Source of the DNA: Gammaproteobacteria bacterium
Lineage (GTDB): Bacteria > Pseudomonadota > Gammaproteobacteria > UBA4575
Assembly (NCBI GenBank): GCA_965242685.1
Contig: OZ251487.1
Span: 93,591 to 157,590 of the forward strand
Length of the DNA: 64,000 bases
Direction of reading: 5' to 3'
The position numbers and the translations under genes were made by a program. The notes below the pieces were generated by a model that was not told the origin of the DNA, ran no database searches, and was given only the letters and a program-made list of their open reading frames with translations. How positions within the stretch are numbered: the stretch's first letter is position 1; the number at the start of each line of letters is the position of its first letter. This document shows positions 1 through 64,000 of this stretch, in pieces.

Positions 1-1683
1 GGTACTCAGGATTTTTTTGACCGGTGCTTGCAGTTGTGTAATTTTGCTGCGATTGATGATCTGTTTAATTTCCGGCAGACTGGAGGGATGGGCACTGAAT
101 TCCTGTAGCCCCATCCCCAAGAGTAACCGCGTGTAGCGCACGTCACCCGCCATTTCTCCACACATGGCCACGGGGATTTTGGCACGCCGCCCCGCTTGCA
201 GGATCAGGTTGATCAGCTTGAGTACGGACGGATGCAGGGGATCGTACAGGTAGTTTACCTGGTCGTCGATCCGGTCGATGGCAAGGGTATATTGAATCAG
301 GTCGTTGGTGCCGATGGACAAAAAATCAAGCTGCTTGGCAAGTATGTTCGCCGACAGGGCGGCGGCGGGAACCTCTATCATTGCGCCAACCGCAACGTCG
401 GGGTTAAAGTCGTGGCCTTCGCTCTTTAGCTCCCGTTTGGTCTGATCGAGGATAGACAGGGACTGTATGAGTTCGGAGTAATTGGTGACCATCGGCAGTA
501 GGATTCGGACCGGCCCGCCGGCGGCGGCGCGCAGGATGGCGCGTAACTGCTGTCTGAACAGATCGGTATCGCGCAACGACCTGCGGATGGCGCGCAAGCC
601 CAATGCGGGGTTCTGGATCAACGGTCCCTGGAAATCGGGGTCAAACTCTTTTTCGGCACCCAAATCAAGCGTGCGTATGGTCAGTGGTTTGCCCTTGAGG
701 ATGCGTATGACCTTGCGATAGGCGTTGAGTTGTTCATTTTCATTGGCGGGTTCGACCCGGTCAATGTACAGGAATTCGGTGCGATACAACCCCACCCCGT
801 CCGCCCCCGATTGCTTGAGTGTGCTTATGTCTTCCGCCAGTTCGATGTTTGCCTGCAGGCTGATGCGCCGCCCGTCGCGGGTCTTGGCGGAGACGTTGCG
901 CAGGGAGTCGAGCTTGCGTTTTGCCTCCTTTTGTTCGCGTTGTTTTTGTCGGTATTCCTTGATGGTTTTTTCGTCGATGCCGGCCAGCACCATGCCGTCG
1001 CCGCCGTCGATAATGATCTGTTCTCCCTGTTGCAACAGCAGTCGCGCGTCTTGTATTCCCGCCACGGCGGGAATGCCCAGGCTACGCGCCAGGATCGCGG
1101 TGTGCGACAGCGGCCCGCCCAGTTCGGTAATGAAGCCGGCGATGCTTTGATTTTGCATGACCACGGTATCCGCCGGCGTCAGCTCGTCCGCCACGATAAT
1201 GCTGCGTTTTAGGGGGCTGGCCTTTACCTCTACCGTGTATTGTCGATCCTTGAGGATTTGTTGAATCAGGTTGATGACATGCTCTATGTCGTTGATGCGC
1301 GTGCGTAAGTAGTCGTCTTCCATCTGTTCAAAAACGGTGATCAGTTTGTCGTGTTGCTGTTTGAGTGCCCACTCCGCATTGCAGTGTTGCTCGCGGATAA
1401 TCTCGACGGGTACCTTGCGCAACATGGAGTCGTTGACCATGAGGATGTGGGAATCGATAAACGCCGCAACGTCCTTGGGAGCGTCTTCGGGAATCGTGTC
1501 CCTGATATCGAGGAGTTGGATGCCGGCCTCGTCTACGGCCTTCTGAAAGCGTTTAATTTCGCGCTTGATTTCGTTCTTTTCCAGCCGGCGCTCGAATACC
1601 TCGGGCATGGCGCGGTTCAGGCAGTGCGCCTTGCCGATGGCGATGCCTCTCGATACGCCGATACCTGAAACGATCAGTGCCAT
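1..1683 (-). CDS. ptsI: PTS enzyme I (phosphoenolpyruvate-protein phosphotransferase); C-terminus truncated by the window edge
   Basis: Reverse-strand ATG at 1681-1683. Translation MALIVSGIGVSRGIAIGKAHCLNRAMPEVFERR... is an EI N-terminal phosphohistidine domain. The frame stays open to position 1, so there is no stop in the window and it is absent from the ORF track. Confidence 0.8.
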   Translation of the reverse strand, partial: MALIVSGIGVSRGIAIGKAHCLNRAMPEVFERRLEKNEIKREIKRFQKAVDEAGIQLLDIRDTIPEDAPKDVAAFIDSHILMVNDSMLRKVPVEIIREQHCNAEWALKQQHDKLITVFEQMEDDYLRTRINDIEHVINLIQQILKDRQYTVEVKASPLKRSIIVADELTPADTVVMQNQSIAGFITELGGPLSHTAILARSLGIPAVAGIQDARLLLQQGEQIIIDGGDGMVLAGIDEKTIKEYRQKQREQKEAKRKLDSLRNVSAKTRDGRRISLQANIELAEDISTLKQSGADGVGLYRTEFLYIDRVEPANENEQLNAYRKVIRILKGKPLTIRTLDLGAEKEFDPDFQGPLIQNPALGLRAIRRSLRDTDLFRQQLRAILRAAAGGPVRILLPMVTNYSELIQSLSILDQTKRELKSEGHDFNPDVAVGAMIEVPAAALSANILAKQLDFLSIGTNDLIQYTLAIDRIDDQVNYLYDPLHPSVLKLINLILQAGRRAKIPVAMCGEMAGDVRYTRLLLGMGLQEFSAHPSSLPEIKQIINRSKITQLQAPVKKILST

Positions 1684-1703
1684 GTTATGCGCGCGTGAGT
1701 GCG

Positions 1704-1973
1704 TTACTCCTCTTCGTCAAAGTAATTGTTGAACAGGTTTTCAATATCGGTCATGGCGGCTTGTTCGTCATCGCCCGTGACGGTGACGGTCAAAGTGGAA
1801 TGCTGACTTGCCGCCAGCATCATGACACCCATGATGCTTTTACCGTTGGCTTTTTTGCCTTCTTTTTCAAGCCATATCTCGCTTTGGTAGCGTGTCGCCA
1901 GGGTGACCAGTTTTGCGACCGCGCGGGCATGCAGGCCAAGTTTGTTGACGACGGTGACCTGCCTGCTTATCAC
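1704..1973 (-). CDS. ptsH: phosphocarrier protein HPr (or NPr)
   Basis: 89 aa. MISRQVTVVNKLGLHARAVAKLV... contains the HPr active-site His motif (GLHAR). Lies immediately upstream of ptsI. Confidence 0.85.
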   Translation of the reverse strand: MISRQVTVVNKLGLHARAVAKLVTLATRYQSEIWLEKEGKKANGKSIMGVMMLAASQHSTLTVTVTGDDEQAAMTDIENLFNNYFDEEE

Positions 1974-2374
1974 TTTGTTCCGTTTTCGGCCTGACAGTCA
2001 ACGATGCCGTCGTGCGCGCCGCTTGTCGCCTTTTTGACGAGCTTGGGAAGGCTTAAATGCGGATAGTTCATCACGCGAATCAGCATGGGGAGATTCAAAC
2101 CGGCAAGTACGTGTACGCGCGCGATCTTGCTGAGCCTGTTACATACGTTGCTGGGGGTTGAGCCGAACATATCGGTGAGGGCCAGCACGCCGTCTCCTTC
2201 ATCAAGTTCGGTACAGAGCTTCATGGCCTTGTCGAGGAGATCTTCCGGGCCGTTGGTGGCGGATGCGGATAACGCCTTGCACGTCATGGGCAACGAGCCG
2301 AGCATGGATTCGGCCGTGGCAAGTAACTCATAGCCCACTTTTCCATGGGTGATGGTGAGTATGGAAACGGCCAT
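1970..2374 (-). CDS. PTS EIIA component, mannose/fructose (EIIA-Man) family
   Basis: 134 aa, translation MAVSILTITHGKVGYELL... Stop overlaps the ptsH start, suggesting translational coupling. Family call is from memory. Confidence 0.65.
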   Translation of the reverse strand: MAVSILTITHGKVGYELLATAESMLGSLPMTCKALSASATNGPEDLLDKAMKLCTELDEGDGVLALTDMFGSTPSNVCNRLSKIARVHVLAGLNLPMLIRVMNYPHLSLPKLVKKATSGAHDGIVDCQAENGTK

Positions 2375-2506
2375 TTTATGATCCCGGCCCCGGTTGCATC
2401 AGGGGACGCCTGGCCTCAGGCCCGGTGAAACGGTGGGTCGATATTTTGTCATGCGTGCGGACGGCATTGTCGTTCGTGCTGCCGAAGTTGCCCGAATAAA
2501 GTACAG

Positions 2507-3046
2507 TCAGGCGGTATGAATTGCAATTTTCTGGCGTTCAATGAAGTCCTTGCTCCCATTGTAACCGTTGCCGACCAACAGGTGATTTCGTACCGCGGCC
2601 TCTACCAACACGGCAAGGTTTCTGCCTGCGGTGACCGACATGGATACGGTTGGAACATCTATTCCAAGTACCTTCGTCTTTTTCTCCGTTGGCCGCACGC
2701 GGTCTTTTATAGCGCCTGTTTCAGTCGGCAGCATCTCGATGATCAATTCCAGGTTTTTGTTGGATTTTACGGCATTTTCACCATACATTCTCCGTATATC
2801 CAATATGCCTAATTCCCGTACCTCAAGAAAGTTTTGTAGCAGTTCTGGACAGCTTCCCTTAATCGTCGTGGGCGCGATGCGTTCAAATTCCGGCGTATCG
2901 TCGGCAATCAGCCGATGGCCGCGGCTCACCAGCTCCAGGGCCAGCTCACTCTTGCCGAGACCACTTTCCCCGCGGATAAGCACGCCGGTGCGAAGGATTT
3001 CCATAAATACGCCGTGCAGGATTGTTTGGGGAGCGGACGTTGCCAT
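2507..3046 (-). CDS. hprK: HPr kinase/phosphorylase, short proteobacterial form (C-terminal kinase domain only)
   Basis: 179 aa with Walker A motif GESGLGKSELALELVSRGHRLIADD, characteristic of the HprK catalytic domain. RapZ was considered and rejected. Confidence 0.7.
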   Translation of the reverse strand: MATSAPQTILHGVFMEILRTGVLIRGESGLGKSELALELVSRGHRLIADDTPEFERIAPTTIKGSCPELLQNFLEVRELGILDIRRMYGENAVKSNKNLELIIEMLPTETGAIKDRVRPTEKKTKVLGIDVPTVSMSVTAGRNLAVLVEAAVRNHLLVGNGYNGSKDFIERQKIAIHTA

Positions 3047-3064
3047 GGACGGTTCGACGGCACG

Positions 3065-3532
3065 TTATGCAGCAAGGTGTTCGGGATTCTGGCAGAGGAG
3101 TTGATAAAGGTGCTTGGGTTCCTGGCACCTTTTGATGGATTGACGCATGGAGCGGTTATCCAAGAGTTGCGTCAGTTCGGCCAGCGATTGAAGTTGTTCG
3201 CCGCTTCCCTCCTCGGGTACGGCCATGCAGAACAGAAACGTAACCGGTAACTCATCTGCGGCTTCAAATTCGATACCTTCCTCAAGCCTGAGTATCGACA
3301 CGTAAATCTTTTCGAGATCCGCCAGTCTGCAATGAGGAATGGCGATCCCCTTTCCGATGGCCGTGCCGCCCAGTTTCTCGCGTGCCAGAAGCGCGTCCAG
3401 AAAGGTATTTCTGGTCACGTGCGGGTGTTGCCGTGCCAGGTATTCGCTCAGGATTTCAAGTGCCTTTTTTTTGCTGCTCACCGAGTGACTGAAAACGATC
3501 CCTTCTTCAGTGATGTAGTCTTTAAGACGCAT
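3065..3532 (-). CDS. ptsN: nitrogen-related PTS EIIA (EIIA-Ntr)
   Basis: 155 aa fructose/mannitol-type EIIA fold (GIAIPHCRL). Position rpoN-hpf-ptsN is conserved. Confidence 0.8.
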   Translation of the reverse strand: MRLKDYITEEGIVFSHSVSSKKKALEILSEYLARQHPHVTRNTFLDALLAREKLGGTAIGKGIAIPHCRLADLEKIYVSILRLEEGIEFEAADELPVTFLFCMAVPEEGSGEQLQSLAELTQLLDNRSMRQSIKRCQEPKHLYQLLCQNPEHLAA

Positions 3533-3547
3533 GATTGTAGGGGTAGG

Positions 3548-3868
3548 TTAATGGGGGGCGTGGTGTTCTACTTCATTTTGATGATGATCTTTCAGTTTTT
3601 CCTTGTGTCTGACGATTTGCCGGTCCAGTTTGTCCACCAGTAAGTCAACCGCCCCGTACATGCCGTCATTTCTTGCGTCGGCAAATATCCTGTTGCCGCT
3701 TACTTGTAGGGAAGCCTCTGCTCGGTGAATGATCTTTTCTACAGTCAGGACCACGTGAACGTTGATAACGTGGTCAAAGTGTCTGGCTAATCGCTGAAAT
3801 TTTTTTTCTACGTAGTTTTTTAGTGCAGGGGTTACTTTAAGGTGGTGGCCAGTGACGTTTATTTGCAT
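3548..3868 (-). CDS. hpf: ribosome hibernation promoting factor (sigma54 modulation protein)
   Basis: 106 aa starting MQINVTGHHLKVTPALKNYVEKKFQRL; sits immediately downstream of rpoN. Confidence 0.85.
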   Translation of the reverse strand: MQINVTGHHLKVTPALKNYVEKKFQRLARHFDHVINVHVVLTVEKIIHRAEASLQVSGNRIFADARNDGMYGAVDLLVDKLDRQIVRHKEKLKDHHQNEVEHHAPH

Positions 3869-3939
3869 TGTTATTCCTTCCTAATATAAAGAATAGCAGT
3901 AAATCATGATTTTCACAAGTTGCTAAAAAGCCTTATGAA

Positions 3940-5352
3940 TTAAGGGGCTACCGGAGCATCTCTGTGATTTTCACATGGTTCTTTTTGTTTTGCGTGGTGA
4001 CTGGTTTGGTGCGGGCGGTTTCTTCTCTCATGGGAAGGCGGTATCGCCATGGATTCACGATACTTGGCAATGGTACGCCGTGCGACACAGATACCTTTTT
4101 GTTCAAGCAGCATGGCGATCTTATTGTCGCTTAAGGGTTTGAGGTGGTTTTCTTCCTTGATCAAGCCGCCGATTATGGCCTTGACCGCCGTGGCGGAGCG
4201 CACGCCTCCGTCATGCGTATTGACGTGGCTAGAAAAGAAGTATTTGAACTCGAAGGTACCTCGCGGACAGTCCATATATTTATTGGTGGTTGCCCTGGAA
4301 ATAGTGGATTCGTGCATGTCCAGTTCTTCGGCGACATCTCTTAAAACCAGGGGGCGCATCGCTGCCTCGCCATATTCAAGAAAGTTTCTTTGGTGCCTGA
4401 CGATGGACGTTGCAACTTTCAGCAGGGTCTCATTACGATTTTGTAGGCTTTTTATGAACCAGCGTGCCTCCTGTAGTTGATGACGCACGTAATCGCGTTC
4501 ACTGTCCTTGTCAGAGTTTTTGAGTAACCCGTAATAGACGTCATTTATGCGTAGCCTGGGTGTGTTTTTACCATTCAGTGTTACTCTCCATGTGTCCTTA
4601 TGTTTGTGTACGTAGACGTCCGGAATAATGTATTCGGGTTTTTGCACGTTGACCAAGTCGCCGGGTTTGGGGTACAACGATTGAATCAGTATGACCGCGC
4701 CTTCAATTTCCGTACTGGAAAATCCGGTGGACTTCATCAGTTTAAGATAGTTTTTGCTACCGACAACGTCCAGATGCCCGGCCACGATCAGGCGCGCCGC
4801 GGAAAGAAAGGGTGTATCTTCGGGCAGTTGCTGAAGTTGAATCTCCAAGCATTCCCGCAGGCAGCGTGCCCCGCAGCCAACCGGATCGAAGTGCTGTATG
4901 AATTTGAGGACGGCGGCAATCTCGTTCAACTCAAGCGCCATGGTGTGGTTCGCGTTCAGATTTTGCCGGATGTCTTCAAGTGGTTCCTGCAAATAACCCG
5001 ATTCGTCCAGGGCGTTGATCAGGACCGTTGCCACTACGTAGTCGCGCTCGGATAATGAACTCAATTCCAACTGCCGCAACAAGTGTTGTTCCAAAGAGTC
5101 CGGTTTGGCGCTGTCCTGTTTTTCCAGCCAACCTAAGCGATCCTCGTTTTGACTCCTCTGTGACGACGGGGGCGGATAATCCGCTTCGTGGTCTTCATAG
5201 GCCTCCAGCATGGGATTGGATTCAAAGGCCTCCCGAATTTCGGTCTTGAGTTCCAGGGACGATAGCTGTAGCAGGCGAATCGCCAGGCGCAACTGCCTCG
5301 TCATGGTCAATTGCTGACTTAAACGGGCTTGTAATGCGGGCTTTAACAGCAT
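3940..5352 (-). CDS. rpoN: RNA polymerase sigma-54 factor
   Basis: 470 aa. N-terminus LSQQLTMTRQLRLAIRLLQLSSLELKTEIREAFESNP and a C-terminal RpoN box (ARRTIAKYRE). Confidence 0.95.
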   Translation of the reverse strand: MLLKPALQARLSQQLTMTRQLRLAIRLLQLSSLELKTEIREAFESNPMLEAYEDHEADYPPPSSQRSQNEDRLGWLEKQDSAKPDSLEQHLLRQLELSSLSERDYVVATVLINALDESGYLQEPLEDIRQNLNANHTMALELNEIAAVLKFIQHFDPVGCGARCLRECLEIQLQQLPEDTPFLSAARLIVAGHLDVVGSKNYLKLMKSTGFSSTEIEGAVILIQSLYPKPGDLVNVQKPEYIIPDVYVHKHKDTWRVTLNGKNTPRLRINDVYYGLLKNSDKDSERDYVRHQLQEARWFIKSLQNRNETLLKVATSIVRHQRNFLEYGEAAMRPLVLRDVAEELDMHESTISRATTNKYMDCPRGTFEFKYFFSSHVNTHDGGVRSATAVKAIIGGLIKEENHLKPLSDNKIAMLLEQKGICVARRTIAKYRESMAIPPSHERRNRPHQTSHHAKQKEPCENHRDAPVAP

Positions 5353-5362
5353 ATACGTATTA

Positions 5363-5378
5363 TGGCACGAAATTTGCT
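5363..5378 (+). promoter_or_regulatory. sigma-54-type -24/-12 element TGGCACG-N4-TTGCT
   Basis: Exact GG(-24)/GC(-12) consensus with correct spacing. Located 11-26 bp from the rpoN start codon, on the opposite strand. Confidence 0.4.
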
Positions 5379-5515
5379 GGAACCGAAAGGGCTGTACGGT
5401 ACAAGTAGCCCTACAAATAGCCCCCTACAAATAACCTAGGTCGTGGATCGATCCCGTTGATGGCGCACCACTACCGCATCGGCGGTGGAAAACTACCGGG
5501 TGATTTTCGTCGGGT

Positions 5516-6259
5516 TCAGTTTTCAGCCCCCCGATGGATAGAAAAACTGTCACCCAGATAGACGTTGCGCACCTTTTGGTTGCTCAAGATATTGGCGGGC
5601 GGGCCTTTTGCGAGCACGTGCCCTTCGTTGAGGATGTATGCGCGATTACATATTTCCAGCGTTTCACGAACGTTGTGGTCGGTGATCAATAACCCGATAT
5701 CCCGTTCGCGCAGGCGATTGAATATGCCCTGAATATCCTTTACCGAGATCGGATCCACGCCCGCGAACGGTTCGTCCAGTAGAATAAACTTTGGCTGCAT
5801 GGCGAGTGCTCGGGCGATTTCGGTGCGCCGCCTTTCTCCGCCGGATAGGACGGCGCCTTTGTGATTGCGAAGGTGCTCTATCTGTAAGTCGGCGAGCAGG
5901 CTGTTGCAATGCAATTTGCGTTGCGGTCTTTTCAGGTCGGTCCTGGCTTCCAGGCTAACCAATATGTTTTGTTCGACGGTAAGGCCACGAAAGACGGAGG
6001 CCTCTTGCGGGAGATACCCTATGCCGCGTTTTGCCCGCACGTGCATCGGCATATGCGTAATATCCGTGCCGTCCAGCGTTATTTTTCCTTCATCACAGCG
6101 AAGCAGTCCCAAAATCATGTAAAAACACGTCGTCTTTCCCGCGCCGTTGGGCCCCAACAAGCCGGTAATTTCACCGGAGTTTATGTTCAGGCTAACGTCG
6201 TTTACCACCAGACGGGTTTTGTATTTTTTACATAGATTTTCTGCGTCTATCGTATTCAT
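5516..6259 (-). CDS. lptB: LPS export ABC transporter ATPase
   Basis: 247 aa. Walker A GPNGAGKTT and ABC signature LSGGERRR. Position upstream of rpoN is conserved. Confidence 0.9.
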   Translation of the reverse strand: MNTIDAENLCKKYKTRLVVNDVSLNINSGEITGLLGPNGAGKTTCFYMILGLLRCDEGKITLDGTDITHMPMHVRAKRGIGYLPQEASVFRGLTVEQNILVSLEARTDLKRPQRKLHCNSLLADLQIEHLRNHKGAVLSGGERRRTEIARALAMQPKFILLDEPFAGVDPISVKDIQGIFNRLRERDIGLLITDHNVRETLEICNRAYILNEGHVLAKGPPANILSNQKVRNVYLGDSFSIHRGAEN

Positions 6260-6287
6260 GCACAGCTTCCGCCGGGTGCGTTGTGCG

Positions 6288-6803
6288 TCAGTTCTCGCCT
6301 TCTTCCGAGGTTTTCGGGAAAATGGTGATGTTTACGCGATCCCTTCCGCCGAAACTTTCGGCGTTGATGGTTTCCGTATCCGTGTAAAAGATGATGCGGT
6401 CGCTTGACAGCGTGTTATCGGCCTCGGTCAGCTTGGCGTTATTCGTCAGCACAATTTTGTTGACATCAATTTCATAAACCATGTCTTCGGCCTCTGCATA
6501 GACGGTTTCCCCATCCTCTTTGGTTTGTCTAAATGTAGCGGGAGTGCCTTCCGAAGTGATCTTTTTCACCTTCTGGTCGACGACCTGGACGATCACTTCT
6601 TCACCGGTGAGAAGCGTGTTGCCCTGCGTGATTTCCACGTCCCCCACGTATACGCTGATTCCGGTGGCGTCATTTATTTCCGCGGAGTCCGCCTTGATGC
6701 TGATCGGCTCTTCCGAGTCAAGCTGTGCGGCGACCGGATTGCCGTATGACATGGCAAATACGAACAATAAAAGCAGGTATTTATGGCGCATAGTACCCTT
6801 CAA
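6288..6803 (-). CDS. lptA: LPS transport periplasmic protein LptA (OstA-N fold)
   Basis: 171 aa with a signal peptide. Synteny lptC-lptA-lptB. Confidence 0.75.
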   Translation of the reverse strand: MKGTMRHKYLLLLFVFAMSYGNPVAAQLDSEEPISIKADSAEINDATGISVYVGDVEITQGNTLLTGEEVIVQVVDQKVKKITSEGTPATFRQTKEDGETVYAEAEDMVYEIDVNKIVLTNNAKLTEADNTLSSDRIIFYTDTETINAESFGGRDRVNITIFPKTSEEGEN

Positions 6804-7275
6804 CGTTGCCGTGTAAATGGATGACCCGTGTGTTCAAGCTCAATGTCATGTTGTCCGCCGTGACTTCAAACCAATACCGATGCGGGTCTTCTGCAACCGC
6901 CGCTTGATTGATTCTTACGTTGCCGACCAAAGTGAGCCTGTCATCATCGTTATGGGTTTGCCCCCGCAGGGCCGTCGCCGATATTTTACCGCCATTATCG
7001 GGGTGAATGGTAATATTGGGAAGTTCGAATTCAGTGCGCCGTTGTTCGGGGTACAACCAGTATGCCGGTGCCGACAGTATATATTGCGGGGTACCTTTTG
7101 CAGAGTTGACGATTACTTCGACGTCTTTGAAGATCGTCGAGGGAGTAGCGAAGGCTTCGGGCCTCGTCGGGGTCGTGATATCCGAATAATCGACGTGCTG
7201 CCGGCTCAGAAGCCACAGCGTCATGATGGCGCCTGTGGTGATTAAACAGAATATCCAGATCAGTCTGAGTAACAT
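6781..7275 (-). CDS. lptC: LPS export protein LptC (single N-terminal TM helix)
   Basis: The ORF-track start at 7353 overlaps kdsC. Start moved to the Met of MLLRLIWIFCLITTGAIMTLWLL (ATG at 7273-7275). Call rests on synteny and size. Confidence 0.55.
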   Translation of the reverse strand: MLLRLIWIFCLITTGAIMTLWLLSRQHVDYSDITTPTRPEAFATPSTIFKDVEVIVNSAKGTPQYILSAPAYWLYPEQRRTEFELPNITIHPDNGGKISATALRGQTHNDDDRLTLVGNVRINQAAVAEDPHRYWFEVTADNMTLSLNTRVIHLHGNVEGYYAP

Positions 7276-7289
7276 ATTTTGTGGCGGCT

Positions 7290-7823
7290 TTATCGTAAAT
7301 GGTACGCTACGGCCTTGTCCAGCAGGCCTTGTGCATCCAGCAGAAGGTCGCATACTTCTCTCACCGCGCCCTGTCCGCCTTTTGTCGAAGTCTCCCAGTG
7401 CGCATACCGTTTAACGGCGGCGTGTGCATTGGCGACGGCGATGGCCAGACCACAACGCGACATGATTTGCAGGTCGATGATATCATCTCCCGTGAATGCC
7501 GCCTGGCGTTCATCCAGGTTCAGCTTGGACAGCAGTTCCCGGAAGGTACTGAATTTATCTCTGCACCCTTGGTATACATGCCTTACCTGGAGGTTTCGCA
7601 TCCGGTGCTCAAGCGCCTCGGAAGTGCGCCCCGTTATGACCCCCACCTCAATGCCGTAATGCAACAACAGGCGAATGCCGTGACCGTCTTGGGTGTTGAA
7701 TACCTTTAGCTCGGCGCCTTGCGCGTCCATATATAAACTACCGTCCGTAAGAACGCCGTCCACGTCAAACATGGCCAGGCGTATCGCTTTGGCGCGCTCG
7801 GATATATCTGCTGGAATGTTCAT
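7290..7823 (-). CDS. kdsC: 3-deoxy-D-manno-octulosonate 8-phosphate phosphatase (HAD family)
   Basis: 177 aa with the HAD motif FDVDGVLTDG. Position is upstream of lptC. Confidence 0.8.
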   Translation of the reverse strand: MNIPADISERAKAIRLAMFDVDGVLTDGSLYMDAQGAELKVFNTQDGHGIRLLLHYGIEVGVITGRTSEALEHRMRNLQVRHVYQGCRDKFSTFRELLSKLNLDERQAAFTGDDIIDLQIMSRCGLAIAVANAHAAVKRYAHWETSTKGGQGAVREVCDLLLDAQGLLDKAVAYHLR

Positions 7824-7846
7824 GTGAATGCGTGACGTAGAGTTGA

Positions 7847-8800
7847 TTATACGGTTTGCCGATAAATGAAAAATAGGTAGGCAAAGTACGCTACAAAAAA
7901 TAAAGCCCCGAGGCCACGGGAGATACTTTTCGTTCGTGAAAAGGCCAGCGCGAACAGAAATAATGCCAGCGTTGCCGTGATCATAATGGGGAGGTCGCGT
8001 GTATAGACTTGTGCGGGGATCAGGTATGCCGCGATCACCCCCGCCGTACCGGTGACCCCGAGGGTGTTGAAGATATTTGAACCGATCACGTTTCCCAAGG
8101 CCAGCTCACCGTGTTTCTTCATGGCACTTGCAACGCACGTGGCCAGTTCCGGCAGGCTGGTGCCCAAGGCAACGATCGTCAAACCGATGATCAGGTCCTC
8201 GACGCCCAGATAGTTTGCCATCGAAACCGCCGACCATACCACCAGCTTGGAACTGAGCAATAAAACACCCAGACTGAACGACAAGCCCAACAACAGGACG
8301 GCAAGGCCTTTGTGCGCAGAATCGTCTGGTGCATGTTGTTCTCGTCCGCGCCCTTTCAATTCAAAGTGCGTCAGCAAGTACAGTGTAAATCCCAAGGCCA
8401 GTATCAGCATAACGCCGTCCGCCCGCTGCAAATTCCGGTCCAATATCAACAGGATGAATAATGTCGTCGCCGTGATCAGTAACAGAAAGTCCCTGTATAA
8501 AATATTTTTGCTTACATAGAGTGGCGTAATGCACAAGGTGGTACCCAGGATAAGCAAAATATTGGTGATGTTTGACCCCAGGGCGTTACCTATGGCCAGT
8601 CCCGGGTTCCCCTGCCAGGCGGACAATCCGGAAACCAGCAGCTCCGGGGCCGATGTGCCAAACCCGAGTATAACGAATCCGACCACGATCTTTGAAAGAC
8701 GCAAGTGCCGCCCCAGATGCAGGGCATGATCGGTAAACCTGTCGGCACTCCAAATCAAGAGCAAAAGCCCCGCGACAAAGGCAGAGGAAAATAAATACAT
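7847..8800 (-). CDS. yrbG: Na+/Ca2+ exchanger (CaCA) family inner-membrane protein, YrbG-like
   Basis: Two alpha-repeats (GNALGSNITNILLILG and GNVIGSNIFNTLGVTG). Start moved to the internal Met MYLFSSAFVAGLLLLIWSADRF (ATG at 8798-8800), which aligns with the YrbG N-terminus. The longer ORF-track start would overlap the subtilase gene. Confidence 0.65.
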   Translation of the reverse strand: MYLFSSAFVAGLLLLIWSADRFTDHALHLGRHLRLSKIVVGFVILGFGTSAPELLVSGLSAWQGNPGLAIGNALGSNITNILLILGTTLCITPLYVSKNILYRDFLLLITATTLFILLILDRNLQRADGVMLILALGFTLYLLTHFELKGRGREQHAPDDSAHKGLAVLLLGLSFSLGVLLLSSKLVVWSAVSMANYLGVEDLIIGLTIVALGTSLPELATCVASAMKKHGELALGNVIGSNIFNTLGVTGTAGVIAAYLIPAQVYTRDLPIMITATLALFLFALAFSRTKSISRGLGALFFVAYFAYLFFIYRQTV

Positions 8801-8994
8801 AAGTGAAATGCTTGGTTTATGCTTTGCTTGGTGTTCTACAGCCAATAGAATACACTTTAATACACTTTCCCCCGCAAACGTAAAGAAAAAAGCCAAATGC
8901 GGGCCACCTGCCAAATGCGGGTCACCTGCTAAATACAATGTTATGTGATCGATTCGGGGTAGTATTATCTCCGGTGATGTATAGAGGTACTTCA

Positions 8995-11235
8995 ATGAAA
9001 ACTCTGGCTATGGGAATGGTGGTGTTCACCGCCACAATATTGTTCAGTTGTGGCGGCGGGGGCGGCGGCGGGGGCGACGGGCCAAACCCTTGTACCGGCA
9101 TCAGGGTCTTCGACGGCTGCCTCTCGCGGCAGGAGTTTGCGGGACGCCAAGCCCCCATCGCCCGTGCGCGCCTTGCAGGCTCCGAGTTTCAGGCGCAATG
9201 GGGCCTGGAGACGATCAACGCACACCGGGCACATGCGGCCCTGGAAGCGAAATATGGCAGGCGGGTAAGGCCTGGGACAGGGGTTACCGTCGGCTTCCTG
9301 GATGATGGTATTGATCGTAATCACCCTGAATTCAGCGGCGTAGCGATCACCGAAACGATCATACAATCGGGAGGCAGTCGCTCACATGGTACTTCGGTTG
9401 CCAGCGTTATTGCCGCACAATCCAACGGCCGGGGCTTTGTCGGTGTCGCACCGGGGGCCGCCATCGAGATGGGGGCGATCAGCTTCGGGATTGCCCCCAC
9501 GTATTATACGCCGATTTCACTGACAAACCTTGCCGCCGCCGATGCAGGCTTTGAAAGAAACTTAAAGACTATGTTTGCTCGTGACGTTGATATTTTGAAT
9601 CTCAGCATTGGGTACTCGGGAATCATAGAGAATTATAGTGAGGGAGACCTTCGCACGTATTTTCCAAAAACGATTGCCGCCCAAGCACAGGCCGGTGCCG
9701 GAGAAAAACGCATCCTGGTCTGGGCTGCCGGTAATCATAATAATGCACTTTGCACGTCGGGCACACCTAATTGCAGCAGCGGCGGGTATATCACTGCAAG
9801 CTCGCCCTCTATAACCGCCGGGTTGGCCGCAAGAATTAGCGAATTGGCTTCGCACTCCATCGCCGTCGTAGCCTTAAATCAAGCCGGCACGATTGCCGGT
9901 TTCTCCAACCGTTGCGGGATTGCACAGAATATCTGCATTGCGGCCCCTGGCGTTGATATTGTGGCTGCCGAGGCCGGAAGTACCGGGTCTAGAACAGTAA
10001 ATGGCACGTCTTTTTCTGCCCCGATGGTAGCGGGCGGCCTAGCCTTGATGAAGCACTTTTTCCGTGGCCAACTCTCAAACACGGAACTGGTTACCCGGCT
10101 TTACGCAACCGCCAACAAAACCGGTATATACAGTAACCGAAGCATCTACGGGCAAGGGCTGATGGATCTCGGCGCCGCCGTCTCTCCCGTGGGCGGTACC
10201 TCGATCACCACGGGCACTCGAGTCGGGGACGCCGGCCACTTCACCCAAATTACCCACTTAACAACGGGGAGCGCCTTCGGCGACGGCCTGTCACGCGCCT
10301 TGGCCGACCGCGAAATTGTGGCGTTTGACTCGTTGGGAAGCCCGTTCTGGTTTGACCTCCCCGCCTTTACCCAAAATCGCACCCCTTCACTGATGAAGCG
10401 GCTCGATGACCTGATGACCCGTAATGAAGACCCGCAACCATGGGCTACACACGAGATACCGCCGGCAGCCGGGATCTATGGCGATCCCCGCAATCGGGGC
10501 ACATACAGGATCAGTCTTTACGAACGTCCGGTCGCGGCCGAAAGCAGCGCATTCAACCTTGCCGAGCAGGTTGTAGCATTTACCTCCAAGGTGCCAAGCG
10601 GCTTTGAAACTATGGTATTCACCACCGCCGGCCTCACTGGCAACAACAACCCCAAGACGGGCGCCATAGCGGCTTGGAGACCCTCGAACGTGCCGTTCGG
10701 AATTCGCCTCGGTTGGCTTGGAGAACGAGAGGCAGTACTGGATTCCATGGCTGACGGGGCATTCGGTCGGTTATCGGGCGACAGCTTCGTGACCGGCCTT
10801 GAAATGAATACCGAATTCAAGGGCTGGCGGCTGGCCGTCGACGCCGAGGTCGGCCTGGTCACATCGGATACATCAGGGGGCGTCATCGCCGACCTGTCGG
10901 ACATGGTGACCAGCGCGTTTTCACTGCGCGCCCATCGGCACTTGACGAGCAGGGACAGGCTCACGTTCTCGCTATCGCAACCGCTGCGGATAGAACGCGG
11001 CTCTGCCGAGCTTGTGTTGCCGGTCGGTCGCACCAAAGACGGCAAAGTACTGCATGAACAGGTCTCTGCACGCCTGACGCCATCCAGCAGACAGATCGAT
11101 CTATCCGTGCGTTGGCAACGGATGAAACTATTCAACGGCAGACTTCGCGCCGAGATCACCGCCTCGCGCAATCCGGGGCACATGGACAAGGGCACCGAGT
11201 TCAGCCTGCTGGCGGGTTGGGAAGCTGCCTTCTAA
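8995..11235 (+). CDS. S8 (subtilisin-like) serine protease lipoprotein with C-terminal autotransporter beta-barrel (NalP-like)
   Basis: Lipobox LFSC followed by a Gly8 linker. Catalytic motifs DDGID, HGTSVAS, GTSFSAPMVAG and AAGNHN. The C-terminal ~300 aa are beta-strand-rich and end in an aromatic residue (...LLAGWEAAF). Start taken at the ATG at 8995 (MKTLAMGMVVF). Confidence 0.8.
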   Translation: MKTLAMGMVVFTATILFSCGGGGGGGGDGPNPCTGIRVFDGCLSRQEFAGRQAPIARARLAGSEFQAQWGLETINAHRAHAALEAKYGRRVRPGTGVTVGFLDDGIDRNHPEFSGVAITETIIQSGGSRSHGTSVASVIAAQSNGRGFVGVAPGAAIEMGAISFGIAPTYYTPISLTNLAAADAGFERNLKTMFARDVDILNLSIGYSGIIENYSEGDLRTYFPKTIAAQAQAGAGEKRILVWAAGNHNNALCTSGTPNCSSGGYITASSPSITAGLAARISELASHSIAVVALNQAGTIAGFSNRCGIAQNICIAAPGVDIVAAEAGSTGSRTVNGTSFSAPMVAGGLALMKHFFRGQLSNTELVTRLYATANKTGIYSNRSIYGQGLMDLGAAVSPVGGTSITTGTRVGDAGHFTQITHLTTGSAFGDGLSRALADREIVAFDSLGSPFWFDLPAFTQNRTPSLMKRLDDLMTRNEDPQPWATHEIPPAAGIYGDPRNRGTYRISLYERPVAAESSAFNLAEQVVAFTSKVPSGFETMVFTTAGLTGNNNPKTGAIAAWRPSNVPFGIRLGWLGEREAVLDSMADGAFGRLSGDSFVTGLEMNTEFKGWRLAVDAEVGLVTSDTSGGVIADLSDMVTSAFSLRAHRHLTSRDRLTFSLSQPLRIERGSAELVLPVGRTKDGKVLHEQVSARLTPSSRQIDLSVRWQRMKLFNGRLRAEITASRNPGHMDKGTEFSLLAGWEAAF

Positions 11236-11449
11236 GATCATTCCGATATCCCTTAAGTAAGACACCGAAGATACAAAATGCCGATCAAACCCATATTCCT
11301 TGTTGGCATTTTTATGCTATTTCGTCTACCTGAAAGCAGATCCTCTAGTCCATTCTGGCATTTCAATGCTATTTCGTTTACCATGAAAAAGTGACGGTAC
11401 ACGTACACGACAAAAAACAGGCATAGAGGGGAAATAGGCAGAGGGAACA

Positions 11450-11845
11450 ATGGGCATTACAGAATTGATAGATAAATATGGCGAGGCGGGCGTAGTGTTT
11501 GGCTTTGTGCTGACTTGGATTATTTTCAGTTTCCAAATTAGAGGTATGAAAGGCCGAATTGATGGTATAGAAACCAACATCAATACCCGAATTGATGGTA
11601 TAGAAACCAATATCAATACCCGAATTGATGGTATGGAAACCAATATCAATACAAAGATGGAAGCCATCAACAAAAGCATTGAGAAACACGACACAGAGCA
11701 ACGGGAATTACGTGGTTTAGTGGTGGGCGTAATCCAAAGTATAGGCGACATCAAACAAAGCATAGGCGGGCTTGAAAAAATGATGGCAAGCCAACAACCC
11801 CAGACCGACAGCACACCGGCCGCCGCCACAGCACAGGGCAAATAA
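11450..11845 (+). CDS. small membrane-anchored coiled-coil protein with three 11-aa (33-bp) tandem repeats RIDGIETNINT
   Basis: 131 aa with an N-terminal TM helix (VVFGFVLTWIIFSF). The hendecad repeats are encoded at 11555-11653. Strand is chosen on plausibility; the antisense ORF 11326..11841 looks like a repeat artefact. Confidence 0.4.
   Translation: MGITELIDKYGEAGVVFGFVLTWIIFSFQIRGMKGRIDGIETNINTRIDGIETNINTRIDGMETNINTKMEAINKSIEKHDTEQRELRGLVVGVIQSIGDIKQSIGGLEKMMASQQPQTDSTPAAATAQGK
11555..11653 (+). repeat. 3 x 33-bp tandem repeat (cgaattgatggtatagaaaccaaYatcaataccc)
   Basis: Direct inspection; in-frame within the small CDS. Confidence 0.8.
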
Positions 11846-12101
11846 GTTCCGTTTCTCCCTTCTAATCCGTCCGGATAAATCAGAGCAATACTGAAAACCT
11901 TCGCCGCGGACCGGCCTCGCCCGAGCAGAATCGCGGATTGGTTTTTAGGCGTTCAATATCTGGCAAATTTCGGAGACAAATTTACCCTTTTAGAAATATA
12001 TCCTTCCCGCGAAACAGGGTTCTACCACCCGCAACGGCGGTTGATTTCCAGATCAGGGTAGAACGCGGGTCTGGTTTTTAGGCGTTCAATAGCTAGTGAT
12101 T
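11846..12101. repeat. module-flanking intergenic repeat block (family copy A)
   Basis: Contains tgatttccagatcagggtagaacgcgggtctggtttttaggcgttcaat units and the ggagacaaatttacccttttagaaatatatccttcccgcgaaacagggttctaccacccgcaacgg segment. Both recur at 16138-16497 and 19649-20031. Confidence 0.7.
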
Positions 12102-15100
12102 TCACCACCTGATCACGGCCTGTACGCCGATGCCGTGTTCGGTATCCTCGTCATCGTATTCGAGGCGTTCGCCTTCCAGTTTTAAGGTCAAGGCTTCGGT
12201 AAACTTGTACTCGCTCCCCAGTCGGTAGTGACGCCCTTCGTCCCGCACCCGCAGCCCCAGGTACGGCGTCAGCAGCCCCCGCCTGTGATACAACCCGTAC
12301 CCCAATTCGGTCTCCAACTGCAACGCGGTGTCGGCGGCCTCGTCCTCGTCCTTCAACGCCAGTCCCCGCTCCCACAGTGCGCCGATGCCGCCGCCGGTGG
12401 TGCCCCAACTCGGGATGACGCTAAATCGCAGCCCCCGCCCGTTGGCCGCCGGCAACCATTCCAAAGCCCCGCCAAGCCCCCATTCGTCCAAGTCCCCGCT
12501 ATGCGTCACCAGGTAGCGCCCGTGCGTGCGAAGGCGCAGCCCGCCGTTGCTATAACCAACATCCCCGCCGATCTCGACGCCACTGCCGGTCTCGCCGTCG
12601 CCGCCGTCATAGCGTACCCCCAGCTCCAGGCTCGAGGTCAGGATCGCGCCCGTCTCCAGCACCTGACGACGGCTGCCCTCGGCGGCCAGCCGCAGTCGGT
12701 GGGTGTCGATGGTTATGCCGTCTATACGGTCGCCGTTGTCGTCGATGCGCCACCGCGTGGTCTGTCCCTCGCCCCGAATGGCGATCTTCAGATCATCGCG
12801 TTCATAGACCCGCATACTGCCCCCCGCCGACAAGGTCTTGAGGGTGCTGTCGCTGCGTTGTTTCTCATCGAGATCCTCGTCGTCGATGGTGATCTCGCCC
12901 TCGCCGTAGCCCACCGTCGCCCACATCCGGCTGCCGTCTTCGCCGCTCCAGCCAAGGTACGGATGAATGCTCACCATCTCGCTCTCGTGATCGCCCTTGA
13001 TCGTCTCGCCTTCGCTACTATCTTTATAGTCGATGTCGCTCTCAAACCAGGATACGCTCACGCCGGCGGTCTTGTTTGTGCCCCATTCGGTATCGATCCC
13101 CAAGTGCCACGAGAAGGCATCGCCGTCCCAATCCAGCCAGCCGGTGTCTAACGCCAGATCGCGCCAGTCGCCCGCCCCCCACAAGGTCAGGTTGTTGCCG
13201 AAGGTATCGGCGCCGTTCAACGGCAGCGCAAAGTTTTGTCCGCTCAACGCCTGGCGCCATTTGAAGGTGCCGTCTTCCAATGATTGGGCGTTGCCTTGGA
13301 TTACATTCCCGAACGAGGAGGTCGGCGCCCGCGAACCGCCCCCCGCTCCTTCCAGTCGTTCGCGGATCGCCCGACCCACGCTGTCGGTCAACGCCCGCGC
13401 CAGCTCCGGTACGATCGATTCGTTGATGCGCCGCAGACGCGCCCGTTCCTTGTCCCGCGAGTTCTCGACGGTGATCGCAAACGTCATCATCGCCGTGCCG
13501 CCCACCACTTCCCAGGTGTAGTCGGTCGCCACTTGTTCTTCCGTCGGCGTGCCGCTGATGGTGCGCGTGCCCGCATTCAAACTCAGCCCCACCGGCAAGG
13601 CCGGGCTTAGGGTGTAGTCGACATCGCCGTCCACCAACTCCGGCAGGATCAACGCCGTGATCGGGGTGTTGACGGTATACACTTGATCGGGTATATCGAC
13701 ATAGCCCACCCCAAAGGCTGAAAACACACTCACGGTCGCGCATATCAAGTCGCTCCCGCCCGGATTGGTGCGCAAGGTCGTACCGCTCACGGCCTCCCAT
13801 TCGCCGCGCCCTTCGTCGTAGTGCAACAGCAACAGGGGACGCCCGGTCGCCGCCGTCTCCAGCTCGGCGCTATACGGCAGACAGATCTCTAGCCCGCCAC
13901 TCGGCACGGGGGCGACATCGATGTCGACCACGGTGCCATCGCCCAAGGTGTAGGTGCTGCCGGTCAACGGCACATTCGATGACACCCGACTCAGGGTGAT
14001 CGCCAAATCCTGGCCCAAGGCGGCCGGCGGCGCCACTTCCACCTCTTCGTCCACGCCCTCGGATACCGTCACGGTGACCGCCTGGCCGTTGATCTCGTAG
14101 TTGGTGGTGCCCGCTCTGTGCATGGCGATGCGCCGGTCGGCGCTGCCGCCTTGTACGGTGATGACCACGGCATCCGCCTGCGTGTCTTCGTAGCCGCTGC
14201 CGGTGCCGCTTACGGTGTGACCGATGGTCACGCCCCCCTTGGCGTAGTCGTCGTTGTCGGTCGCCACCGTCGCCGTCACCGTCACCGCGCCGTTCCAGTT
14301 GCCCGTCCCGAACGTGACGCTGCTTACATCGGGGGTGACGGCGGCATCGCCGCTCGTCAGGGTCAGCGTGACATTGGCCGCCGGCTCGGCGTCCAGCACC
14401 ACCGTATAGGTGCCGCTGCCCCCTTCGGCGATGGTCAGTTCGGTCGGCGTCACGGTCACGCCCTTGGTGTCGTCATCGACGGTGCGCACCGCCACGTCTC
14501 GTTGACTCAGCGCGGTGTAGACGCTGTCGCTGCCGGTCGGACTCGCCAACCGCACCGCATAGTCTTGATCGCCATCGTCCACAAAGTCGTCGACGCCGGT
14601 CAGCGTCACCGTCTGCGTACTGTTCCAGTTACTGGCCGTAAACGTCAGACTGGCCGGACTCACCGTCCCCTCGCTGGTGTCGGTGCTGCTCAACGCGATC
14701 ACCACGTTGGCGGTCGGCTCGCTGTCCAGCTCGACATCGAAGGTCGCGGTGCGGCTTGCGCCCGTCGCCTCGGTCACCGTCTCGCGCGGCGTACCCGCGC
14801 CCAAGTCGCTCAGCGTAATGCCGGCCGTGTCATCGTCGGTGGTGGTGACCCCCACGTCAACGTTGGCCAGACCGTTGTAGTTGGCGTCCGCGGTGCTCGC
14901 CGGATCAAGGGTGATGTCGTAGTTCTGATCGCCATCGTCAATGCTATCGTTCGCCCCGGTCACCGTCACCGTCTGATCGCTGTTCCAGTTAGAGGGCGTG
15001 AACGTCATACTGCTCGGACTGACCGTACCTTCGCCAGTGTCGGTGCTGCTGACCGCCACCGTTACGTTGGCCGTCGGCTGGGTGTTGAGTTTGACGGTGA

Positions 15101-15722
15101 ACGTCGAGGTGACCCCCGCCTCGGTCGCCTGGCCGGTGACCGCGCCGACGCCGAGGGTAGGCGACTCGTCGTCCAGGATCGTCAGCGTGGCGGTCGTGAC
15201 GGCGGTATGACCTTTTTCCCAATAAAAAGATGTATCACCTGCATCGTCACCAGGAAACTCCGCCGACACCGTCACCGTCCGGGTGCCGTCCACGTTTCCG
15301 TTGTCGGGAATCATGAGCGTCACCACCCCGTTCTCGGGCCGCGTAAGAGTGATTGTACCGGCGTTAGGTCTGTTATACCTCAGCCGCACATTGGTGCTCA
15401 GCGAGGCGCCGCCGGCGTTGGTGGGAGTCGATACGACAATATCAAAATATGCAAGGGCATTTAGGTGCGATGCTTTCGGATTGTATTGGCAATTGTGAAT
15501 CGTCCCGGTGCAAAGGATGTTAACGGGGACGGTCGCCGCCTGGCCCTCGGTGACGGTAAGCGAACTGGCGCGTTCCGCGCCCAACTCTATCCTGAAACTA
15601 TGGTGCTGGCCGGAGCCGGCATGCGCCCCCGCCGTACCCGCCGTCAGCAGTAGCGGTGCGGCCACAGAAACGCCGGCCAAAAGTCGGCGTACAAGGCGAT
15701 TGCGGAAAAGGCCAAGCACCAT
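12102..15722 (-). CDS. giant surface protein: signal peptide, tandem ~100-aa beta-sandwich (Calx-beta/cadherin-like) repeats, C-terminal autotransporter-type beta-barrel
   Basis: 1206 aa. Signal peptide LLAGVSVAAPLLLTAGTAGAHA. Repeated TANVTV..SSTDT.EGTVSP.S.TFT.SNWN..QTVTVTG.DD..DDGDQ.Y units. C-terminus ...GIGVQAVIRW. Paralogous to 16498..19164 and 20032..22353. Confidence 0.8.
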   Translation of the reverse strand: MVLGLFRNRLVRRLLAGVSVAAPLLLTAGTAGAHAGSGQHHSFRIELGAERASSLTVTEGQAATVPVNILCTGTIHNCQYNPKASHLNALAYFDIVVSTPTNAGGASLSTNVRLRYNRPNAGTITLTRPENGVVTLMIPDNGNVDGTRTVTVSAEFPGDDAGDTSFYWEKGHTAVTTATLTILDDESPTLGVGAVTGQATEAGVTSTFTVKLNTQPTANVTVAVSSTDTGEGTVSPSSMTFTPSNWNSDQTVTVTGANDSIDDGDQNYDITLDPASTADANYNGLANVDVGVTTTDDDTAGITLSDLGAGTPRETVTEATGASRTATFDVELDSEPTANVVIALSSTDTSEGTVSPASLTFTASNWNSTQTVTLTGVDDFVDDGDQDYAVRLASPTGSDSVYTALSQRDVAVRTVDDDTKGVTVTPTELTIAEGGSGTYTVVLDAEPAANVTLTLTSGDAAVTPDVSSVTFGTGNWNGAVTVTATVATDNDDYAKGGVTIGHTVSGTGSGYEDTQADAVVITVQGGSADRRIAMHRAGTTNYEINGQAVTVTVSEGVDEEVEVAPPAALGQDLAITLSRVSSNVPLTGSTYTLGDGTVVDIDVAPVPSGGLEICLPYSAELETAATGRPLLLLHYDEGRGEWEAVSGTTLRTNPGGSDLICATVSVFSAFGVGYVDIPDQVYTVNTPITALILPELVDGDVDYTLSPALPVGLSLNAGTRTISGTPTEEQVATDYTWEVVGGTAMMTFAITVENSRDKERARLRRINESIVPELARALTDSVGRAIRERLEGAGGGSRAPTSSFGNVIQGNAQSLEDGTFKWRQALSGQNFALPLNGADTFGNNLTLWGAGDWRDLALDTGWLDWDGDAFSWHLGIDTEWGTNKTAGVSVSWFESDIDYKDSSEGETIKGDHESEMVSIHPYLGWSGEDGSRMWATVGYGEGEITIDDEDLDEKQRSDSTLKTLSAGGSMRVYERDDLKIAIRGEGQTTRWRIDDNGDRIDGITIDTHRLRLAAEGSRRQVLETGAILTSSLELGVRYDGGDGETGSGVEIGGDVGYSNGGLRLRTHGRYLVTHSGDLDEWGLGGALEWLPAANGRGLRFSVIPSWGTTGGGIGALWERGLALKDEDEAADTALQLETELGYGLYHRRGLLTPYLGLRVRDEGRHYRLGSEYKFTEALTLKLEGERLEYDDEDTEHGIGVQAVIRW

Positions 15723-15741
15723 TGTACCTATGGTAAATCGC

Positions 15742-15755
15742 GGGGGGGGGGGGGG
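15742..15755. repeat. homopolymeric G14 tract (C14 on the coding strand), 19 nt upstream of the giant-protein start
   Basis: Counted directly. Conserved flanks aaatcgc-Gn-atattg are shared with the tracts at 19230 and 22419. Confidence 0.9.
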
Positions 15756-15780
15756 ATATTGGCATGATCATCCTAACTTT

Positions 15781-16137
15781 TCAGAAAAACAGGAGTTTGC
15801 CCACTATTAGCAGGGTAAGGCCCAAGTTCAACCCGATTGCCCATTGAAGCCAGGTCTGACCGATTTGGAGTTTGTCAATATCTGCCTTAAGCTCTTGTTT
15901 CAGTGCTTTATTATCTGCCTTAAGCTCTTGTCTCAGTGCTTTATTATCCGCCTTAAGCTCTTGTCTCAGTGCTTTATTATCCGCCTTAAGCTCTTGTCTC
16001 AGTGCTTCAAGATCTGTCTTGGTGGCTACTTCCGCGTCGGGGTGTTTGAACGTATCCACAATCACCCGCGCCTGCGCCTCCGGCATGTCGGCGGCGGTCA
16101 ATTTCCTGATGGCCTCGGCGGTGTCTATTGCATACAT
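15781..16137 (-). CDS. DUF1640-like tail-anchored coiled-coil protein (paralog A; 4 copies of the 33-bp repeat)
   Basis: 118 aa. Conserved N-domain MYAIDTAEAIRKLTAADMPEAQARVIVDTFKHPDAEVATKTD, then LRQELKADNKA hendecad repeats and a C-terminal TM helix (WAIGLNLGLTLLIVGKLLFF). Family assignment is from memory. Confidence 0.55.
   Translation of the reverse strand: MYAIDTAEAIRKLTAADMPEAQARVIVDTFKHPDAEVATKTDLEALRQELKADNKALRQELKADNKALRQELKADNKALKQELKADIDKLQIGQTWLQWAIGLNLGLTLLIVGKLLFF
15883..16014. repeat. 4 x 33-bp tandem repeat (gccttaagctcttgtYtcagtgctttattatcY)
   Basis: Direct inspection; encodes KALRQELKADN on the minus strand. Confidence 0.85.
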
Positions 16138-16497
16138 GGCTTTATCCTAAACGCCCACATCATAGCGAAGTTCAAGCGTCATTGGAATAAGCCACTATAT
16201 CCTAGATTATTCCCAAAGATAAATAGAGTGCCTAGTTGATCTCGACAGGGCGGTTTCTAGGCTTTCAATATCTGGTGATTTTCGATTTTCGGCGGTTAAA
16301 AATACCGCCTACAAGGGAGATAAAATCACCCTTTTAGGAATATATCCTTCCCGGAAATAGGGTTCTACCACCCGCAACGGCTGGTGGTTTTTTGATCAGA
16401 GTAGAATTGTAGATTGGTTATCTAGGCGTGCTATATACTGTTGATTCCAGATCAGAAGGCCGTAGATCGGTTTTTAGGCGTTCGATGGCGGGTGATT
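16138..16497. repeat. module-flanking intergenic repeat block (family copy B), including a hairpin + T6 terminator-like element
   Basis: accacc-N10-ggtggt followed by tttttt, and ccagatcag...gatcggtttttagg units. Homologous to blocks A and C. Confidence 0.65.
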
Positions 16498-19164
16498 TCA
16501 CCACCTATACTCGACGGTTACGCCGATGCCGTGTTCGGTGTCGGCACGGTCTTGCTCCAGACGTTCGCATTCGGTGTTCAGCGTCAGGGTTTCACGTAAC
16601 TTGAAACGTCCGCCCAACCGATAGTGACGCCCTTCGTCCCGCACGCTCATCCCCAAGTACGGCGTCAGCAGTCCGCCGATATGATGCCGTCCGTAGCCGA
16701 TCTCGCCGTCCAGCTTTAGACTGCTGTCCGGGTCTTCTTCGTCTTCCTCGTATAATGCCGCCCCCGCCTTCCACAACCGCTGTAGACCGCTCTCGGCGGT
16801 CCCCCAGGTCGGCGTCAGGGTGATGTGTAGACCTCGCCCATCGGTCATCGCCCTGTATACCAGCGATACGTTCGCGCCCCATTCATCGTAATCCGAATTC
16901 GCCACCAGCGTCCGCGCGCCCGCCGTCAGACCCAACCGGCCCGACCCGTAGTCTACGCCCACGCCCACTTCCGCACCACTGCCGGTGTCGCCATCGCCGC
17001 CGTCATAACGCACGCCCAGTTCAAATCTTGGCAATAACCGCGCGCCCGATGCCAGGATTTTCTCCTGCCTTGCCTCTACCGCCACCCGCAAGCGTGTTGC
17101 GTCCGACTTCTGTCGTTGAATGCCATCGCCGTTGTCGTCCACTTCGAAATCCGCATACATCGCCTCGCCCCGCAGCGAGACCTCGGTGCCATTGGCCGCG
17201 TACAACGGCCCCCGCGCCCCGGCCGAGGCCATTCGCATGTCGGCGTCCGACTTCTGACGCTGCCCGCCGGCGACGATCTCTAAATCGCCACTGCCAACGC
17301 CCGCCATCGCCCATAGGCTGATGCCGCCCGGCGTGATCCATCCCAAATAGGGTTGCGCACTGGTCATCTCCAGCTCCCACTTGCCCTTTTGACCCTGGTG
17401 TCCGTAATCTAATTTCGCCTCCGACCAGGTGGCCGCCAGCCCCACACGCAGACCGTTTGCCAGCAATCGATCCGCCCCCAGGTGGGCGCTGGTCACGTCG
17501 CCGTCCCACTTCACGCCGCGCGCCTCGCCATCGAGATCGCGGTAGTCGCCGCCGCCCCACAAGACGATGTCGCCACCGCCGCCCGCGTCATTCCCGTCCA
17601 GCGACAAGGCAAACGCCGCCTGCGGCAGCAGGTGTCGTTTCCAGTCTAATTCCCCGTCTTCCTGCATAGCCGACCCGTGTCGCATCAGCCGTTCCAAGTT
17701 TACGTTTTCCGTCAGCGAGGGTGATGGTGATGTCGGTGCCCCGCCCAAATCCGCCCGCTCGAGACGTTGACGCACCGCCGTCGCGCGGCTGTCCGCCATC
17801 GCCCGCGCCACTTCCGGCAGCAGTACTTCCGTCACCTCATCCCCCGCGCCGTCGTTGTCGGTGTTGGTTACCAACACCGTCACATCCGCCAGCGCGGCAT
17901 AGCGGGCATCGGAACTGCTCGGGTCCAGTCGCACCGCACAGGTCGCGCCGACATCGCTCACCATGTCGTCCACGCCCCGCACCGTCACGGTCTGCGGGGT
18001 GTTCCATAACCTTACCTGTGCGTCCGGGTCTTCGTCTGCGGCACTGAGCACGAACGTCAACGTCCCGCTCTCGCCGGCGGCAATGTAGGTCATGCCGCCG
18101 TCCACCGACACTTCGCACTCGTCGCCGTCTTGGCTTGAAACATCCACCGCCGAATCCACCTGCGGGATGGTCGACAGCCGCACCGTGAACGTGTCCGTGC
18201 CGCCATCCTCCGTGACTACGGTCGAACCGCCGCTCTCAACCACCGTCAGCCCCACTTCGTCGTCTTCGGTCATCACCTCGACGGTCTCCGTCGCCAGAGT
18301 GTTGTAATTGGTATCGCCGCTACTGCTCGGATCCAGCTCGATGTTGTAGCTCTGCGTGCCGTCTTGAATGGTGTCGTCGACGCCGGTCACGGTGACCGTC
18401 TGGGTGCTGTTCCAGTTGCTGTTCGTGAACGTCAGACTGGTCGGACTCGGCGTGCCCTCGCCGGGGTCGGCACTGCTCACCGCCACCGTTACGTTGGCGG
18501 TCGGCTGCGACGCCAGCCTGACGGTGAAGGTCGCCGTCTGCGCGGTGTTGCCTTCATTTGCCGTGCCGGTCACGGCACTCGTCCTGATCCCCGGCGTGTC
18601 TTCGTCCAGAATCGTCAGTGTGGCGGACTGGATAAAGACTTCTGGTACGTCGGAAATCTCCACAAAGTAATTCTGATCCGTACCATAAGTCCTAGGCGCC
18701 CCCGCTATGTTCACCGTCCGGTCTCCGTCCATAGCCGTATTGCCGGCAATCGTGAGCGTTACCGTCCCCGAAGTGTTCGAGCCTAAGGTATTCGAGCCTG
18801 CATTTATGGTAAACCCTAAGTGCTGACCCGTCTGCGTGATGCCGCCGGCGCCGCTGGGAGTCGGAGTCCCTGCGGTGATGGTAATACCGTTTCTGTTGTT
18901 TCGATTCTGGTCGGGATATCCATTCTGTTGGCAAGAAGCAGTTCCACCACCATGTGAGGTGCAGCGGACGGTGACGGCGACGGTCGCCGCCTGGCCCTCC
19001 GTGACGGTCAACGTGCTTGCCCCGTTCAACAACACCTCGAAGTGCAAATGACGGTTCGTCCCTATGTTATGCGCCCCCGCCGTACCCGCCGCAAGCAACA
19101 GCGACACAGATAGCAACGCCGCCGAAAGGCGGTGTGCAAGGCTATGGCGAAGTCCACGCATCAT
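16498..19164 (-). CDS. giant surface protein, paralog 2 (signal peptide, beta-sandwich repeats, C-terminal beta-barrel)
   Basis: The ORF-track start at 19305 reads through the poly-G tract (PPPPP). Start moved to MMRGLRHSLAHRLSAALLSVSLLLAAGTAGA (ATG at 19162-19164), matching paralog 3. C-terminus ...GIGVTVEYRW. Confidence 0.8.
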   Translation of the reverse strand: MMRGLRHSLAHRLSAALLSVSLLLAAGTAGAHNIGTNRHLHFEVLLNGASTLTVTEGQAATVAVTVRCTSHGGGTASCQQNGYPDQNRNNRNGITITAGTPTPSGAGGITQTGQHLGFTINAGSNTLGSNTSGTVTLTIAGNTAMDGDRTVNIAGAPRTYGTDQNYFVEISDVPEVFIQSATLTILDEDTPGIRTSAVTGTANEGNTAQTATFTVRLASQPTANVTVAVSSADPGEGTPSPTSLTFTNSNWNSTQTVTVTGVDDTIQDGTQSYNIELDPSSSGDTNYNTLATETVEVMTEDDEVGLTVVESGGSTVVTEDGGTDTFTVRLSTIPQVDSAVDVSSQDGDECEVSVDGGMTYIAAGESGTLTFVLSAADEDPDAQVRLWNTPQTVTVRGVDDMVSDVGATCAVRLDPSSSDARYAALADVTVLVTNTDNDGAGDEVTEVLLPEVARAMADSRATAVRQRLERADLGGAPTSPSPSLTENVNLERLMRHGSAMQEDGELDWKRHLLPQAAFALSLDGNDAGGGGDIVLWGGGDYRDLDGEARGVKWDGDVTSAHLGADRLLANGLRVGLAATWSEAKLDYGHQGQKGKWELEMTSAQPYLGWITPGGISLWAMAGVGSGDLEIVAGGQRQKSDADMRMASAGARGPLYAANGTEVSLRGEAMYADFEVDDNGDGIQRQKSDATRLRVAVEARQEKILASGARLLPRFELGVRYDGGDGDTGSGAEVGVGVDYGSGRLGLTAGARTLVANSDYDEWGANVSLVYRAMTDGRGLHITLTPTWGTAESGLQRLWKAGAALYEEDEEDPDSSLKLDGEIGYGRHHIGGLLTPYLGMSVRDEGRHYRLGGRFKLRETLTLNTECERLEQDRADTEHGIGVTVEYRW

Positions 19165-19229
19165 TAGTAATTTGCGGTGGCCGCCGAACCTCCTACGGTC
19201 TGCGCGGGATGTGGTAATTACAAATCGCG

Positions 19230-19244
19230 GGGGGGGGGGGGGGG
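19230..19244. repeat. homopolymeric G15 tract, 65 nt upstream of the paralog-2 start codon
   Basis: Counted directly; same conserved flanks as tract 1. Confidence 0.9.
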
Positions 19245-19333
19245 CAATATGTCGTTTCATCGGAGGCTGCTCCACGTGAGTTTGTCCTGTAATTCCCGCG
19301 TACAATAATACGTATAGTTATATCGGCGTTCAA

Positions 19334-19648
19334 TCAAAAAAATACGAGTTTGAGCACGATTAGCAGAGTAAAGCTTAAATTCGCCCCGATTGCCCATTTG
19401 ATCCATTTTAACTCTGTTCTAAACTCTGCTCTAAGCTCTCCAATATCCGCCTTAAACTCTTGTCTCAGTGCTTTATTATCTGCCTTAAGCTCTTGTTTCA
19501 GCCCGTTGATACTTGTCTCAAGATCTGTCTTGGTGGCTACTTCCGCGTCGGGGTGTTTGAACGTATCCACAATCACGCGCGCCTGCGCCTCCGGCATGTC
19601 GGCGGCGGTCAATTTCCTGATGGCCTCGGCGGTGTCTATTGCATACAT
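19334..19648 (-). CDS. DUF1640-like tail-anchored coiled-coil protein (paralog B; about 2 repeat copies)
   Basis: 104 aa; same N-domain and C-terminal TM helix as paralog A. 33-bp repeats at 19449-19514. Confidence 0.55.
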   Translation of the reverse strand: MYAIDTAEAIRKLTAADMPEAQARVIVDTFKHPDAEVATKTDLETSINGLKQELKADNKALRQEFKADIGELRAEFRTELKWIKWAIGANLSFTLLIVLKLVFF

Positions 19649-20031
19649 AACTTTATCCTAAACGCCCAACATTCTAGCGAAGTTCGGGCGTCATTGGAAT
19701 AAGCCACTATATCCTAGCTATTCCCAAAGATAAATAGAGTGTCTAGTTGATCTCGACAGGTCAGTTTTTAGGCTTTCAATGGCTGTTGATTTCCAGATTA
19801 GAGTAAAACCGCGGATCGGTTTTTAGGCGTTTAATATCTGGTAATTTTCGGAGACAAAATCCCCCTTTTAGAAATATATCCTTCCCGCGAAACAGGGTTC
19901 TACCACCCGCAACGGCTGGTGATTTCCAGATCAGGGTAGAACGCGGGTCTGGTTTTTAGGCGTTCGATGGCTGCTAATTTCAGATCAGAAGGCCGTAGAT
20001 CGGTTATCTAGGCGTGCTATATCTGTTGATT
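19649..20031. repeat. module-flanking intergenic repeat block (family copy C)
   Basis: Two tgatttccagatYagRgtaRaaccgcggRtcKgtttttaggcgttYaat units plus the conserved ggagacaaaatcccccttttagaaatat... segment. Confidence 0.7.
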
Positions 20032-22353
20032 TCACCACCTGTATTCAACCGTTACGCCGATGCCGTGTTCGGTGTCGGCACGGTCTTGCTCCAGGCGTTC
20101 GCATTCGGTGTTCAGCGTCAGGGTTTCACGTAACTTGAAACGTCCGCCCAACCGATAGTGTCGCCCTTCGTCCCGCACGCTCATCCCCAAATACGGCGTC
20201 AGTAGTCCGCCGACATGATGCCGTCCGTAGCCGATCTCGCCATCCAGCTTTAGACTGCTGTCCGGGTCTTCTTCGTCTTCCTCGTATAAGGCGGTCCCCG
20301 CCTTCCACAACCGTTGCAGGCCGCTCTCGGCGGTCCCCCAGGTCGGCGTCAGGGTGATGTGCAGACCCCGTCCGTCGGTCATCGCCCGATAGACCAGCGA
20401 TACGTTGGCGCCCCATTCATCGTAATCGGAATTCGCCACCAGCGTCCGCGCACCCGCCGTCAGACCCAATCGGCCCGACCCGTAGTCTACGCCCACGCCT
20501 ACTTCCGCACCGCTACCGGTCTCGCCATCGCCGCCGTCATAACGCATGCCCAACTCAAATCTCGGTAATAACCGCGCCCCCGATGCCAGGATTTTCTCCT
20601 GCCTTGCCTCTACCGCCACCCGCAAGCGCGTGGCGTCCGATTTCTGTCGTTGAATGCTATCGCCGTTGTCGTCCACTTCGAAATCCGCATACATCGCCTC
20701 GCCGCGTAGCGATACTTCTGTTCCATTGGCCGCATACAACGGCCCGCGCGCACCGGCCGAGGCCATCCGCATGTCGGCGTCCGATTTCTGACGCTGCCCG
20801 CCGGTGACCACCTCTAGATCGCCGCTACCGACGCCCGCCATCGCCCATAGGGAAATACCGCCCGGCGAGGTCCATCCCAAATAGGGTTGCGCACTGGTCA
20901 TCTCCAGCTCCCACTTGCCCTTTTGACCTTGGTGTCCGTAGTCGAGTTTGGCCTCCGACCACGTCGCCGCCAGGCCTACGCGCAGACCGTTTGGCAACAG
21001 CCGATCCGCCCCCAGGTGGGCGCTGGTCACGTCGCCGTCCCACTTCACGCCGCGCGCCTCGCCATCGAGATCGCGGTAGTCGCCGCCGCCCCATAAGACG
21101 ATGTCGCTACCCATGCCCTCGTCATCGTCCAGCGACAGCGCAAACGCCGCCTGCGGCAGCAGGTGTCGTTTCCAGTCTAATTCCTCGTCCTCTTGCATAG
21201 CCGACCCGTGTCGCATCAGCCGTTCCAAGTTTAAGTTTTCCGTCAGCGAGGGTGATGGTGATGTCGGTGCCCCGCCCAAATCCGCCCGCTCGAGACGTTG
21301 ACGCACCGCCGTCGCGCGGCTGTCCGCCATCGCCCGCGCCACTTCCGGCAGCAGTACTTCCGTCACTTCTCCCGTGCCGTCGTTGTCCGTGTTGGTGACC
21401 AACACTGTGGTGCGCGCTATCGCCATCGCGTATTGGGCATCGGAACTGCTCGGGTCCAGTCGCACCGCACAGGTCGCGCCGACATCGCTCACCATGTCGT
21501 CCACGCCCCGCACCGTCACGGTCTGCGGGGTGTTCCACAAACTCGTCTGTGCGCTGAGCAGGTCGCTCGGGTCGGAGCCATCGGGCAGGAACGTCAACGG
21601 CCCGCCAACACCGGCGGCGAGATACGTCATGCCGCCATCCAGCGACACTTCGCACTCGTCGCCGTCTTGGCTTGAAACATCCACCGCCACCGCCGCCTGC
21701 GGGTTGGTCGGCAGCCGCACCGTGAACGTGTCCGTGCCGCCATCCTCCGTGACTACGGTCGAACCGCCGCTCTCGGTTACCGTCAGCCGCGTGTCATCGT
21801 CCAGGATCGTCAACGTGGCGGACGCTACGATCGGTGCGATGTCATATCTACTTTGGAACCAAGATCCGTATGCCTGGCCCGGCAGCTGCGTCGCGTAATA
21901 CCCCTCCGCGTTCACCGTCACGGTCCGACGTCCGTCCATAGCCGGATTGCCGTCAATCGTGAGCGTTGCCCCGGTATTGGTCGTGCCGAGGTTTATATTG
22001 GTGGTAGGTAGGGTATTATACCGCGCCTGCGGATTGGCGTTCAGCGTGACGCCGCCGCCACTGGCGGGGGCCGTGGCACTGACGGTGAAGTAGGCGCTGT
22101 TGCGCCGAGGCAGCTCGGAGAAACCGGTGATACTGGTGCAGTGGGCCGTGCAACGGACTCTGGCGGTGACGGTCGCCGCCTGGTCCTCCGTGACGGTCAA
22201 CGTGCTCGCCCCGTTCAACTCCACCTGAAAGTGCGCATGGATGGTACTACCCCTACCATCCGCCCCCGCCGTACCCGCCGCAAGCAGTAGCGACACAAAC
22301 AGCAACGCCGCCGAAAGGCGGTGTGCAAGGCTATGGCGAAGTCCACGCATCAT
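20032..22353 (-). CDS. giant surface protein, paralog 3 (signal peptide, beta-sandwich repeats, C-terminal beta-barrel)
   Basis: 773 aa. The C-terminal ~450 aa are nearly identical to paralog 2 (same ...LLPEVARAMADSRATAVRQRLERADLGGAPTSPSPSLTEN... through GIGVTVEYRW). Confidence 0.8.
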   Translation of the reverse strand: MMRGLRHSLAHRLSAALLFVSLLLAAGTAGADGRGSTIHAHFQVELNGASTLTVTEDQAATVTARVRCTAHCTSITGFSELPRRNSAYFTVSATAPASGGGVTLNANPQARYNTLPTTNINLGTTNTGATLTIDGNPAMDGRRTVTVNAEGYYATQLPGQAYGSWFQSRYDIAPIVASATLTILDDDTRLTVTESGGSTVVTEDGGTDTFTVRLPTNPQAAVAVDVSSQDGDECEVSLDGGMTYLAAGVGGPLTFLPDGSDPSDLLSAQTSLWNTPQTVTVRGVDDMVSDVGATCAVRLDPSSSDAQYAMAIARTTVLVTNTDNDGTGEVTEVLLPEVARAMADSRATAVRQRLERADLGGAPTSPSPSLTENLNLERLMRHGSAMQEDEELDWKRHLLPQAAFALSLDDDEGMGSDIVLWGGGDYRDLDGEARGVKWDGDVTSAHLGADRLLPNGLRVGLAATWSEAKLDYGHQGQKGKWELEMTSAQPYLGWTSPGGISLWAMAGVGSGDLEVVTGGQRQKSDADMRMASAGARGPLYAANGTEVSLRGEAMYADFEVDDNGDSIQRQKSDATRLRVAVEARQEKILASGARLLPRFELGMRYDGGDGETGSGAEVGVGVDYGSGRLGLTAGARTLVANSDYDEWGANVSLVYRAMTDGRGLHITLTPTWGTAESGLQRLWKAGTALYEEDEEDPDSSLKLDGEIGYGRHHVGGLLTPYLGMSVRDEGRHYRLGGRFKLRETLTLNTECERLEQDRADTEHGIGVTVEYRW

Positions 22354-22418
22354 TAGTAATTTGCGGTGGCCGCCGAACCTCCTACGGTCTGCGCGGGATG
22401 TGGTAATTACAAAATCGC

Positions 22419-22435
22419 GGGGGGGGGGGGGGGGG
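22419..22435. repeat. homopolymeric G17 tract, 65 nt upstream of the paralog-3 start codon
   Basis: Counted directly; same flanks (aaaatcgc-G17-caatatgtcg). Confidence 0.9.
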
Positions 22436-22527
22436 CAATATGTCGTTTCATCGGCGGCTGCTCCACGTGAGTTTGTCCTGTAATTCTCGCATACAATAAT
22501 ACACTAGTTATAATATCAGCGGTTCAA

Positions 22528-22797
22528 TCAAAAAAATACGAGTTTGAGCACGATTAGCAGAGTAAAGCTTAAATTCGCCCCGATTGCCCATTTGATCCAT
22601 TTTAACTCTGTTCTAAACTCTGCTCTAAGCTCTCCAATATCCGCCTTAAACTCTTGTCTCAGCCCTTCAATATCTGTCTTGGTGGCTACTTCCGCGTCGG
22701 GATGTTTGATCGTATCCACGATTACGCGCGCCTGCGCCTCCGGCATGTCGGCGGCGGTTAGCTTCCTGATGGTGTCGGCGGTGTCTATTGCATACAT
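22528..22797 (-). CDS. DUF1640-like tail-anchored coiled-coil protein (paralog C; about 1 repeat copy)
   Basis: 89 aa, MYAIDTADTIRKL...; C-terminal TM helix. Confidence 0.5.
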   Translation of the reverse strand: MYAIDTADTIRKLTAADMPEAQARVIVDTIKHPDAEVATKTDIEGLRQEFKADIGELRAEFRTELKWIKWAIGANLSFTLLIVLKLVFF

Positions 22798-22798
22798 G

Positions 22799-23200
22799 TT
22801 AGAAAAACAGGAGTTTGCCCACTATTAGCAGGGTAAGGCCCAAGTTCAACCCGATTGCCCATTGAAGCCAGGTCTGACCGATTTGGAGTTTGTCAATATC
22901 TGCCTTAAGCTCTTGTCTCAGTGCTTTATTATCTGCCTTAAGCTCTTGTCTCAGCGCTTTATTATCCGCCTTAAGCTCTTGTCTCAGCTCTTTGATATCT
23001 GCCTTAAGCTCTTGTCTCAGTGCTTTATTATCCGCCTTAAGCTCTTGTTTCAGTCCGTTGATACTTGTCTCAATATCTGTCTTGGTGGCTACTTCCGCGT
23101 CGGGGTGTTTGAACGTATCCACAATCACCCGCGCCTGCGCCTCCGGCATATCGGCGGCGGTCAATTTCCTGATGGCTTCGGCGGTGTCTATTGCATACAT
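22799..23200 (-). CDS. DUF1640-like tail-anchored coiled-coil protein (paralog D; about 5 repeat copies)
   Basis: 133 aa. 33-bp repeats at 22902-23066 encode five ELKAD units. Confidence 0.55.
   Translation of the reverse strand: MYAIDTAEAIRKLTAADMPEAQARVIVDTFKHPDAEVATKTDIETSINGLKQELKADNKALRQELKADIKELRQELKADNKALRQELKADNKALRQELKADIDKLQIGQTWLQWAIGLNLGLTLLIVGKLLFF
22902..23066. repeat. about 5 x 33-bp tandem repeat
   Basis: Direct inspection. Confidence 0.85.
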
Positions 23201-23524
23201 GACTTTACCCTAAACTCCCTCATTGTAGCGAAGTTCAAGCGTCATTGGAATAAGTCGAGGTGGCCGCCGGCGATAAAACACGTAATCTGCTAATTTCCAA
23301 CACGGCATTTCCATTTATTTTGCCTGTCAATATCATATAGGACGGGGTTTGTGGAGTTAAAGATTCACGTACAGGCGAAGGTTATATCGCAGGCAACGTC
23401 TTGAGTAAAAATGGTACAATTTGCTTGCACCCGTTCTTGTTTGGAAAATATAGGTACGTATTATTCGTTTAAGCATTTCGTTCGCGTGCGATGTCTTGAA
23501 ACTTTTTGGCAACGAGGGCCAGTC

Positions 23525-24172
23525 ATGATTATGGGCTTACATGGTACTATTTTTGGACGTTTTACAGCCGTGGCACTGTTGCTGGCGGTTTTTGTCGCGG
23601 GTGACGCCAGTGCCGCGGACCGGCGTTCGCCCGAGCAGATCGTTGCAGAGACTTCCGCACAAGTGCTTGAGGCACTTAACCGCGACAAGGCGCGCTTTGA
23701 AGAAAATCCGGTGCAAATCGGGGCACTGATCAACGAGGTCGTAGTCCCTATCCTTGACTTGACTTCGATGTGCAGGCTGATCCTGGGCAGGCATTGGAAG
23801 GGGGCGAGTGAGCGGCAGCGCGCAGATTTTAGGGAAGAATTTAAGGGTATGTTGATCCGTACCTATGCGAAGTCACTGGTGGGTCACAGCGATGCCAAAG
23901 TCAAGGTATTGCCTGCACGCGGCACGCAGGAGGGGAGATACCACATCGTGCAGACGGAACTTGACATCGGTTCCGGCAAGGCGCCGTTGCAGGTGGCATA
24001 TGTTTTCCGTAATAACGGCGAGAATGAGTGGAAGGTGTTTGACTTAAAAGTAGACGGCCTGAGCCTCGCCAAAAATTTCCGTACCAGCTTCGACCAGGAG
24101 ATCGGGGAGACCTCGTTGGACGCGCTTATCCAACGTCTTGCGGATGCCAATGCCCCTGGTATGGCGGAATAG
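23525..24172 (+). CDS. MlaC/Ttg2D-family periplasmic phospholipid-binding protein
   Basis: The ORF-track start at 23411 is probably too early. Signal peptide follows MIMGLHGTIFGRFTAVALLLAVFVAGDASAAD. Family call is from memory. Confidence 0.55.
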   Translation: MIMGLHGTIFGRFTAVALLLAVFVAGDASAADRRSPEQIVAETSAQVLEALNRDKARFEENPVQIGALINEVVVPILDLTSMCRLILGRHWKGASERQRADFREEFKGMLIRTYAKSLVGHSDAKVKVLPARGTQEGRYHIVQTELDIGSGKAPLQVAYVFRNNGENEWKVFDLKVDGLSLAKNFRTSFDQEIGETSLDALIQRLADANAPGMAE

Positions 24173-24198
24173 TCGCGGAAAGAATGAGCGGTGGGTAG

Positions 24199-25554
<1,356 letters not shown>

Positions 25555-25575
25555 GGTTCGGCGGAGCGGGCGCCA

Positions 25576-26238
25576 ATGTCTAGGAACGGCGGTGATGCGG
25601 TAACGATTGCGGTATCCAAAGGACGCATCTTTGAGGAGAGTCTCTCGCTGCTTGCGAGAATGGGCATCCGCGTCTCGGCGGAATATCTGGATGGCCGCAA
25701 GCTGGTATTGCCGACCAGTCGGGGCGAGATCCGTTTATTGGTGATCCGCGCCGCCGATGTGCCGACCTACGTACAACACGGCGCCGCCGGATTGGGCATT
25801 GCCGGTAAGGATGTCCTTATGGAGTTTGACGGCGACGGGGTATATGAACTCTTGGACCTGGGTATTGCCAGGTGTCGCCTTATGGTGGCGGGGGTTGAGG
25901 GAAAGACAGTCGCAAGCCGCCGGATGCGCGTGGCGACAAAATATTTGCGCAGCACGCGCCGCTACTTTGCCGGCAAGGGTCGGCAGGTTGAGCTGATAAA
26001 ATTATACGGTTCTATGGAGCTTGCGCCCATGCTGGGCTTGGCCGACTGCATCGTCGACTTGGTCGCTACCGGCGATACGCTTAAGGCCAATGGCTTGGTG
26101 CCTATGGAACACATTGCGGACATCAGTTCACGCCTGATCGTCAACAAGGCCGCAATGAAAATAAAATCTGCTACACTTAAACCCCTGGTTGAACAATTCA
26201 GGTTGGCGGTGAAAGAAGCCGCTGTAGCCGGTATGTAA
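25576..26238 (+). CDS. hisG: ATP phosphoribosyltransferase, short form
   Basis: 220 aa HisG(S)-type; followed by hisD and hisC. Confidence 0.85.
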   Translation: MSRNGGDAVTIAVSKGRIFEESLSLLARMGIRVSAEYLDGRKLVLPTSRGEIRLLVIRAADVPTYVQHGAAGLGIAGKDVLMEFDGDGVYELLDLGIARCRLMVAGVEGKTVASRRMRVATKYLRSTRRYFAGKGRQVELIKLYGSMELAPMLGLADCIVDLVATGDTLKANGLVPMEHIADISSRLIVNKAAMKIKSATLKPLVEQFRLAVKEAAVAGM

Positions 26239-26400
26239 CCAGCGTACTATTATTATTCAAAGAAAGTTATAGCCACTGTAACCGGTATGTAACCGCCGTA
26301 CTATTATTAAAAAAAGTATAACTTACTTGTAACTAACTATTATCATTAAAGAAAGTTTATAGCCCACTGTAACCAACTATTATCATTTCGGACTAAAAAC
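26226..26400. repeat. about 3.5 x ~50-bp tandem repeat seeded from the hisG 3-prime end (ccggtatgtaacc...)
   Basis: Units start with a copy of the hisG stop region (gccggtatgtaacc, then actgtaaccggtatgtaaccgcc, then cccactgtaaccaacta). Confidence 0.75.
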
Positions 26401-26404
26401 AGCC

Positions 26405-27481
26405 ATGATATACAAGACCGATGACCTCAGGATTATGGGGATCAAGGAAGTCATCGCACCGGCCGCGCTGCACGATGAGCTAACCATCACCGACAAGGCG
26501 TCCCGCTGTGTGTTTACCGCGCGTACCGCGGTGCAAAAGATCCTGCACGGCAAGGATGATCGGTTACTTGCCATCGTCGGCCCCTGCTCGATCCATGACC
26601 CGATAGCCGCGCACGAGTACGCCGAGCGTTTGATGGCGTTGCGCGACACCCTGGCCGACGACCTCATGATCATCATGCGCGTCTATTTTGAAAAGCCCCG
26701 CACCACGGTGGGTTGGAAAGGCTTGATCAACGACCCTTACCTGGACGGCAGTTTCAGGATCAACAAGGGCGTCCGCATTGCCCGCAAGCTATTGCTGGAC
26801 TTGAATGAAGCGGGGATGCCGGCCGGCACCGAATACCTGGATCCGATCAGTCCCCAATATGTCGCCGACCTGGTCAGTTGGGGGGCGATAGGGGCGCGCA
26901 CTACGGAAAGCCAGGTGCATCGGGAATTGGCCTCGGGCATGTCTTGTCCCATCGGTTTCAAAAATGCCACCAACGGCGGCTTGCAGGTTGCCATCGATGC
27001 CGTCGGATCGGCCACCAATCCCCATCATTTCCTGTCCGTTACCAAGGCCGGCAAGTCGGCGATTTTTTCTACCGCCGGCAACCAAGACTGCCACATCATA
27101 CTACGCGGCGGCAAGGGGCCGAATTACAGCTCACAAGCCATCAATGAGGCGGCCAACTTGCTGGAAACATCGGGCCTGGCGCCGCGAGTGATGGTAGATT
27201 GCAGTCACGCCAACAGCTTCAAGCAGCATGAGAAACAGGTCGACGTGGGGAGATCCATCGCCGATCAGTTAAGTGGCGGAGATATGCGTATCTTTGGCGT
27301 CATGGTGGAAAGCCATCTCGTTGCCGGTCGCCAGGATGCGCGCCCGGGCACCGAATTGACCTATGGCCAGAGCATTACCGACGCCTGTATGGGATGGGAA
27401 GAAACCGAAGATTTGTTGCATATGCTTGCACGTGCCGTGCATCGGCGGCGTCACCTCAAGACCGCCGCCAGTGCGGCATGA
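26405..27481 (+). CDS. 3-deoxy-7-phosphoheptulonate (DAHP) synthase, class I (AroG/F/H type)
   Basis: 358 aa. LLAIVGPCSIHDP, KPRT and DCSHANS motifs. Confidence 0.85.
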   Translation: MIYKTDDLRIMGIKEVIAPAALHDELTITDKASRCVFTARTAVQKILHGKDDRLLAIVGPCSIHDPIAAHEYAERLMALRDTLADDLMIIMRVYFEKPRTTVGWKGLINDPYLDGSFRINKGVRIARKLLLDLNEAGMPAGTEYLDPISPQYVADLVSWGAIGARTTESQVHRELASGMSCPIGFKNATNGGLQVAIDAVGSATNPHHFLSVTKAGKSAIFSTAGNQDCHIILRGGKGPNYSSQAINEAANLLETSGLAPRVMVDCSHANSFKQHEKQVDVGRSIADQLSGGDMRIFGVMVESHLVAGRQDARPGTELTYGQSITDACMGWEETEDLLHMLARAVHRRRHLKTAASAA

Positions 27482-27509
27482 CCTCCAACCGCTAGGCCTT
27501 GTCACCTTC

Positions 27510-28814
27510 ATGCCGGACATTACCCGTCTTACCACCCAAGACGCCGACTTTCCTACGCGATTCAAGGCGTGGCTGTCGAGGGGCCAACCGGCTGAACAAG
27601 AAATACGTCGCAGCGTGGAGGCGATCATAGACGCCGTACACCGGCGCGGCGATGAAGCCCTGCTGGAATTTACCCGCCGCTACGATCAGATCACTGTAGC
27701 GCAGGTGAGCGAGCTGGAAATTTCAAAATCACGCATGCACGCGGCCTTGGAAGATATAACTACGGAACAGCGTCAAGCCTTGAACGTTGCCGCTGCCCGC
27801 ATCCGCGCCTATGCGCAACGACAGGCGTTGCAGTCCTGGTCTATGGAGGATGAAGACGGCAACAGATTGGGGCAGGTCGTAACCGCACTGGAAAGAGTGG
27901 GCGTGTACGTACCGGGCGGCACGGCGGCCTACCCGTCTACCGTATTGATGAACGTAATTCCGGCCAAGGTGGCCGGAGTCGAGCACGTCTGCATGGCGGT
28001 GCCGGCCTTGCGGGGCAAGGTAAACCCGATGGTATTGGCGGCGGCGGCGATTGCCGGAGTAGACCGCGCATTTACCATAGGGGGCGCGCAAGCCATCGCC
28101 GCCTTGGCATTCGGCACCCCGACCGTCCCCAAGGTGGACAAGATCGTCGGCCCCGGCAACGCCTACGTCGCCAATGCGAAACGCCTGTTGTTCGGCCGGG
28201 TGGGTATAGACATGATCGCGGGGCCTTCCGAAGTGTTGATAATCTGTGACGACAGCGCCAACCCCGAGTGGGTGGCCATAGACCTATTTTCGCAGGCCGA
28301 ACATGATGTAAGCGCGCGTGCCGTGTTAATCTGTACGCAGGGGGAATTTATCGACCGAGTTTCGCAACACATGCAACACCTGCTTACCGAACTTGAACGC
28401 GCGGATACGATCAGACGATCCGTCGATGATTACGGCGCCTTGATACAGGTTGCCGACCTCGACGAAGCCGTCGGGCTTGCCAACGAGATCGCCCCCGAAC
28501 ACTTGGGGTTATGCGTTGCCGACCCCGATCCACTGGTCAAAAAGATCCGCAATGCCGGCGCGATATTCCTCGGGCATTATTCGCCCGAAGTATTTGGCGA
28601 TTATTGCGCGGGCCCCAACCACGTGCTACCGACCGCTGGTACCGCGCGTTTTTCCTCCCCCTTGGGCGTATACGACTTTCAGAAACGCACCGGCCTCGTG
28701 CGCTGCTCGCGCAAGGGTGCCGATAAACTAAGCGATGTGGCGGCGGTCTTGGCCTATAGTGAAGGCCTGTCCGCCCATGCAAGATCGGCGGAATATCGCC
28801 GCCAACAGAAATAG
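27510..28814 (+). CDS. hisD: histidinol dehydrogenase
   Basis: Start moved to MPDITRLTTQDADF (ATG at 27510) to avoid overlap with the DAHP synthase gene. The protein aligns with HisD. Confidence 0.9.
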   Translation: MPDITRLTTQDADFPTRFKAWLSRGQPAEQEIRRSVEAIIDAVHRRGDEALLEFTRRYDQITVAQVSELEISKSRMHAALEDITTEQRQALNVAAARIRAYAQRQALQSWSMEDEDGNRLGQVVTALERVGVYVPGGTAAYPSTVLMNVIPAKVAGVEHVCMAVPALRGKVNPMVLAAAAIAGVDRAFTIGGAQAIAALAFGTPTVPKVDKIVGPGNAYVANAKRLLFGRVGIDMIAGPSEVLIICDDSANPEWVAIDLFSQAEHDVSARAVLICTQGEFIDRVSQHMQHLLTELERADTIRRSVDDYGALIQVADLDEAVGLANEIAPEHLGLCVADPDPLVKKIRNAGAIFLGHYSPEVFGDYCAGPNHVLPTAGTARFSSPLGVYDFQKRTGLVRCSRKGADKLSDVAAVLAYSEGLSAHARSAEYRRQQK

Positions 28815-28826
28815 CCTGGCAGTATT

Positions 28827-29906
28827 ATGACCGTCACCCCCCGACAAATCCTTCGCCCGGAGATCATGGATCTTCGCCCGTATCAAACGGTCGAGGCCAA
28901 GGGCTTGGTCAGACTACATGCGATGGAAAGCCCGTACTCCCTGCCGGCCTCGGTGCGCCGGCAATGGCTGGACAAATTGAGAGAGATCGAATTAAACCGC
29001 TATCCCGACCCGCGCATGACACCGCTCAAACAGGCCTTTCAGGATACCTTTGCGATCCCTTCGCACCTTGACCTGATGTTCGGTAACGGTTCGGATGAAT
29101 TGATCCAATTATTGGTATTGGCGGTGGCCCGGCCCGACGCCCGTATGCTCACCGTGGTACCCGGCTTTTCGATGTACAGGCTCATCGGTAAATCTGTCGG
29201 CGTGCGCATGATCGAAGTGCCGCTGGCGGAGGGATCCTTTGCCCTCCAGACGGAACTGATGTGCCAACACATTCAGGATCACAGTCCCGCAATAGTGTTT
29301 TTGGCGTGTCCCAACAATCCCACCGGCACGCTTTGGCCGCGCGAAGACGTTGAGGAGATCGTGCGGCAGGCCACCGGTTTGGTGGTGATCGATGAGGCCT
29401 ATACGCCGTTTGCCTCGCACTCCATGATGGGACTGGCCGAAAAATACCCGCACGTATTGATATTGCGCACGCTGTCAAAGATGGGTTTGGCCGGCTTGCG
29501 GCTTGGTTGGTTGTCGGGCGCCGAGGAGTGGTTGCGCGAGCTTGACAAGTTGCGTTTGCCCTATAACGTCAACGCCTTGACGCAGGCAAGTGCCCAGTTT
29601 GCGCTGGATCATATTTCCGTGTTTGAAGAACAGATAAAACTCGTTCGGGGGCAGCGCGAGAAACTGATCACGGCAATGCGCGACATAGACGGCATCCAAG
29701 TATTTCCCAGTGAGGCCAACTTTGTCCTATTCAAGGTACTGCATACTTCCGCCGATGCCGTATTCAAACGCTTGCTTGAAGGCAAGATCATGGTCAAGAA
29801 CGTGGCCGAAGACGGCCTGCTTGAAAATTGCCTGCGCGTTACGGTAGGCGCCAAAAATGAAAATCTGGCCTTTCTCGCCACCCTGGGCGACGCCTTGTCC
29901 CGATGA
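28827..29906 (+). CDS. hisC: histidinol-phosphate aminotransferase
   Basis: 359 aa class-II aminotransferase. Immediately follows hisD. Confidence 0.85.
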   Translation: MTVTPRQILRPEIMDLRPYQTVEAKGLVRLHAMESPYSLPASVRRQWLDKLREIELNRYPDPRMTPLKQAFQDTFAIPSHLDLMFGNGSDELIQLLVLAVARPDARMLTVVPGFSMYRLIGKSVGVRMIEVPLAEGSFALQTELMCQHIQDHSPAIVFLACPNNPTGTLWPREDVEEIVRQATGLVVIDEAYTPFASHSMMGLAEKYPHVLILRTLSKMGLAGLRLGWLSGAEEWLRELDKLRLPYNVNALTQASAQFALDHISVFEEQIKLVRGQREKLITAMRDIDGIQVFPSEANFVLFKVLHTSADAVFKRLLEGKIMVKNVAEDGLLENCLRVTVGAKNENLAFLATLGDALSR

Positions 29907-29912
29907 CGTGAC

Positions 29913-30671
29913 ATGGTGACCCTGCAAGAGCTGGTTCAATATACGGACGATCTCTTACATGCGGATCGCATTAAAGACTACTGCCCAAACGGATTGCAGG
30001 TTGAGGGCAAGGCCGAGATTCAAAGGATCATTACCGGTGTGACCGCCAGCCGCGCCCTGCTGGATGCCGCCTGCGACAGGCAGGCCGATGCAATTCTGGT
30101 GCACCACGGCTATTTCTGGAAAAACGAAGACCCGAGAATAGTCGGCATAAAGCGCGGGCGGTTGGCCGTATTACTGAAGAATGACATCAGCCTGTTGGCG
30201 TATCACCTGCCGTTGGACGCCCATCCGGAGGTGGGCAACAACGCACAGCTGGCGCTTCTCCTGGGGATCAAGGTTGACGGGATAATGCAATCCGAGACGC
30301 AGCCGGTCTGTGGCAGCTACGGCCATTTGAGGCAGGCCGTACCGGCGGCGGACTTCAAAGACCTGATCGATACCTCTCTGCAACGCGACTGCATACACGT
30401 CGACGCCGGGCCGCCCTCGATCACTACCGTCGGCTGGTGTACCGGCGCCGGGCAGGGGTTTATTGAATTGGCGGTAGCGCAGGGCCTGGACGCCTATATA
30501 AGCGGTGAAATATCGGAGCCTACCGCACACGTGGCCAACGAGGCGGGCATCCATTATTTTGCCGCCGGCCATCATGCAACGGAACGCTACGGCATTCACG
30601 CCCTGGGCCGACATCTGGCGGAAAAATTTGATCTTTTGCACGAATTTATAGACATGGACAACCCCGCATGA
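29913..30671 (+). CDS. Nif3-family dinuclear metal center protein (YbgI/YqfO-like)
   Basis: 252 aa with a HHGYFW... motif. Confidence 0.7.
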   Translation: MVTLQELVQYTDDLLHADRIKDYCPNGLQVEGKAEIQRIITGVTASRALLDAACDRQADAILVHHGYFWKNEDPRIVGIKRGRLAVLLKNDISLLAYHLPLDAHPEVGNNAQLALLLGIKVDGIMQSETQPVCGSYGHLRQAVPAADFKDLIDTSLQRDCIHVDAGPPSITTVGWCTGAGQGFIELAVAQGLDAYISGEISEPTAHVANEAGIHYFAAGHHATERYGIHALGRHLAEKFDLLHEFIDMDNPA

Positions 30672-30686
30672 GCACGGGGGTTTTTT
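30662..30686 (+). terminator. putative intrinsic terminator (ccccg-N8-cgggg + T6) overlapping the nif3 stop
   Basis: 5-bp GC stem, 8-nt loop, then a T6 run. Confidence 0.45.
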
Positions 30687-30866
30687 GCCGTGCACTTGAC
30701 GAAACCCGAAACTTCCGCCATTCTCCCTGTTTTTGCATCCCTGGTAAAATTATCGCGTGTGAAGGTAAAAGATATTCCGCAACGAGTATCGGTAAATCCG
30801 TATTTTATCCCCCGACCGCGTTACCGATGTTTTTGTTAGTTACTTGAGTTGAGGAGAGCCATCAAC

Positions 30867-31469
30867 ATGGCAGAAGATGACATTGATCACGGCCGCCGCA
30901 AGGCACTGACGGGCGGTGCGGTAGTCGTCGGCGGCATCGGCGCCGCGGTGGCGACCTGGCCGTTCTTTTCCAGCATGAACCCGAGTGCCAGCGCGCTGGC
31001 CGCGGGGGCGCCGATAGAGGTGGACGTAAGCAAGATGGAGCCTGGCCAGCAAATCCAGGAGATCTGGCGGCGCAAGCCCGTATGGATCATTCGCCGCACC
31101 CCCGAAATGATAGAGAGCTTGGGGAGAATAACGCCAAAACTTCGAGACCCCGACTCGCAAGAGGAAGGCCAGCAACCGGCCTTTGCGCAAAACGAATACC
31201 GCTCCATAAACAAAGAATTTCTGGTATTGATCGGCATCTGCACGCATCTTGGCTGCTCACCGGAATTTCGCCCCGAGCCGGGCGCCGAAGGGCTGGGGGC
31301 AAACTGGCCGGGAGGTTTTTACTGCGCCTGCCACGGCTCAAGGTTTGATCTGGCGGGGCGCGTCTACAAGCACATGCCGGCAAACAAAAATCTTGAAGTC
31401 CCTCCCTATCACTTCATCAGTGAAAAGCGAATGCTGATCGGCATGACTAAGGAGGATGTCCTGGCATGA
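30867..31469 (+). CDS. petA: ubiquinol-cytochrome c reductase Rieske iron-sulfur subunit
   Basis: CTHLGCSP and CACHGSRFD boxes. Tat signal RRKALTGG. SD gaggagag lies 9 nt upstream of the chosen ATG. Confidence 0.85.
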   Translation: MAEDDIDHGRRKALTGGAVVVGGIGAAVATWPFFSSMNPSASALAAGAPIEVDVSKMEPGQQIQEIWRRKPVWIIRRTPEMIESLGRITPKLRDPDSQEEGQQPAFAQNEYRSINKEFLVLIGICTHLGCSPEFRPEPGAEGLGANWPGGFYCACHGSRFDLAGRVYKHMPANKNLEVPPYHFISEKRMLIGMTKEDVLA

Positions 31470-32887
31470 GCAGGCCAATACGGGGCTTGTTTGAGTGGCT
31501 AGACGCGCGCTTTCCACTCAGTAAGATGTGGAGGGAGCACCTGTCCGAATACTACGCCCCCAAGAACTTCAACTTCTGGTACTTCTTCGGCTCATTGGCC
31601 TTGCTGGTGCTGGTTATCCAGATCGTCAGCGGCATTTTCTTGACCATGCACTACAAGCCCGATGCGGAGCTGGCCTTTGCATCGGTAGAGCACATCATGC
31701 GGGACGTGAATTGGGGCTGGCTAATTCGCTACATGCACTCGACGGGCGCCTCGTTCTTCTTCATCGTCGTCTATCTGCATATGTTTCGTGGCTTGATGTA
31801 CGGCTCCTTCAAAAACCCGCGTGAATTGATATGGATATTGGGCATGTTGCTTTACGTGGCACTCATGGCGGAGGCCTTTATGGGTTACCTGTTGCCGTGG
31901 GGCAACATGTCATATTGGGGCGCCCAGGTCATCATCAATCTGTTCAACACCATCCCGTTCGTTGGCGAGGCGATCTCCGAATGGATACGGGGCGACTTCG
32001 TAATCTCCGATGCCACCCTCAACCGATTTTTTGCCCTGCACGTGATCGCCGTGCCGTTGGCGATATTGGCGCTGGCCATCTTCCATATCCTGGCGCTACA
32101 CGAGGTAGGCTCCAATAATCCCGACGGGGTCGAGATCAAGGAATTGAAAGGCGCGGACGGCAAGCCGCTAGACGGCATCCCGTTCCATCCCTACTACACG
32201 GTCAAGGACATCTTCGGTGCGGTGGTATTCCTGGCCATCTTTTCGTTTGTGATGTTTTTCACCCCCGAGATGTACGGCTACTTCCTGGAACATGCCAACT
32301 TTGATCCGGCCAATCCCCTCAACACCCCCGATCACATCGCGCCGATCTGGTATTTCACTCCGTTCTATACGGTGCTGCGTGCGATCCCCAATCCATTTGG
32401 CGGGTTTCTGGCGATGGGGCTGGCGATAGTGGTGCTGTTCTTCTTACCGTGGATTGATCGCAATCCGATCAAATCCATCCGCTATCGTAGCCTGTTGTTC
32501 AAGATCAACCTCATCATCTTTGCCGTGACGTTTATCATTCTCGGTTATCTGGGCATGAAACCCGTCACCCCGTTATATCAACAGTTGGCGTTGCGCTTCT
32601 CCGAATTATACTTCCTGTTTTTCTTCGTGCTGTGGGCGTACAGCCGGCCGCGTTCTATGGTCTTCTGGTTTACCAGTTTCACCCTCATCTTTGGCGGCAT
32701 TACCCTCTATGACATCTACCAGTTGGGCGGCGTCAGCTTTTACAACATGTACGTACAGAACCCCGAAAACGAAGGCCTGGTGTGGTTGACGTGGCTGATC
32801 CCCCTGGTCTATCTATCCGTCACCCTGCTATTGCCGGCCGTGACCAGTCTGGGCAGCGAAAAACAAGTGCCTACCCGGGTGACGTAA
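31466..32887 (+). CDS. petB: cytochrome b (bc1 complex), with a C-terminal extension
   Basis: 473 aa multi-TM protein with conserved heme-ligand histidines. Confidence 0.9.
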   Translation: MSRPIRGLFEWLDARFPLSKMWREHLSEYYAPKNFNFWYFFGSLALLVLVIQIVSGIFLTMHYKPDAELAFASVEHIMRDVNWGWLIRYMHSTGASFFFIVVYLHMFRGLMYGSFKNPRELIWILGMLLYVALMAEAFMGYLLPWGNMSYWGAQVIINLFNTIPFVGEAISEWIRGDFVISDATLNRFFALHVIAVPLAILALAIFHILALHEVGSNNPDGVEIKELKGADGKPLDGIPFHPYYTVKDIFGAVVFLAIFSFVMFFTPEMYGYFLEHANFDPANPLNTPDHIAPIWYFTPFYTVLRAIPNPFGGFLAMGLAIVVLFFLPWIDRNPIKSIRYRSLLFKINLIIFAVTFIILGYLGMKPVTPLYQQLALRFSELYFLFFFVLWAYSRPRSMVFWFTSFTLIFGGITLYDIYQLGGVSFYNMYVQNPENEGLVWLTWLIPLVYLSVTLLLPAVTSLGSEKQVPTRVT

Positions 32888-33654
32888 TGAAAACACTGGC
32901 GAGCTTTCTATGTGTTGCGGTACTGGTATCTTATACCCCCCATGCCCAAAGTGCCGGGGGCGCAAGCAGTTATCCGAAAGGGCATTTTGGCACGGTAGAG
33001 ATCGATCTGGACGACAAGGCCTCCTTACAACGCGGCGCCAAATACTTCGTCAACTACTGCCTCAGTTGTCACCCCTCGCAGCACAGCCGTTACAAACGCG
33101 TTGCGGACGATCTGGGCATCAGCGAAGACCTCATGGAAAAGCACCTGATCTTCACCGGACAAAAATTCGGCGACTTGATGACCGTATCGATGAAGCGGGA
33201 AGACGCAAAGAAATGGTTTCTGGGCATTGACCCGCCCGACTTAAGCACCCACGTGCGCGCCATCGGCTCGCAATCCGTATACGAGTTTCTACAGACCTTT
33301 TACGTCGATGACGCCCGCCCTTTCGGCGTCAACAACCTCTATCTGCCAAACACCGCAATGCCGCACGTACTGGCCGATTTACAGGGTCTGCAAAGAGCCG
33401 TATTCCATGACGAAGTCACCGACGATGACAGGCATCACAAAAAATTCGTAAAGTTTGAGCAGGTAAAAGCGGGTGCACTCAACGAGGAGGAATACCATCG
33501 AGTCATCGCCGACATCGTAAACTTTCTGGCCTACCTGAGCGAACCGGCGCGGTTGGTGCGCAAGAAGATCGGCGTTGCCGTGCTATTCTTCTTTGCCGTC
33601 TTGGGCGTGCTCACCTACTTTCTGAAACGCAACTACTGGAAGGACGTACACTGA
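32887..33654 (+). CDS. petC: cytochrome c1
   Basis: Signal peptide MKTLASFLCVAVLV; CLSCH heme motif; C-terminal TM helix. ATG overlaps the petB stop (TAATG). Confidence 0.85.
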   Translation: MKTLASFLCVAVLVSYTPHAQSAGGASSYPKGHFGTVEIDLDDKASLQRGAKYFVNYCLSCHPSQHSRYKRVADDLGISEDLMEKHLIFTGQKFGDLMTVSMKREDAKKWFLGIDPPDLSTHVRAIGSQSVYEFLQTFYVDDARPFGVNNLYLPNTAMPHVLADLQGLQRAVFHDEVTDDDRHHKKFVKFEQVKAGALNEEEYHRVIADIVNFLAYLSEPARLVRKKIGVAVLFFFAVLGVLTYFLKRNYWKDVH

Positions 33655-33688
33655 TTTTCACGCGATCGGACAACCCGAAAAGAAAACT

Positions 33689-34324
33689 ATGGCCTTACCG
33701 GTAAATCGTCGCCCCGGCATGACGCTATTCTCGGACCCGCGTTGTGCGCAGAGCCACCGCACGCGGATCGTCCTGGCGGAAAAAGACATCGTCGTTGAAA
33801 TTATCGACGTCGACCACCGCGACAAACCGCGCGAACTCCTCGACATCAATCCGTACCACTCGGTACCCACCCTGATTGATCGCGACCTGGTCCTTTATGA
33901 CGCCCACGTCATCATGGAATATCTGGACGAACGCTTCCCGCACCCGCCGTTGATGCCGGTGGATCCGGTATCCCGTTCCAAGTCTCGGCTGGCGTTGTTT
34001 CACGTCGAAAAAGACTGGTACACCTCGTTGGAGACCTTACGTTTTGGCAGCAAGAGAGCCGCCGCCGCCGCCAACAAAAAGCTTCAGAAAGACATACTTG
34101 ACGCCACCGAATTATTCAAGGTGCAGCCGTACTTTCTCAACGACGACTTTAGCCTGGTGGATTGCAGCATCGCGCCGATCCTCTGGCGGCTGCCGGGCCT
34201 CAACATAAAAATGAGCAAACCGATCATGGAATACGCCCGGCGCGTATTCGGGCGCGCCTCCTTCAAGGCCAGCCTATCCGACCAGGAGGTTGAAATGTGG
34301 CCGTCCGGCTCGTCGTCGGCATAG
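33689..34324 (+). CDS. sspA: stringent starvation protein A (GST-like)
   Basis: Collinear with E. coli SspA (MTLFS..IVLAEK....PTLIDR..IMEYLDERFPHPPLMP). Confidence 0.9.
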   Translation: MALPVNRRPGMTLFSDPRCAQSHRTRIVLAEKDIVVEIIDVDHRDKPRELLDINPYHSVPTLIDRDLVLYDAHVIMEYLDERFPHPPLMPVDPVSRSKSRLALFHVEKDWYTSLETLRFGSKRAAAAANKKLQKDILDATELFKVQPYFLNDDFSLVDCSIAPILWRLPGLNIKMSKPIMEYARRVFGRASFKASLSDQEVEMWPSGSSSA

Positions 34325-34346
34325 CGGGCGTCATTCACGTGCCGCC

Positions 34347-34748
34347 ATGACCTCCAGCCGTCCCTACCTGATCCGCGCCATCTACCAATGGATCGTCGAC
34401 AACGGCATGACCCCGCACCTCCTCGTCGCCGCCGACAGCGACCGCGTCCAGGTGCCGCGACAATCTATCGAGGAGGGCAGGATCATCCTCAACATCGGCC
34501 CCGATGCGGTACGCTCCCTGGAGCTGGGCGATGACGAGATAAACTTTGATGCCCGCTTCGGCGGTGCGTCCATGCGAGTCCGCGCCCCCGTCGAACACGT
34601 CCTGGCCATCTATGCCCGCGAAAATGGCCAAGGGATGGCATTTGCCGAACAAACCAAACCCGTGCCGGCATCGAAAGACCTACCCGAAGCACCCGCATCC
34701 GCCGAGGCCCCTAAACCCAAACGCACGCACCTGCGCGTCATCAAATGA
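34347..34748 (+). CDS. sspB: stringent starvation protein B (ClpXP adaptor)
   Basis: Start at MTSSRPYLIRAIYQWIVDNGMTPHLLV, matching the SspB N-terminus. Confidence 0.8.
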   Translation: MTSSRPYLIRAIYQWIVDNGMTPHLLVAADSDRVQVPRQSIEEGRIILNIGPDAVRSLELGDDEINFDARFGGASMRVRAPVEHVLAIYARENGQGMAFAEQTKPVPASKDLPEAPASAEAPKPKRTHLRVIK

Positions 34749-36421
34749 AAAAGCTCATGTCATTGCTGCGTTTTTGGCGGCGCCCACGTTCTGCGCGGGA
34801 TATGGATACTGATTTTCAGGCAGCTTTTGCGGCATATCAACGCGACGACTACGCTACCGCCTTACGTGGATTTCGTCCGCTTGCCGAACAGGGACATGCC
34901 GGAGCCCAGCATAGTCTGGGATTCATGTGGTGCGCGTACCGGCACGTACCAGATGATGGTGTGGGACATGCCGGAGCCCAGCATAGTCTGGGATTCATGT
35001 ACTACTATGGACATGGTGTTGCCCAGGACTCTGAGGAGGCCGTGTCCTGGTTTCGCAAGGCCGCCGAACAAGGATTGGCCGCCGCCCAATTTATTCTGGG
35101 CACCTTGTACGAAGGAGGAAAAAAGGGCGTTGGCCGGGACTCCGCGCAGGCTATGTCCTGGTATCGCAAGGCCGCCAACCAGGGAAATGTCCAAGCCCAG
35201 TTTTTTCTGGGAGACATGTACCGCGAAGGAAGGGGCGTTGCCCGGGACTCCGCGCAGGCCATGTCCTGGTATCATAAGGCCGCCGACCAGGGATATGCCA
35301 AAGCCCAGGCTCTTCTGGGACTCGGGTACTACAACGGAGAGGGCGTTGCCCGGGACTCCGCACAGGCCGTGTCCTGGTGGCGCAAGGCCGCCGAGCAGGG
35401 AGATGACAGAGCCCAGTTTTCTCTGGGAAACATGTACCACGAAGGAGAGGGCGTTCCCCGGGACTCCGAGGAGGCCGTGTCCTGGTATCGCCAGGCCGCC
35501 GACCAGGGAAATGTCCAAGCCCAGTTTAATTTGGGATCTATATACTACAAAGGAGAGGGCGTTGCCCAGGACTTCCAACAGGCCATGTCCTGGTATCGTA
35601 AGGCCGCCGACCAGGGAATTACCAAAGCCCAGGCCCTTCTGGGAGTCATGTACGCCAAAGGCGAGGGCGTTGCCCAGGATCTCATACAAGCCTACGCCTG
35701 GTTTGATCTCGCCGCCGCACAAGGCGATGAAAACGCGAAGAGACTCCGGGACATGGTAAAGAAACGCATGACGCCGGCACAGCTTACCGAAGCCCAAAAG
35801 GGCGTTGCCCGGGACTCCACGCAGGCTATGTCCTGGTATCATAAGGCCGCCGACCAAGGAGATGCCAATGCCCAGTATAGTCTGGGAGCCATGTACTACG
35901 AAGGAAAGGGCGTTGCCCAGGACTATGAGCAGGCCGTATCCTGGTATCGCCAGGCCGCTGACCAAGGATTGGCCATCGCCCAGTTTAATCTGGGAGTCAT
36001 GTACTACCATGGACAGGGCGTTGCCCGGGATTACGCGCAGGCCGTGTCCTGGTATCGTAAGGCCGCCGAGCAGGGACATGCCGCCGCCCAGTATAGTCTG
36101 GGAGCTATGTACTACGAAGGAAAGGGCGTTGACCGGGACTTCGGGAAGACCATGTCCTGGTATCGCAAAGCTGCCGCACAGGGATTTGCCCTTGCCCAGT
36201 CTAATCTGGGAGTCATGTACGCCATGGGAGAGGGCGTTGCCCGGGATCTCGTACAGGCCTACGCCTGGTTTGATCTCGCCGCCGCGCAAGGCCATGAAAA
36301 AGCGAGGGAAGACCGGGACTTGATAAAGCAAACCATGACATCGGCCCAGCTTGCCGAAGCCCAGTACCTCAGCCGCGGCCTGGCGGCGCAGATTTCCCCG
36401 AATGAAAATCCGAAACCATAA
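34745..36421 (+). CDS. Sel1-like repeat (SLR/TPR-like) protein; appears to be an in-frame fusion of two paralogous units
   Basis: 558 aa of ~36-aa AQxxLGxMYxxGxGVxxDxxxAxxWYRKAAxQG repeats. Internal tail motif RLRDMVKKRMTPAQLTEAQK marks a junction. No signal peptide. Confidence 0.8.
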   Translation: MKKLMSLLRFWRRPRSARDMDTDFQAAFAAYQRDDYATALRGFRPLAEQGHAGAQHSLGFMWCAYRHVPDDGVGHAGAQHSLGFMYYYGHGVAQDSEEAVSWFRKAAEQGLAAAQFILGTLYEGGKKGVGRDSAQAMSWYRKAANQGNVQAQFFLGDMYREGRGVARDSAQAMSWYHKAADQGYAKAQALLGLGYYNGEGVARDSAQAVSWWRKAAEQGDDRAQFSLGNMYHEGEGVPRDSEEAVSWYRQAADQGNVQAQFNLGSIYYKGEGVAQDFQQAMSWYRKAADQGITKAQALLGVMYAKGEGVAQDLIQAYAWFDLAAAQGDENAKRLRDMVKKRMTPAQLTEAQKGVARDSTQAMSWYHKAADQGDANAQYSLGAMYYEGKGVAQDYEQAVSWYRQAADQGLAIAQFNLGVMYYHGQGVARDYAQAVSWYRKAAEQGHAAAQYSLGAMYYEGKGVDRDFGKTMSWYRKAAAQGFALAQSNLGVMYAMGEGVARDLVQAYAWFDLAAAQGHEKAREDRDLIKQTMTSAQLAEAQYLSRGLAAQISPNENPKP

Positions 36422-36475
36422 TTTCAGCCGCGACCTGGCGGTGAAGATCTCCTCGAATGAATACCTGGAGATAAA

Positions 36476-37540
36476 ATGGAAATAAGAATACCTATGAAAA
36501 CAGCCTTAAATACCTTATATGCAGCCGTCATCGCCGTGTCTTTGTCGGTGCCCGTATCGGCGGCAGACTTTGATGCGGCGGTGGAGGCCTACGAACGAGG
36601 CGACTACGCCACCGCCTTACGCGAATTCCGTCCGCTTGCCGAACAGGGATTGGCCGAGGCTCAGCTTGAACTGGGAAACATGTACCACGAAGGAAAGGGC
36701 GTTGAGAAGGACTACGAGGAGGCCGTGTCTTGGTATCGTAAGGCCGCCGAACAGGGAAATGCCTACGCCCAGTATAATCTGGGCCTCATGTACTACAAAG
36801 GAGAGGGCGTTGCCCAGGACTACGCGCAGGCCGTGTCCTGGTATCGCAAGGCCGCCGAGCAGGGAGATGCCGCCGCCCAGTATAATCTGGGATTCATGTA
36901 CGCCACAGGCGAGGGCGTTGCCCGGGACTACGCGCAGGCCGTGTCCTGGGTTCGCAAGGCCGCCGAGCAGGGAGATGCCGCCGCCCAGCATATACTGGGA
37001 TACATGTACCAACATGGCAAGGGCGTTACCCGGGACTACAAGGAGGCCGTATCCTGGTATCGCCAGGCCGCCGCACAGGGATTGGCCAAAGCCCAGTCTT
37101 TTCTGGGAGTCATGTACTACTTTGGACAGGGTGTTGACCGGGACTACGAGGAGGCCGCGTCTTGGTATCTCAAGGCCGCCAAACAGGGACATGCCGATGC
37201 CCAGTTTTATCTGGGCCTCATGTACGCCAAAGGCGAGGGCGTTGCCAAGGATCCCCGACAAGCGGTGTTCTGGTATCGCCAGGCCGCCGACCAGGGATTG
37301 GCCAAAGCCCAGTTTACTCTGGGATATATGTACTTCATAGGCGAGGGCGTTGCCAAGGACTACGTACAGGCCTACGCCTGGGTTCATCTCGCCGCCGCGC
37401 AAGGCCATGAATACGCGAAGGAACTCCAGGACATGGTAAAGCAAGCCATGACGTCGGCACAGCTTGCCGACGGCCAGCAACTTAGCCGCGAACTGGCGGC
37501 GAAAATTTCCCGAATGAATACCCGAACCCCCCATGATTGA
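36476..37540 (+). CDS. Sel1-like repeat protein with signal peptide
   Basis: 354 aa. Signal peptide [18 protein letters not shown]. Confidence 0.8.
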
Positions 37541-38027
37541 AGTCCTACAGACCGACATCACCGCACTGAAGATCGACGCCATCGTCAATGCCGCCAACTC
37601 CAGCCTGCTCGGCGGCGGCGGTGTGGACGGTGCCATCCACCGCGCCGCCGGCCCCGAACTCCTGGCGTTCAACAAAACCCTGGGAGGCTGCCAAACCGGC
37701 CACGCCAAACTATCGCCCGGCTTCAAACTCGCGGCAAGATGGATCCTCCACACCGTCGGCCCGGTATGGCAGGGCGGCGATGCCGGCGAACCCGAACTGC
37801 TGCAAAGCTGCTACCGCCGCTGCCTGGAACTGGCGCACTCCAAAGGCGCAAAATCCATCGCCTTTCCCGCCATCAGCACCGGCGTGTACGGCTACCCCAA
37901 AGAGGCCGCCGCCGAAATTGCCGTTCGCTGTATGAAAGAATACCAACCGAAATTTGAACGCATCGTCGCCTGCTGTTTCAGTGAGGCGGACGCCGCCCGC
38001 TATCGGCGATTACTGGCCGCCGGCTAG
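37533..38027 (+). CDS. macro-domain protein (ADP-ribose / O-acetyl-ADP-ribose binding or deacetylase, YmdB-like)
   Basis: 164 aa. [24 protein letters not shown] motif. Overlaps the upstream Sel1 gene by 8 nt. Confidence 0.8.
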
Positions 38028-38033
38028 GCTTAC

Positions 38034-38101
38034 CCGCGATTCAAAATATTGCTGGATCGAACTGCCGCTTGATCGCCCGCATCAGCTCTGGCGGAACCGG
38101 C
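38034..38101. repeat. displaced duplicate of the glcD 3-prime end (about 80% identical to 38455-38523)
   Basis: Compare cgattcaaaatattgctggatcgaactgccgcttgatcgcccgcatcagctctggcggaaccgg with ggattcaaaatatcgttgggatcaaactgccccttgatcttccgcatcagctccagcgtaaccgg. Confidence 0.7.
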
Positions 38102-38262
38102 GCCCCCCTGTTTACGGTAGATTCAGGCTTAAAATCGAATAAGATACTAAAATCGACCCCCCTGTTTACGGTAGATTCGGCCTAAAATCAAATAAGGTGC
38201 CCAAAATCGACCTCCCTGTTTACGGGTAAATTCAGGCCTAAAATCGAATAAGGCACTTAAAA
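38100..38262. repeat. 3 x ~56-bp tandem repeat (cccctgtttacggtagattcaggcYtaaaatcRaataag...aaaatcgacc)
   Basis: Direct inspection. Confidence 0.8.
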
Positions 38263-38302
38263 AGTTTATTAAGCTATTGTTTTTTAACAGAAAGTAAGGA
38301 TC

Positions 38303-38431
38303 AACATAAAGTAATTTCTAACTTTTTTCCGTCCATCCCGATATATCCCGAAATATCTCGTTAAATCCCATTATTCCCCCGATTTATCCCCGTTTTGTCC
38401 CAATTCGTCCCGATTTATCCCGATTTTTTTT
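38303..38431. repeat. about 9 x 10-11-bp phased repeat (WtcccgaWWtA), ending in a T-run
   Basis: Sequence catcccgatat atcccgaaat atctcgttaa atcccattat tcccccgattt atccccgtttt gtcccaattc gtcccgattt atcccgatttttttttt. Confidence 0.7.
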
Positions 38432-39806
38432 TCCCCTTCGGGGGTAAAGTTTTGCCTGGATTCAAAATATCGTTGGGATCAAACTGCCCCTTGATCTTCC
38501 GCATCAGCTCCAGCGTAACCGGATCGATCTCCCTACTTACATAATCCCGTTTCAGCATCCCGATCCCATGCTCCCCGGACAGCGTACCGCCTAGCTTCAG
38601 CACCAGATCGAACACCTCATCCAGACACCGCCGCGCCGCCTCCGCCTCCACCGCCTTGGCCTTGTCGTACAACAGATTCACGTGCAAATTGCCGTTGCCG
38701 GCGTGCCCAAAACTAAAGATCGGGATCTTGTGCTTGTCACCGAGCAATTCCAGCCCCCGCAACAGTTTCGGCAGTTTCGAAACCGGCACCACCACATCCT
38801 CGTTGATCTTGTCGGGCGCAAAACTGCGCAAGGCGGGCGACAATGCTTTGCGCGCCGCCCATAAGTCATGGCGCGCATCCTGCGCGGTCTGCACCTCGAT
38901 ACAGCCGTCGTTCGATGCTGCCTGCCGGATAGCCTCAATGCGTAGGCCGGCGGTTTGTGCCAGGCCGTCCGTCTCGATGATCAACATGGCCTGTGCCTGC
39001 GGGTCGAGATCAACCTGTCGGCGAATCAGGTTCAGCGAGCGATGATCGATAAACTCCAGCGCGCAAGGCAGGGCGCCTTGTGCAAGGATGCGGATGACGG
39101 CATCGATGGCGGCATGGTCGCCCTTGTACAGGGCGCAAAGGGTGTCGATACGTTCGGCCGCGGGGCGGAGCTTGAGTCGCGCTTGGGTAATCACCGCCAG
39201 GATACCTTCGGAACCGATCAGCAGGCGCGTCAGATCCAGCCCCGTTACGCCCTTGGTTGTGGCGCTGCCGGTATGGATCACCTCGCCGGCGCCGGTAACG
39301 GCATGAAGGCTCAGCGTGTTTTCCCTGCAAGTGCCGTACTTTACCGCACGCGGGCCGGCGGCATTGCAGGCGAGGTTTCCGCCTATCGTGCAGTGCTCGG
39401 CACTGCTCGGGTCGGGCGGCCAAAACAGGCGATGTTCCGCCGCGCGTTTTTGCACGTCAATATTCAGTACGCCCGGCTCGACGCATATCGTCCCGTTTGC
39501 GGGGTCCATCTCAACTATGCGGTCCATACGTTCCGTTGAAAGCACGACGCCCGCCGACATAGGAACGGCACCGCCGGTGGTGCCGGTACCCAGCCCGCGC
39601 GTCGTCAACGGTATCCTAAATTCATTGCAAATCTGTACGCATTGTTGGATCTGTTCGGCCTGCCAAGGGAGCACCACCAGTTGTGGGCAGGCGTGTTGTC
39701 TGCTGTTGTCGTAGCCATAAGTCCAGCATTCGCCTTGATCGGTCAGTACGGCTTGGCGCCCGCATACATCGATGAAACGGCGAACGATATGGCTGTTCGG
39801 AGACAC
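38415..39806 (-). CDS. FAD-linked oxidase, GlcD / D-lactate dehydrogenase family
   Basis: 463 aa with an N-terminal FAD-binding PCMH domain. Confidence 0.8.
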   Translation of the reverse strand: MSPNSHIVRRFIDVCGRQAVLTDQGECWTYGYDNSRQHACPQLVVLPWQAEQIQQCVQICNEFRIPLTTRGLGTGTTGGAVPMSAGVVLSTERMDRIVEMDPANGTICVEPGVLNIDVQKRAAEHRLFWPPDPSSAEHCTIGGNLACNAAGPRAVKYGTCRENTLSLHAVTGAGEVIHTGSATTKGVTGLDLTRLLIGSEGILAVITQARLKLRPAAERIDTLCALYKGDHAAIDAVIRILAQGALPCALEFIDHRSLNLIRRQVDLDPQAQAMLIIETDGLAQTAGLRIEAIRQAASNDGCIEVQTAQDARHDLWAARKALSPALRSFAPDKINEDVVVPVSKLPKLLRGLELLGDKHKIPIFSFGHAGNGNLHVNLLYDKAKAVEAEAARRCLDEVFDLVLKLGGTLSGEHGIGMLKRDYVSREIDPVTLELMRKIKGQFDPNDILNPGKTLPPKGKKKSG

Positions 39807-39810
39807 TTGG

Positions 39811-40407
<597 letters not shown>

Positions 40408-40417
40408 CTACAGGATA

Positions 40418-40825
40418 TCAGTGTGCGTTGAATGCGTTACTTATCCACTTGGGATTGAGTGAGGCGTCAAATCCTACGACATCAAAGCGTGCGGGGACGT
40501 CCAGTCGGTGGCTGGCCAGATAGTGACGCGCGGTCAAAATGAGTTTTTTTATCTTTTTTGAGTCAACGCTGTCGATACCCGTTCCGTAGCTTTTATGTTC
40601 TCTGTAGCGTACTTCAACGAATACCAGTTGTTCCTTGTCTCGCATAATCAGGTCAATCTCGCCACGGTTACAGCGATAGTTTTTATCGACCAGTGTCAGC
40701 CCTTGTCGTTGTAGATAGCGGCAGGCCCGGTGCTCGGCATATTGGCCTTTACTCTTTTTGTCACCGCGATGAAGCGGGCTGGAACGCAACCGGATTTTCG
40801 CTATCAAGCCTTTGAGGGTAGCCAT
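40418..40825 (-). CDS. yraN: YraN/UPF0102 family endonuclease-like protein
   Basis: 135 aa with EIDLIMRD...VFVEVRYR motif. Confidence 0.7.
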   Translation of the reverse strand: MATLKGLIAKIRLRSSPLHRGDKKSKGQYAEHRACRYLQRQGLTLVDKNYRCNRGEIDLIMRDKEQLVFVEVRYREHKSYGTGIDSVDSKKIKKLILTARHYLASHRLDVPARFDVVGFDASLNPKWISNAFNAH

Positions 40826-42683
40826 TTTTGAATTTTGCCCAGATGAGTTTTCGATAAATACGGTTTTGTTTGTCGATACTTATTTTTCCCGTCACTCCAT
40901 TATAGCGGTCGTGTCGGTATGTTGCTAAACGGCGTAAATGAGGGATGATTTGATAGGCGTCTACACCCAACGCCGCAAAGCGCGGCAGATAGGATTGACC
41001 GCTCGATAGCTTTAGGTTCGATGAGTCGCGTAACAGCTCTATCGTCGAGTCGGTCGACAACAACCACGGGATATCGCAATAGGTGATGCCGTTGATATCC
41101 TGATCGGCAGAGATGTTTTCTTTACCTGAAAAGATGTGTGAGGTTGCGTATACGGGCAGGTCCGATGCGTAATGATAGCTTAATTGTGGTCGTAACAGCC
41201 GGGCCTGCCGAGGGGATGCAGCAATGAAAATGAAATCGGCATCGCGGCGTCTTTCCGGCTCAAAACCCGTCTTTTTCCCGATGATTGATTGTATGTTGCG
41301 ATGCCGTTGTTCGCTTTGATCAAGCCGCAAGAGCCTTTTTATTGTAGCGGAGTAATCTGCCTGCGTTGAGATGTAGCGTTCAGATTGCAGCACGACGCCG
41401 CCAAGCTCGAAAAAGCGTGACGTGAACGCCTCTAGTAAACGAGTTCCCCAATTACCATCCGAGACCAGCGCCAAAGCCGTGAGGTGGCCGTCAAAAAAAG
41501 CCCGCTCCGCTACTTGTACGGCCTCGTCTTCCGGGAGCAAGCCGAATTGAAACATGTTTTGTGAATCTGTCGCCGTCGCCGTGCTTGTGGCGTCGGCATA
41601 GTTGAGTAGAAGAGACGGCACGGGTAGCCGTGTCCGTCGCACCAACGCGTTGACCGCTTCTTTCTGTAACGGGCCGATGATAAAATCCGCGCCTTCATTG
41701 ACGGCCCGGTGATAGGAGTTTCTGGCTGTAGATGGGTTTTCGCCCGTGTCATACAAAATTATTTCCGGTAAAGGATTGAAACTTTCACTGAACTCGTGTG
41801 CAGTAGTGATCCCCGCATAAATAGCGTTTGCCACGTTGCTGTAGCGCCCCGTCATGGGCAATAGCAGGGCAATCCTGGTTGGTGATATTTGGAAAGATGC
41901 CCACTCTTTTGTAATGGATTCTATTATATGATTGGGAACGTCGTGCCGCGGATGTTGAAAGTGCCACTGCTGTAATTGGCTTTCCAGGGCATGCAGGGTT
42001 TCATGCGGTTGCTTTTGAATGGATGCAAGGCTTAGCCACGCCGATAACCGGGGGTTTGTGTTGCTGTTTTCCCACGCCCTGATTGCCCCGACATTGAGTT
42101 CGGACAGCGATTGCCAGATCAGTTGTCTGTTCTTGTCAAGCCGGCTCGGTTTTTTCAGTAATGCGTCAAGTGCGATGCGGGTTTCAATTGATGCCTTGAT
42201 CTGTTTGCTGTCTCGTAGAGCGTGGGCGCGAATTTCCAGCATACGCGGTTTGTACTTTTGTGAAAGTTTGACAAGTTTTTCCGGTATCGCTTCAAGTGCT
42301 TTCCGAGGCTGTCCGCGCATCATTTCAAGCTCTGCCGTTGCGACGCGCTTGCGTATGAGTAAGTCCTGTGTCAGGGCCTGCTCATCAATGGCATTCAGAT
42401 ACTGTCGGGCCTGCAGCTCGGTTTGTGGTTGCAGCACGGCTTCGACCGCCCTTATCTGTAAGATCTCGCGACGTGGTGAAGTCTCTTTCTCGGCAACGGT
42501 CCAGAATATGGTTGCGGCCTGCCGGTTTTTCCCGGCCTTCAGCAGTGTTTCAGCTTGCCGGATTTGAGAGGGGGCCGTATCGAGAGTTTGGCCGTCGGGC
42601 GAGGGTAGGGGTAGGTCTGCGCAGCCGGAAAGTACGCATACGATGGTGATTAGGGCTACAATATTTGCGGTTTTGCGTATCAT
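40761..42683 (-). CDS. lpoA: penicillin-binding protein activator LpoA-like outer-membrane lipoprotein
   Basis: Start moved to MIRKTANIVALITIVCVLSGCA (lipobox; ATG at 42681-42683). Large TPR plus periplasmic-binding-like domains. Synteny with yraN and diaA. Confidence 0.65.
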   Translation of the reverse strand: MIRKTANIVALITIVCVLSGCADLPLPSPDGQTLDTAPSQIRQAETLLKAGKNRQAATIFWTVAEKETSPRREILQIRAVEAVLQPQTELQARQYLNAIDEQALTQDLLIRKRVATAELEMMRGQPRKALEAIPEKLVKLSQKYKPRMLEIRAHALRDSKQIKASIETRIALDALLKKPSRLDKNRQLIWQSLSELNVGAIRAWENSNTNPRLSAWLSLASIQKQPHETLHALESQLQQWHFQHPRHDVPNHIIESITKEWASFQISPTRIALLLPMTGRYSNVANAIYAGITTAHEFSESFNPLPEIILYDTGENPSTARNSYHRAVNEGADFIIGPLQKEAVNALVRRTRLPVPSLLLNYADATSTATATDSQNMFQFGLLPEDEAVQVAERAFFDGHLTALALVSDGNWGTRLLEAFTSRFFELGGVVLQSERYISTQADYSATIKRLLRLDQSEQRHRNIQSIIGKKTGFEPERRRDADFIFIAASPRQARLLRPQLSYHYASDLPVYATSHIFSGKENISADQDINGITYCDIPWLLSTDSTIELLRDSSNLKLSSGQSYLPRFAALGVDAYQIIPHLRRLATYRHDRYNGVTGKISIDKQNRIYRKLIWAKFKNGYPQRLDSENPVAFQPASSR

Positions 42684-42746
42684 TACGTATTTTCGGAATG
42701 TGTTTTGCCCGGGTTCACTCGCATAAGAAATCGGATTCGCTAAAAA

Positions 42747-43595
42747 GTGGATAATCAAGGTACTTTGTACGTCATTGCTACGCCGATCGGCAATCTGTCA
42801 GATATTACTCTGCGAGCATTGGATACCATGAAAAGAATCAAGGTTCTTTTGGCTGAAGATACTCGTATAACCATAAGACTCCTCAAACGTTATGGTATCC
42901 AAGCGAGACTGGAATCGCTACATGATTTTAATGAGTCCGGTAAAGTTGCGGTATTGATCAGGCAGTTGTTGGGCGGTGTGGACATGGGACTTGTGGCCGA
43001 CGCCGGCACCCCGTTGATCAGTGACCCGGGGTATAAACTGGTTTCTAGTGCGAGACGTGAAGGTATACAGATACGCCCGGTTCCGGGTGCGAGTGCAGTA
43101 ACGGCGGCTTTATCCGTAGCAGGCATACCCGCCAACCGCTTTACCTTTGAAGGTTTCCCGCCCAAGAAGGCTGCGGAACGGAAGGCCTATTTGCTTACTC
43201 TTCAACGCGAGGTGCGTTCAATGGTATTTTATGAGTCACCACACCGGATTCAGTCATTCATCCAAACTTGTATTGATGTATTTGGTAGTCACAGGAAGGC
43301 GGCTCTTTTACGTGAGATGACGAAACAGTTTGAACAGCATTTCAGCGGGGAACTCGCAGGAATTCAGCAGACATTACGTGAGAATCCCGGCTCCATTAAA
43401 GGTGAATATGTGGTTGTATTGAATGGAAATAAGTCATCGGACATGACAACGGAGATGGAAAAGGCTCAACGGCTTTTAACTGATTTGCGAAAGTACATGT
43501 CTAATAAAGACGCCGTGGAAATCGTCGCCAGACACGTCGGTCTTGGGCGCAACCAGCTATATGCGTTGGCACTGGAAAACCCTTCGGAAGACTAG
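42747..43595 (+). CDS. rsmI: 16S rRNA (cytidine1402-2'-O)-methyltransferase
   Basis: 282 aa starting LYVIATPIGNLSDITLRALDTMKRIKVLLAEDTR; tetrapyrrole-methylase fold. Confidence 0.9.
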   Translation: MDNQGTLYVIATPIGNLSDITLRALDTMKRIKVLLAEDTRITIRLLKRYGIQARLESLHDFNESGKVAVLIRQLLGGVDMGLVADAGTPLISDPGYKLVSSARREGIQIRPVPGASAVTAALSVAGIPANRFTFEGFPPKKAAERKAYLLTLQREVRSMVFYESPHRIQSFIQTCIDVFGSHRKAALLREMTKQFEQHFSGELAGIQQTLRENPGSIKGEYVVVLNGNKSSDMTTEMEKAQRLLTDLRKYMSNKDAVEIVARHVGLGRNQLYALALENPSED

Positions 43596-43617
43596 TTGGG
43601 GATATGTTATAGTCAAA

Positions 43618-44047
43618 CCGGGAGTTGGCCAGGCAGTCGCTTCCCCGCTTGTGGGCACACGGGACGGGGAAGAGGAAAGTCCGGGCTTTTTGGGCGAGGC
43701 GCCAGGTAATGCCTGGAGGACGTGAGTTCATGGAAAGTGCAACAGAAAGTAAACCGCCCGACCACCCGGTACAACAGTCAGCCTCGTTTTTTGTAAAATC
43801 ACGTAAGGCTGATTGAAGGGACGGTCGGGTAAGGGTGAAATGGTGTGGTAAGAGCACACCGCTCAACCGGTAACGGTTGTGGCTAGGTAAACCCCGCCTA
43901 AAGCAAGACCAAATAGGGGAGTACGGAACTATGTTCCGGCACATGGCCCGTGTGGGCTCCCGGGTAGGTCGCTTGAGGTTTGTGGTGACACAAATCCCAG
44001 ATGAATGACTGCCCCCGACAGAACCCGGCTTATCGGCCGACTCCCGG
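43618..44047 (+). ncRNA. rnpB: RNase P RNA, bacterial type A
   Basis: Conserved blocks GGAAAGTCCGGGCT, AGGGTGAAATGGTGTGGTAAGAGCACACC, CCAAATAGGGGAGTACGG and ACAGAACCCGGCTTATCGGCC. Terminal P1 pairing ccgggagttggcc/ggccgactcccgg. Confidence 0.85.
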
Positions 44048-44314
44048 CCTATATGAATGCTGACTGTCCCCCTTAGTTATCCATCAACCTGACCGAAATC
44101 CATCAGCCTGACCCAAAGGACAAGGTCAAGGCACACTTGATTAATAAAACAAGTAAATAGCGCGATATTTTTAATGTAAAAAATAATATTATTTATTTAA
44201 CTATATAAATAGAAAAAGATATTATTTGTTTTTACATGGCCTCAGATATGGAATATCAAGGCCATGATCCTTCCGAAATCCTACATATTTTCTGGTTTTT
44301 CCCTTGAATTTTGC

Positions 44315-44344
44315 TTGCAATCTGAAAAAAAGCATTCCTATAAT
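44315..44344 (+). promoter_or_regulatory. sigma70-type promoter Pmra (TTGCAA - 18 nt - TATAAT)
   Basis: The -35 at 44315-44320 and -10 at 44339-44344 are well placed upstream of mraZ. Confidence 0.5.
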
Positions 44345-44353
44345 GTTGAAAAG

Positions 44354-44378
44354 TGGGGAATTATGGGATGTAGTGGGA
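44354..44378 (+). promoter_or_regulatory. MraZ operator: three direct TGGGN repeats at exact 10-bp spacing (TGGGG-aatta-TGGGA-tgtag-TGGGA)
   Basis: Matches the known MraZ binding-site architecture. Lies between Pmra and the mraZ start. Confidence 0.6.
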
Positions 44379-44401
44379 GATAGTTTCAGGGTATTTATCC
44401 T

Positions 44402-44860
44402 ATGTTACGAGGTATTAATGAACTTAGTCTGGACGACAAGGGTCGCTTGTCCCTTCCGGCCCGTTATCACGAGCACGTTCGCGAAAGCTGTGGGGGAAGT
44501 TTGGTTATTACCATTGACGCTGACGGCTGTTTACTGATTTACCCACTTTCTGAATGGGAGAGTATTGAGGAGAAGCTTCAGCAGTTGCCCAATACTAGCA
44601 GGCAGGTAAGAGATTTGCAGCGCATGCTTCTCGGTCACGCGACGGATTGTGGGGTTGATAAGCAAAATCGTATCTTGCTGCCTACATCTTTACGACAACC
44701 CGCCGGGTTGAAAAAACACGTAGTCTTGATCGGTCAAGGTAACAAGTTTGAGCTTTGGGACAGGCAAACCTGGGAGGACATGCGTGTGCGCTGGATCAGG
44801 ATCAAGGAACAGAGTGAGTTAAAAGGTCCTCCTGCCGAACTTGAAACACTCTCAATTTGA
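44402..44860 (+). CDS. mraZ: transcriptional regulator MraZ
   Basis: 152 aa with two DXXXR motifs (LSLDDKGRLSLP / VDKQNRILLP). Confidence 0.9.
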   Translation: MLRGINELSLDDKGRLSLPARYHEHVRESCGGSLVITIDADGCLLIYPLSEWESIEEKLQQLPNTSRQVRDLQRMLLGHATDCGVDKQNRILLPTSLRQPAGLKKHVVLIGQGNKFELWDRQTWEDMRVRWIRIKEQSELKGPPAELETLSI

Positions 44861-45801
44861 ATATGCAGGCTGATGCTTATGATTTCCATCAACCCGTTTT
44901 GCTTAAAGAGGTAATAGAGGCATTAAAGATATGTGCAAATGGTACGTATATCGATTGCACGTTTGGTCGCGGCGGGCACAGCAGGCAACTTTTGAAAAGG
45001 CTGGGGGCCAACGGGCGTATTGTTGCCATCGATCAGGACCCTCAGGCCGTTGTTTACGGGAAAAGGTTATTTGCTGAGGATCCGCGCATGATGATTGAAC
45101 AATGGAATTTTTCGCAAATTTTGCAACTTGCAGGGGTCTATAACCTCAGTGAGAAAACCAACGGCATTTTATTTGATCTGGGGGTTTCATCACCCCAGCT
45201 TGATGATCCAAAGAGAGGGTTCAGTTTTATGCAGGATGGACCGCTTGACATGCGTATGAACGTTAATCAGGGCATTCCGGCCGCAACGTGGTTACAACGG
45301 GTTAGTGCTCGTGATTTAGAAAATGTACTCAGAGTATACGGTCAGGAGCGTCAAGCGAAAAAGATTGCCGCCGCAATATTGAAGCGACAAAAAGCTGGTC
45401 CGTTAAAAACGACGATGCAACTCGCCGAAGTGGTGCGGAGAACGATTGGTCAATCACGTGAGCGAAAGCACCCCGCAACGCGTACTTTTCAGGCCATACG
45501 TATTTTTATTAATCAGGAACTGGCGGCATTGGAGAAGGCACTGGACGGCTGTGTCGGGCTGCTTACTCGGTCCGGGCGTCTGTTGGTAATAACGTTTCAC
45601 TCCATGGAAGATCAACTGGTCAGGAGTTTTTTTCGCAAGTACAGCCAGCCTAATTTGCCTCGAAAATTACCCTTGCCCGGTCAATTTACGCCGCAGTTAA
45701 AAAGAATTTGTAAACCGATCAGACCTTCAACCGAGGAAGTCGCCGAAAATCCCAGGGCAAGAAGTGCAAAACTGCACGTTATGGAGCGTGTCTCATGCTA
45801 A
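44857..45801 (+). CDS. rsmH: 16S rRNA (cytosine1402-N4)-methyltransferase
   Basis: 314 aa starting HQPVLLKEVIEAL...DCTFGRGGHS. Confidence 0.9.
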   Translation: MNMQADAYDFHQPVLLKEVIEALKICANGTYIDCTFGRGGHSRQLLKRLGANGRIVAIDQDPQAVVYGKRLFAEDPRMMIEQWNFSQILQLAGVYNLSEKTNGILFDLGVSSPQLDDPKRGFSFMQDGPLDMRMNVNQGIPAATWLQRVSARDLENVLRVYGQERQAKKIAAAILKRQKAGPLKTTMQLAEVVRRTIGQSRERKHPATRTFQAIRIFINQELAALEKALDGCVGLLTRSGRLLVITFHSMEDQLVRSFFRKYSQPNLPRKLPLPGQFTPQLKRICKPIRPSTEEVAENPRARSAKLHVMERVSC

Positions 45802-46067
45802 GCAGGCTGGCGTTAATCGTGATTTTATTCGCTATCAACGTCTTTGTTGGAGTTGGGGTCGTTTATTCAAAACATTCTGTTCGCAAGGCATTTGTTGAAC
45901 TACAGGGTTTGCAGGAACAATTTGATGAGTTGCAAGTGGAGTGGCGGCGTCTGCAACTGGAACAAAGCACTTGGGCAACGCACAGCAGGGTGGAACGGCT
46001 TGCGCGCGAGAAATTGGATATGCATCTTGTAAATGGGAGCGGGCTGATATTTTTAAGAGTGCCCTGA
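45795..46067 (+). CDS. ftsL: cell division protein FtsL
   Basis: 90 aa, single TM helix plus coiled coil; position between rsmH and ftsI. Confidence 0.8.
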   Translation: MLSRLALIVILFAINVFVGVGVVYSKHSVRKAFVELQGLQEQFDELQVEWRRLQLEQSTWATHSRVERLAREKLDMHLVNGSGLIFLRVP

Positions 46068-46071
46068 AATT

Positions 46072-47793
46072 ATGAAGAAAGTTACTGTATTTGCATGGCG
46101 TTGGTACTTTCTGGTGTTTTTCTTTGTATTGGGGTTTGGCGTGTTATTTGCGCGCGCGGTTCATTTGCAGTTGTTGCCCGAGCATGATTTTTTAGAGGAG
46201 GAAGGTAAGGCGCGTCATCTGCGAGTAGTGGAAATGCCTGCGTATCGAGGCATGATTCTGGATAGAAATGGAGAGCTACTCGCAGTGAGCACGCCGGTCT
46301 ACTCCGTATGGACAAATCCTAGAGAGATATCGAATAGCCATGACTCAATCAGGGAAGTGGCAAGTGTTTTAGGTTTGGACGTCGACAGCCTACTCAAAAA
46401 AGTACGAGAAAAAAGTACTCGTCAGTTCCTTTATGTAAAGCGCCAAGTCGATCCCGATCAGGCTGAAAGATTAAAACGGGCAAATATCACTGGAGTCTAT
46501 TTGCAGCGCGAATATAGGCGTTACTACCCGACCGCGGAAGTCAGCTCGCATGTGCTGGGATTTACGAATATTGACGATAAAGGACTGGAAGGCATTGAGT
46601 TTGCTTATGACCAATGGTTACGTGGTCAAGCCGGTGCCAAAAGGGTTATCAAGGATCGATTAAGTCGAGTTGTTGAAGATGTGGAGGCAATTCGTATTCC
46701 GCAATCGGGCCAAAACGTGGTGTTGGGCCTTGATCGAAAAGTGCAATACCTGGCTTACCGTGAATTGAAATCAGGGCTAGTGCGACACGGTGCTCGTTCT
46801 GCTTCCGCAGTGATGATCGAGTCACGAACGGGCGAGGTCATCGCGATGGCTAACGTGCCGTCATATAACCCTAACAACCGTAAAGGCTATCTCAGACATA
46901 CGTACCGCAATCGCGCAGTTACGGACGTTTTTGAACCGGGTTCAACGATTAAGCCGTTCACCATAGCGGCAGCCTTGGAGTCGGATCATTACTCTCCTCA
47001 TACTCTCGTCGATACAACGCCGGGTAAGTATGTAGTCAGAAATCACGCGATTCGGGATATTAGGAATTATGGTCAGCTTACGGTGAGCGACATCATTCTT
47101 AAATCTAGTAACGTGGGGGCAACGAAAGTTGGCATGACGATCTCGCCAGACAATTTATGGGCGATTTTCAATGATATCGGTATTGGTCAATCAACCGGTT
47201 CAGGTTTCCCGGGGGAGGCCGTTGGTCGGTTAAAAAATTTTCAGGATTGGTATGAGGTCGAACGCGCAACTTTGGCGTTTGGTTACGGCATGTCGATGAC
47301 GACTTTGCAATTGGCCCACGCTTACGCCGTATTGGCATCCGGAGGAAAAAAGTTGCCTGTTTCGATGCTACACGGGTCCGAGTTTGGTTCTGATCCGCAT
47401 CCTTCGCAAAGGATATTTTCGTTACGTACCGCAGAACAAGTTCGCGCCATGCTGACAGCGGTCGTTTCCGATGAGGGAACGGGGGCGCGTGCGGCAATTT
47501 CTGGTTACAGCGTTGCAGGTAAAACAGGCACGGTACACAAGTTTAAAAAAGGCGGTTATGAAAAAGATAAGTATTTATCGCTGTTTGCTGGCATGGCGCC
47601 CGCAAGTGATCCGCGGCTTGTACTGGTAGTGGTAGTGAATGAGCCGGGCAGGGGCATATATTTTGGTGGCCAGGTTGCCGCACCGATTTTTTCAAGGATT
47701 ATGGGCGGCGCACTGCGCATACTCAATATTCCACCGGATAAAGTACCTGTACAGGCGAACTCTCCCAATCCCCCAAGAAATCGTGTGAGTTAG
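46072..47793 (+). CDS. ftsI: peptidoglycan D,D-transpeptidase FtsI (PBP3)
   Basis: 573 aa with STIKP, SSN and KTG motifs. Confidence 0.9.
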   Translation: MKKVTVFAWRWYFLVFFFVLGFGVLFARAVHLQLLPEHDFLEEEGKARHLRVVEMPAYRGMILDRNGELLAVSTPVYSVWTNPREISNSHDSIREVASVLGLDVDSLLKKVREKSTRQFLYVKRQVDPDQAERLKRANITGVYLQREYRRYYPTAEVSSHVLGFTNIDDKGLEGIEFAYDQWLRGQAGAKRVIKDRLSRVVEDVEAIRIPQSGQNVVLGLDRKVQYLAYRELKSGLVRHGARSASAVMIESRTGEVIAMANVPSYNPNNRKGYLRHTYRNRAVTDVFEPGSTIKPFTIAAALESDHYSPHTLVDTTPGKYVVRNHAIRDIRNYGQLTVSDIILKSSNVGATKVGMTISPDNLWAIFNDIGIGQSTGSGFPGEAVGRLKNFQDWYEVERATLAFGYGMSMTTLQLAHAYAVLASGGKKLPVSMLHGSEFGSDPHPSQRIFSLRTAEQVRAMLTAVVSDEGTGARAAISGYSVAGKTGTVHKFKKGGYEKDKYLSLFAGMAPASDPRLVLVVVVNEPGRGIYFGGQVAAPIFSRIMGGALRILNIPPDKVPVQANSPNPPRNRVS

Positions 47794-47796
47794 CTC

Positions 47797-49308
47797 ATGC
47801 AATTGTCTAAAGCCTCTTGGTCATTGGTAGATTTGTTAGAAGGTTGGGCAGAGGTGCAGGCATCCGATGCGAATACGATGATTACCGGCCTTAGTCTGGA
47901 TAGCCGCATTACTCAGACAGGAGATCTATTCTTTGCGATACAAGGATCGCAGAGACATGGCCTTGAATTCTGTGAGCAAGCTGTTATTGGTGGTGCCGCC
48001 GGTATTGTCTGGGAGCAAGGCGAAGGTGATGGGCAAGATCAATTACCGGATTCTGTTCCCAACGTTATGATCCCTGCTTTGCAGCAGAAAGTCGGTTTTA
48101 TTGCAAAGCGTTTTTACCATGATCCTTCTTCACGGGTAAGTGTGATTGGCGTTACCGGAACAGATGGTAAGACTTCAGTAAGCCAGCTTATCGCGCAGGC
48201 GTTCACGCAGTTAAAGGTAGCTTGTGGAGTAATTGGAACGCTAGGCTATGGCATTTATCCTGATCTTGAGTCTGGTTCTCAAACTACACCCGATGCAATA
48301 TACATTCAAGCCTTACTGAGCCGTTTCGTTGAAAAAAAGGTCTCTCGCGTAGTTATAGAAGCTTCATCTCATGGCCTGAGACAGGGCAGGTTAAACGGTA
48401 CTATGGTTACCACGGCCGTATTTACTAATCTGAGCCGCGATCATATGGATTACCACCGGTCCTTGAAGGATTACATCGAGTCCAAGCGCATTTTGTTTCA
48501 AATACCGAATTTACAGCACGCGGTTATCAATATCGATGATGAGTTTGGATGCCAACTGGCAAGCGAACTGGACAAGCGAGTAAATGTCATTACCTATTCC
48601 CATGATAACTTTTGTCCGCATCTTGGTACTTATATTTATGCAAAAGAAATTTGTTCTGCCTGGAAGACCACAACGATCGTAATTGAGTCAAGCTGGGGGA
48701 CTGCCACCGTTGAAACCAAGCTTTACGGGAAATTTAACGTCAGCAACATGCTTGCGACGATAGGGGCGTTGCTTACAAGTGGATATTCTTTTCAGGATAT
48801 CATCAAAGCCGTTTCCCTGGCGAGCACCGTACCCGGTCGCATGGAAGCAGTTACGGATGCGCGTGATGTGCCAACCGTCATCATAGATTACGCGCATACC
48901 CCTCAGGCACTTGAAAATGTTTTGCAGGCCCTTCGTGACCGTAGTGCGGGTAAGCTCTGGTGCGTATTTGGATGTGGCGGCAATCGCGACTCTGGCAAGC
49001 GTAAATTGATGGCCCGTACAGTTGAACGGTTTGCCGATTATGCGGTTGTCACGGATGACAACCCTCGTTCGGAAGATCCGGAAACCATCATTCGAGACGT
49101 AATTACCGGATTTTCGTCTTCGGCCAACTATTCTTTAATTCCCGGGCGAAGACAGGCCATCAAGTACGCAATAAATAATGCTGCCCACGAGGATACGGTG
49201 CTAATTGCGGGCAAGGGGCATGAAACGATGCAGGTTATAAATAATGAAGTCATACCTTTTGACGACAAGGAAGTTGCCGCGACGTACTTACAAGATTACA
49301 GACGATGA
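47797..49308 (+). CDS. murE: UDP-N-acetylmuramoyl-L-alanyl-D-glutamate--2,6-diaminopimelate ligase
   Basis: 503 aa Mur ligase (GVTGTDGKTS). Confidence 0.9.
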   Translation: MQLSKASWSLVDLLEGWAEVQASDANTMITGLSLDSRITQTGDLFFAIQGSQRHGLEFCEQAVIGGAAGIVWEQGEGDGQDQLPDSVPNVMIPALQQKVGFIAKRFYHDPSSRVSVIGVTGTDGKTSVSQLIAQAFTQLKVACGVIGTLGYGIYPDLESGSQTTPDAIYIQALLSRFVEKKVSRVVIEASSHGLRQGRLNGTMVTTAVFTNLSRDHMDYHRSLKDYIESKRILFQIPNLQHAVINIDDEFGCQLASELDKRVNVITYSHDNFCPHLGTYIYAKEICSAWKTTTIVIESSWGTATVETKLYGKFNVSNMLATIGALLTSGYSFQDIIKAVSLASTVPGRMEAVTDARDVPTVIIDYAHTPQALENVLQALRDRSAGKLWCVFGCGGNRDSGKRKLMARTVERFADYAVVTDDNPRSEDPETIIRDVITGFSSSANYSLIPGRRQAIKYAINNAAHEDTVLIAGKGHETMQVINNEVIPFDDKEVAATYLQDYRR

Positions 49309-50669
49309 AGCTCACGCTTGCCAAGATTGCTCATGTGACCGATGGCCGTTTGATCGGGGAAGATAGAGTAGTAACTGGTTTATCAACCGACACACGCATG
49401 TTACAAAAAGAAAACTTGTTTGTTGCCTTGATTGGAAAGAGGTTTGATCCGCATAAGTTGATTGAGGCCGGGAGAGCGGATGATGCAGGTGCCGTGTTGG
49501 TTGAGCACCGTTTGCATGTTAAATGTCCGCAGATAGTCGTTCACGACACCTATTCTGCCTTGCAGAGTCTGGCGAGCGCATGGCGCGACGGATTTAAGAT
49601 ACCCGTTGTCGGGATTACAGGATCAAACGGTAAAACGTCCGTTAAGGAATTGATCAGGAAAATCTTGGCCACCCGGGGGGATGTATTGGCGACCCGCGGG
49701 AACTTGAATAACCATATCGGTGTTCCGCTTACGCTCCTCGGTTTACATGAAGGCCACCGTTATGCCGTTATAGAGATGGGTGCCAATCACGCCGGTGAAA
49801 TCGAAAAACTTACGCAGTTGGTGAATCCTGACGTAGGCGTAATAACGAACGTCGGGCCGGCACATTTGGAAGGGTTTGGCTCAATAGAAGGCGTTGCGCA
49901 CGCCAAGGCTGAGTTATACCGATGCTTGAATCCTCGCGGCATTGCGGTGGTAAACGCGGATGAACCTTATCGCCGGCTTTGGGAAAAAGATATTGGTCAA
50001 CGCAAAACAGTAACGTTCGGCATGGGTAAGGATGCAGATATATCCGGCCGGAGAATGCACGCGGGAGCAGTAAAAATTACTACATCCATGGGAGAAATAC
50101 GTACCCGGCTGCAAGCGTCGGGATCGCATGTGACATATAACGCATTGGCTGCCGTTGCGGCATGTTTAAGTGTGGGAGTTGGTCTTGACTATATAAAGGC
50201 CGGACTTGAGGATGCGAAACCCGTGTCCGGTCGTTTGGTTCAACTCAAGGGCGTTGGTGGTGCCTGCATATTGGATGACAGCTATAACGCGAATCCAGCT
50301 TCTCTATACGTGGCTTTGGATGCGCAGGCACAAGAGAAAGGCGAGTCCTGGCTGGTGTTTGGGGACATGGGTGAATTGGGAAAAGAGAGTATTACGCTGC
50401 ATAAAGAAGCGGGAGAAATGGCTAGGGAATTTGGGGTCACGCGTTTATTGGCACTTGGAGAGCTTGCCAGGTATGCCGCAGATTCCTTTGGAAAGGGTGC
50501 CACGCATTTTTCAGATCATGCAGCCATCATCAAAGTTTTGCAGAAAGATTTGCATGAAAGGATTTGTGTACTGATAAAGGGTTCTCGCGCCATGCAGTTA
50601 GAGAAAATTGTTGCGGGAATACGGTTGTCTTCAAATTTACAAACCATCTGTAACGAGCATGCTGCTTAA
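49305..50669 (+). CDS. murF: UDP-N-acetylmuramoyl-tripeptide--D-alanyl-D-alanine ligase
   Basis: 454 aa Mur ligase ([10 protein letters not shown]). Confidence 0.9.
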
Positions 50670-51741
50670 ATTATTTGCATACCTGGGAGAGGTTTATTCT
50701 GGTTTCAACGTATTTCAGTATCTGACCTTGCGATCTATTTTAGGCGTTTTAACCGCACTGGTGGTCTGTTTTATTACCGGCCCGATTATGATTCGTAAAC
50801 TAAGGGGCTACAAAATTTATCAGAACATCAGAGAAGATGGGCCACAGACGCACCTTGACAAGGCAAGCACCCCAACTATGGGAGGAGTTTTTATTTTATT
50901 TGCGGTACTTACCAGCGTCTTGTTATGGAGTGACTTGTCAAATCGTTATGTGTGGTTTGCGATGGGGACCACTTTTCTTTTTGGTCTGGTGGGTGCGGTG
51001 GATGACGTTAAAAAATTGTTGAGTAAATCAGGCGCGGGGTTGACTGCAAAAGGCAAGTATTTTTTGCAATCCATAGTTGCTGTCGGCATTGCCATACTCT
51101 TGTATTACAGCGCGCAAATTCCAATGGAAACTAATTTATATATCCCATTTCTCAAGGATATGTTTATTCCTCTGGGAGGCTGGTTTGTGGTTTTAACTTA
51201 TTTTGTAATCGTTGGTTCCAGCAATGCGGTGAATCTTACTGATGGCCTTGATGGCCTTGCGATTATGCCGATTGTAATGGTCACTGGTGCGCTTGGCGTG
51301 TTTGCGTATGCAAGTGGCAATATAAATTTTTCAAATTACCTTGCGATACCGCATTTACCGTTGGCCGGTGAATTAGTGGTTTTTTGTGGTGCGGTGGTAG
51401 GTGCCGGTATGGGGTTTCTCTGGTTCAATGCTTATCCGGCGCAAGTTTTCATGGGTGACATGGGAGCATTGGCGCTTGGTGCAGCAGTAGGTGTACTGGC
51501 AGTGCTGGTAAGGCAGGAAATTTTGCTCATGGTTATGGGCGGGATTTTTGTGCTTGAGGCGGTATCCGTGATGGTTCAAGTGGTGTCCTTTAAGTTTACC
51601 GGTAAGAGAATTTTTCAGATGGCGCCGTTACATCATCACTTTGAACTAAAGGGCTGGCCGGAGCCAAGGGTGATTGTACGTTTCTGGATCATAACCTTGG
51701 TTCTGGTATTAGTAGGGTTGGCAACGTTGAAAATTCGGTAA
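50659..51741 (+). CDS. mraY: phospho-N-acetylmuramoyl-pentapeptide transferase
   Basis: Start at [25 protein letters not shown] (ATG at 50659, overlapping the murF stop). Collinear with E. coli MraY. Confidence 0.9.
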
Positions 51742-51747
51742 AGGCTT

Positions 51748-53103
51748 ATGGGATTTGCACTATACAAGCAGCAGGTGGATAAACGTTATGAAACGATGGT
51801 TGTGGGACTCGGTGAAACCGGCCTGTCGATAGCACGTTATTTACACGATCGCGGGATACCGTTTGCCGTGGCGGATACCCGCTCGTTACCGCCTAAGATC
51901 AACAGTTTTAGGCAGCAGTTTCCGGACGTTGATGTATATCTGGGGAAATTGTCGGCAGGTTTGTTTCAGGGCATCAAGCGTATCCTGGTAAGTCCGGGTA
52001 TCGATATAAATAACCAGTGCTTGCAAGCTGCGGTGAGACAAGGGGCGGAATGCTATGGGGATATCGAGTTGTTTGCTAACAACACGCAAACCCCGATCGT
52101 TGCCATTACTGGCTCCAATGGTAAAAGCACGGTAGCAAGTCTGGTCACTGCGATGGCACGGTCAGCAAATGTGAAGGCCTATGCGGGAGGTAACTTACGT
52201 CCTCCTGCCATGGACTTACTTGGTTTCCAGGATGCCGAGTTGTTTGTGTTGGAGTTATCGAGTTTTCAGTTGGAGTCTACTTGTTCGTTAAAGCCCTTGG
52301 TCAGCGTGGTATTAAACATATCCCCGGATCATCTGGACAGACATAAGAGTATTGGCCGTTATACCCGTATCAAGGAAAAAATTTATGCCCATGCGAAGAT
52401 CAGTGTCATCAATCGCGACGATGTGCTTGTTACGAAAATGAAGACTTCGGGCAAAGTCGTCAGCTTTGGCTTGGGTTACTCGGCTGATGACGAGTTTGGC
52501 GTAGTGCACGATAACGGCAATACTTTTTTGGCGAAGGGGCAACGTTGTTTATTGGCCACGGATGAACTTACATTGTTGGGCGAAGCCGGAGTTTTTAACT
52601 CACTCGCTGCATTGGCGATAGGCGAGGCGCTAAAACTACCTTTAGAAAAAATGCTTTATACGCTGAAGCATTTCAAAGGACTTGCTCATAGGTTGTCTCT
52701 CGTGGGTAAAGCGGACGGGGTGTTTTGGTTTAACGATTCCAAGGGCACCAATATTGGTGCTTCAGTGAGTTCTTTACGTAGCTTACAAGCGAATATTATT
52801 TTGCTGGCGGGCGGAGTTTTCAAAGGTGGAGACCTGCATGTTTTGCGTGAGACGGTAGCCAAGCATGCAAGGTATGTAGTTTTATTTGGTCGGGACGCAG
52901 ACGTGTTGAAACGGGCGTTACATGGCGCGGCAATTATTCATGTAGCGGATTCAATCCGTGCTGCCGTTGGTATTGCACAACGCTTGTCGAAGTCAGGTGA
53001 CAAAGTACTGCTGTCACCTGCTTGTGCCAGTTTTGACATGTACGAAGACTACGTTGCGCGGGGCGAGGATTTTGAGGCTTGTGTCAGGGAGATGGTTTTA
53101 TGA
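51748..53103 (+). CDS. murD: UDP-N-acetylmuramoylalanine--D-glutamate ligase
   Basis: 451 aa (GSNGKSTV). Confidence 0.9.
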   Translation: MGFALYKQQVDKRYETMVVGLGETGLSIARYLHDRGIPFAVADTRSLPPKINSFRQQFPDVDVYLGKLSAGLFQGIKRILVSPGIDINNQCLQAAVRQGAECYGDIELFANNTQTPIVAITGSNGKSTVASLVTAMARSANVKAYAGGNLRPPAMDLLGFQDAELFVLELSSFQLESTCSLKPLVSVVLNISPDHLDRHKSIGRYTRIKEKIYAHAKISVINRDDVLVTKMKTSGKVVSFGLGYSADDEFGVVHDNGNTFLAKGQRCLLATDELTLLGEAGVFNSLAALAIGEALKLPLEKMLYTLKHFKGLAHRLSLVGKADGVFWFNDSKGTNIGASVSSLRSLQANIILLAGGVFKGGDLHVLRETVAKHARYVVLFGRDADVLKRALHGAAIIHVADSIRAAVGIAQRLSKSGDKVLLSPACASFDMYEDYVARGEDFEACVREMVL

Positions 53104-54269
53104 GTGCGTCTATGCAAGCTTCCAGGCGGCCGTCTGACAACCTGCATGTCAAGATGACAAAGCGTTGTGACACAACGCTGATTATATCGGTAATGTTGCT
53201 ACTTGGCATAGGTTTGGTGATGGTGGCGTCTTCTTCAATTGAAATTGCTGAAAAAATGACCGGTGACCCACTGTATTACTTCAAACGCCAATTTATTTTT
53301 GTATTACTTGGCGTGTCGGCAGGCTTTGTGTTGACAAGGATTCGCTTGATGCACTGGGAAAGTGTAAGTGCATTGCTGTTATTTCTCATGGTTGCCTTAT
53401 TGGGACTGGTATTGATACCGGGGTTGGGTAAAACGGTAAACGGCAGTACACGTTGGCTGGCACTCGGGTCATTCGGGTTTCAGGTATCGGAAGTTGTCAA
53501 GCTACTACTCATTATATACCTTGCGGGTTATGCTGTAAGACAAGAAAAACAGATTCGAGATTCATTCATCGGGCTTCTTAAACCGATGTTTGTTATCGGT
53601 ATGCTTCTTGTCCTGCTGCTGCTTGAGCCGGACTTCGGTGCTGCCATTGTGCTACTGGCAATCGCCTTGGGGATGTTTTATCTGGCGGGTGTCAGCATCT
53701 GGAAGTTTGGAATTTTAATTCTTGCTTGTGTGCCTTTTATGGCACTTGTTGCCGTTTCATCACCTTACCGCGTAGAACGGTTTACTTCGTTCTTAAATCC
53801 ATGGTTAGACCCGTATGGCTCCGGATTTCAACTTACTCAATCCCTGATAGCGATCGGCAGTGGTTCCTGGACGGGATTAGGTTTGGGTGCAAGTGTACAG
53901 AAGCTGTTTTATTTGCCGGAGGCACACACTGATTTTGTATTTGCGGTAATTGCCGAAGAACTAGGCTTGCTTGGCATTGTTGTGATATTGGCTTTATTTA
54001 TCGCGTTGATTTATCGGTGTTTTGCGATTGGTAGGCTGGCTGAAATACGAGGTACGCGATTTGGTGCGCAGGTATGTTATGGAACAGGTATATGGTTAGG
54101 GTTACAGGCGTTTGTCAATATAGGTGTAAACATGGGCATACTACCAACGAAAGGGTTGACTTTGCCGTTGATTAGCGCCGGAGGGAGTAGTCTATTGGCG
54201 GTGTGCATGGCGATTGGTCTTGTTGTGCGTGTATATATTGAGAGTGTCGAAGAATCACCGATGCGATGA
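53100..54269 (+). CDS. ftsW: cell division lipid II flippase/polymerase FtsW (SEDS family)
   Basis: Start taken at the ATGA overlap with the murD stop (MSASMQASRR...); 53079 is an alternative start. Confidence 0.85.
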   Translation: MSASMQASRRPSDNLHVKMTKRCDTTLIISVMLLLGIGLVMVASSSIEIAEKMTGDPLYYFKRQFIFVLLGVSAGFVLTRIRLMHWESVSALLLFLMVALLGLVLIPGLGKTVNGSTRWLALGSFGFQVSEVVKLLLIIYLAGYAVRQEKQIRDSFIGLLKPMFVIGMLLVLLLLEPDFGAAIVLLAIALGMFYLAGVSIWKFGILILACVPFMALVAVSSPYRVERFTSFLNPWLDPYGSGFQLTQSLIAIGSGSWTGLGLGASVQKLFYLPEAHTDFVFAVIAEELGLLGIVVILALFIALIYRCFAIGRLAEIRGTRFGAQVCYGTGIWLGLQAFVNIGVNMGILPTKGLTLPLISAGGSSLLAVCMAIGLVVRVYIESVEESPMR

Positions 54270-54282
54270 TGGATGATTCATT

Positions 54283-55410
54283 ATGAAACGTGGACGTTCT
54301 CCGATCATGATATTCGCTGGAGGCACGGGCGGCCATGTTTTTCCTGCGCTTGCGGTAGCGAAGAAAATTAAGCAGCGAGGTGTGCCTGTTGTTTGGGCGG
54401 GTACCAAGAAAGGTATTGAGGCACAGGTAGTCACCAAAGCGGGCTATCAAGTCGAGTGGATTATGGCAAGCAGTCCGCGCGGCAAAAGTGTGGTGGCTTA
54501 TTTGTTCGCGCCATTTCAATTTATCTTGGTTGGTTTGCAGACAGTTTGGCTGTTCGTTAAGCACTGGCCTTGTGCCGTCTTGGGTATGGGTGGATTTGTT
54601 GCTGCTTCAGGTGGTTTAGTTGCGGTGCTGCTGAGGAAGCCGCTGGTCATTCATGAGCAGAATGCGGTTGCGGGATTAACGAATCGTATGCTTGCGCCGT
54701 TTGCCGCCCATGTCCTGAGTGGTTTTCCTGCTACTTTTACATGTCAAAACGTTGCGGTGGTGGGTAATCCAGTGCGTGAGGAAATTTTGCAAATTCAACG
54801 TGAACATGTAGTCGCGGAGCCACCCACCAGGTCTCTACGGGTGCTTGTGGTCGGGGGTAGCCAAGGCGCACGAATATTCAATAAGGTGGTGCCGGCGGCA
54901 TTGGCGCGGGTTCCCCTGGAGGCACGCCCGGATGTTTGGCACCAAACTGGAAAGCAAGGTCTTTGTTATACGCGAGACCAATATGAGAGTCATAATGTTA
55001 AAGCTCGCACGGATGCGTTTATTGATGCCATGTATGATGCGTATAGTTGGGCGGATTTTGTAATTTGTCGAGCTGGGGCGATGACTGTGGCGGAACTTGC
55101 GGCAGCGGGAGTGAGTGCGGTTTTAGTGCCTTATCCCCATGCGATAGATGATCATCAGACAGCCAATGCAACGGTCCTGGCAGACGCAGGTGCGGTATTT
55201 TTAATTCAAGAACACGAGTTGAATGAGGCTGCTTTGGCTCAACTGCTGCATGATATTTCAAAAGATCGTTTTATCCTTAAAAAGGCGGTAAAGGCGGTTC
55301 GCGCATTTGCGAAACCACACGCTGCGGATGATGTTGCCAATACCTGTTTGCAGGCCTGTTTCAGGAAAAATACTCGTAGGTCGAACAGCCTGGAGAAAGG
55401 TTTTTCATAA
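54283..55410 (+). CDS. murG: UDP-N-acetylglucosamine--N-acetylmuramyl-(pentapeptide) pyrophosphoryl-undecaprenol GlcNAc transferase
   Basis: 375 aa starting IMIFAGGTGGHVFPALAVA. Confidence 0.9.
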   Translation: MKRGRSPIMIFAGGTGGHVFPALAVAKKIKQRGVPVVWAGTKKGIEAQVVTKAGYQVEWIMASSPRGKSVVAYLFAPFQFILVGLQTVWLFVKHWPCAVLGMGGFVAASGGLVAVLLRKPLVIHEQNAVAGLTNRMLAPFAAHVLSGFPATFTCQNVAVVGNPVREEILQIQREHVVAEPPTRSLRVLVVGGSQGARIFNKVVPAALARVPLEARPDVWHQTGKQGLCYTRDQYESHNVKARTDAFIDAMYDAYSWADFVICRAGAMTVAELAAAGVSAVLVPYPHAIDDHQTANATVLADAGAVFLIQEHELNEAALAQLLHDISKDRFILKKAVKAVRAFAKPHAADDVANTCLQACFRKNTRRSNSLEKGFS

Positions 55411-56834
55411 TGGCACATGGCATTGAATATTTTTCAAAACACGGAATCAAGTGCGTGCATTTTGTCGGGATTGGCGGTTCTGGCATGGGGGGGATAGCAG
55501 AAGTCATGCTGAATTTAGGATATCAGGTAAATGGTTCTGATATTCAGCAAAACCTTATCACGAAAAGGTTAGGCAAATTAGGCGCGAGAATTTCTCCCCG
55601 TCACGATGCCGGCAATATTAGGGGCGCACATATAGTTGTGATGTCCAGTGCTATAAAGGATGATAATCCAGAAGTGGTTGCGGCACGTGAACAGCGTATT
55701 CCAATTGTACCGCGCGCGCAAATGTTGGCCGAGCTTATGCGTTTCCGATATGGCATTGCGGTTGCCGGCACGCATGGTAAAACCACTACCACAAGCCTGG
55801 TCGCTTCAGTTTTAACCACCGCAGGTTTGGACCCGACTTTTATTGTAGGCGGTCGTATAAACAGTTTTTCCAGCCACTCAAAGCTTGGTGCGGGGCAATA
55901 TCTGGTAGTTGAAGCGGATGAGAGCGACGCGTCATTTTTGTTTTTACAACCGATTATGTCGATTGTAACCAATATTGATTCAGATCATCTTTCTGCCTAT
56001 GGAGACGACTTTAATAAATTAAAAGAAGCCTTCTTACAGTTTATTCATCGGCTTCCGTTTTATGGTGTAGCCATTTTATGTATTGAAGATGAGGTGGTTA
56101 AGAGTTTGCTGGCAAAGATATCACGTTCCTGTGTGACCTATGGATTTTCGCAGAGTGCGGACTACCAAATATCAGACGTTGCCATTGTCGGCACGCGCAC
56201 GACGTTTACATTACACCCCCCGGCCAAAAAATCGTTGATCAAATTCGATTTGAATTTGCCCGGTACGCATAATGTGTTGAATGCGGTTGCCGCGGCAATT
56301 GTCGCATTACAACTGGGTATAGAAGAGAAATTTATACAGTCTGCATTCAGTAACTTTCAAGGCATTGCAAGAAGGTTTCAGACTTATCCCAACATCCGCA
56401 TCAACAATAAAAACGTTCAGTTGGTGGATGACTATGGCCACCATCCTGCTGAAATTTCAGTCACCATGGATGCTGCCCGCGGGGCTTGGCCGCAGCGAAG
56501 GCTGGTAGTGTTGTTTCAGCCTCACCGCTATTCACGTACCCACTATTTGTTTGACGATTTTGTGCGGGTTTTAAGCGAAGCCGATGCGCTGATGCTGTGC
56601 GAAGTTTACGCAGCCAATGAGAGCCCGATCGCACATGCGGACAGCTCGACGTTGAGCCGCGCCCTACGCACGCATGGCAAACTTGATCCGATTTTGGTTA
56701 AGGATATCGAAAAGCTGCCGATGATTCTTGAGCGCGTAATCCAGGATAACGATGTTTTATTGATTTTAGGGGCGGGAAGTATTGGTGACGTTGCACAGAA
56801 TCTGAAAAAATCATTTGCGGTTGTCGACACATGA
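55410..56834 (+). CDS. murC: UDP-N-acetylmuramate--L-alanine ligase
   Basis: 474 aa with HFVGIGGSGMGGIAEV and GTHGKTTTT motifs. Confidence 0.9.
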   Translation: MAHGIEYFSKHGIKCVHFVGIGGSGMGGIAEVMLNLGYQVNGSDIQQNLITKRLGKLGARISPRHDAGNIRGAHIVVMSSAIKDDNPEVVAAREQRIPIVPRAQMLAELMRFRYGIAVAGTHGKTTTTSLVASVLTTAGLDPTFIVGGRINSFSSHSKLGAGQYLVVEADESDASFLFLQPIMSIVTNIDSDHLSAYGDDFNKLKEAFLQFIHRLPFYGVAILCIEDEVVKSLLAKISRSCVTYGFSQSADYQISDVAIVGTRTTFTLHPPAKKSLIKFDLNLPGTHNVLNAVAAAIVALQLGIEEKFIQSAFSNFQGIARRFQTYPNIRINNKNVQLVDDYGHHPAEISVTMDAARGAWPQRRLVVLFQPHRYSRTHYLFDDFVRVLSEADALMLCEVYAANESPIAHADSSTLSRALRTHGKLDPILVKDIEKLPMILERVIQDNDVLLILGAGSIGDVAQNLKKSFAVVDT

Positions 56835-57730
56835 AGGCAGTACAAAATATACCAATGCTGCGCGGGGTACTTGAAAAAAACGTTTCCCTGGCACGTTTTA
56901 CCAGTTGGAAGGTAGGCGGTATGGCGGACGTTCTATATCGTCCCGCAGACGTAATGGATTTAAGTAATTATCTTATGTCGCTTGACCGAAATATTCCCGT
57001 TACCTGGCTTGGGAGAGGCACTAATGTGCTGATTCGTGACGGTGGAATACGTGGCGTGATAATACTGTTACATGGATGTATTGATCTACTTGAGCGCTGG
57101 GGGGATACCGTAATCCGTGCCGAGGCGGGCGTGTCTTGTGCAAAATTGGCGCATTTTAGTGCGGGTAATAACTTAGTTGGCGCAGAATTTCTTGCTGGTA
57201 TACCGGGTACCGTGGGCGGTGCATTGGCGATGAACTCGGGGGCGTATGGAGGAGAGATATGGGAGTTTGTCACGCAACTGAAGACCATTGATCGTTATGG
57301 GCAACTTCACGTTCACGGTCCGCAAGATTTTCAGGTGGGCTATCGTTCAGTTTCTCATCACGAAGGAAAATGGTTTATAGAGGCAAATTTTGCCTTTGCT
57401 TTTGGTGACGGTAGGCATTCGCGCAGCACAATCCGTGAATTATTAAGCAAGCGCAACGCATCACAACCCGTAGGTAACCGCAGTTGTGGATCCGTATTTC
57501 GCAATCCGGAACATGACTATGCTGCCAGATTGATAGACGCGTGTAACTTGAAAGGCGTTGCCGTAGGAGGTGCCCGAGTATCAACCAAGCACGCAAACTT
57601 TATTATCAATTCAGGTAACGCGACGGCAAAAGACATTGAAGAGCTGATTTACAGGGTGCGTACAACGATTGAAGACAAATGTGGCGTATCGCTTGTACCG
57701 GAAGTGCAAATCCTGGGTGAGTCGCCATAA
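56831..57730 (+). CDS. murB: UDP-N-acetylenolpyruvoylglucosamine reductase
   Basis: 299 aa with an FAD-binding domain. Confidence 0.85.
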   Translation: MKAVQNIPMLRGVLEKNVSLARFTSWKVGGMADVLYRPADVMDLSNYLMSLDRNIPVTWLGRGTNVLIRDGGIRGVIILLHGCIDLLERWGDTVIRAEAGVSCAKLAHFSAGNNLVGAEFLAGIPGTVGGALAMNSGAYGGEIWEFVTQLKTIDRYGQLHVHGPQDFQVGYRSVSHHEGKWFIEANFAFAFGDGRHSRSTIRELLSKRNASQPVGNRSCGSVFRNPEHDYAARLIDACNLKGVAVGGARVSTKHANFIINSGNATAKDIEELIYRVRTTIEDKCGVSLVPEVQILGESP

Positions 57731-58644
57731 TGCGCGTATCAGACTTTGGCAAGGTGGCGGTTTTGATGGGCGGGAAGTCTGCGGAACGTGAAGTTTCTCT
57801 CAACAGCGGCGGCATGGTGCTGGAAGCATTAACGTCCATGCAGGTTGATGCACAGGGGATTGACGTTGGTTGTGACGTGTTTGAACGGTTGCGCGAAGGC
57901 GATTACGCGCGCGCCTTCATTGCCTTGCATGGGCAATTTGGCGAAGACGGAAGCATTCAAGGGGGGCTAGACGTAATTGGTTTGCCCTATAGCGGTAGTG
58001 GCGTCACAGCTTCAAGTATTTGTATGAACAAGCTGGTCACCAAGAAAATTTGGCAGGGCTATCAAATTCCAACGCCGAACCATCGCGTGTTGGAAAACAC
58101 GATTGATAGGGATGCGTTAGTGAAAGAGCTTGGATTGCCGATGATTTTCAAACCTGTTTCACAGGGATCAAGCATTGGTATAACCAAAGTGGATTCAAAA
58201 GAAGAGATACATGTGGCCTGGGAACATGCGCGTAAATTCGAAGATACGGTGATCGCAGAGAAATGGATAGCGGGCGAGGAGTATACGGTCGCCATCCTTG
58301 ATGACAGAGCCTTACCGGTAATTCGTCTGGAAACTCCTCGTTCATTTTATGATTACGATGCCAAGTATCACTCTGACAAAACGCAATACCATTGTCCTTG
58401 TGGCCTGCCCGAAAGGCTGGAAAAGGAGATTCAGGAGCAGGCGTTGAAGGCATACAAAATCACTGGTGCCAGTGGTTGGGGGCGAGTTGACGTCATACTG
58501 GATGATAAGGGGGGAGCGAAGTTTCTAGAAATCAATACCGTTCCGGGAATGACCGATCACAGCCTGGTGCCGATGGCGGCAAAGGCCGATGGCATCAGTT
58601 TTAATGAACTGGTTGTGAAAATTCTGGAAACCTCGTTGTCGTAA
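57730..58644 (+). CDS. ddl: D-alanine--D-alanine ligase
   Basis: 304 aa ATP-grasp protein starting VAVLMGGKSAEREVSL. Confidence 0.9.
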   Translation: MRVSDFGKVAVLMGGKSAEREVSLNSGGMVLEALTSMQVDAQGIDVGCDVFERLREGDYARAFIALHGQFGEDGSIQGGLDVIGLPYSGSGVTASSICMNKLVTKKIWQGYQIPTPNHRVLENTIDRDALVKELGLPMIFKPVSQGSSIGITKVDSKEEIHVAWEHARKFEDTVIAEKWIAGEEYTVAILDDRALPVIRLETPRSFYDYDAKYHSDKTQYHCPCGLPERLEKEIQEQALKAYKITGASGWGRVDVILDDKGGAKFLEINTVPGMTDHSLVPMAAKADGISFNELVVKILETSLS

Positions 58645-58645
58645 C

Positions 58646-59449
58646 ATGTCATTTAGTGTGAAAAGAAATTATTTGGGAAGCAGGCGAAAGACGGTAGCCC
58701 GCTATTTCTCGTTGCGTGACACGTGGGATGTCTTGGTAATAGCCTTGTTGCTGGGTATTGTAGTTTATTTTGCACATTATACCGATAGCAACCCCGACAT
58801 ATTTGCATGGCCGAGAATTGAACATGTAAAGGTCAGTGGAAAGCTGCAAGAGACGAATCGTGAGGCGTTCAAAAACATTATTCGTGAACGGGTGTCAGGG
58901 GGGTTTTTTTATGTACCTATGTATGATTTGGAACAACAGTTGGAAAAACTACCGTGGGTACGTCGTGCCATGGCGCGAAGGATTTGGCCAAACACCTTGA
59001 GTGTAACGGTGTACGAAGAAATCCCCGTTGCGAGATGGGGAAATACGGGATTGATGAACGCTTATGGAGAGTTATTTTTCCCGCCATCAGTGGAATCGTA
59101 CACTTCTTTGCCAACGCTTTTCGGGGAACAGGTACGCACCAAGGATTTGGCAAATATATTCAAAAACAGCATGAAGCGGCTACGGCCAACAGGCCTGCAG
59201 CCCCGGGGGCTGTTCGAGGATCAACGTCAATCCAAACACATGGTGTTGTCAAACGGGATGATTGTAGCAATGGGAGACGGTGATATAGACGAGAAAATTA
59301 CCCGTCTTATTATTGCGTATGAGCAATACTTATCTCCTCGTTTGGCAGAAGTTAAGGGGATTGATCTGCGATATACCAGTGGTTTGGCTATCGAGTGGAA
59401 ATCTTCGCAATCAGCAAACAACTTGGCATTACTGGAAGGCAATCTATGA
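58646..59449 (+). CDS. ftsQ: cell division protein FtsQ
   Basis: 267 aa with a TM helix and POTRA domain; position between ddl and ftsA. Confidence 0.8.
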   Translation: MSFSVKRNYLGSRRKTVARYFSLRDTWDVLVIALLLGIVVYFAHYTDSNPDIFAWPRIEHVKVSGKLQETNREAFKNIIRERVSGGFFYVPMYDLEQQLEKLPWVRRAMARRIWPNTLSVTVYEEIPVARWGNTGLMNAYGELFFPPSVESYTSLPTLFGEQVRTKDLANIFKNSMKRLRPTGLQPRGLFEDQRQSKHMVLSNGMIVAMGDGDIDEKITRLIIAYEQYLSPRLAEVKGIDLRYTSGLAIEWKSSQSANNLALLEGNL

Positions 59450-60681
59450 GTAGGAAAACGGGAAGGGACATGATAGTCGGATTAGATATTGGCACTTCCA
59501 AGGTTTCAGCAATTGTGGGTGAAGTGAATGATGCCGACCAACTGGAAATTGTCGGCATTGGCTTTCATCCGTCACGGGGCTTGAAGAGAGGAGTGGTAGT
59601 CAACATTGAATCAACGGTTCAATCTATCCAGCGTGCCATACAAGAGGCGGAGTTAATGGCCGACTGTCAGATACATTCGGTGTTTGCGGGCATTGCGGGC
59701 AGTCATATTCGCGGTATGAATTCGCATGGGATTGTTGCCATAAAGGATCGCGAGGTGTCGGTGGGAGACATTGAGCGAGTCATCGAAGCTGCAAAAGCCG
59801 TTGCTATTCCGGCAGACCAAAAGGTATTGCACGTGTTGCCGCAGGAATTTGTAATTGACCGGCAAGAAGGCATTCGTGAACCTGTTGGGATGTCGGGCGT
59901 GCGCCTTGAAGCAAAGGTTCACCTGATAACGGGGGCCGTAAGTGCGGCACAGAATATTATCAAATGCGTGCGTCGGTGCGGTTTAGAAGTAGACGATATT
60001 ATCCTTGAGCAGCTTGCATCGAGCTACGCGACTCTGACGGAAGACGAAAAAGAATTGGGTGTCTGTTTGGTTGACATTGGTGGCGGTACTACCGATGTTG
60101 CAGTATTTACCAGTGGCGCAATTAGACATACCGCGGTAATTCCTATTGCGGGAGACCAGGTAACCAATGACATCGCCGTTGCCATGCGAACCCCCACGCA
60201 ATATGCAGAGGAAATTAAAATTAAATATGCGTGCGCGCTTCAGCAGCTTGCAAACCCCGATGAAACCATAAAAGTTCCGAGTGTAGGAGACCGTGAGCCA
60301 CGGGATCTGTCGCGCCAAAATTTGGCGGCAGTTGTTGAACCTCGCTATAAAGAGATACTGATGTTGGTCCGTGAAGAGCTGCGCCGTAGCGGGTTTGAGG
60401 ACTTGGTTGCCGCAGGGACCGTGCTTACGGGTGGTAGTTCAAAGATGGAAGGGATCATAGACCTGGCCGAGGAAGTGTTTCACATGCCGGTACGGTTGGG
60501 CGTCCCTCAATTTGTAACCGGATTGGCTGATGTAGTACGCAACCCCATTTATGCAACGGGTGTGGGACTGCTTTTATTTGGGCACCAGAATCAACAACTG
60601 AAAAAGAACTCCTTGTTTGATGACTCAAGCGTAGGGAATGTATTCCGCAGGATGCGAGATTGGTTTAAGGGGAGTTTTTGA
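59446..60681 (+). CDS. ftsA: cell division protein FtsA
   Basis: Start at MSRKTGRDMIVGLDIGTSKV (ATG at 59446, overlapping the ftsQ stop). Confidence 0.9.
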   Translation: MSRKTGRDMIVGLDIGTSKVSAIVGEVNDADQLEIVGIGFHPSRGLKRGVVVNIESTVQSIQRAIQEAELMADCQIHSVFAGIAGSHIRGMNSHGIVAIKDREVSVGDIERVIEAAKAVAIPADQKVLHVLPQEFVIDRQEGIREPVGMSGVRLEAKVHLITGAVSAAQNIIKCVRRCGLEVDDIILEQLASSYATLTEDEKELGVCLVDIGGGTTDVAVFTSGAIRHTAVIPIAGDQVTNDIAVAMRTPTQYAEEIKIKYACALQQLANPDETIKVPSVGDREPRDLSRQNLAAVVEPRYKEILMLVREELRRSGFEDLVAAGTVLTGGSSKMEGIIDLAEEVFHMPVRLGVPQFVTGLADVVRNPIYATGVGLLLFGHQNQQLKKNSLFDDSSVGNVFRRMRDWFKGSF

Positions 60682-60725
60682 TGTTTGTAGTTTGGTACAT
60701 GACGTGCAACTAGAGGAGAAAGGAT

Positions 60726-61889
60726 ATGTTTGAATTAGTAGATGCGTGCAGCCAAAGCGCTGTAATTAAGGTAATTGGCGTGGGCGGCGGTGGCGGCAAT
60801 GCAGTGCGGCACATGGCCAAGTCTGAGATTGAAGGAGTAGATTTTGTGTATGCCAATACGGATTCCCAGGCCCTTCAAGACGTTGATACAAATGCTGCCT
60901 TGCAGCTCGGTAGTAGTACCACTAAAGGATTGGGCGCCGGTTGCGACCCGGAAGTTGGTCGGACTGCCGCACTTGAAGATCGGGATCGTATCCGCGAGGT
61001 GATTGATGGTGCGGACATGTTGTTTATTGCCGCCGGCATGGGAGGGGGTACCGGTACGGGTGCGGCACCGGTTGTGGCAGAGATAGCAAAGGAACAGGAA
61101 GTCCTTACGGTGGCCATTGTTACCAAGCCGTTTCCTTTCGAAGGCAACAAGCGTATGCAAGTTGCGAGTGCGGGTATCGAAGAGCTAGCCAAGCACGTGG
61201 ACTCCCTGATAACGATCCCAAATGAAAAAATATTGACGTTTGGTAGAGAACTCCAGTTGTTGGACGCATTCAAATCTGCGGACGATATCTTGCGTGGAGC
61301 CGTGCAAGGTATCGCGGAGCTGATTACTTGTCCGGGCCTGATCAATGTCGATTTTGCCGACGTGCGCACGGTCATGTCGGAAATGGGTATGGCGATGATG
61401 GGGTCGGGGGTTGCCGCGGGTGCGGAACGTGCGCGGGAGGCGGCAGAGTCGGCAATCTCGAGCCCGTTACTCGAGGATATCGATATCTCCGGAGCAAAGG
61501 GTATACTTGTCAACGTCACGGCAAGCCCCAGTCTTTCCGTAAGTGAGTTTGAAGAAGTCGGTAATCACATCAAGGATTTAGCCTCGGAAGATGCAACCGT
61601 TGTTATAGGTACGGTCATTGATGAATCCATGGGTGATAATCTACGCGCTACCTTGGTAGCTACGGGTATTGATTATCGAGGCGAGTCGGCGCCGGCCTCG
61701 GCCACGTCGACGGTAAAGCTGGTAGAGGAAGCGGGTGGCAATGAAGCCGTCAATGAAGGTCGACAGCAACCGGTTGCAGCTGAAGGAATAAATCAGCGAG
61801 ATGCAAAAAAAGCGGGTGGCAATGATGGTGAAAATTGGGACTGGGACTATATTGATATTCCGGCCTTCCTGCGTAGGCAGGCCGACTGA
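60726..61889 (+). CDS. ftsZ: cell division GTPase FtsZ
   Basis: 387 aa. GVGGGGGNAV tubulin signature. C-terminal tail DIPAFLRRQAD. Confidence 0.95.
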   Translation: MFELVDACSQSAVIKVIGVGGGGGNAVRHMAKSEIEGVDFVYANTDSQALQDVDTNAALQLGSSTTKGLGAGCDPEVGRTAALEDRDRIREVIDGADMLFIAAGMGGGTGTGAAPVVAEIAKEQEVLTVAIVTKPFPFEGNKRMQVASAGIEELAKHVDSLITIPNEKILTFGRELQLLDAFKSADDILRGAVQGIAELITCPGLINVDFADVRTVMSEMGMAMMGSGVAAGAERAREAAESAISSPLLEDIDISGAKGILVNVTASPSLSVSEFEEVGNHIKDLASEDATVVIGTVIDESMGDNLRATLVATGIDYRGESAPASATSTVKLVEEAGGNEAVNEGRQQPVAAEGINQRDAKKAGGNDGENWDWDYIDIPAFLRRQAD

Positions 61890-61935
61890 TGAAGACCGCT
61901 ACACGCTGACACGTCAGATATTCCTGCTGGAGTGA

Positions 61936-61962
61936 TTGCACTATTACTATATAATAGTGCAA
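61936..61962. promoter_or_regulatory. perfect 11-bp inverted repeat with a 5-bp spacer (ttgcactatta-ctata-taatagtgcaa) containing a TATAAT box, about 90 bp upstream of lpxC
   Basis: Direct inspection of the ftsZ-lpxC intergenic region. Confidence 0.5.
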
Positions 61963-62051
61963 ATGTTTGTGCGTAATGCCTGTCTGCTACGGGAGTGAAA
62001 GGTGTTGAACCGGGTAATGGTTACTACTCAATCAAATGGGGTGCATGATTG

Positions 62052-62972
62052 GTGATAAAGCAAAGAACGTTAAAAAACACTATACGCGCCAAGGGCATCG
62101 GCCTTCATACGGGAAAAACAATAGACTTGACTCTACGTCCTGCCGCCATTGACACGGGCATTATCTTTCGGCGTGTCGACATGGATCCTCCGTTGCAGAT
62201 CAAGGCAAGTTCCGAGAACGTGGGGGATACTAGTCTGTCTACCACTCTGGTTGTGGATGGCATTAGAATCTCTACGGTAGAACATTTACTATCGGCTATG
62301 GCGGGGCTCGGCATAGATAATGCCTACGTTGACGTGACCGCACAGGAAGTACCTATTATGGACGGTAGTGCCAGCCCTTTTGTTTTTTTGGTACAGTCTG
62401 CCGGCATCGTCGAGCAAAGCGCCGCCAAGAAATTTATCCGCATAAAAAAATCAGTTGAAGTAAAAGAAGGAGACAAATGGGCAAGATTTGATCCATTTCA
62501 TGGGTTTAAGGTCGGTTTTGCCATTGAATTTGATCATCCAATATTCAAGATACACCCGCGAAAGGCGGAAGTGAATTTTTCCACAACTTCATTCGTTAAG
62601 GAAATCTCACGCTCGCGCACGTTTGGTTTCATGCGAGATTTTGATGCGTTACGCAAGCAAAATCTGGCGTTGGGTGGTAGTCTTTACAACTCTATTGCCG
62701 TGAACGACAATCGTATATTGAATGAAGACGGTTTGCGCTATGAAGACGAATTTGTAAAACACAAAATTTTGGACGCCATTGGAGACCTATATCTATTGGG
62801 ACACAGCCTTATAGGGGCCTTTGGTGGCTATAAATCCGGTCATGCACTGAACAATAAGCTGTTACGTAAACTGATTGCAGCGAAGGAAGCCTGGGAAGAA
62901 ATCACTTTTGAGGACAATGACGGGAAGGCGCCAATATTCTACAACCTCCCGATCAGTGCTGCCGAGACATGA
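62052..62972 (+). CDS. lpxC: UDP-3-O-acyl-N-acetylglucosamine deacetylase
   Basis: Start set to GTG at 62052, giving [21 protein letters not shown], collinear with E. coli LpxC. The ORF-track start at 62049 (TTG) is 1 codon longer. Confidence 0.9.
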
Positions 62973-63062
62973 CCCGGATGCGATCTTTATTTTTACCTGT
63001 CATGTATCCATTGTGTGCACCATGCCAGAGCGTTGTTCCGGTTGACAGTTTGATGCGAGATG

Positions 63063-63353
63063 CTATTGGTAGACCGTGTCGACTTTAACTTTTACTTTGC
63101 GCAGGCGTCGTTTCTTGGTAAGGCCCAACTCTTGGTTTGCTTGCTTGAGAATTTCATGCTGATGAAACCTGATCAAACTGGCTAAGTCAGGGCTGTCCAT
63201 GATGATTGTGAGAACGTGGTCTTTGGTGTCGGCGACCCAGAAATGGTTGGCTAATTCCGGGGGAAGCCATGTTCTTATTCTCAGCGTGAGTCCATGCAGT
63301 ACCCTTACCTTTTCCTGTATGGTTTCACCAATATATGAGGACAATTTTTGCAT
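63063..63353 (-). CDS. DUF721 (DciA-like) small protein
   Basis: 96 aa; W..L...W.V.......L.I..DS..LA..L.F...E.L...N..LG pattern. Family call is from memory. Confidence 0.45.
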   Translation of the reverse strand: MQKLSSYIGETIQEKVRVLHGLTLRIRTWLPPELANHFWVADTKDHVLTIIMDSPDLASLIRFHQHEILKQANQELGLTKKRRLRKVKVKVDTVYQ

Positions 63354-63453
63354 TGGTACTTTTTATCATCTTGGAGAGATAAGTTATAATAATGGCTTTT
63401 AAGAAAAGACATGCGATAATACAAATATACACACTGGGCCCGGCGTAGAAAAC

Positions 63454-64000
63454 ATGAACATTGTCATCCTTCCTCGTGCACGTGCACGTTTTGCCTACGT
63501 GTACTATTTACACGGCTGGAGTAAAAAGAGTGTATTTCTCGGGCTGATCTTCTTATCCATCATGCTATTTGGTGGCGGTTATCTCGCTGGCATGTATTTT
63601 GAGCATAAGGCGGTTTTAAACAAATGGGAAACCGGTATCGTTGTACAAAGTCGGCAGGTTGATCGGACTAAACAGGAAAATCAAGCCGTCATAGACATGT
63701 TGACGGACAAGGTCGGAGCACTGCAAGCCCATCTAAGTCATATTGACGCACTGGCAAACATGTTGGTAGACACGGCTGGCATTGACGCCGGAGAATTCAA
63801 TTTTGATTCTACCTTGTCTATGGGCGGGCCTCATACATCCTTTGAGCGTAACGTACAAGCCAATGCGGAAATAGGTAGCGTATTGGAGAGATTGAATACC
63901 GACTTGGAAGAACGTGAGTATCAGCTTCAGGTTTTGACAGATTTGCTGATCGACAAAAGGCTTGCGGATGAAGCTCATCCGCGGGGTTGGCCGATTGCTC
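63454..64000 (+). CDS. membrane-anchored coiled-coil protein, probable N-terminal part of an M23 (LytM) peptidase-family protein; truncated by window end
   Basis: ATG at 63454 and open frame to position 64000 (absent from the ORF track because it has no stop). TM helix (VFLGLIFLSIMLFGGGYLAGMYF) and coiled coil, ending ...HPRGWPIA at the window edge. Confidence 0.4.
   Translation, partial: MNIVILPRARARFAYVYYLHGWSKKSVFLGLIFLSIMLFGGGYLAGMYFEHKAVLNKWETGIVVQSRQVDRTKQENQAVIDMLTDKVGALQAHLSHIDALANMLVDTAGIDAGEFNFDSTLSMGGPHTSFERNVQANAEIGSVLERLNTDLEEREYQLQVLTDLLIDKRLADEAHPRGWPIA

Follow-up and report, generated by a model that had tools for sequence, protein, structure and literature searches.

Probable DUF1640/CCDC90-like tail-anchored proteins with hendecad stalks of different lengths at the head of autotransporter-like gene cassettes in a gammaproteobacterial genome

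Four small paralogous genes, hereafter A, B, C and D, lie within the studied window (the whole 64-kb stretch of DNA that was analysed) and differ mainly in the number of in-frame 33-bp repeats. At least seven such paralogues are present on the source 1.83-Mb contig, and the locus raises the question of what proteins these genes encode, what their repeats build, and whether the small genes belong together with the large genes that follow them. The explanation that we regard as probable as a whole is that A–D are DUF1640/CCDC90-like head-neck-stalk-anchor proteins, that the length of their hendecad stalk varies by DNA repeats, and that they are cytoplasm-facing inner-membrane scaffolds encoded by the leading genes of cassettes.

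All four genes are on the minus strand. Paralogue A (15781..16137, 118 aa) consists of a head (residues 1–34), the neck VATKTD (residues 37–42), a four-unit stalk and a C-terminal transmembrane helix with tail type 1. Paralogue B (19334..19648, 104 aa) has two units, a 4-aa insertion and tail type 2; paralogue C (22528..22797, 89 aa), one unit and tail type 2; and paralogue D (22799..23200, 133 aa), five units, a 4-aa insertion and tail type 1. Counting of the 11-aa unit L[KR]QE[LF]KADxxx yielded exactly the copy numbers (4, 2, 1 and 5) proposed in an earlier sequence-only reading of this DNA, and the four minus-strand ORFs are where that reading had placed them. It was also right that the N-terminal domain and the membrane helix are shared and that repeat number is the main difference, but it overlooked two further ones: a 4-residue indel directly past the neck (LEALRQE vs IETSINGLKQE) and the two types of tail. 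A, B and D have the same residues 1–42, with 0–3 synonymous differences in the head, and C carries three substitutions. Tail type 1 (A and D) ends with ...KLQIGQTWLQWAIGLNLGLTLLIVGKLLFF and tail type 2 (B and C) with ...EFRTELKWIKWAIGANLSFTLLIVLKLVFF, the DNA being identical within each pair. Since A–D cover all four combinations of indel and tail, the genes are recombinant mosaics. Public names were looked up for the four proteins and none were found.

Near-identical in-frame tandem units were identified with Tandem Repeats Finder on the minus strand of A (15879..16007, 3.9 copies of 33 bp, 97% matches, score 237, NKALRQELKAD units) and D (22897..23054, 4.8 copies of 33 bp, 90% matches, score 260). 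Length variants probably originate at the DNA level, by slippage or unequal recombination of such units; the 4-residue "stutter" indel would turn a heptad into a hendecad, and stalks and tails would be shuffled by recombination among the paralogues. Variants of 74 to 161 aa and longer occur on metagenome contigs with mosaic flanks, so that they are not assignable as orthologues of a given locus in the window.

Open reading frames on the plus strand (MSISALSSC...) cover the same DNA and had been dismissed as artefacts. This is borne out by the pN/pS ratio, which is lowest in the minus frame (0.09), compared to 0.21 in the plus-strand frame sharing its wobble positions and at least 1.27 in the other two frames. 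Deep homologues, the conserved upstream block described below and the AGGA-N7-ATG start are likewise found for the minus frame only. That the plus-strand ORFs are real genes, or the region a non-coding repeat, has in our view a negligible probability. Long antisense ORFs do stay open across every copy, relatives included, and one of the antisense frames has the low ratio of 0.21, but this ratio is passive, because the wobble positions are common with the sense frame, where it is lower still. Moreover, homologues (more than 1500 cluster representatives) exist for the sense protein only, and the antisense ORFs begin at TTG. An excess of variable sites at third codon positions was rejected as a test of strand, since it does not discriminate when one antisense frame shares the wobble.

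The family had been guessed to be DUF1640 (CCDC90/MCUR1). In the Pfam search PF07798 was the best or second-best match for each of A–D, with scores of 24.9, 23.4, 29.2 and 25.3 bits for the four proteins singly (E from 1e-5 to 1e-7), yet every single protein fell under the gathering score of 33.5 bits, which is an operational criterion and not a structural one. The proteins span only about 60–100 of the 175 positions of the model. At the profile level the guess was supported. PF07798 is matched by 48 of 50 aligned relatives (best E 1.2e-14), and the profile of their alignment (alignment A2, including A–D) matched the crystal structures of human CCDC90B (PDB 6h9m) with E=6.9e-8 over the head, at profile positions 3–86, and of the archaeal homologue 6h9l with E=7.4e-11; homology to accepted DUF1640 members thus includes the head domain. 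Plasmid homologues bear the annotation "DUF1640 domain-containing protein". The DUF1640 stalk begins with the beta-layer neck motif [aliphatic]-A-T-K-[polar]-[D/E] (PMC4786415), which is present at the stalk start of all four proteins as V37-A-T-K-T-D42, with A38, T39, K40 and D42 at least 90% conserved in the 50 relatives; a beta-layer would then form at the neck of A–D. Searches of NCBIfam and PADLOC produced coiled-coil noise and nothing else, and Foldseek against PDB gave no significant match.

An exhaustive search retrieved 1554 family representatives at E<=1e-3. The dominant period is 11 in 86 of 148 distant representatives, and hence variable hendecad number is a trait of the family and not a peculiarity of the locus; it is typical of the already described DUF1640 family. 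Among close relatives the stalks range from 11 to 99 residues. Stalk lengths modulo 11 fall into classes 0, 4, 8, 7 and 5 only, which is suggestive but was not counted as a test, because these proteins share ancestry and sums of 4, 7 and 11 can produce any length. The subfamily of A–D was seen in a few ENA assemblies only: head-motif scans of GTDB species representatives, JGI metagenomes and IMG/VR found no close relatives, and tblastn against phage records gave no match.

The AF2 model of paralogue C (mean pLDDT 91.4) contains helices at residues 6–15, 20–31 and 40–88 with a break at 32–39, that is, the predicted layout is a head of two helices (1 to ~31), a neck that is not helical and then a single long helix. 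In agreement with the transmembrane helix of the sequence-only reading, the final 19 residues of A–D are hydrophobic (mean Kyte-Doolittle hydropathy 1.99–2.06), no residues follow the helix, and in the model it is unbroken to residue 88 of 89. The hendecads that it had proposed were recovered as well. Hydrophobic stalk residues occupy three of the 11 phases with 3-4-4 spacing (phases 2, 5 and 9 in A; 2, 6 and 9 in D), as in an 11-residue period with core positions a, d/e and h, and positions 2, 6 and 9 are hydrophobic in 56%, 92% and 95%, respectively, of 195 units from 49 distant proteins. Coiled coils of the 11/3 type are slightly right-handed, and the DUF1640 stalk has been handled as a coiled coil (PMC4786415). 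By plain alpha-helix arithmetic one 11-aa unit would add about 1.6 nm of rod. The stalk from neck to anchor has 26 residues in C, 41 in B, 55 in A and 70 in D, which would give some 4 to 10 nm for a fully helical stalk, and the number of hendecads would set the distance between head and membrane. Against the best explanation counts the core "a" position, which is Asn in one third of the subfamily units and could weaken a canonical core. The PDB entries 6h9l and 6h9m have three chains apiece, and by analogy with these solved relatives A–D may be parallel trimers. The proteins have no signal peptide, and basic residues are situated on the N-terminal flank of the membrane helix; therefore the most likely arrangement of A–D is a tail anchor in the inner membrane, the head and stalk projecting into the cytoplasm. 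Eukaryotic members are matrix-facing (PMC7519068; bioRxiv preprint 10.1101/2025.10.14.682030). To judge from MCUR1/CCDC90B and yeast Put6/Put7, A–D probably act as scaffolds bound to the membrane, the head being the part that would bind a partner.

The small genes are arranged in three tandem cassettes of ~3.5 kb, with the small DUF1640 gene first and an autotransporter-like gene behind it. A conserved, promoter-like upstream block with a Shine-Dalgarno-like AGGA (TTCCAATGACGC...GCTAtgAT...AGGATAAAGCC-ATG) precedes A (16138..16195), B (19649..19706) and D (23201..23258), all on the minus strand; C starts 1 nt past the stop codon of D and has no block of its own. The block of A is also present in the diverged contig L082. 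The large genes of cassette 2 (16498..19260, minus strand) and cassette 3 (20032..22451, minus strand) match PF03797 with 40.7 and 42.5 bits (cut-off 26 bits) and have signal-peptide-like N-termini, as do type V autotransporters. The large gene of cassette 1 (12102..15771, minus strand; the 1206-aa ORF is read from 15722, but the true start may be ATG 15771 or 15765) encodes a signal peptide and Ig-like passenger domains. It gave no PF03797 match, but its C-terminus is homologous to those of the other two (66% at the DNA level). At the 5' end of these genes are minus-strand poly-C tracts of 14 nt (15742..15755), 16 nt (19229..19244) and 17 nt (22419..22435) in cassettes 1, 2 and 3, respectively. 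ATG 19260 is in frame through C16 and C17 puts ATG 22451 out of frame, which looks like translational phase variation.

The order of a small gene followed by a large one is repeated in contigs L082 and L083, with gaps of 1–16 nt, and no terminator-like site was seen between small and large genes. The small genes are probably co-transcribed with the putatively phase-variable surface-protein genes behind them, although cassette 2 has a promoter-like site of its own between the two genes, which counts against the best explanation. The poly-C tract as a part of the small-gene module was rejected: it is absent in L082, is C6 in L083, and in contig L001 occurs as C17 before an unrelated lipoprotein gene. 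A functional partner conserved across the family was rejected too, the seven sampled contexts being heterogeneous (TolC-like, type I secretion, housekeeping, restriction/NACHT island, IS/HNH and plasmid accessory regions). Contig L001 has a type III methylase flanked by small genes in place of an autotransporter. Since, moreover, distant members have no conserved neighbour, it is unproven that the small genes are functionally linked to autotransporters in particular.

Two alternatives concern the stalk and the side of the membrane on which it stands. The 11-residue repeats could be amphipathic helices of the apolipoprotein/LEA/perilipin type, lying flat on the membrane. Pfam Apolipoprotein matches were indeed obtained for D (E=1.2e-6) and for six of the 50 relatives, and the period is the same, but the PF01442 score of 28.8 bits compares with a cut-off of 90, and the hydrophobic stripe is narrow (three of 11 positions), so A–D have neither the gathering score nor the broad hydrophobic face of that family. 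Given also the three-chain structures of the relatives and the published treatment of the stalk as a coiled coil (PMC4786415), we consider this very unlikely. The head might, alternatively, be periplasmic and the rod an Lpp-like envelope spacer or tether acting with the co-encoded outer-membrane autotransporters. The gene order in five cassettes agrees with this, and two distant members adjoin TolC-like or type I secretion genes. However, a charged N-terminal region of 65–110 residues would need export in a protein that lacks a signal peptide, the basic flank and the matrix-facing eukaryotic members point to the opposite side, and three other distant contexts contain no secretion genes; we give the periplasmic rod hardly any weight.

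The third alternative accepts the family and the architecture and takes away the function of stalk length: the lengths would have arisen neutrally, from the instability of the 33-bp repeats and from gene conversion among recently duplicated cassettes. We hold its chances to be substantial, though below even. The units are 90–97% identical in DNA, the cassettes arose by recent tandem triplication, and close relatives show stalks of every sort between the extremes given above. The heads of A, B and D are almost identical at synonymous sites, whereas the large genes next to them are just 66–94% identical, which suggests homogenisation. On the other hand, every variant keeps the hydrophobic 3-4-4 phase, and most of the observed indels are of 11 or 4 residues and preserve the core packing. 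This speaks in favour of a rod that is functional and under selection, but not of selection for any one length.

Beyond the scaffold reading itself, we can suggest with low confidence that the DUF1640 genes are dedicated leading genes of contingency loci. A conserved promoter and a tail-anchored scaffold of tunable length would stand before interchangeable phase-variable cargo (autotransporters here, the type III methylase in a relative), and the stalk variant would be co-selected with the cargo or needed for its biogenesis or control. If true, this would be the first functional context for bacterial DUF1640 proteins, which are widespread (more than 1500 clusters at 50% identity) and belong to the same family as the human mitochondrial scaffolds MCUR1 and CCDC90B. 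As a sequence finding, the present one is chiefly a re-identification of a described architecture; what is new is the context of autotransporter-like cassettes with poly-C tracts. Here a single genome combines one head and one anchor with rods of about 4 to 10 nm. This small natural series and the reproducible autotransporter-like neighbourhood may both be used to test the effect of rod length and to look for the partner of the head.

Among the closest known systems are human CCDC90B and MCUR1 (CCDC90A) and yeast Put6/Put7, all of PF07798. The entry 6h9l, deposited as "uncharacterized protein", we take to be the archaeal Kcr-0859 (Adlakha et al. 2019, Structure 27:464). Its 11-residue stalk units ATKEDIEALRK align with ATKTDLEALRQ and ELKADNKALRQ of A–D. 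The match is to the repeat region alone, not to the head, and each unit of 6h9l keeps A-T-K, whereas A–D have A-T-K once, at the neck.

Poly-C tracts are known from phase-variable autotransporters of pathogens, e.g. Neisseria nalP, and the large genes here resemble these in having a homopolymer tract in the 5' coding region as a possible on/off switch. In size-variable repeat proteins of pathogens, too, protein length is altered by in-frame tandem DNA repeats. The classical ones are surface-exposed, whereas the variable protein considered here is predicted to face the cytoplasm, and its variation is known from paralogues, not from alleles of one locus. Small proteins with the same head-stalk-anchor plan are encoded by plasmids of Vibrio parahaemolyticus and Ca. 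Megaera (31–39% identity over 85–97% of the query) and by the phage families phrog_17872 and phrog_9415 (PHROG E-values down to 4.6e-11). Those DUF1640 genes are single genes of accessory regions, whereas here they form arrays of paralogues ahead of autotransporter genes.

Four small paralogous genes are encoded on the minus strand, A at 15781–16137 (118 aa), B at 19334–19648 (104 aa), C at 22528–22797 (89 aa) and D at 22799–23200 (133 aa); their products consist, from the N- to the C-terminus, of a head, a neck, a stalk and an anchor. Residues 1–42 (MYAIDTAEAIRKLTAADMPEAQARVIVDTFKHPDAEVATKTD) are the same in A, B and D and carry three substitutions in C. The final 19 residues are strongly hydrophobic in all four proteins (mean Kyte-Doolittle value about 2.0) and reach the protein end. 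When the genes were set in 33-nt rows, L[KR]QE[LF]KADxxx was counted 4, 2, 1 and 5 times in A, B, C and D, respectively. The repeat identity extends to the DNA level: Tandem Repeats Finder detected 33-bp arrays at 15879–16007 (3.9 copies, 97% matches, score 237) and at 22897–23054 (4.8 copies, 90% matches, score 260). The sequence-only reading had described the same four minus-strand ORFs, copy numbers, shared N-domain and C-terminal transmembrane helix, and was essentially right in both observation and interpretation.

Directly behind the neck, a 4-residue indel separates A and C (LEALRQE/IEGLRQE) from B and D (LETSINGLKQE/IETSINGLKQE). The C-terminal segment exists in two alternative versions, one in A and D and the other in B and C, with identical DNA within each pair. 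Since all four combinations of indel and tail are present, the genes are recombinant mosaics. At least three further paralogues (123, 137 and 140 aa) are located outside the window on the same 1.83-Mb contig. In public sources, A–D are singletons with no names attached. No GTDB species representative has a MurA more than 78% identical to that of the window; the closest come from uncultured Gammaproteobacteria and Thiotrichales MAGs.

The family had been guessed to be DUF1640, now CCDC90-like (PF07798). In the Pfam search this guess held in rank but not in score: PF07798 comes first or second among the matches of each of A–D, with 23.4–29.2 bits (E from 1e-5 to 1e-7) against a gathering score of 33.5 bits. 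The NCBIfam search with A–D gave nothing. Close relatives retrieved by word-indexed search numbered only 20, each at least 53% identical and each beginning MYAIDTAE; HMMER, run exhaustively with a profile built from the shortest members, yielded 1554 cluster representatives at E≤1e-3, 41 of them at E≤1e-10, nearly all 80–250 aa long and with the same layout as A–D. PF07798 is matched by 48 of 50 aligned relatives (best E 1.2e-14). The profile of this alignment, which includes B and C, matches the solved head of human CCDC90B (crystal structure 6h9m, E=6.9e-8) from the FDT motif to QAE, and 6h9l (E=7.4e-11) via the ATKEDIEALRK repeats of the latter. According to PMC4786415, DUF1640 proteins are integral to the membranes of prokaryotes and mitochondria, and their stalk begins with a beta-layer motif, [aliphatic]-A-T-K-[polar]-[D/E]. 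The stalks of the window proteins start with V-A-T-K-T-D, four positions of which (A, T, K and D) reach 90% conservation or more in the alignment. In the AF2 model of protein C (mean pLDDT 91.4), helices are predicted at residues 6–15 and 20–31, residues 32–39 are non-helical, and a single helix (40–88) spans stalk and anchor. Homology to DUF1640 is shown, and A–D were assigned to PF07798 based on profile homology, motif and architecture, the single-sequence Pfam scores being below the threshold.

The repeat had been read as a hendecad (an 11-residue coiled-coil repeat), in agreement with the placement of hydrophobic residues: they occupy phases 2, 5 and 9 of 11 in the stalk of A and phases 2, 6 and 9 in that of D, shifted because of the 4-residue insertion, and are spaced 3-4-4 in both. 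The consensus of 195 units, taken from 49 distant proteins, is (E/A)(L/T)K(A)D-I-x-x-L-R-x; positions 2, 6 and 9 are occupied by hydrophobic residues in 56%, 92% and 95% of units, respectively. For 86 of the 148 distant representatives the strongest identity period is 11; most others give 18, 7, 22 or 29. To judge by its sequence, the repeat unit resembles a degenerate version of the neck unit (ELKADNKALRQ vs ATKTDLEALRQ). In the subfamily of A–D, Asn replaces the core Ile in one third of units, and the unit expanded in A and D, NKALRQELKAD, bears this Asn. The 4-residue indel lengthens the first unit from 7 to 11 residues, and such an insertion is a classical stutter by the definition of PMC4786415; therefore, both kinds of indel keep the core packing. 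Taken from the ATK lysine to the first anchor Trp, the stalks of C, B, A and D contain 26, 41, 55 and 70 residues, and those of close relatives from 11 to 99; at about 0.15 nm per residue, the stalks in the window would be about 4–10 nm long.

The large genes following A–D belong to the same modules. A module of about 3.5 kb has been triplicated in tandem at 12.1–23.3 kb (cassettes 1, 2 and 3, led by A, B and D, with C behind D). Every copy has a spacer containing short repeats, the conserved block upstream of the small genes, one such gene or two, a poly-C tract and a large gene. The degenerate spacer repeats (GCCTAAAAACCGATC...CTGGAAATCA...) are located at 11936–11950, 16248–16262, 16465–16479, 19759–19773 and 19814–19828 (5 matches to GCCTAAAAACCGATC vs 0.04 expected by chance), and also upstream of the small genes on metagenome contig L082 (1–230). 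The large genes carry signal peptides, and two contain the autotransporter beta-domain PF03797 (40.7 and 42.5 bits, cut-off 26). No terminator-like site was found between the small and large genes. The G+C content is 60–63% in the cassette region (12001–22000) and 46–49% in the right-hand third (44001–64000), a contrast that hints at a different compositional history of the large genes.

On the minus strand between the small and the autotransporter-like gene lie C14 (15742–15755), C16 (19229–19244) and C17 (22419–22435) in cassettes 1, 2 and 3, respectively, 10–80 nt downstream of the small-gene stop codons and each preceded by an ATG. Starting at this ATG, the reading frame continues into the large ORF in cassette 2 only; it would do so in cassette 1 with C13 or C16 and in cassette 3 with C15 or C18. 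The tract lengths are as assembled, which may be wrong for homopolymers, and a downstream ATG could also serve. The homologous gene on metagenome contig L083 (1051–1120) starts with ATGCCTATATCCCCCCTCACA (M-P-I-S-P-L-T-H-R-L-L-A-A-L-L) and with six Cs runs in frame into the signal peptide. Because of this start, and because cassette 1 shares its ATGCCAATATCC beginning, the tract is placed inside the 5' coding region. Provided that the homopolymers are assembled at their true length, the sequence suggests on/off phase variation of the large genes at the level of translation, by frameshift at poly-C.

The order of small and then large genes recurs on independent metagenome contigs: two identical 115-aa genes are followed after 1 nt by a homologous large gene on L082, and 122-aa and 74-aa genes precede a large gene on L083. 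In a related genome (L001, 1.76 Mb; 7622–14462) a type III DNA methyltransferase gene has a family member on either side, and an HTH gene and a ResIII helicase gene come next. As this context differs and the seven contexts sampled for distant members are of mixed kinds, the autotransporter link is lineage-specific synteny rather than a rule of the family. The poly-C tracts, in turn, are a habit of the lineage independent of DUF1640, since a C17 of the same genome (3911–3927) precedes an unrelated lipoprotein gene by about 100 nt. We regard the association of the cassettes with putatively phase-variable autotransporters as a modestly interesting local feature.

Several other features of the window were recorded. 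A 131-aa ORF at 11450–11845 on the plus strand, convergent with cassette 1, has an N-terminal transmembrane helix followed by three RIDGIETNINT units (33-bp repeat at 11554–11652, Ile spaced 3-4-4) and then by further coiled coil. A Pfam search with it retrieved no family; it is a second small membrane-anchored hendecad protein, apparently unrelated. An 18/36-bp tandem repeat (24204–24291, 4.7 copies, 89–96% matches) directly precedes murA (24295–25554). Three long arrays with a 108-bp (36-aa) period at 34963–37372 (4–7 copies, 76–78% matches) resemble Sel1/TPR-like repeat proteins. At 38103–38253 lies a 54-bp tandem repeat (2.8 copies, 87%), and at 38335–38426 a degenerate 10-bp array. The sole Rfam match is bacterial RNase P RNA class A (RF00010, 324.6 bits) at 43621–44048 on the plus strand.

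Of 20 variable sites in the head, 15 are third codon positions in the minus frame, but this test cannot tell the frames apart, because the plus-strand ORF at 15872–16150 shares those wobble positions. By Nei-Gojobori counts on ten diverged copies from the window, L001 and L082–L084, pN/pS is 0.09 in the minus frame, 0.21 in the antisense frame sharing the wobble positions, and 1.27 and 7.85 in the remaining two. Homologues are known for the minus-frame protein only, and the block TTCCAATGACGC...GCTAnnAT...AGGATAAAG-ATG, with AGGA 7 nt ahead of the ATG, is common to A, B, D and the diverged L082. Plus-strand expression is thus unlikely, and the plus-strand ORFs are by-products, as the sequence-only reading had it. 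We propose that the minus-strand proteins would form trimeric parallel coiled coils whose rod length may act as a spacer. That the stalk is instead an amphipathic helix on the membrane surface is an unlikely reading. The head would lie in the cytoplasm, since there is no signal peptide and the eukaryotic relatives face the matrix; that the proteins work as a periplasmic ruler is likewise improbable. Neutral drift of the repeats is a plausible account of the copy numbers and is compatible with DUF1640 identity; throughout the family, the number of hendecads commonly varies.

Plasmid homologues from Vibrio parahaemolyticus and Ca. Megaera are annotated as 'DUF1640 domain-containing protein', and two PHROG families of unknown function match as well (E down to 4.6e-11). 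By analogy with MCUR1-CCDC90B and Put6-Put7, A–D may have a scaffold role. The architecture has already been described, and A–D add to this known family.

Follow-up and report, generated by a model that had tools for sequence, protein, structure and literature searches.

Contingency loci and recombining families of surface proteins are classic tools of vertebrate pathogens and commensals. In the systems of Neisseria pilin, Borrelia vlsE and Anaplasma msp2, one expression site receives sequence by unidirectional transfer from many promoterless, truncated donors. The Opa proteins of Neisseria are encoded by several complete, independently phase-variable genes, which have a conserved framework with hypervariable middles and recombine mutually; they are small 8-stranded barrels, their variable parts are surface loops, and they are switched by CTCTT pentamers in the leader-peptide coding sequence. 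Some members of the Chlamydia Pmp family are switched through frameshifts in poly-G tracts. Two publications describe the Pmp proteins, with the expanded pmpG group, as a large and partly tandem set of autotransporter adhesins in a host-associated bacterium whose genome is small (PMC5025070; PMC8326573), and a third gives their passengers as beta-helices in which GGA(I,L,V)/FxxN motifs are repeated (PMC11166332). The H. pylori genes babA, babB and babC, which encode outer-membrane adhesins, are presented as complete genes at several loci, with an N-terminal homology region, a variable middle and a C-terminal homology region of >90% identity; the frame is set by a simple-sequence repeat within the 5' part of the coding sequence, and conversion via the conserved ends creates chimeras and transfers the switch from one paralog to another (PMC4552749; PMC3444412).

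The autotransporter family and its host

The locus described here lies in a window (the whole stretch of DNA analysed, 64,000 nucleotides) from the 1.83-Mb genome of a gammaproteobacterium. At the family level, its sole relatives are MAGs of Candidatus Porisulfidus, which come from sponge-associated metagenomes. The host bacterium is sponge-symbiont-like. Three paralogs (P1, P2 and P3) are arranged in tandem, all on the minus strand, and a fourth copy, P0002, is found elsewhere in the same genome. P0002 is a complete protein, matched in a public collection and compared with P1-P3 at the protein level only, its barrel identity to P2 included. The features of the locus are the following.

12102-15722, minus: P1, ORF of 1206 aa (identical protein P0104 in the public collection), in the order signal peptide, N-domain, three Calx-beta-like modules, He_PIG Ig-like domain (Pfam match), linker, beta-barrel with AVIRW end
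15742-15755, minus: P1 poly-C tract, C14; the P1 ATG follows after 19 nt
15781-16137, minus: small coiled-coil protein of 118 aa with C-terminal TM, weakly CCDC90-like, with 3.9 copies of a 33-nt repeat
16498-19260, minus: P2, ORF of 920 aa from the upstream ATG 19260, where the public gene call also starts (identical 920-aa sequence P0121); 888 aa counted from ATG 19164
16501-17484, minus: P2 beta-barrel (P3 counterpart 20035-21018)
17485-17844, minus: P2 alpha-helical linker (P3 counterpart 21019-21375)
17845-18231, minus: P2 D module, a beta-sandwich, common to P3 (21376-21768)
18232-18573, minus: P2 C module, Calx-beta-like, 114 aa, repeat family D3, absent in P3
18574-18996, minus: P2 variable N-terminal passenger domain (P3 counterpart 21769-22185)
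18997-19164, minus: P2 Sec-type signal peptide (MMRGLRHSLAHRLSAALLSVSLLLAAGTAGA) and first 25 passenger residues (P3 counterpart 22186-22353)
19229-19244, minus: P2 poly-C tract, C16; ATG 19260 lies 16 nt before it and ATG 19164 lies 64 nt after it
19305-19333, minus: P2 sigma-70-like promoter match TTGAAC-17-TATTAT upstream of ATG 19260, a consensus match only
19334-19648, minus: small coiled-coil/TM ORF of 104 aa that ends, stop codon included, inside a 140-nt perfect tract
20032-22353, minus: P3, ORF of 773 aa (identical to P0001), with signal peptide, N-domain, D module, linker and barrel
22419-22435, minus: P3 poly-C tract, C17, downstream of ATG 22449-22451
22528-22797, minus: small coiled-coil/TM ORF of 89 aa, proximal, P2-type, the first of two such ORFs in tandem (22528-23200)
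22799-23200, minus: small coiled-coil/TM ORF of 133 aa, distal, P1-type, with 4.8 copies of the 33-nt repeat

P1-P3 and P0002 make up a family of classical (type Va) autotransporters that is specific to this lineage. The Pfam Autotransporter beta-domain (PF03797) was matched by P2 with 40.7 bits and by P3 with 42.5 bits (cutoff 26); P1 gave no match to it at E < 0.01, yet its barrel and that of P2 have 45% aa identity. In an AF2 model of P3, of low confidence (mean pLDDT 59), the passenger is all-beta and a long helix (residues 327-358) comes before the barrel. With Foldseek, the barrel of this model was matched to BrkA (TM 0.63) and also to EstA, EspP, Hbp and AIDA-I, and its passenger to the tandem Calx-beta domains of NCX1. 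The putative Sec signal peptide, read from the sequence, has a basic n-region, a hydrophobic core and AGA/AHA motifs. The proteins thus have the C-terminal barrel, the Sec signal peptide and the alpha-helical linker before the barrel that define type Va. A beta-helical passenger, typical of this type but not obligatory, was not found; beta-sandwich modules resembling the Calx-beta domains of NCX1 are predicted instead. Searches with the P2 passenger against PDB sequences returned nothing meaningful, and no NCBIfam family was matched by the paralogs. Within the window, Rfam at gathering thresholds identified RNase P only, and no tRNA genes were found.

Relatives of the family were searched in other genomes and metagenomes. 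The sole match in the scan of genome contigs was the Porisulfidus representative, with 73-75% GC, and the scan of metagenome contigs gave 19 distant barrels (30-45% identity), none with a homopolymer of at least 9. So far, the tract-bearing family is restricted to the genome of the window and to Porisulfidus-type contigs.

Conserved ends, divergent middle and evidence of sequence exchange

The first-pass annotation had described P2 and P3 as genes with conserved ends around a variable middle, and sliding-window and per-module identities bear this pattern out on the minus strand. The ends are highly similar, but the near-identity ascribed to them does not hold: identity is 92.7% in the 3' range (16498-17830 vs 20032-21365; 1239 of 1337 columns, with 91 mismatches and 7 gaps) and 93.6% in the 5' range (19080-19250 vs 22270-22440). 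Over the full 3' conserved block (18262-16470 vs 21799-20004) the identity is 90.0%, with 181 differences in 1802 columns. This block reaches deeper into the passenger than first proposed, as a complete 129-aa module, the D module, is common to both genes (83.3% DNA and 79% aa identity), and the 5' block runs upstream across the small ORF to about 19650. DNA identity between P2 and P3 is 92.0% in the barrel (97% aa), 94.4% in the linker, 93.9% in the leader, 85.7% in the signal peptide with the first 25 passenger residues, and 51.8% in the N-domain (~36% aa).

The passengers do differ in sequence, as had been noted. The divergent middle is made up of a fast-evolving N-terminal domain and of the extra C module of P2, whose nearest relatives are the first module of P1 (62.5% aa) and then a module of P0002 (56%). 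ORFs of 935 and 773 aa had been listed for the two genes; of these 162 aa, a passenger difference of ~115 aa stands, whereas 47 aa are an effect of the ORF listing: an upstream extension of this length stays open across the poly-C tract of P2, but in P3 it is not in frame. P1 was rightly described as more diverged; its linker and barrel are 54.6% identical in DNA and 45% in aa.

In the barrel, dS between P2 and P3 is 0.12-0.63 (average ~0.3) and dN ~0.01, with a dN/dS of ~0.04; in the N-domain, dN is about equal to dS, at 0.3-1.1. Because the barrel combines such a dS with such a dN, conservation of the ends is mainly accounted for by purifying selection on the parts that serve secretion and translocation. 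The flank dS of ~0.3 also indicates that the flanks of P2 and P3 are not under continuous homogenisation, and any conversion is therefore infrequent or short.

The substantial dS and low dN/dS of the barrel would suit plain divergence after a tandem duplication, with no exchange between the copies, the ends being kept by strong purifying selection and the passenger being free to change. A barrel fragment on an 841-nt contig from another sample agrees with this, as it is equidistant from P2 (93.8%) and P3 (94.3%) and a runs test for mosaic structure gave no significance (p = 0.09). This contig may be a short-read chimera. Several features of the paralogs argue against a history without exchange. 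Synonymous differences, and those at third codon positions, fall into marked clusters, the latter being heterogeneous (chi-square p = 2.6e-4). Perfect-identity tracts of 132 nt (17704-17835, in the linker), 103 nt (17904-18006, in the D module) and 92 nt (17468-17559, also at the linker) exceed chance in permutations over all sites (p < 1e-4) and over third codon positions (p = 0.002, 0.011 and 0.003, respectively). The 5' block contains perfectly identical non-coding stretches of 140 nt (19329-19468 vs 22523-22662) and 113 nt.

P0002 is likewise at odds with simple divergence. Its barrel is 100% identical to that of P2 at the aa level, vs 97% between P2 and P3; zero differences are found where ~10 would be expected if P0002 were as old as P3 (Poisson p ~5e-5). 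However, the D modules of P2 and P0002 are only 61% identical, vs 79% for P2 and P3, and the module order is C then D in P2 and D then C in P0002. The passenger of P0002 is most similar to that of P3 despite the barrel matching P2, the N-domains of P3 and P0002 being 55% identical and that of P2 ~36-38% identical to either. Divergence without exchange is thus regarded as unlikely. Because of the clustered perfect tracts and of the combination of a P2 barrel with a P3-like passenger in P0002, exchange of sequence among the paralogs, non-adjacent ones included, is supported on both statistical and comparative grounds.

The P3-type patch DDDEGMGSD in P0002 was also considered as proof of mosaicism and dropped, since among three sequences it may reflect a change in P2 alone. 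Shared-site patterns from three sequences are by themselves no proof of recombination.

The two genes had further been called a gene-conversion substrate. The conserved flanks and the exchange between paralogs uphold this description, but an arrangement of expression site and silent cassettes does not exist here, as all copies are complete: P1, P2 and P3 each have their own leader, poly-C tract, signal peptide and barrel, and tblastn and blastn searches of the 64-kb window with the locus gave only these three full-length copies and no partial, silent or truncated cassettes. Programmed high-frequency antigenic variation by segmental conversion might be inferred from the two ~93% identical blocks around a divergent middle, from perfect tracts long enough for homologous recombination and from the mosaic module relationships in the family; P2 and P3 would then swap their central cassettes at high frequency via the conserved ends, as in the pilE/pilS, vlsE, msp2 or tprK systems. 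Such a dedicated mechanism seems rather improbable, given the lack of asymmetry between an expression site and silent donors, the flank dS, which speaks against constant homogenisation of the ends, the N-domains of P2 and P3, in which no segment of recent transfer is found (dS 0.4-1.0), and the tiny repertoire that 3-4 donors would offer.

The poly-C tracts and the upstream reading frames

The C14, C16 and C17 tracts are the sole G/C runs of at least 8 in the 64 kb, and each is located at the 5' end of a paralog, between an upstream ATG and the ATG of the signal peptide, so that one of three frames fuses the upstream ATG to the gene. They thus fit the pattern of a simple-sequence contingency locus, a hypermutable homopolymer of at least ~9 G/C at a site where a change of length would affect expression. 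The canonical signal peptide begins at the internal ATG. In P1, the upstream ATG lies 10 or 16 nt before the tract, and fusion would occur at C13 or C16, not at C14. The C16 tract of P2 is in frame with ATG 19260, and P2 would be ON if this ATG is the start. In P3, C17 together with an extra T at 22411-22414 leaves the upstream ATG out of frame, and fusion would occur at C15 or C18. Relative to the upstream ATG, this assembly therefore has P2 in frame and both P1 and P3 out of it; the tract lengths are taken from a long-read MAG consensus, in which an error of 1 base is possible.

All five distinct related loci in Porisulfidus MAGs carry a G10-G13 tract, 63-69 nt upstream of the annotated ATG, and in all five an upstream ATG reads through the tract. 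The tract lengths differ among the paralogs (14, 16 and 17) and among the related loci. The frame model would place six of the eight loci (3 here and 5 related) in the off state, a proportion that chance frames predict likewise. The poly-C tracts, which the first-pass annotation of this feature leaves unmentioned, would be a more obvious device of variation than segmental conversion; both their switching and its phenotypic effect are putative.

Placement of the tract within a promoter spacer was considered and is less likely, because sigma-70-like boxes are found upstream of the tract, in P2 as well as in the relatives, where a TATAAT box lies ~130-150 nt upstream; P3 has the same hexamers as P2, with a spacer of 20 nt. 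When the P1-P3 leaders and those of two relatives were folded, none did better than shuffled sequences (z -1.4 to +1.1), which lends no support to a structured riboregulator.

The homopolymer might also form a conserved three-state leader switch of symbiont-specific adhesins, giving combinatorial surface variation, a reading that we consider doubtful. In the Porisulfidus relatives, the three frames of the leader ORF that crosses the tract would lead to (i) its fusion to the autotransporter, (ii) a TAA stop directly after the tract, or (iii) a TGA overlapping the main ATG (ATGA), which would permit termination-reinitiation coupling, and tract length would set expression in a graded rather than a binary manner. 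The G runs of 14-17 nt on the non-coding strand might in addition promote recombination between paralogs, like the G-quadruplex-forming sequence near pilE. If this were true, a reduced-genome sponge symbiont could use surface variation against host phagocytosis or phage.

Proposed history of the locus and comparison with known systems

We favour, with a probability of about 0.6, a joint reading in which P1-P3 and P0002 are modular type Va paralogs with selection-kept ends, occasional conversion and tract-driven switching. The common protein plan would consist of a leader and Sec signal peptide, a fast-evolving N-terminal beta-sandwich, Calx-beta-like modules of variable number and order, an alpha-helical linker and a beta-barrel. 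P2 and P3 probably arose by tandem duplication of a ~3.5-kb unit made up of a small coiled-coil ORF, a poly-C tract, an autotransporter and a repeat-rich spacer. Their ends would have been kept alike mainly by purifying selection, with occasional short-tract gene conversion or recombination, and their middles would have come to differ through gain or loss of a module and through an old, rapid divergence of the N-domain. Since each gene forms an expression unit by itself, hypermutable poly-C tract included, surface variation from day to day would most likely result from independent slipped-strand ON/OFF switching of each gene, translation from the upstream ATG being predicted to yield an N-terminal peptide that begins with MKRHIAPPPPPRF. 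On a longer timescale, recombination at the conserved ends may reshuffle passengers, barrels and switch regions.

An artefact of assembly, by which mis-joined or collapsed repeats would have produced the mosaic and the tract lengths, was considered because the genome is a MAG, the related records are long-read metagenome contigs and the short-read assembly of the other sample breaks at this family, on the 841-nt contig. Collapse of repeats is unlikely, because the copies differ by 7-10% even in their conserved parts and have distinct passengers; moreover, all ORFs are intact and the architecture, including the tract, recurs at five independent loci on other contigs. Such an artefact is therefore very improbable as an explanation.

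No description of contingency loci or recombining surface families in sponge symbionts was found in the full-text literature, searched for Porisulfidus and for sponge-symbiont phase variation. If the tracts truly switch, a symbiont with a genome of ~1.8 Mb would devote several kilobases to stochastic variation of Calx-beta-type adhesin-like proteins, which would point to fluctuating selection on the cell surface, by host recognition or phage. The long-read metagenomes behind these MAGs already hold read-level information on tract length and on chimeric paralogs.

The locus resembles the Opa, Bab and Pmp families, and not the pilE/pilS cassette system, because all of its copies are complete genes, each provided with a leader and a poly-C tract. 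Conserved flanks around variable segments are common to it and to pilE/pilS, vlsE and msp2; in contrast to these systems, each copy is self-sufficient and the 64-kb window holds no silent cassettes. Whole passenger modules vary, rather than surface loops as in Opa. The passengers are of the Calx-beta-type beta-sandwich kind, unlike those of the Pmp proteins, to which there is no sequence relationship past the barrel fold. The Bab proteins are porin-like OMPs of the Hop family, whereas type Va autotransporters are encoded here; the Bab paralogs are dispersed, whereas three copies are in tandem here; the CT dinucleotide repeat of Bab lies inside the signal-peptide coding sequence, whereas the C14-C17 homopolymer lies in the leader, upstream of the signal peptide; and conversion is experimentally documented for Bab and inferred here. 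With Bab the locus has in common complete genes, conserved ends with a variable middle and a 5' repeat that would set the frame, and it would add a new member to the known class of recombining, phase-variable OMP paralog families.

The autotransporter cluster and its surroundings

Three paralogous genes, P1, P2 and P3, lie in tandem among the following features:

7847-8995, minus: Na/Ca exchanger-family membrane protein (Pfam Na_Ca_ex, E = 1.5e-63)
8938-11235, plus: Peptidase_S8 (subtilase) protein, 765 aa (Pfam)
11450-11845, plus: 131-aa ORF with an N-terminal hydrophobic segment, repeat at 11554-11652
12102-15722, minus: P1, ORF of 1206 aa
16498-19305 as listed, minus: P2, ORF of 920 aa counted from the ATG at 19260
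20032-22353, minus: P3, ORF of 773 aa
11900-12101, 16240-16497 and 19700-20031: imperfect ~45-nt repeats filling the spacers downstream of the paralog stops
15781-16137, 19334-19648, 22528-22797 and 22799-23200, minus: small coiled-coil proteins with a C-terminal TM segment
43621-44048, plus: RNase P class A RNA (324.6 bits)
46072-62972, plus: run of same-strand ORFs, putative dcw cell-division/peptidoglycan cluster (ORF layout)

Above-cutoff matches to the Pfam Autotransporter beta-domain were found in P2 and P3. In an AlphaFold2 model of P3, of modest confidence (mean pLDDT 59) and computed from a 15-member family alignment, two passenger domains, both all-beta, are followed by a long helix (residues 327-358) and then a barrel. 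Foldseek matched NCX1 (tandem Calx-beta domains) and, for the barrel, BrkA, EstA, EspP, Hbp and AIDA-I. The paralogs are type Va autotransporters with beta-sandwich, not beta-helical, passengers, which suggests that they are adhesin-like surface proteins. Public data contain very few proteins with their variable N-terminal passenger domain (N-domain), only 8 at E < 1e-3 among 1.84 billion representatives searched. The Na_Ca_ex gene, two genes away from these Calx-beta-like passengers, is probably there by coincidence.

The exact sequences of P1, P2 and P3 are all on one 1,831,068-nt contig in NCBI/ENA. Family-level relatives were found only on contigs from long-read metagenome assemblies, such as the 1.877-Mb chromosome OZ251520.1 of candidatus Porisulfidus, which is among the known sponge-symbiont Gammaproteobacteria (PMC12988363). 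The GC content is 53% in the window versus 72-75% in the Porisulfidus-type relatives, and by this measure the host is a different lineage within the Porisulfidus group. A mlaC gene was identified upstream of the cluster (Pfam) which, together with the RNase P RNA and the ORF run whose layout suggests a dcw cluster, places the paralogs among ordinary chromosomal genes. From their translations, we take the ORFs adjoining the cluster to be murA and hisG.

According to direct-repeat analysis, repetition is not confined to the genes but extends to the entire unit: the gene itself, the small ORF and the homopolymer that precede it, and a spacer rich in repeats. The copies are offset by ~3190 nt at the 5' end and by ~3531-3537 nt at the 3' end. 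The ~45-nt spacer repeats (consensus CTGGAAATCA[AC]CAG...CGCCTA[AG]A[AT]AACCGATC) recur at positions 600-841 of an 841-nt contig from another sample. These repeats, for which no Rfam or tRNA match was obtained, are possibly REP-like elements or binding sites.

The small coiled-coil proteins, located between the autotransporter paralogs, have weak CCDC90-like/DUF1640 matches and contain 33-nt repeats (LRQELKADNKA) whose copy number varies (TRF counts of 3.9 and 4.8). All four copies are mosaics built from two types: the one upstream of P1 resembles the P3-distal one, and the one upstream of P2 resembles the P3-proximal one at its 3' end. Homologs of 35-38% identity adjoin autotransporter paralogs in Porisulfidus contigs (L001 23885-24157; L003 7272-8168; L004 7258-7818). 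Directly downstream of P1, the 131-aa ORF is another small repeat-bearing protein, with three exact-phase 33-nt repeats (RIDGIETNINT). The subtilase gene is convergent with the cluster; the C-terminus of its product (...LLAGWEAAF) resembles an outer-membrane barrel end, the S8 domain being the only one detected by Pfam. The protein is a candidate NalP/SphB1-like autotransporter protease that would process surface proteins.

Poly-C tracts and upstream start codons

Only three G/C homopolymers of at least 8 nt occur in the 64-kb window, all directly upstream of a paralog; the first-pass annotation had not mentioned them:

15742-15755: G14 on the plus strand, C14 on the coding strand, upstream of P1
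19229-19244: G16 on the plus strand, C16 on the coding strand, upstream of P2
22419-22435: G17 on the plus strand, C17 on the coding strand, upstream of P3

In each case an upstream ATG, 10-16 nt before the tract, reads through it and fuses with the main ORF in one of three frames. The fusion is present in P2 (C16), where the upstream ATG is also the start in the public gene call; P1 (C14) would require C13 or C16, and P3 (C17 plus an extra T) C15 or C18. By direct reading, the internal ATGs of P2 and P3 have no obvious Shine-Dalgarno sequence, and GGAG (P2 and P3) or AGGA (P1) is found near the upstream ATGs. A sigma-70-like sequence, TTGAAC-17-TATTAT, which is a consensus match only, precedes the upstream ATG of P2; in P3 these hexamers are 20 nt apart. 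The distance from tract to signal-peptide ATG is conserved in P2 and P3 (64-65 nt). Leader RNA folds were no better than those of shuffled sequences.

All five distinct related loci on Porisulfidus-type contigs (L001, L003-L006) carry a G10-G13 tract, which precedes the annotated ATG by 63-69 nt and is embedded in a conserved sequence close to AATAC-Gn-CTAAAAGCC; the tract is thus a conserved attribute of the family. At each locus an upstream ATG precedes the tract by 38-64 nt. In four of them (L001, L003, L004, L006) the three frames lead to fusion, to a TAA directly after the tract (inside a conserved CTAAAAG) or to a TGA that overlaps the start codon of the main ORF (ATGA), outcomes that suggest a putative three-state leader switch in these relatives. 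L005 lacks the early TAA, and that frame continues to a stop 206 nt beyond the main ATG. The tracts may act by shifting the frame of the true start, via a leader ORF or at the level of transcription.

Divergence and probable exchange among the paralogs

P2 and P3 had been described as genes with near-identical ends around a divergent central passenger, and read as a gene-conversion substrate for antigenic variation. Global alignment of the units bears out the conserved ends, with 81-100% identity per 100 columns in the 5' part (about 19650-18957) and 73-99% in the 3' part (18260-16470). "Almost identical" is too strong: identity is 92.7% at the 3' end (16498-17830 against 20032-21365) and 93.6% at the 5' end (19080-19250 against 22270-22440). 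The middle (18957-18260 versus 22146-21797) is almost unalignable, and the divergent passenger is confirmed. Of the 162-aa difference in listed ORF length, 47 aa are an upstream extension open in P2 only. A 114-aa Calx-beta-like module (C module, 18232-18573), nearest to the P1 repeats (62.5% aa), is extra in P2 and missing from P3.

Identity of P2 and P3 by region, with dS and dN from codon-based windows
Leader: 93.9%
Signal peptide plus 25 residues: 85.7%
N-domain: 51.8%; dS 0.43-1.03, dN roughly equal to dS
D module (beta-sandwich, common to both passengers): 83.3%; dS 0.17-0.41
Linker: 94.4%; dS 0-0.16
Barrel: 92.0%; dS 0.12-0.63 (mean about 0.3), dN about 0.01

By these values, purifying selection (dN/dS about 0.04) is the main reason why the barrels remain alike; they are not freshly homogenised. 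Differences are unevenly distributed within the 3' block (90.0% identical overall), and both blocks contain perfect-identity tracts:

17704-17835: 132 nt, 3' block
17904-18006: 103 nt, 3' block
17468-17559: 92 nt, 3' block
19329-19468: 140 nt, 5' block, largely small-ORF end and intergenic region
19112-19224: 113 nt, 5' block, leader into signal peptide

By permutation, the 3' tracts gave p < 1e-4 at all sites and p = 0.002, 0.011 and 0.003, respectively, at third codon positions only; binned third-position differences were heterogeneous (chi-square 46.4, 18 df, p = 2.6e-4). Such clustering with perfect tracts is the signature of short-tract conversion over an older background.

A fourth paralog, P0002 (889 aa), lies on the same contig outside the window and was compared at the protein level. 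Its barrel is 100% identical to that of P2 over 328 aa, versus 97% between P2 and P3; for a P0002 of the same age as P3, about 10 replacements would be expected, and 0 were observed (Poisson p about 5e-5). In the D module P0002 and P2 share only 61% identity (P2 versus P3, 79%), the P0002 N-domain is nearest to that of P3 (55%; P2 versus either, ~36-38%), and the P0002 modules are ordered D then C, versus C then D in P2. No one tree accommodates every module, so exchange among paralogs by recombination or conversion, also between non-adjacent ones, is well supported over an evolutionary timescale. A P3-type patch shared by P0002 was set aside as evidence, as three-sequence site patterns alone are no proof. 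The 841-nt contig shares ~94% identity with P2 and also with P3; its runs test was non-significant (p = 0.09).

The tracts and the module discordance support the exchange component of the earlier reading; a programmed cassette-conversion system is not supported. Leader, signal peptide and barrel are present in every copy, and neither tblastn nor blastn found partial or silent copies in the window. The asymmetry among copies that defines pilE/pilS-type systems is missing from this locus of complete copies. The original observation and its interpretation thus each hold in part.

Comparison with known surface-protein families

Full-text searches of the literature on Porisulfidus, and on sponge symbionts with phase variation or homopolymeric tracts, found no description of such systems. 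The architecture matches almost point for point that of the H. pylori Bab family, in which N- and C-terminal homology regions (the latter > 90% identical) enclose a middle variable region, a 5' repeat sets the frame and gene conversion proceeds via the conserved ends (PMC4552749). The Neisseria Opa family matches as well. The Pmp proteins of Chlamydia, described as a family of paralogous autotransporters, are a further analogue, and some of them are switched by poly-G. The P1-P3 family differs in its protein class (type Va autotransporter with Calx-beta-type passenger), repeat type and position, tandem arrangement and host biology, that of a sponge-symbiont lineage. It is best seen as a new addition to a known class, that of putatively independently switchable, occasionally recombining families of surface-protein paralogs.

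Follow-up and report, generated by a model that had tools for sequence, protein, structure and literature searches.

Tandem Sel1-repeat (SLR) genes that abut a macro-domain gene raise 2 questions: whether the 2 kinds of protein work together and how the array, the first gene of which holds 2 repeat modules, acquired its present form. We addressed both questions for an array located within a stretch of 64,000 nucleotides, the whole of which is referred to as the window.

Organization of the locus

The genes of the array and its flanks are as follows.

34347..34748, + strand: sspB (ClpXP adaptor); Pfam SspB, E 5e-32; its stop and the gene 1 ATG overlap (ATGA)
34745..36421, + strand: Sel1 gene 1; 558 aa, 12 Sel1 repeats in 2 modules, without a signal peptide
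36476..37540, + strand: Sel1 gene 2; 354 aa comprising a signal peptide, an N-terminal cap, 7 repeats, and a tail
36476-36562, + strand: signal peptide of gene 2 (aa 1-29)
37533..38027, + strand: ymdB-type macro-domain gene (predicted O-acetyl-ADP-ribose deacetylase); 164 aa

The boundaries that a first-pass annotation, made from the letters alone, had assigned to gene 1, gene 2, and the macro gene hold as given. The Pfam Sel1 model (PF08238, cut-off 30.7) recognizes 12 repeats in gene 1 (387 bits, E 9e-120) and 7 in gene 2 (267 bits, E 1e-81), both genes encoding tandem repeats of approximately 36 aa that score above the gathering threshold, and the 36-aa register is evident when the repeats of the 2 genes are aligned. 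The third gene matches the Pfam Macro domain (E 7e-46). The spacing is tight throughout, with a 4-nt overlap between sspB and gene 1, a 54-nt gap between gene 1 and gene 2, and an 8-nt overlap (ATGATTGA) between gene 2 and the macro gene. The ATGA overlap of the sspB stop with the start of the first Sel1 gene recurs in 3 relatives (L084, L085, and L086). Promoter and terminator scans of the array yielded no excess over shuffled sequence. Given the tight packing and the lack of such signals above chance, co-transcription of gene 1, gene 2, and the macro gene, previously suggested by the overlap of the latter 2, is plausible, and it would say little about function. ORFs of 310-489 aa also occur in the array in other reading frames and in antisense.

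The macro-domain gene and synteny in relatives

The macro protein scores 221.6 bits against NCBIfam NF001664, the O-acetyl-ADP-ribose deacetylase equivalog (cut-off 200), and its best solved relative, Escherichia coli YmdB (5cb3), aligns with it over the full length (residues 2-162, E 6e-48). Its ADP-ribose-binding and catalytic loops, the NAAN…glycine-rich 10-residue motif and ISTGVYG, are identical to those of YmdB. By these sequence criteria, the macro gene encodes a YmdB-type O-acetyl-ADP-ribose deacetylase. The likeness to E. coli YmdB/MacroD (PDB 5cb3, 1spv) comprises the full-length alignment, the glycine-rich and ISTGVYG motifs, and a score above the equivalog cut-off, but does not extend to genomic position: here and in relatives, the macro gene follows sspAB or adjoins the diaA cluster.

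The only long syntenic relative with the array that was found, L084, is represented by a 1.76-Mb contig and shares 74% SspB identity (133 aligned codons) and 89% macro identity with the window. Its gene order is petABC-sspA-sspB-SelA-SelB-macro-glcD(-)-diaA(-)-yraN(-)-lpoA(-), with 2 single-module Sel1 genes (A and B) where the window has a two-module gene and a second gene. On short contigs with macro genes 98%, 91%, and 86% identical to that of the window, a Sel1 tail in each case immediately precedes the macro gene, and Sel1-macro adjacency is kept in the close relatives L081 to L084. By contrast, in relatives with macro identities of about 73-74% (L087, L088, L089, L114, and L115), sspB is followed by the macro gene, with the 2 genes overlapping or lying 15-18 nt apart and no Sel1 gene present, whereas in L010 and L113 the macro gene adjoins the diaA-yraN-lpoA cluster. 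The 79 GTDB sspB loci with any BLAST match all lack a Sel1 gene downstream of sspB, a place occupied by diaA in 14 of them. The presence of sspB-ymdB without Sel1 in distant relatives implies that the position of the macro gene predates the Sel1 insertion. Judged by gene order, the array between sspB and ymdB, found only in close relatives of the window, is thus a lineage-specific insertion and not a Sel1/ADP-ribose module.

The first-pass annotation had paired the Sel1 and macro proteins in host interaction or an ADP-ribosylation-linked function. The shared orientation, tight spacing, and overlap, together with the adjacency conserved in L081 to L084, are what one would expect of genes acting jointly in ADP-ribosylation signalling or host interaction, but such a functional module is highly improbable, as the macro protein is a YmdB equivalog that adjoins sspB (L087-L089, L114, and L115) or diaA (L010 and L113) without Sel1, and the 8-nt overlap is strain-specific (see below). 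Furthermore, the macro protein matches no defence-system model in PADLOC, such as DarG or DarTG, and has no adjacent ADP-ribosyltransferase with which to form a DarTG-type pair, its neighbours being the Sel1 genes and a GlcD-like oxidase. A check for a linked ADP-ribosyltransferase, which had been recommended along with the original proposal, revealed neither such a gene nor a further Sel1 gene in the window or among the annotated neighbours in L084, which are housekeeping genes. The proposed pairing is therefore not borne out, and the location of the Sel1 array beside the macro gene is an accident of the insertion site. The case is cautionary: tight same-strand, even overlapping neighbours can reflect insertion into an operon rather than shared function, and synteny in slightly more distant relatives quickly decides the question. 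PADLOC matches of the Sel1 proteins to PtuA were disregarded, as they cover only short repeat-like stretches.

The dN/dS values of gene 1 (0.76) and gene 2 (0.74) compare with 0.15-0.31 for sspA, sspB, and the macro gene. By this estimate, the Sel1 proteins evolve fast relative to their neighbours.

Traces of an old tandem duplication

The following features mark the ends of the 2 Sel1 genes.

36398..36423, + strand: copy of the Sel1-to-macro spacer with a degenerate macro start, CCATAATT, derived from CCATGATT; supplies the last codons and stop of gene 1
36424..36465, + strand: non-coding remnant ("scar") of the 3' part of a Sel1 tail, from the tail alignment
37505..37522, + strand: tail end of gene 2; compared with the 6 homologous tails, 1 nt is deleted and TAA has become TAC

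The spacer copy matches the spacer and macro start of L082 at 24 of 26 positions (read by eye) and is collinear with L084. The copy of the 3' tail of gene 1 that had been reported just past its stop is real, with 33 of 38 positions identical to the gene 1 tail (36424-36461), and the remnant begins at 36424, not 36425. The junction runs from a Sel1 tail through the spacer into the initial 6 nt of ymdB, beyond which lies the 3' portion of a second tail. Window positions 36368-36461 are collinear with the tail-to-macro region of L084 gene B, across the junction CCAT(G/A)ATTTCAGC, and the remnant runs on into sequence aligning with the intergenic region between L084 genes A and B. Being common to the window and L084, the junction marks an old tandem duplication with one end, as read from these alignments, within a Sel1 tail and the other a short way into ymdB. 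A scan for the junction pattern gave 23 matches, none with Sel1 or macro homology, which we attribute to chance.

At the other end of the array, the 1-nt deletion together with the TAA-to-TAC change extends the gene 2 ORF into the start of the macro gene, and the 8-nt overlap is strain-specific. The deletion alone does not account for the overlap, since, given the TAA-to-TAC change, the frame without the deletion would likewise end in an ATGA overlap with the macro start.

Loss of the signal peptide and insertion in the first repeat of gene 1

The 5' part of gene 1 contains the following features.

34759..34809, + strand: relic of signal-peptide coding sequence; another frame reads VIAAFLAAPTFCAGYGY followed by a stop, homologous to a 16-residue stretch of gene 2
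34891..34928, + strand: first copy of an exact 38-bp repeat, GHAGAQHSLGFM
34929..34962, + strand: 34-nt filler between the copies; together with one copy, an insertion of 72 nt (24 codons) that keeps the frame, within the first repeat
34963..35000, + strand: second copy of the exact 38-bp repeat

Gene 2 begins with a typical n-h-c signal ending in VSA, followed by AD, whereas gene 1 is devoid of a hydrophobic core, the best 11-residue Kyte-Doolittle mean within the first 40 residues being 0.36 for gene 1 versus 2.32 for gene 2. The earlier observation that gene 1 lacks the signal peptide of gene 2 is thus confirmed, and the relic proved to be frameshifted: alignment of the 5' DNA and three-frame translations place the ancestral VIAxSLSVP…A core in another frame, both in the window and in L084 gene A. 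The frameshift, common to the 2 genes, is compensated; the gene 1 5' end in this genome carries a further 27-nt deletion, and L085 displays a clean in-frame deletion of the same signal-peptide region. These alignments show that the export signal of gene 1 was lost via the compensated frameshift shared with L084 and subsequently through the 27-nt deletion. A candidate Tat signal (RRPRSAR) was rejected by eye, with no hydrophobic region following it.

The 72-nt insertion is missing from both L085 and L084. The direct duplication previously noted at this site is genuine, but it spans 38 bp rather than 37, and its second copy had been placed 2 nt too far to the right. A search of both strands of the window gave no match to the filler outside this site. 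All other exact repeats in the array (26-37 nt) are in register, with offsets that fit the 108-nt repeat; the 38-bp repeat, with its offset of 72 nt, is out of this register and hence represents a separate event.

The two modules of gene 1

The modules meet within the following segments.

35663..35797, + strand: end of module 1a (aa 307-351), made up of the terminal repeat and a tail cut short after AQLTEAQ; from the repeat register and tail alignment
35789..35809, + strand: in-frame junction of tail and repeat start, GAAGCCCA joined to AAAGGGCGTTGCC, connecting non-homologous positions
35798..36421, + strand: module 1b, with 5 repeats and a complete tail (aa 352-558)

Gene 1 had been described as containing 2 complete Sel1 units. 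Each module does have a terminal repeat and a tail, but the internal tail is cut off after AQLTEAQ (aa 351, nt 35797), and module 1b enters the protein architecture partway along, at the boundary of a repeat (KGVARDS…, aa 352), and is therefore not a complete gene copy. Of the claim that the array reflects paralog fusion, a history of duplication, fusion, and deletion stands, with fusion being one of 2 possible readings of gene 1.

In the other reading, gene 1 is a single gene with an internal tandem duplication of a 567-nt block that begins with repeat 3 and reaches as far as the AQLTEAQ of the tail, which is possible, if somewhat doubtful. Module 1a (repeat 3 to tail) and module 1b are each exactly 189 aa long, with 5 repeats; alignment of the 3 Sel1 units, a check suggested at first pass, yielded a collinear identity over 567 nt of 81.0% between them, the highest of all comparisons. 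In addition, repeat 1 of module 1b and repeat 3 of module 1a share the unusual SWYHKAADQG motif (85%), and 2 exact matches of 29 nt, which are among the longest, are offset by 567 nt, so that the 567-nt evidence fits internal duplication at least as well as gene fusion. However, the margin over gene 2, which is 79.4% identical to module 1b, amounts to approximately 9 nt in 567 and is not significant against a background of 72-88%. Moreover, gene 1 is like L084 gene A at its 5' end, where the frameshift is shared, whereas its 3' end has the macro-start junction that follows L084 gene B. Gene 1 is thus chimeric regardless, and the duplication model requires an extra event. Repeat-by-repeat, tail-by-tail, and 567-nt-block identities among the window modules and L084 genes A and B all range from 69% to 88%, giving no clear one-to-one orthology between the modules and these genes.

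The region is highly repetitive and the short-read metagenome contigs of relatives all break inside the array, which would be compatible with the two-module gene, the 72-nt insertion, or both being assembly artefacts, through repeat collapse or a chimeric join. In public collections, neither the gene 1 protein nor the macro protein had an exact match, and a metagenome scan for the module-junction sequence gave 0 matches. A homology search with gene 1 recovered only generic long Sel1 proteins with at most 57% identity and was uninformative on orthologs or the two-module architecture. Yet collapse joins homologous positions, whereas the 2 sides of the gene 1 junction, a tail and the start of a repeat, have no more than 1 nt in common; the repeats are no more than 88% identical, with a longest in-register exact match of 37 nt; all joins are in frame; and L084, an independent assembly, has both the duplication junction and the frameshifted N-terminus. 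An artefact is accordingly most improbable.

Decay is a further consideration, namely that gene 1 is a pseudogene with its open frame a by-product of repeat composition. The loss of the signal peptide, the disruptive 24-aa insertion in the first repeat, the truncated internal tail, the high dN/dS of 0.76, and the 310-489-aa ORFs in the other frames and antisense of the array would all be in keeping with this. We nevertheless consider it unlikely, given that every change is in frame (the compensated double frameshift, the 27-nt deletion, the 72-nt insertion, the module junction, and the L085 deletion), that all 12 gene 1 repeats still match Pfam Sel1, and that dN/dS is not above that of the signal-bearing gene 2.

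Proposed history and function

Probably, the locus is a lineage-specific tandem SLR array that was inserted in the conserved petABC-sspA-sspB-ymdB cluster and reshaped by illegitimate and unequal recombination among its own 108-nt repeats. The ancestor would have had 3 Sel1 genes (A, B1, and B2). In this genome, an in-frame deletion would have run from just past AQLTEAQ in the tail of A to an internal repeat of B1, producing the two-module gene 1; gene 2 would correspond to B2, which L084 would have lost instead; and the 72-nt insertion with the perfect 38-bp repeat would be the most recent event. As one-to-one orthology is not clear, we infer both the three-gene ancestor and the order of events. 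With its non-coding junction remnants, frameshift-silenced signal peptide, and in-frame rearrangements, the locus is a small, well-resolved example of how arrays of repeat paralogs evolve.

Solely by analogy with the family, the gene 2 product may be a Sec-exported periplasmic SLR solenoid binding a protein partner, whereas gene 1 would encode a non-exported two-module SLR protein, its translation coupled to that of sspB. YmdB would act as an independent housekeeping hydrolase of ADP-ribose derivatives, the gene for which is merely transcribed through the insertion. The signal was lost with the frame preserved in at least 2 ways (the frameshift plus 27-nt deletion here and the deletion in L085), and the ATGA coupling occurs in 4 genomes, so the sspB-proximal paralog could have taken on a new role in the cytoplasm, as a scaffold linked to the SspA/SspB stringent-starvation and ClpXP-adaptor pathway, with the two-module form as a further step, although we regard this as a long shot. 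Were the non-exported paralog functional, it would exemplify the relocation of an exported scaffold to the cytoplasm.

Relationship to known Sel1-repeat proteins

The SlrV/Msf genes described in Haemophilus influenzae (PMC4792463) form tandem, copy-number-variable SLR arrays flanked by core genes, and their products have signal peptides and share a C-terminal motif that is conserved; the array reported here is an ordinary repeat-gene family of this kind. In both systems, tandem SLR genes lie between core genes, and gene and repeat numbers vary between genomes: here, gene content differs between the window and L084, and the array is absent in L087-L089, L114, and L115. Both also have N-terminal signal peptides (here in gene 2), and in neither do the repeats of one gene group together, a pattern indicative of duplication, contraction, and recombination. 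Each has its own family-specific C-terminal motif (22 aa in H. influenzae), the likeness being in the presence of a motif. Unlike in the host-restricted pathogen H. influenzae, the array resides in an uncultured environmental gammaproteobacterium, and its first gene has lost the signal peptide and holds 2 modules; judged by hydrophobicity, a signal peptide is thus not found in every member, as it is in SlrV/Msf.

The same 36-aa helix-turn-helix repeats occur in the solved structures 6ok3 ("Sel1 repeat protein"), E. coli EsiB/c5321 (4bwr), and Helicobacter pylori HcpC (1ouv), which gene 2 matches with E values of 1e-107 to 1e-36. These proteins are exported interaction scaffolds. What is similar is the generic repeat consensus, the best identity to any database protein being at most 57%, and the Hcp-type cysteine pattern is not present here. 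A single-sequence AlphaFold model of gene 1 has a mean pLDDT of 44.5, and it is from the matches to solved SLR structures only that we infer the alpha/alpha superhelical solenoid fold of the Sel1 proteins. Among the periplasmic SLR proteins modelled in NCBIfam (MerG, AlgK, ExoR, and MotX), MerG gives 269.6 bits for gene 1 and 161 bits for gene 2 against a cut-off of 350, and the AlgK, ExoR, and MotX scores are far lower than those of MerG and far below their NCBIfam cut-offs. The MerG model also covers the terminal repeat and tail region of the proteins described here.

Organization of the Sel1 locus

In the window, two tandem Sel1-repeat genes lie between sspB and a macro-domain gene of the ymdB type:

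Features of the Sel1 locus
Upstream of sspA, + strand: petB and the cytochrome c1 gene
33689-34324, + strand: sspA
About 34347-34748, + strand: sspB
34745-36421, + strand: Sel1 gene 1 (558 aa; 12 Sel1 repeats, Pfam)
36476-37540, + strand: Sel1 gene 2 (354 aa; 7 Sel1 repeats, Pfam)
37533-38027, + strand: macro-domain gene (164 aa)
Downstream of the macro gene, - strand: genes for a GlcD-like FAD oxidase, a diaA/gmhA-like protein, yraN and lpoA

No further Sel1 genes were found in the 64-kb window, no promoter or terminator signal between the genes rose above chance, and none of the window's proteins has a recorded exact copy. The end of gene 2 overlaps the macro gene, as the first-pass annotation had noted, but this 8-nt overlap is strain-specific: in relatives, a TAA stop lies 6-21 nt ahead of the macro ATG; in the window, this stop is replaced by TAC, accompanied by a 1-nt deletion in the gene 2 tail.

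Some further features of the stretch were recorded. The GC3 of the Sel1 genes (34745-37540) is 0.64-0.67 vs 0.75-0.77 in the flanking sspA, sspB, macro gene and petB, compatible with either a foreign origin of the array or repeat-imposed codon usage. Open reading frames of 310, 489 and 378 aa in other frames of the array or antisense to it (34827-35759, +; 34862-36331, -; 36617-37753, -) are most likely by-products of repeat composition that could mislead gene callers. The rsmI-mraZ interval contains, in a syntenic layout, a class A bacterial RNase P RNA (43621-44048, +; Rfam RF00010, 324.6 bits), and the window carries no tRNA genes.

The Sel1 array as a putative insertion between sspB and ymdB

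The macro protein scores 221.6 bits against the NCBIfam equivalog for O-acetyl-ADP-ribose deacetylase (cut-off, 200 bits) and matches no defence-system model. Its best solved relative is Escherichia coli YmdB, with both nucleotide-binding loops conserved. It shares ~70-74% identity with hundreds of proteins from Gammaproteobacteria, several of which their sources name likewise.

Relatives differ in what precedes this gene. On 3 short contigs (L082, L083 and L081; macro genes 98%, 91% and 86% identical to that of the window), a Sel1 tail lies directly upstream of the macro gene and the contig breaks within the repeats. In loci L086 and L085 (SspB 90% and 84% identical), the start of a Sel1 gene overlaps the sspB stop (ATGA). 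The 1.76-Mb contig L084 (macro identity 89%; SspB identity 74% over 133 aligned codons) displays the complete order sspA-sspB-SelA(409 aa)-SelB(341 aa)-macro-glcD(-)-diaA(-)-yraN(-)-lpoA(-). In 5 more distant loci (L087, L088, L089, L114 and L115; ~73-74% macro identity), petABC-sspA-sspB is followed by the macro gene without an intervening Sel1 gene, through an ATGA overlap in L114 and L115 and a 15-18 nt gap in the others; the sspB-ymdB boundary maps to 5001-5004 in L114 and L115, 7985-8001 in L087 and 5188-5207 in L089. One relative with ymdB after sspB comes from a hydrothermal-vent metagenome and carries the source name Chromatiales. A BON-diaA-yraN-lpoA cluster adjoins the macro gene in L010 and L113. 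Downstream of sspB, diaA is present in 14 of the 79 GTDB sspB loci with any BLAST match, and a Sel1 gene in none of the 79.

The position of ymdB directly after sspB in several uncultured gammaproteobacteria suggests a conserved sspA-sspB-ymdB transcription unit, of which we know no prior description. Gene order is most simply explained if the ancestor of the window/L084 clade acquired the Sel1 array by insertion between sspB and ymdB; on this view, the Sel1-macro adjacency reflects the landing site and is no evidence for functional pairing. An ADP-ribosylation-linked or host-interaction function of such a pair, proposed in the first-pass annotation, is thus not borne out, the macro gene being a YmdB equivalog that follows sspB without Sel1 genes in distant relatives.

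Architecture and origin of gene 1

The Sel1 proteins were partitioned in a 36-aa register. In gene 2, a signal peptide and a cap precede seven repeats and a tail. Gene 1 encodes an N-terminal cap, an interrupted first half-repeat, seven repeats, of which the seventh is the family terminal repeat with a tail halting at AQLTEAQ (aa 351), and five more repeats, starting at KGVARDS (aa 352) and closing with a complete tail (…AQLAEAQYLSRGLAAQISPNENPKP). Overall, the sequence features first described for the array are confirmed, with corrections. Gene 1 does contain two modules with tails, but only the second tail is complete. Its direct duplication is real, although perfect over 38 bp (34891-34928 and 34963-35000), the second copy having been placed 2 nt off. 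Together with a 34-nt filler, unmatched elsewhere in the window, one copy accounts for an in-frame insertion of 72 nt (24 codons). The repeats share other exact matches of 26-37 nt, but only in the repeat register, so the 72-nt offset marks a separate event, probably a recent one. The tail copy beyond the gene 1 stop is likewise present, as a remnant (36424-36465) matching the gene 1 tail at 33/38 positions.

This remnant is part of a composite junction. Gene 1 ends in codons (36398-36423, CCGAATGAAAATCCGAAACCATAATT) that copy the pre-macro spacer of L082 and L083, with the macro start in degenerate form (ATGATT to ATAATT); directly 3' of them come the remnant, the 3' part of a Sel1 tail, and then sequence aligning with the L084 A-to-B intergenic region and the gene 2 start. 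L084 has the same composite between gene B and the macro gene, collinear over ~95 nt including the junction CCAT(G/A)ATTTCAGC. The composite is the signature of a tandem duplication with ends inside a Sel1 tail and 6 nt into ymdB. Since it is present in two diverged genomes, the junction is old and not an assembly error.

For gene 1 itself, we prefer a reconstruction in which three Sel1 genes, A, B1 and B2, preceded ymdB in the ancestor. An in-frame deletion in the window lineage would then have fused the A tail to an internal B1 repeat, yielding gene 1, with gene 2 corresponding to B2; in the L084 lineage, B2 would have been lost through recombination between tails. Alternatively, gene 1 could have arisen by tandem duplication of an internal 567-nt block: its first module from repeat 3 to the tail and its second module both span 189 aa, and their collinear identity of 81.0% is the highest seen, but gene 2 reaches 79.4% and the L084 genes 77.8-78.8%, a margin too small to decide. 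The paralog fusion of the first-pass annotation is one of these two readings. That the junction between the modules reflects an assembly collapse is unlikely, since it links positions that are not homologous and the array repeats reach no more than 88% identity. The L084 array carries its own lesions: in gene A (10435-11664), part of the N-terminal cap is duplicated internally (DFQAAGAAYARGG … IDFQAAVAARTRGG), and gene B is truncated by one extra T in a T-run shortly before the tail (12674-12700), deletion of which gives a normal tail; the extra T may reflect either a homopolymer error in long reads or a genuine frameshift.

Loss of the signal peptide and mode of evolution

Gene 2 encodes a standard Sec-type signal (hydrophobic core 2.32, ending VSA|AD), which gene 1 lacks (hydrophobicity score 0.36), in agreement with the initial observation. 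The 5'-end DNA alignment and three-frame translations revealed that gene 1 retains DNA homologous to the signal region, read in another frame. With the 18-residue signal-peptide stretch of gene 2 as reference, the ancestral frame gives HVIAAFLAAPTFCAGYGY* in window gene 1 and HVIAASLSVPTVAAGWGY* in L084 gene A; the translated frame of gene 1 reads MSLLRFWRRPRSARDMD, and at TDFQAA it re-enters the Sel1 frame. Both genomes share this compensated frameshift, which is therefore old. Window gene 1 has additionally lost 27 nt from its N-terminal part, and in L085 an in-frame deletion removed the whole signal region; in all these cases the ORF stays open and the ATGA coupling to sspB is kept.

When the window is compared with L084, the Sel1 genes have a dN/dS of 0.74-0.76, versus 0.15, 0.31 and 0.22 for sspA, sspB and the macro gene, respectively; this is a rough comparison, as aligned repeats may not be strictly orthologous. 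Sel1 paralog identity is slightly higher within the window (78-81%) than for the counterparts in the other genome (75-79%), suggesting gene conversion or independent duplications.

Predicted functions and relation to known arrays

Both Sel1 proteins score below the cut-offs for all named Sel1-like-repeat (SLR) families (MerG, AlgK, ExoR, MotX). By family analogy, the gene 2 product is most likely a periplasmic protein-binding solenoid and that of gene 1 a non-exported two-module version; YmdB would most likely act independently as a hydrolase of ADP-ribose derivatives, its gene being transcribed across the insertion from the sspA promoter. The SlrV/Msf genes of Haemophilus influenzae form tandem, copy-number-variable SLR arrays inserted between core genes; they have signal peptides and share a conserved C-terminal motif, and their individual repeats show no clustering by gene (PMC4792463). 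The window array belongs to this same known kind; particular to it are the silencing of the first gene's signal peptide by a compensated frameshift and the preserved duplication junction holding the first bases of the downstream gene, both modest distinctions.

The macro-glcD intergenic region carries a 54-bp tandem repeat (38103-38253; 2.8 copies, 87% matches), not found elsewhere in the window. The otherwise well-conserved L084 intergenic region has only one copy, so the repeat is a copy-number-variable minisatellite. Directly past the macro stop, 38041-38094 (-), nearly identical in L084, translates to PELMRAIKRQFDPAIF*, resembling the C-terminus of the neighbouring GlcD-like oxidase (LELMRKIKGQFDPNDILNPGK), and is probably a remnant of a former 3' end of that gene, displaced by the insertion that contains the 54-bp repeat. 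The oxidase gene of L089 extends right up to the macro gene.
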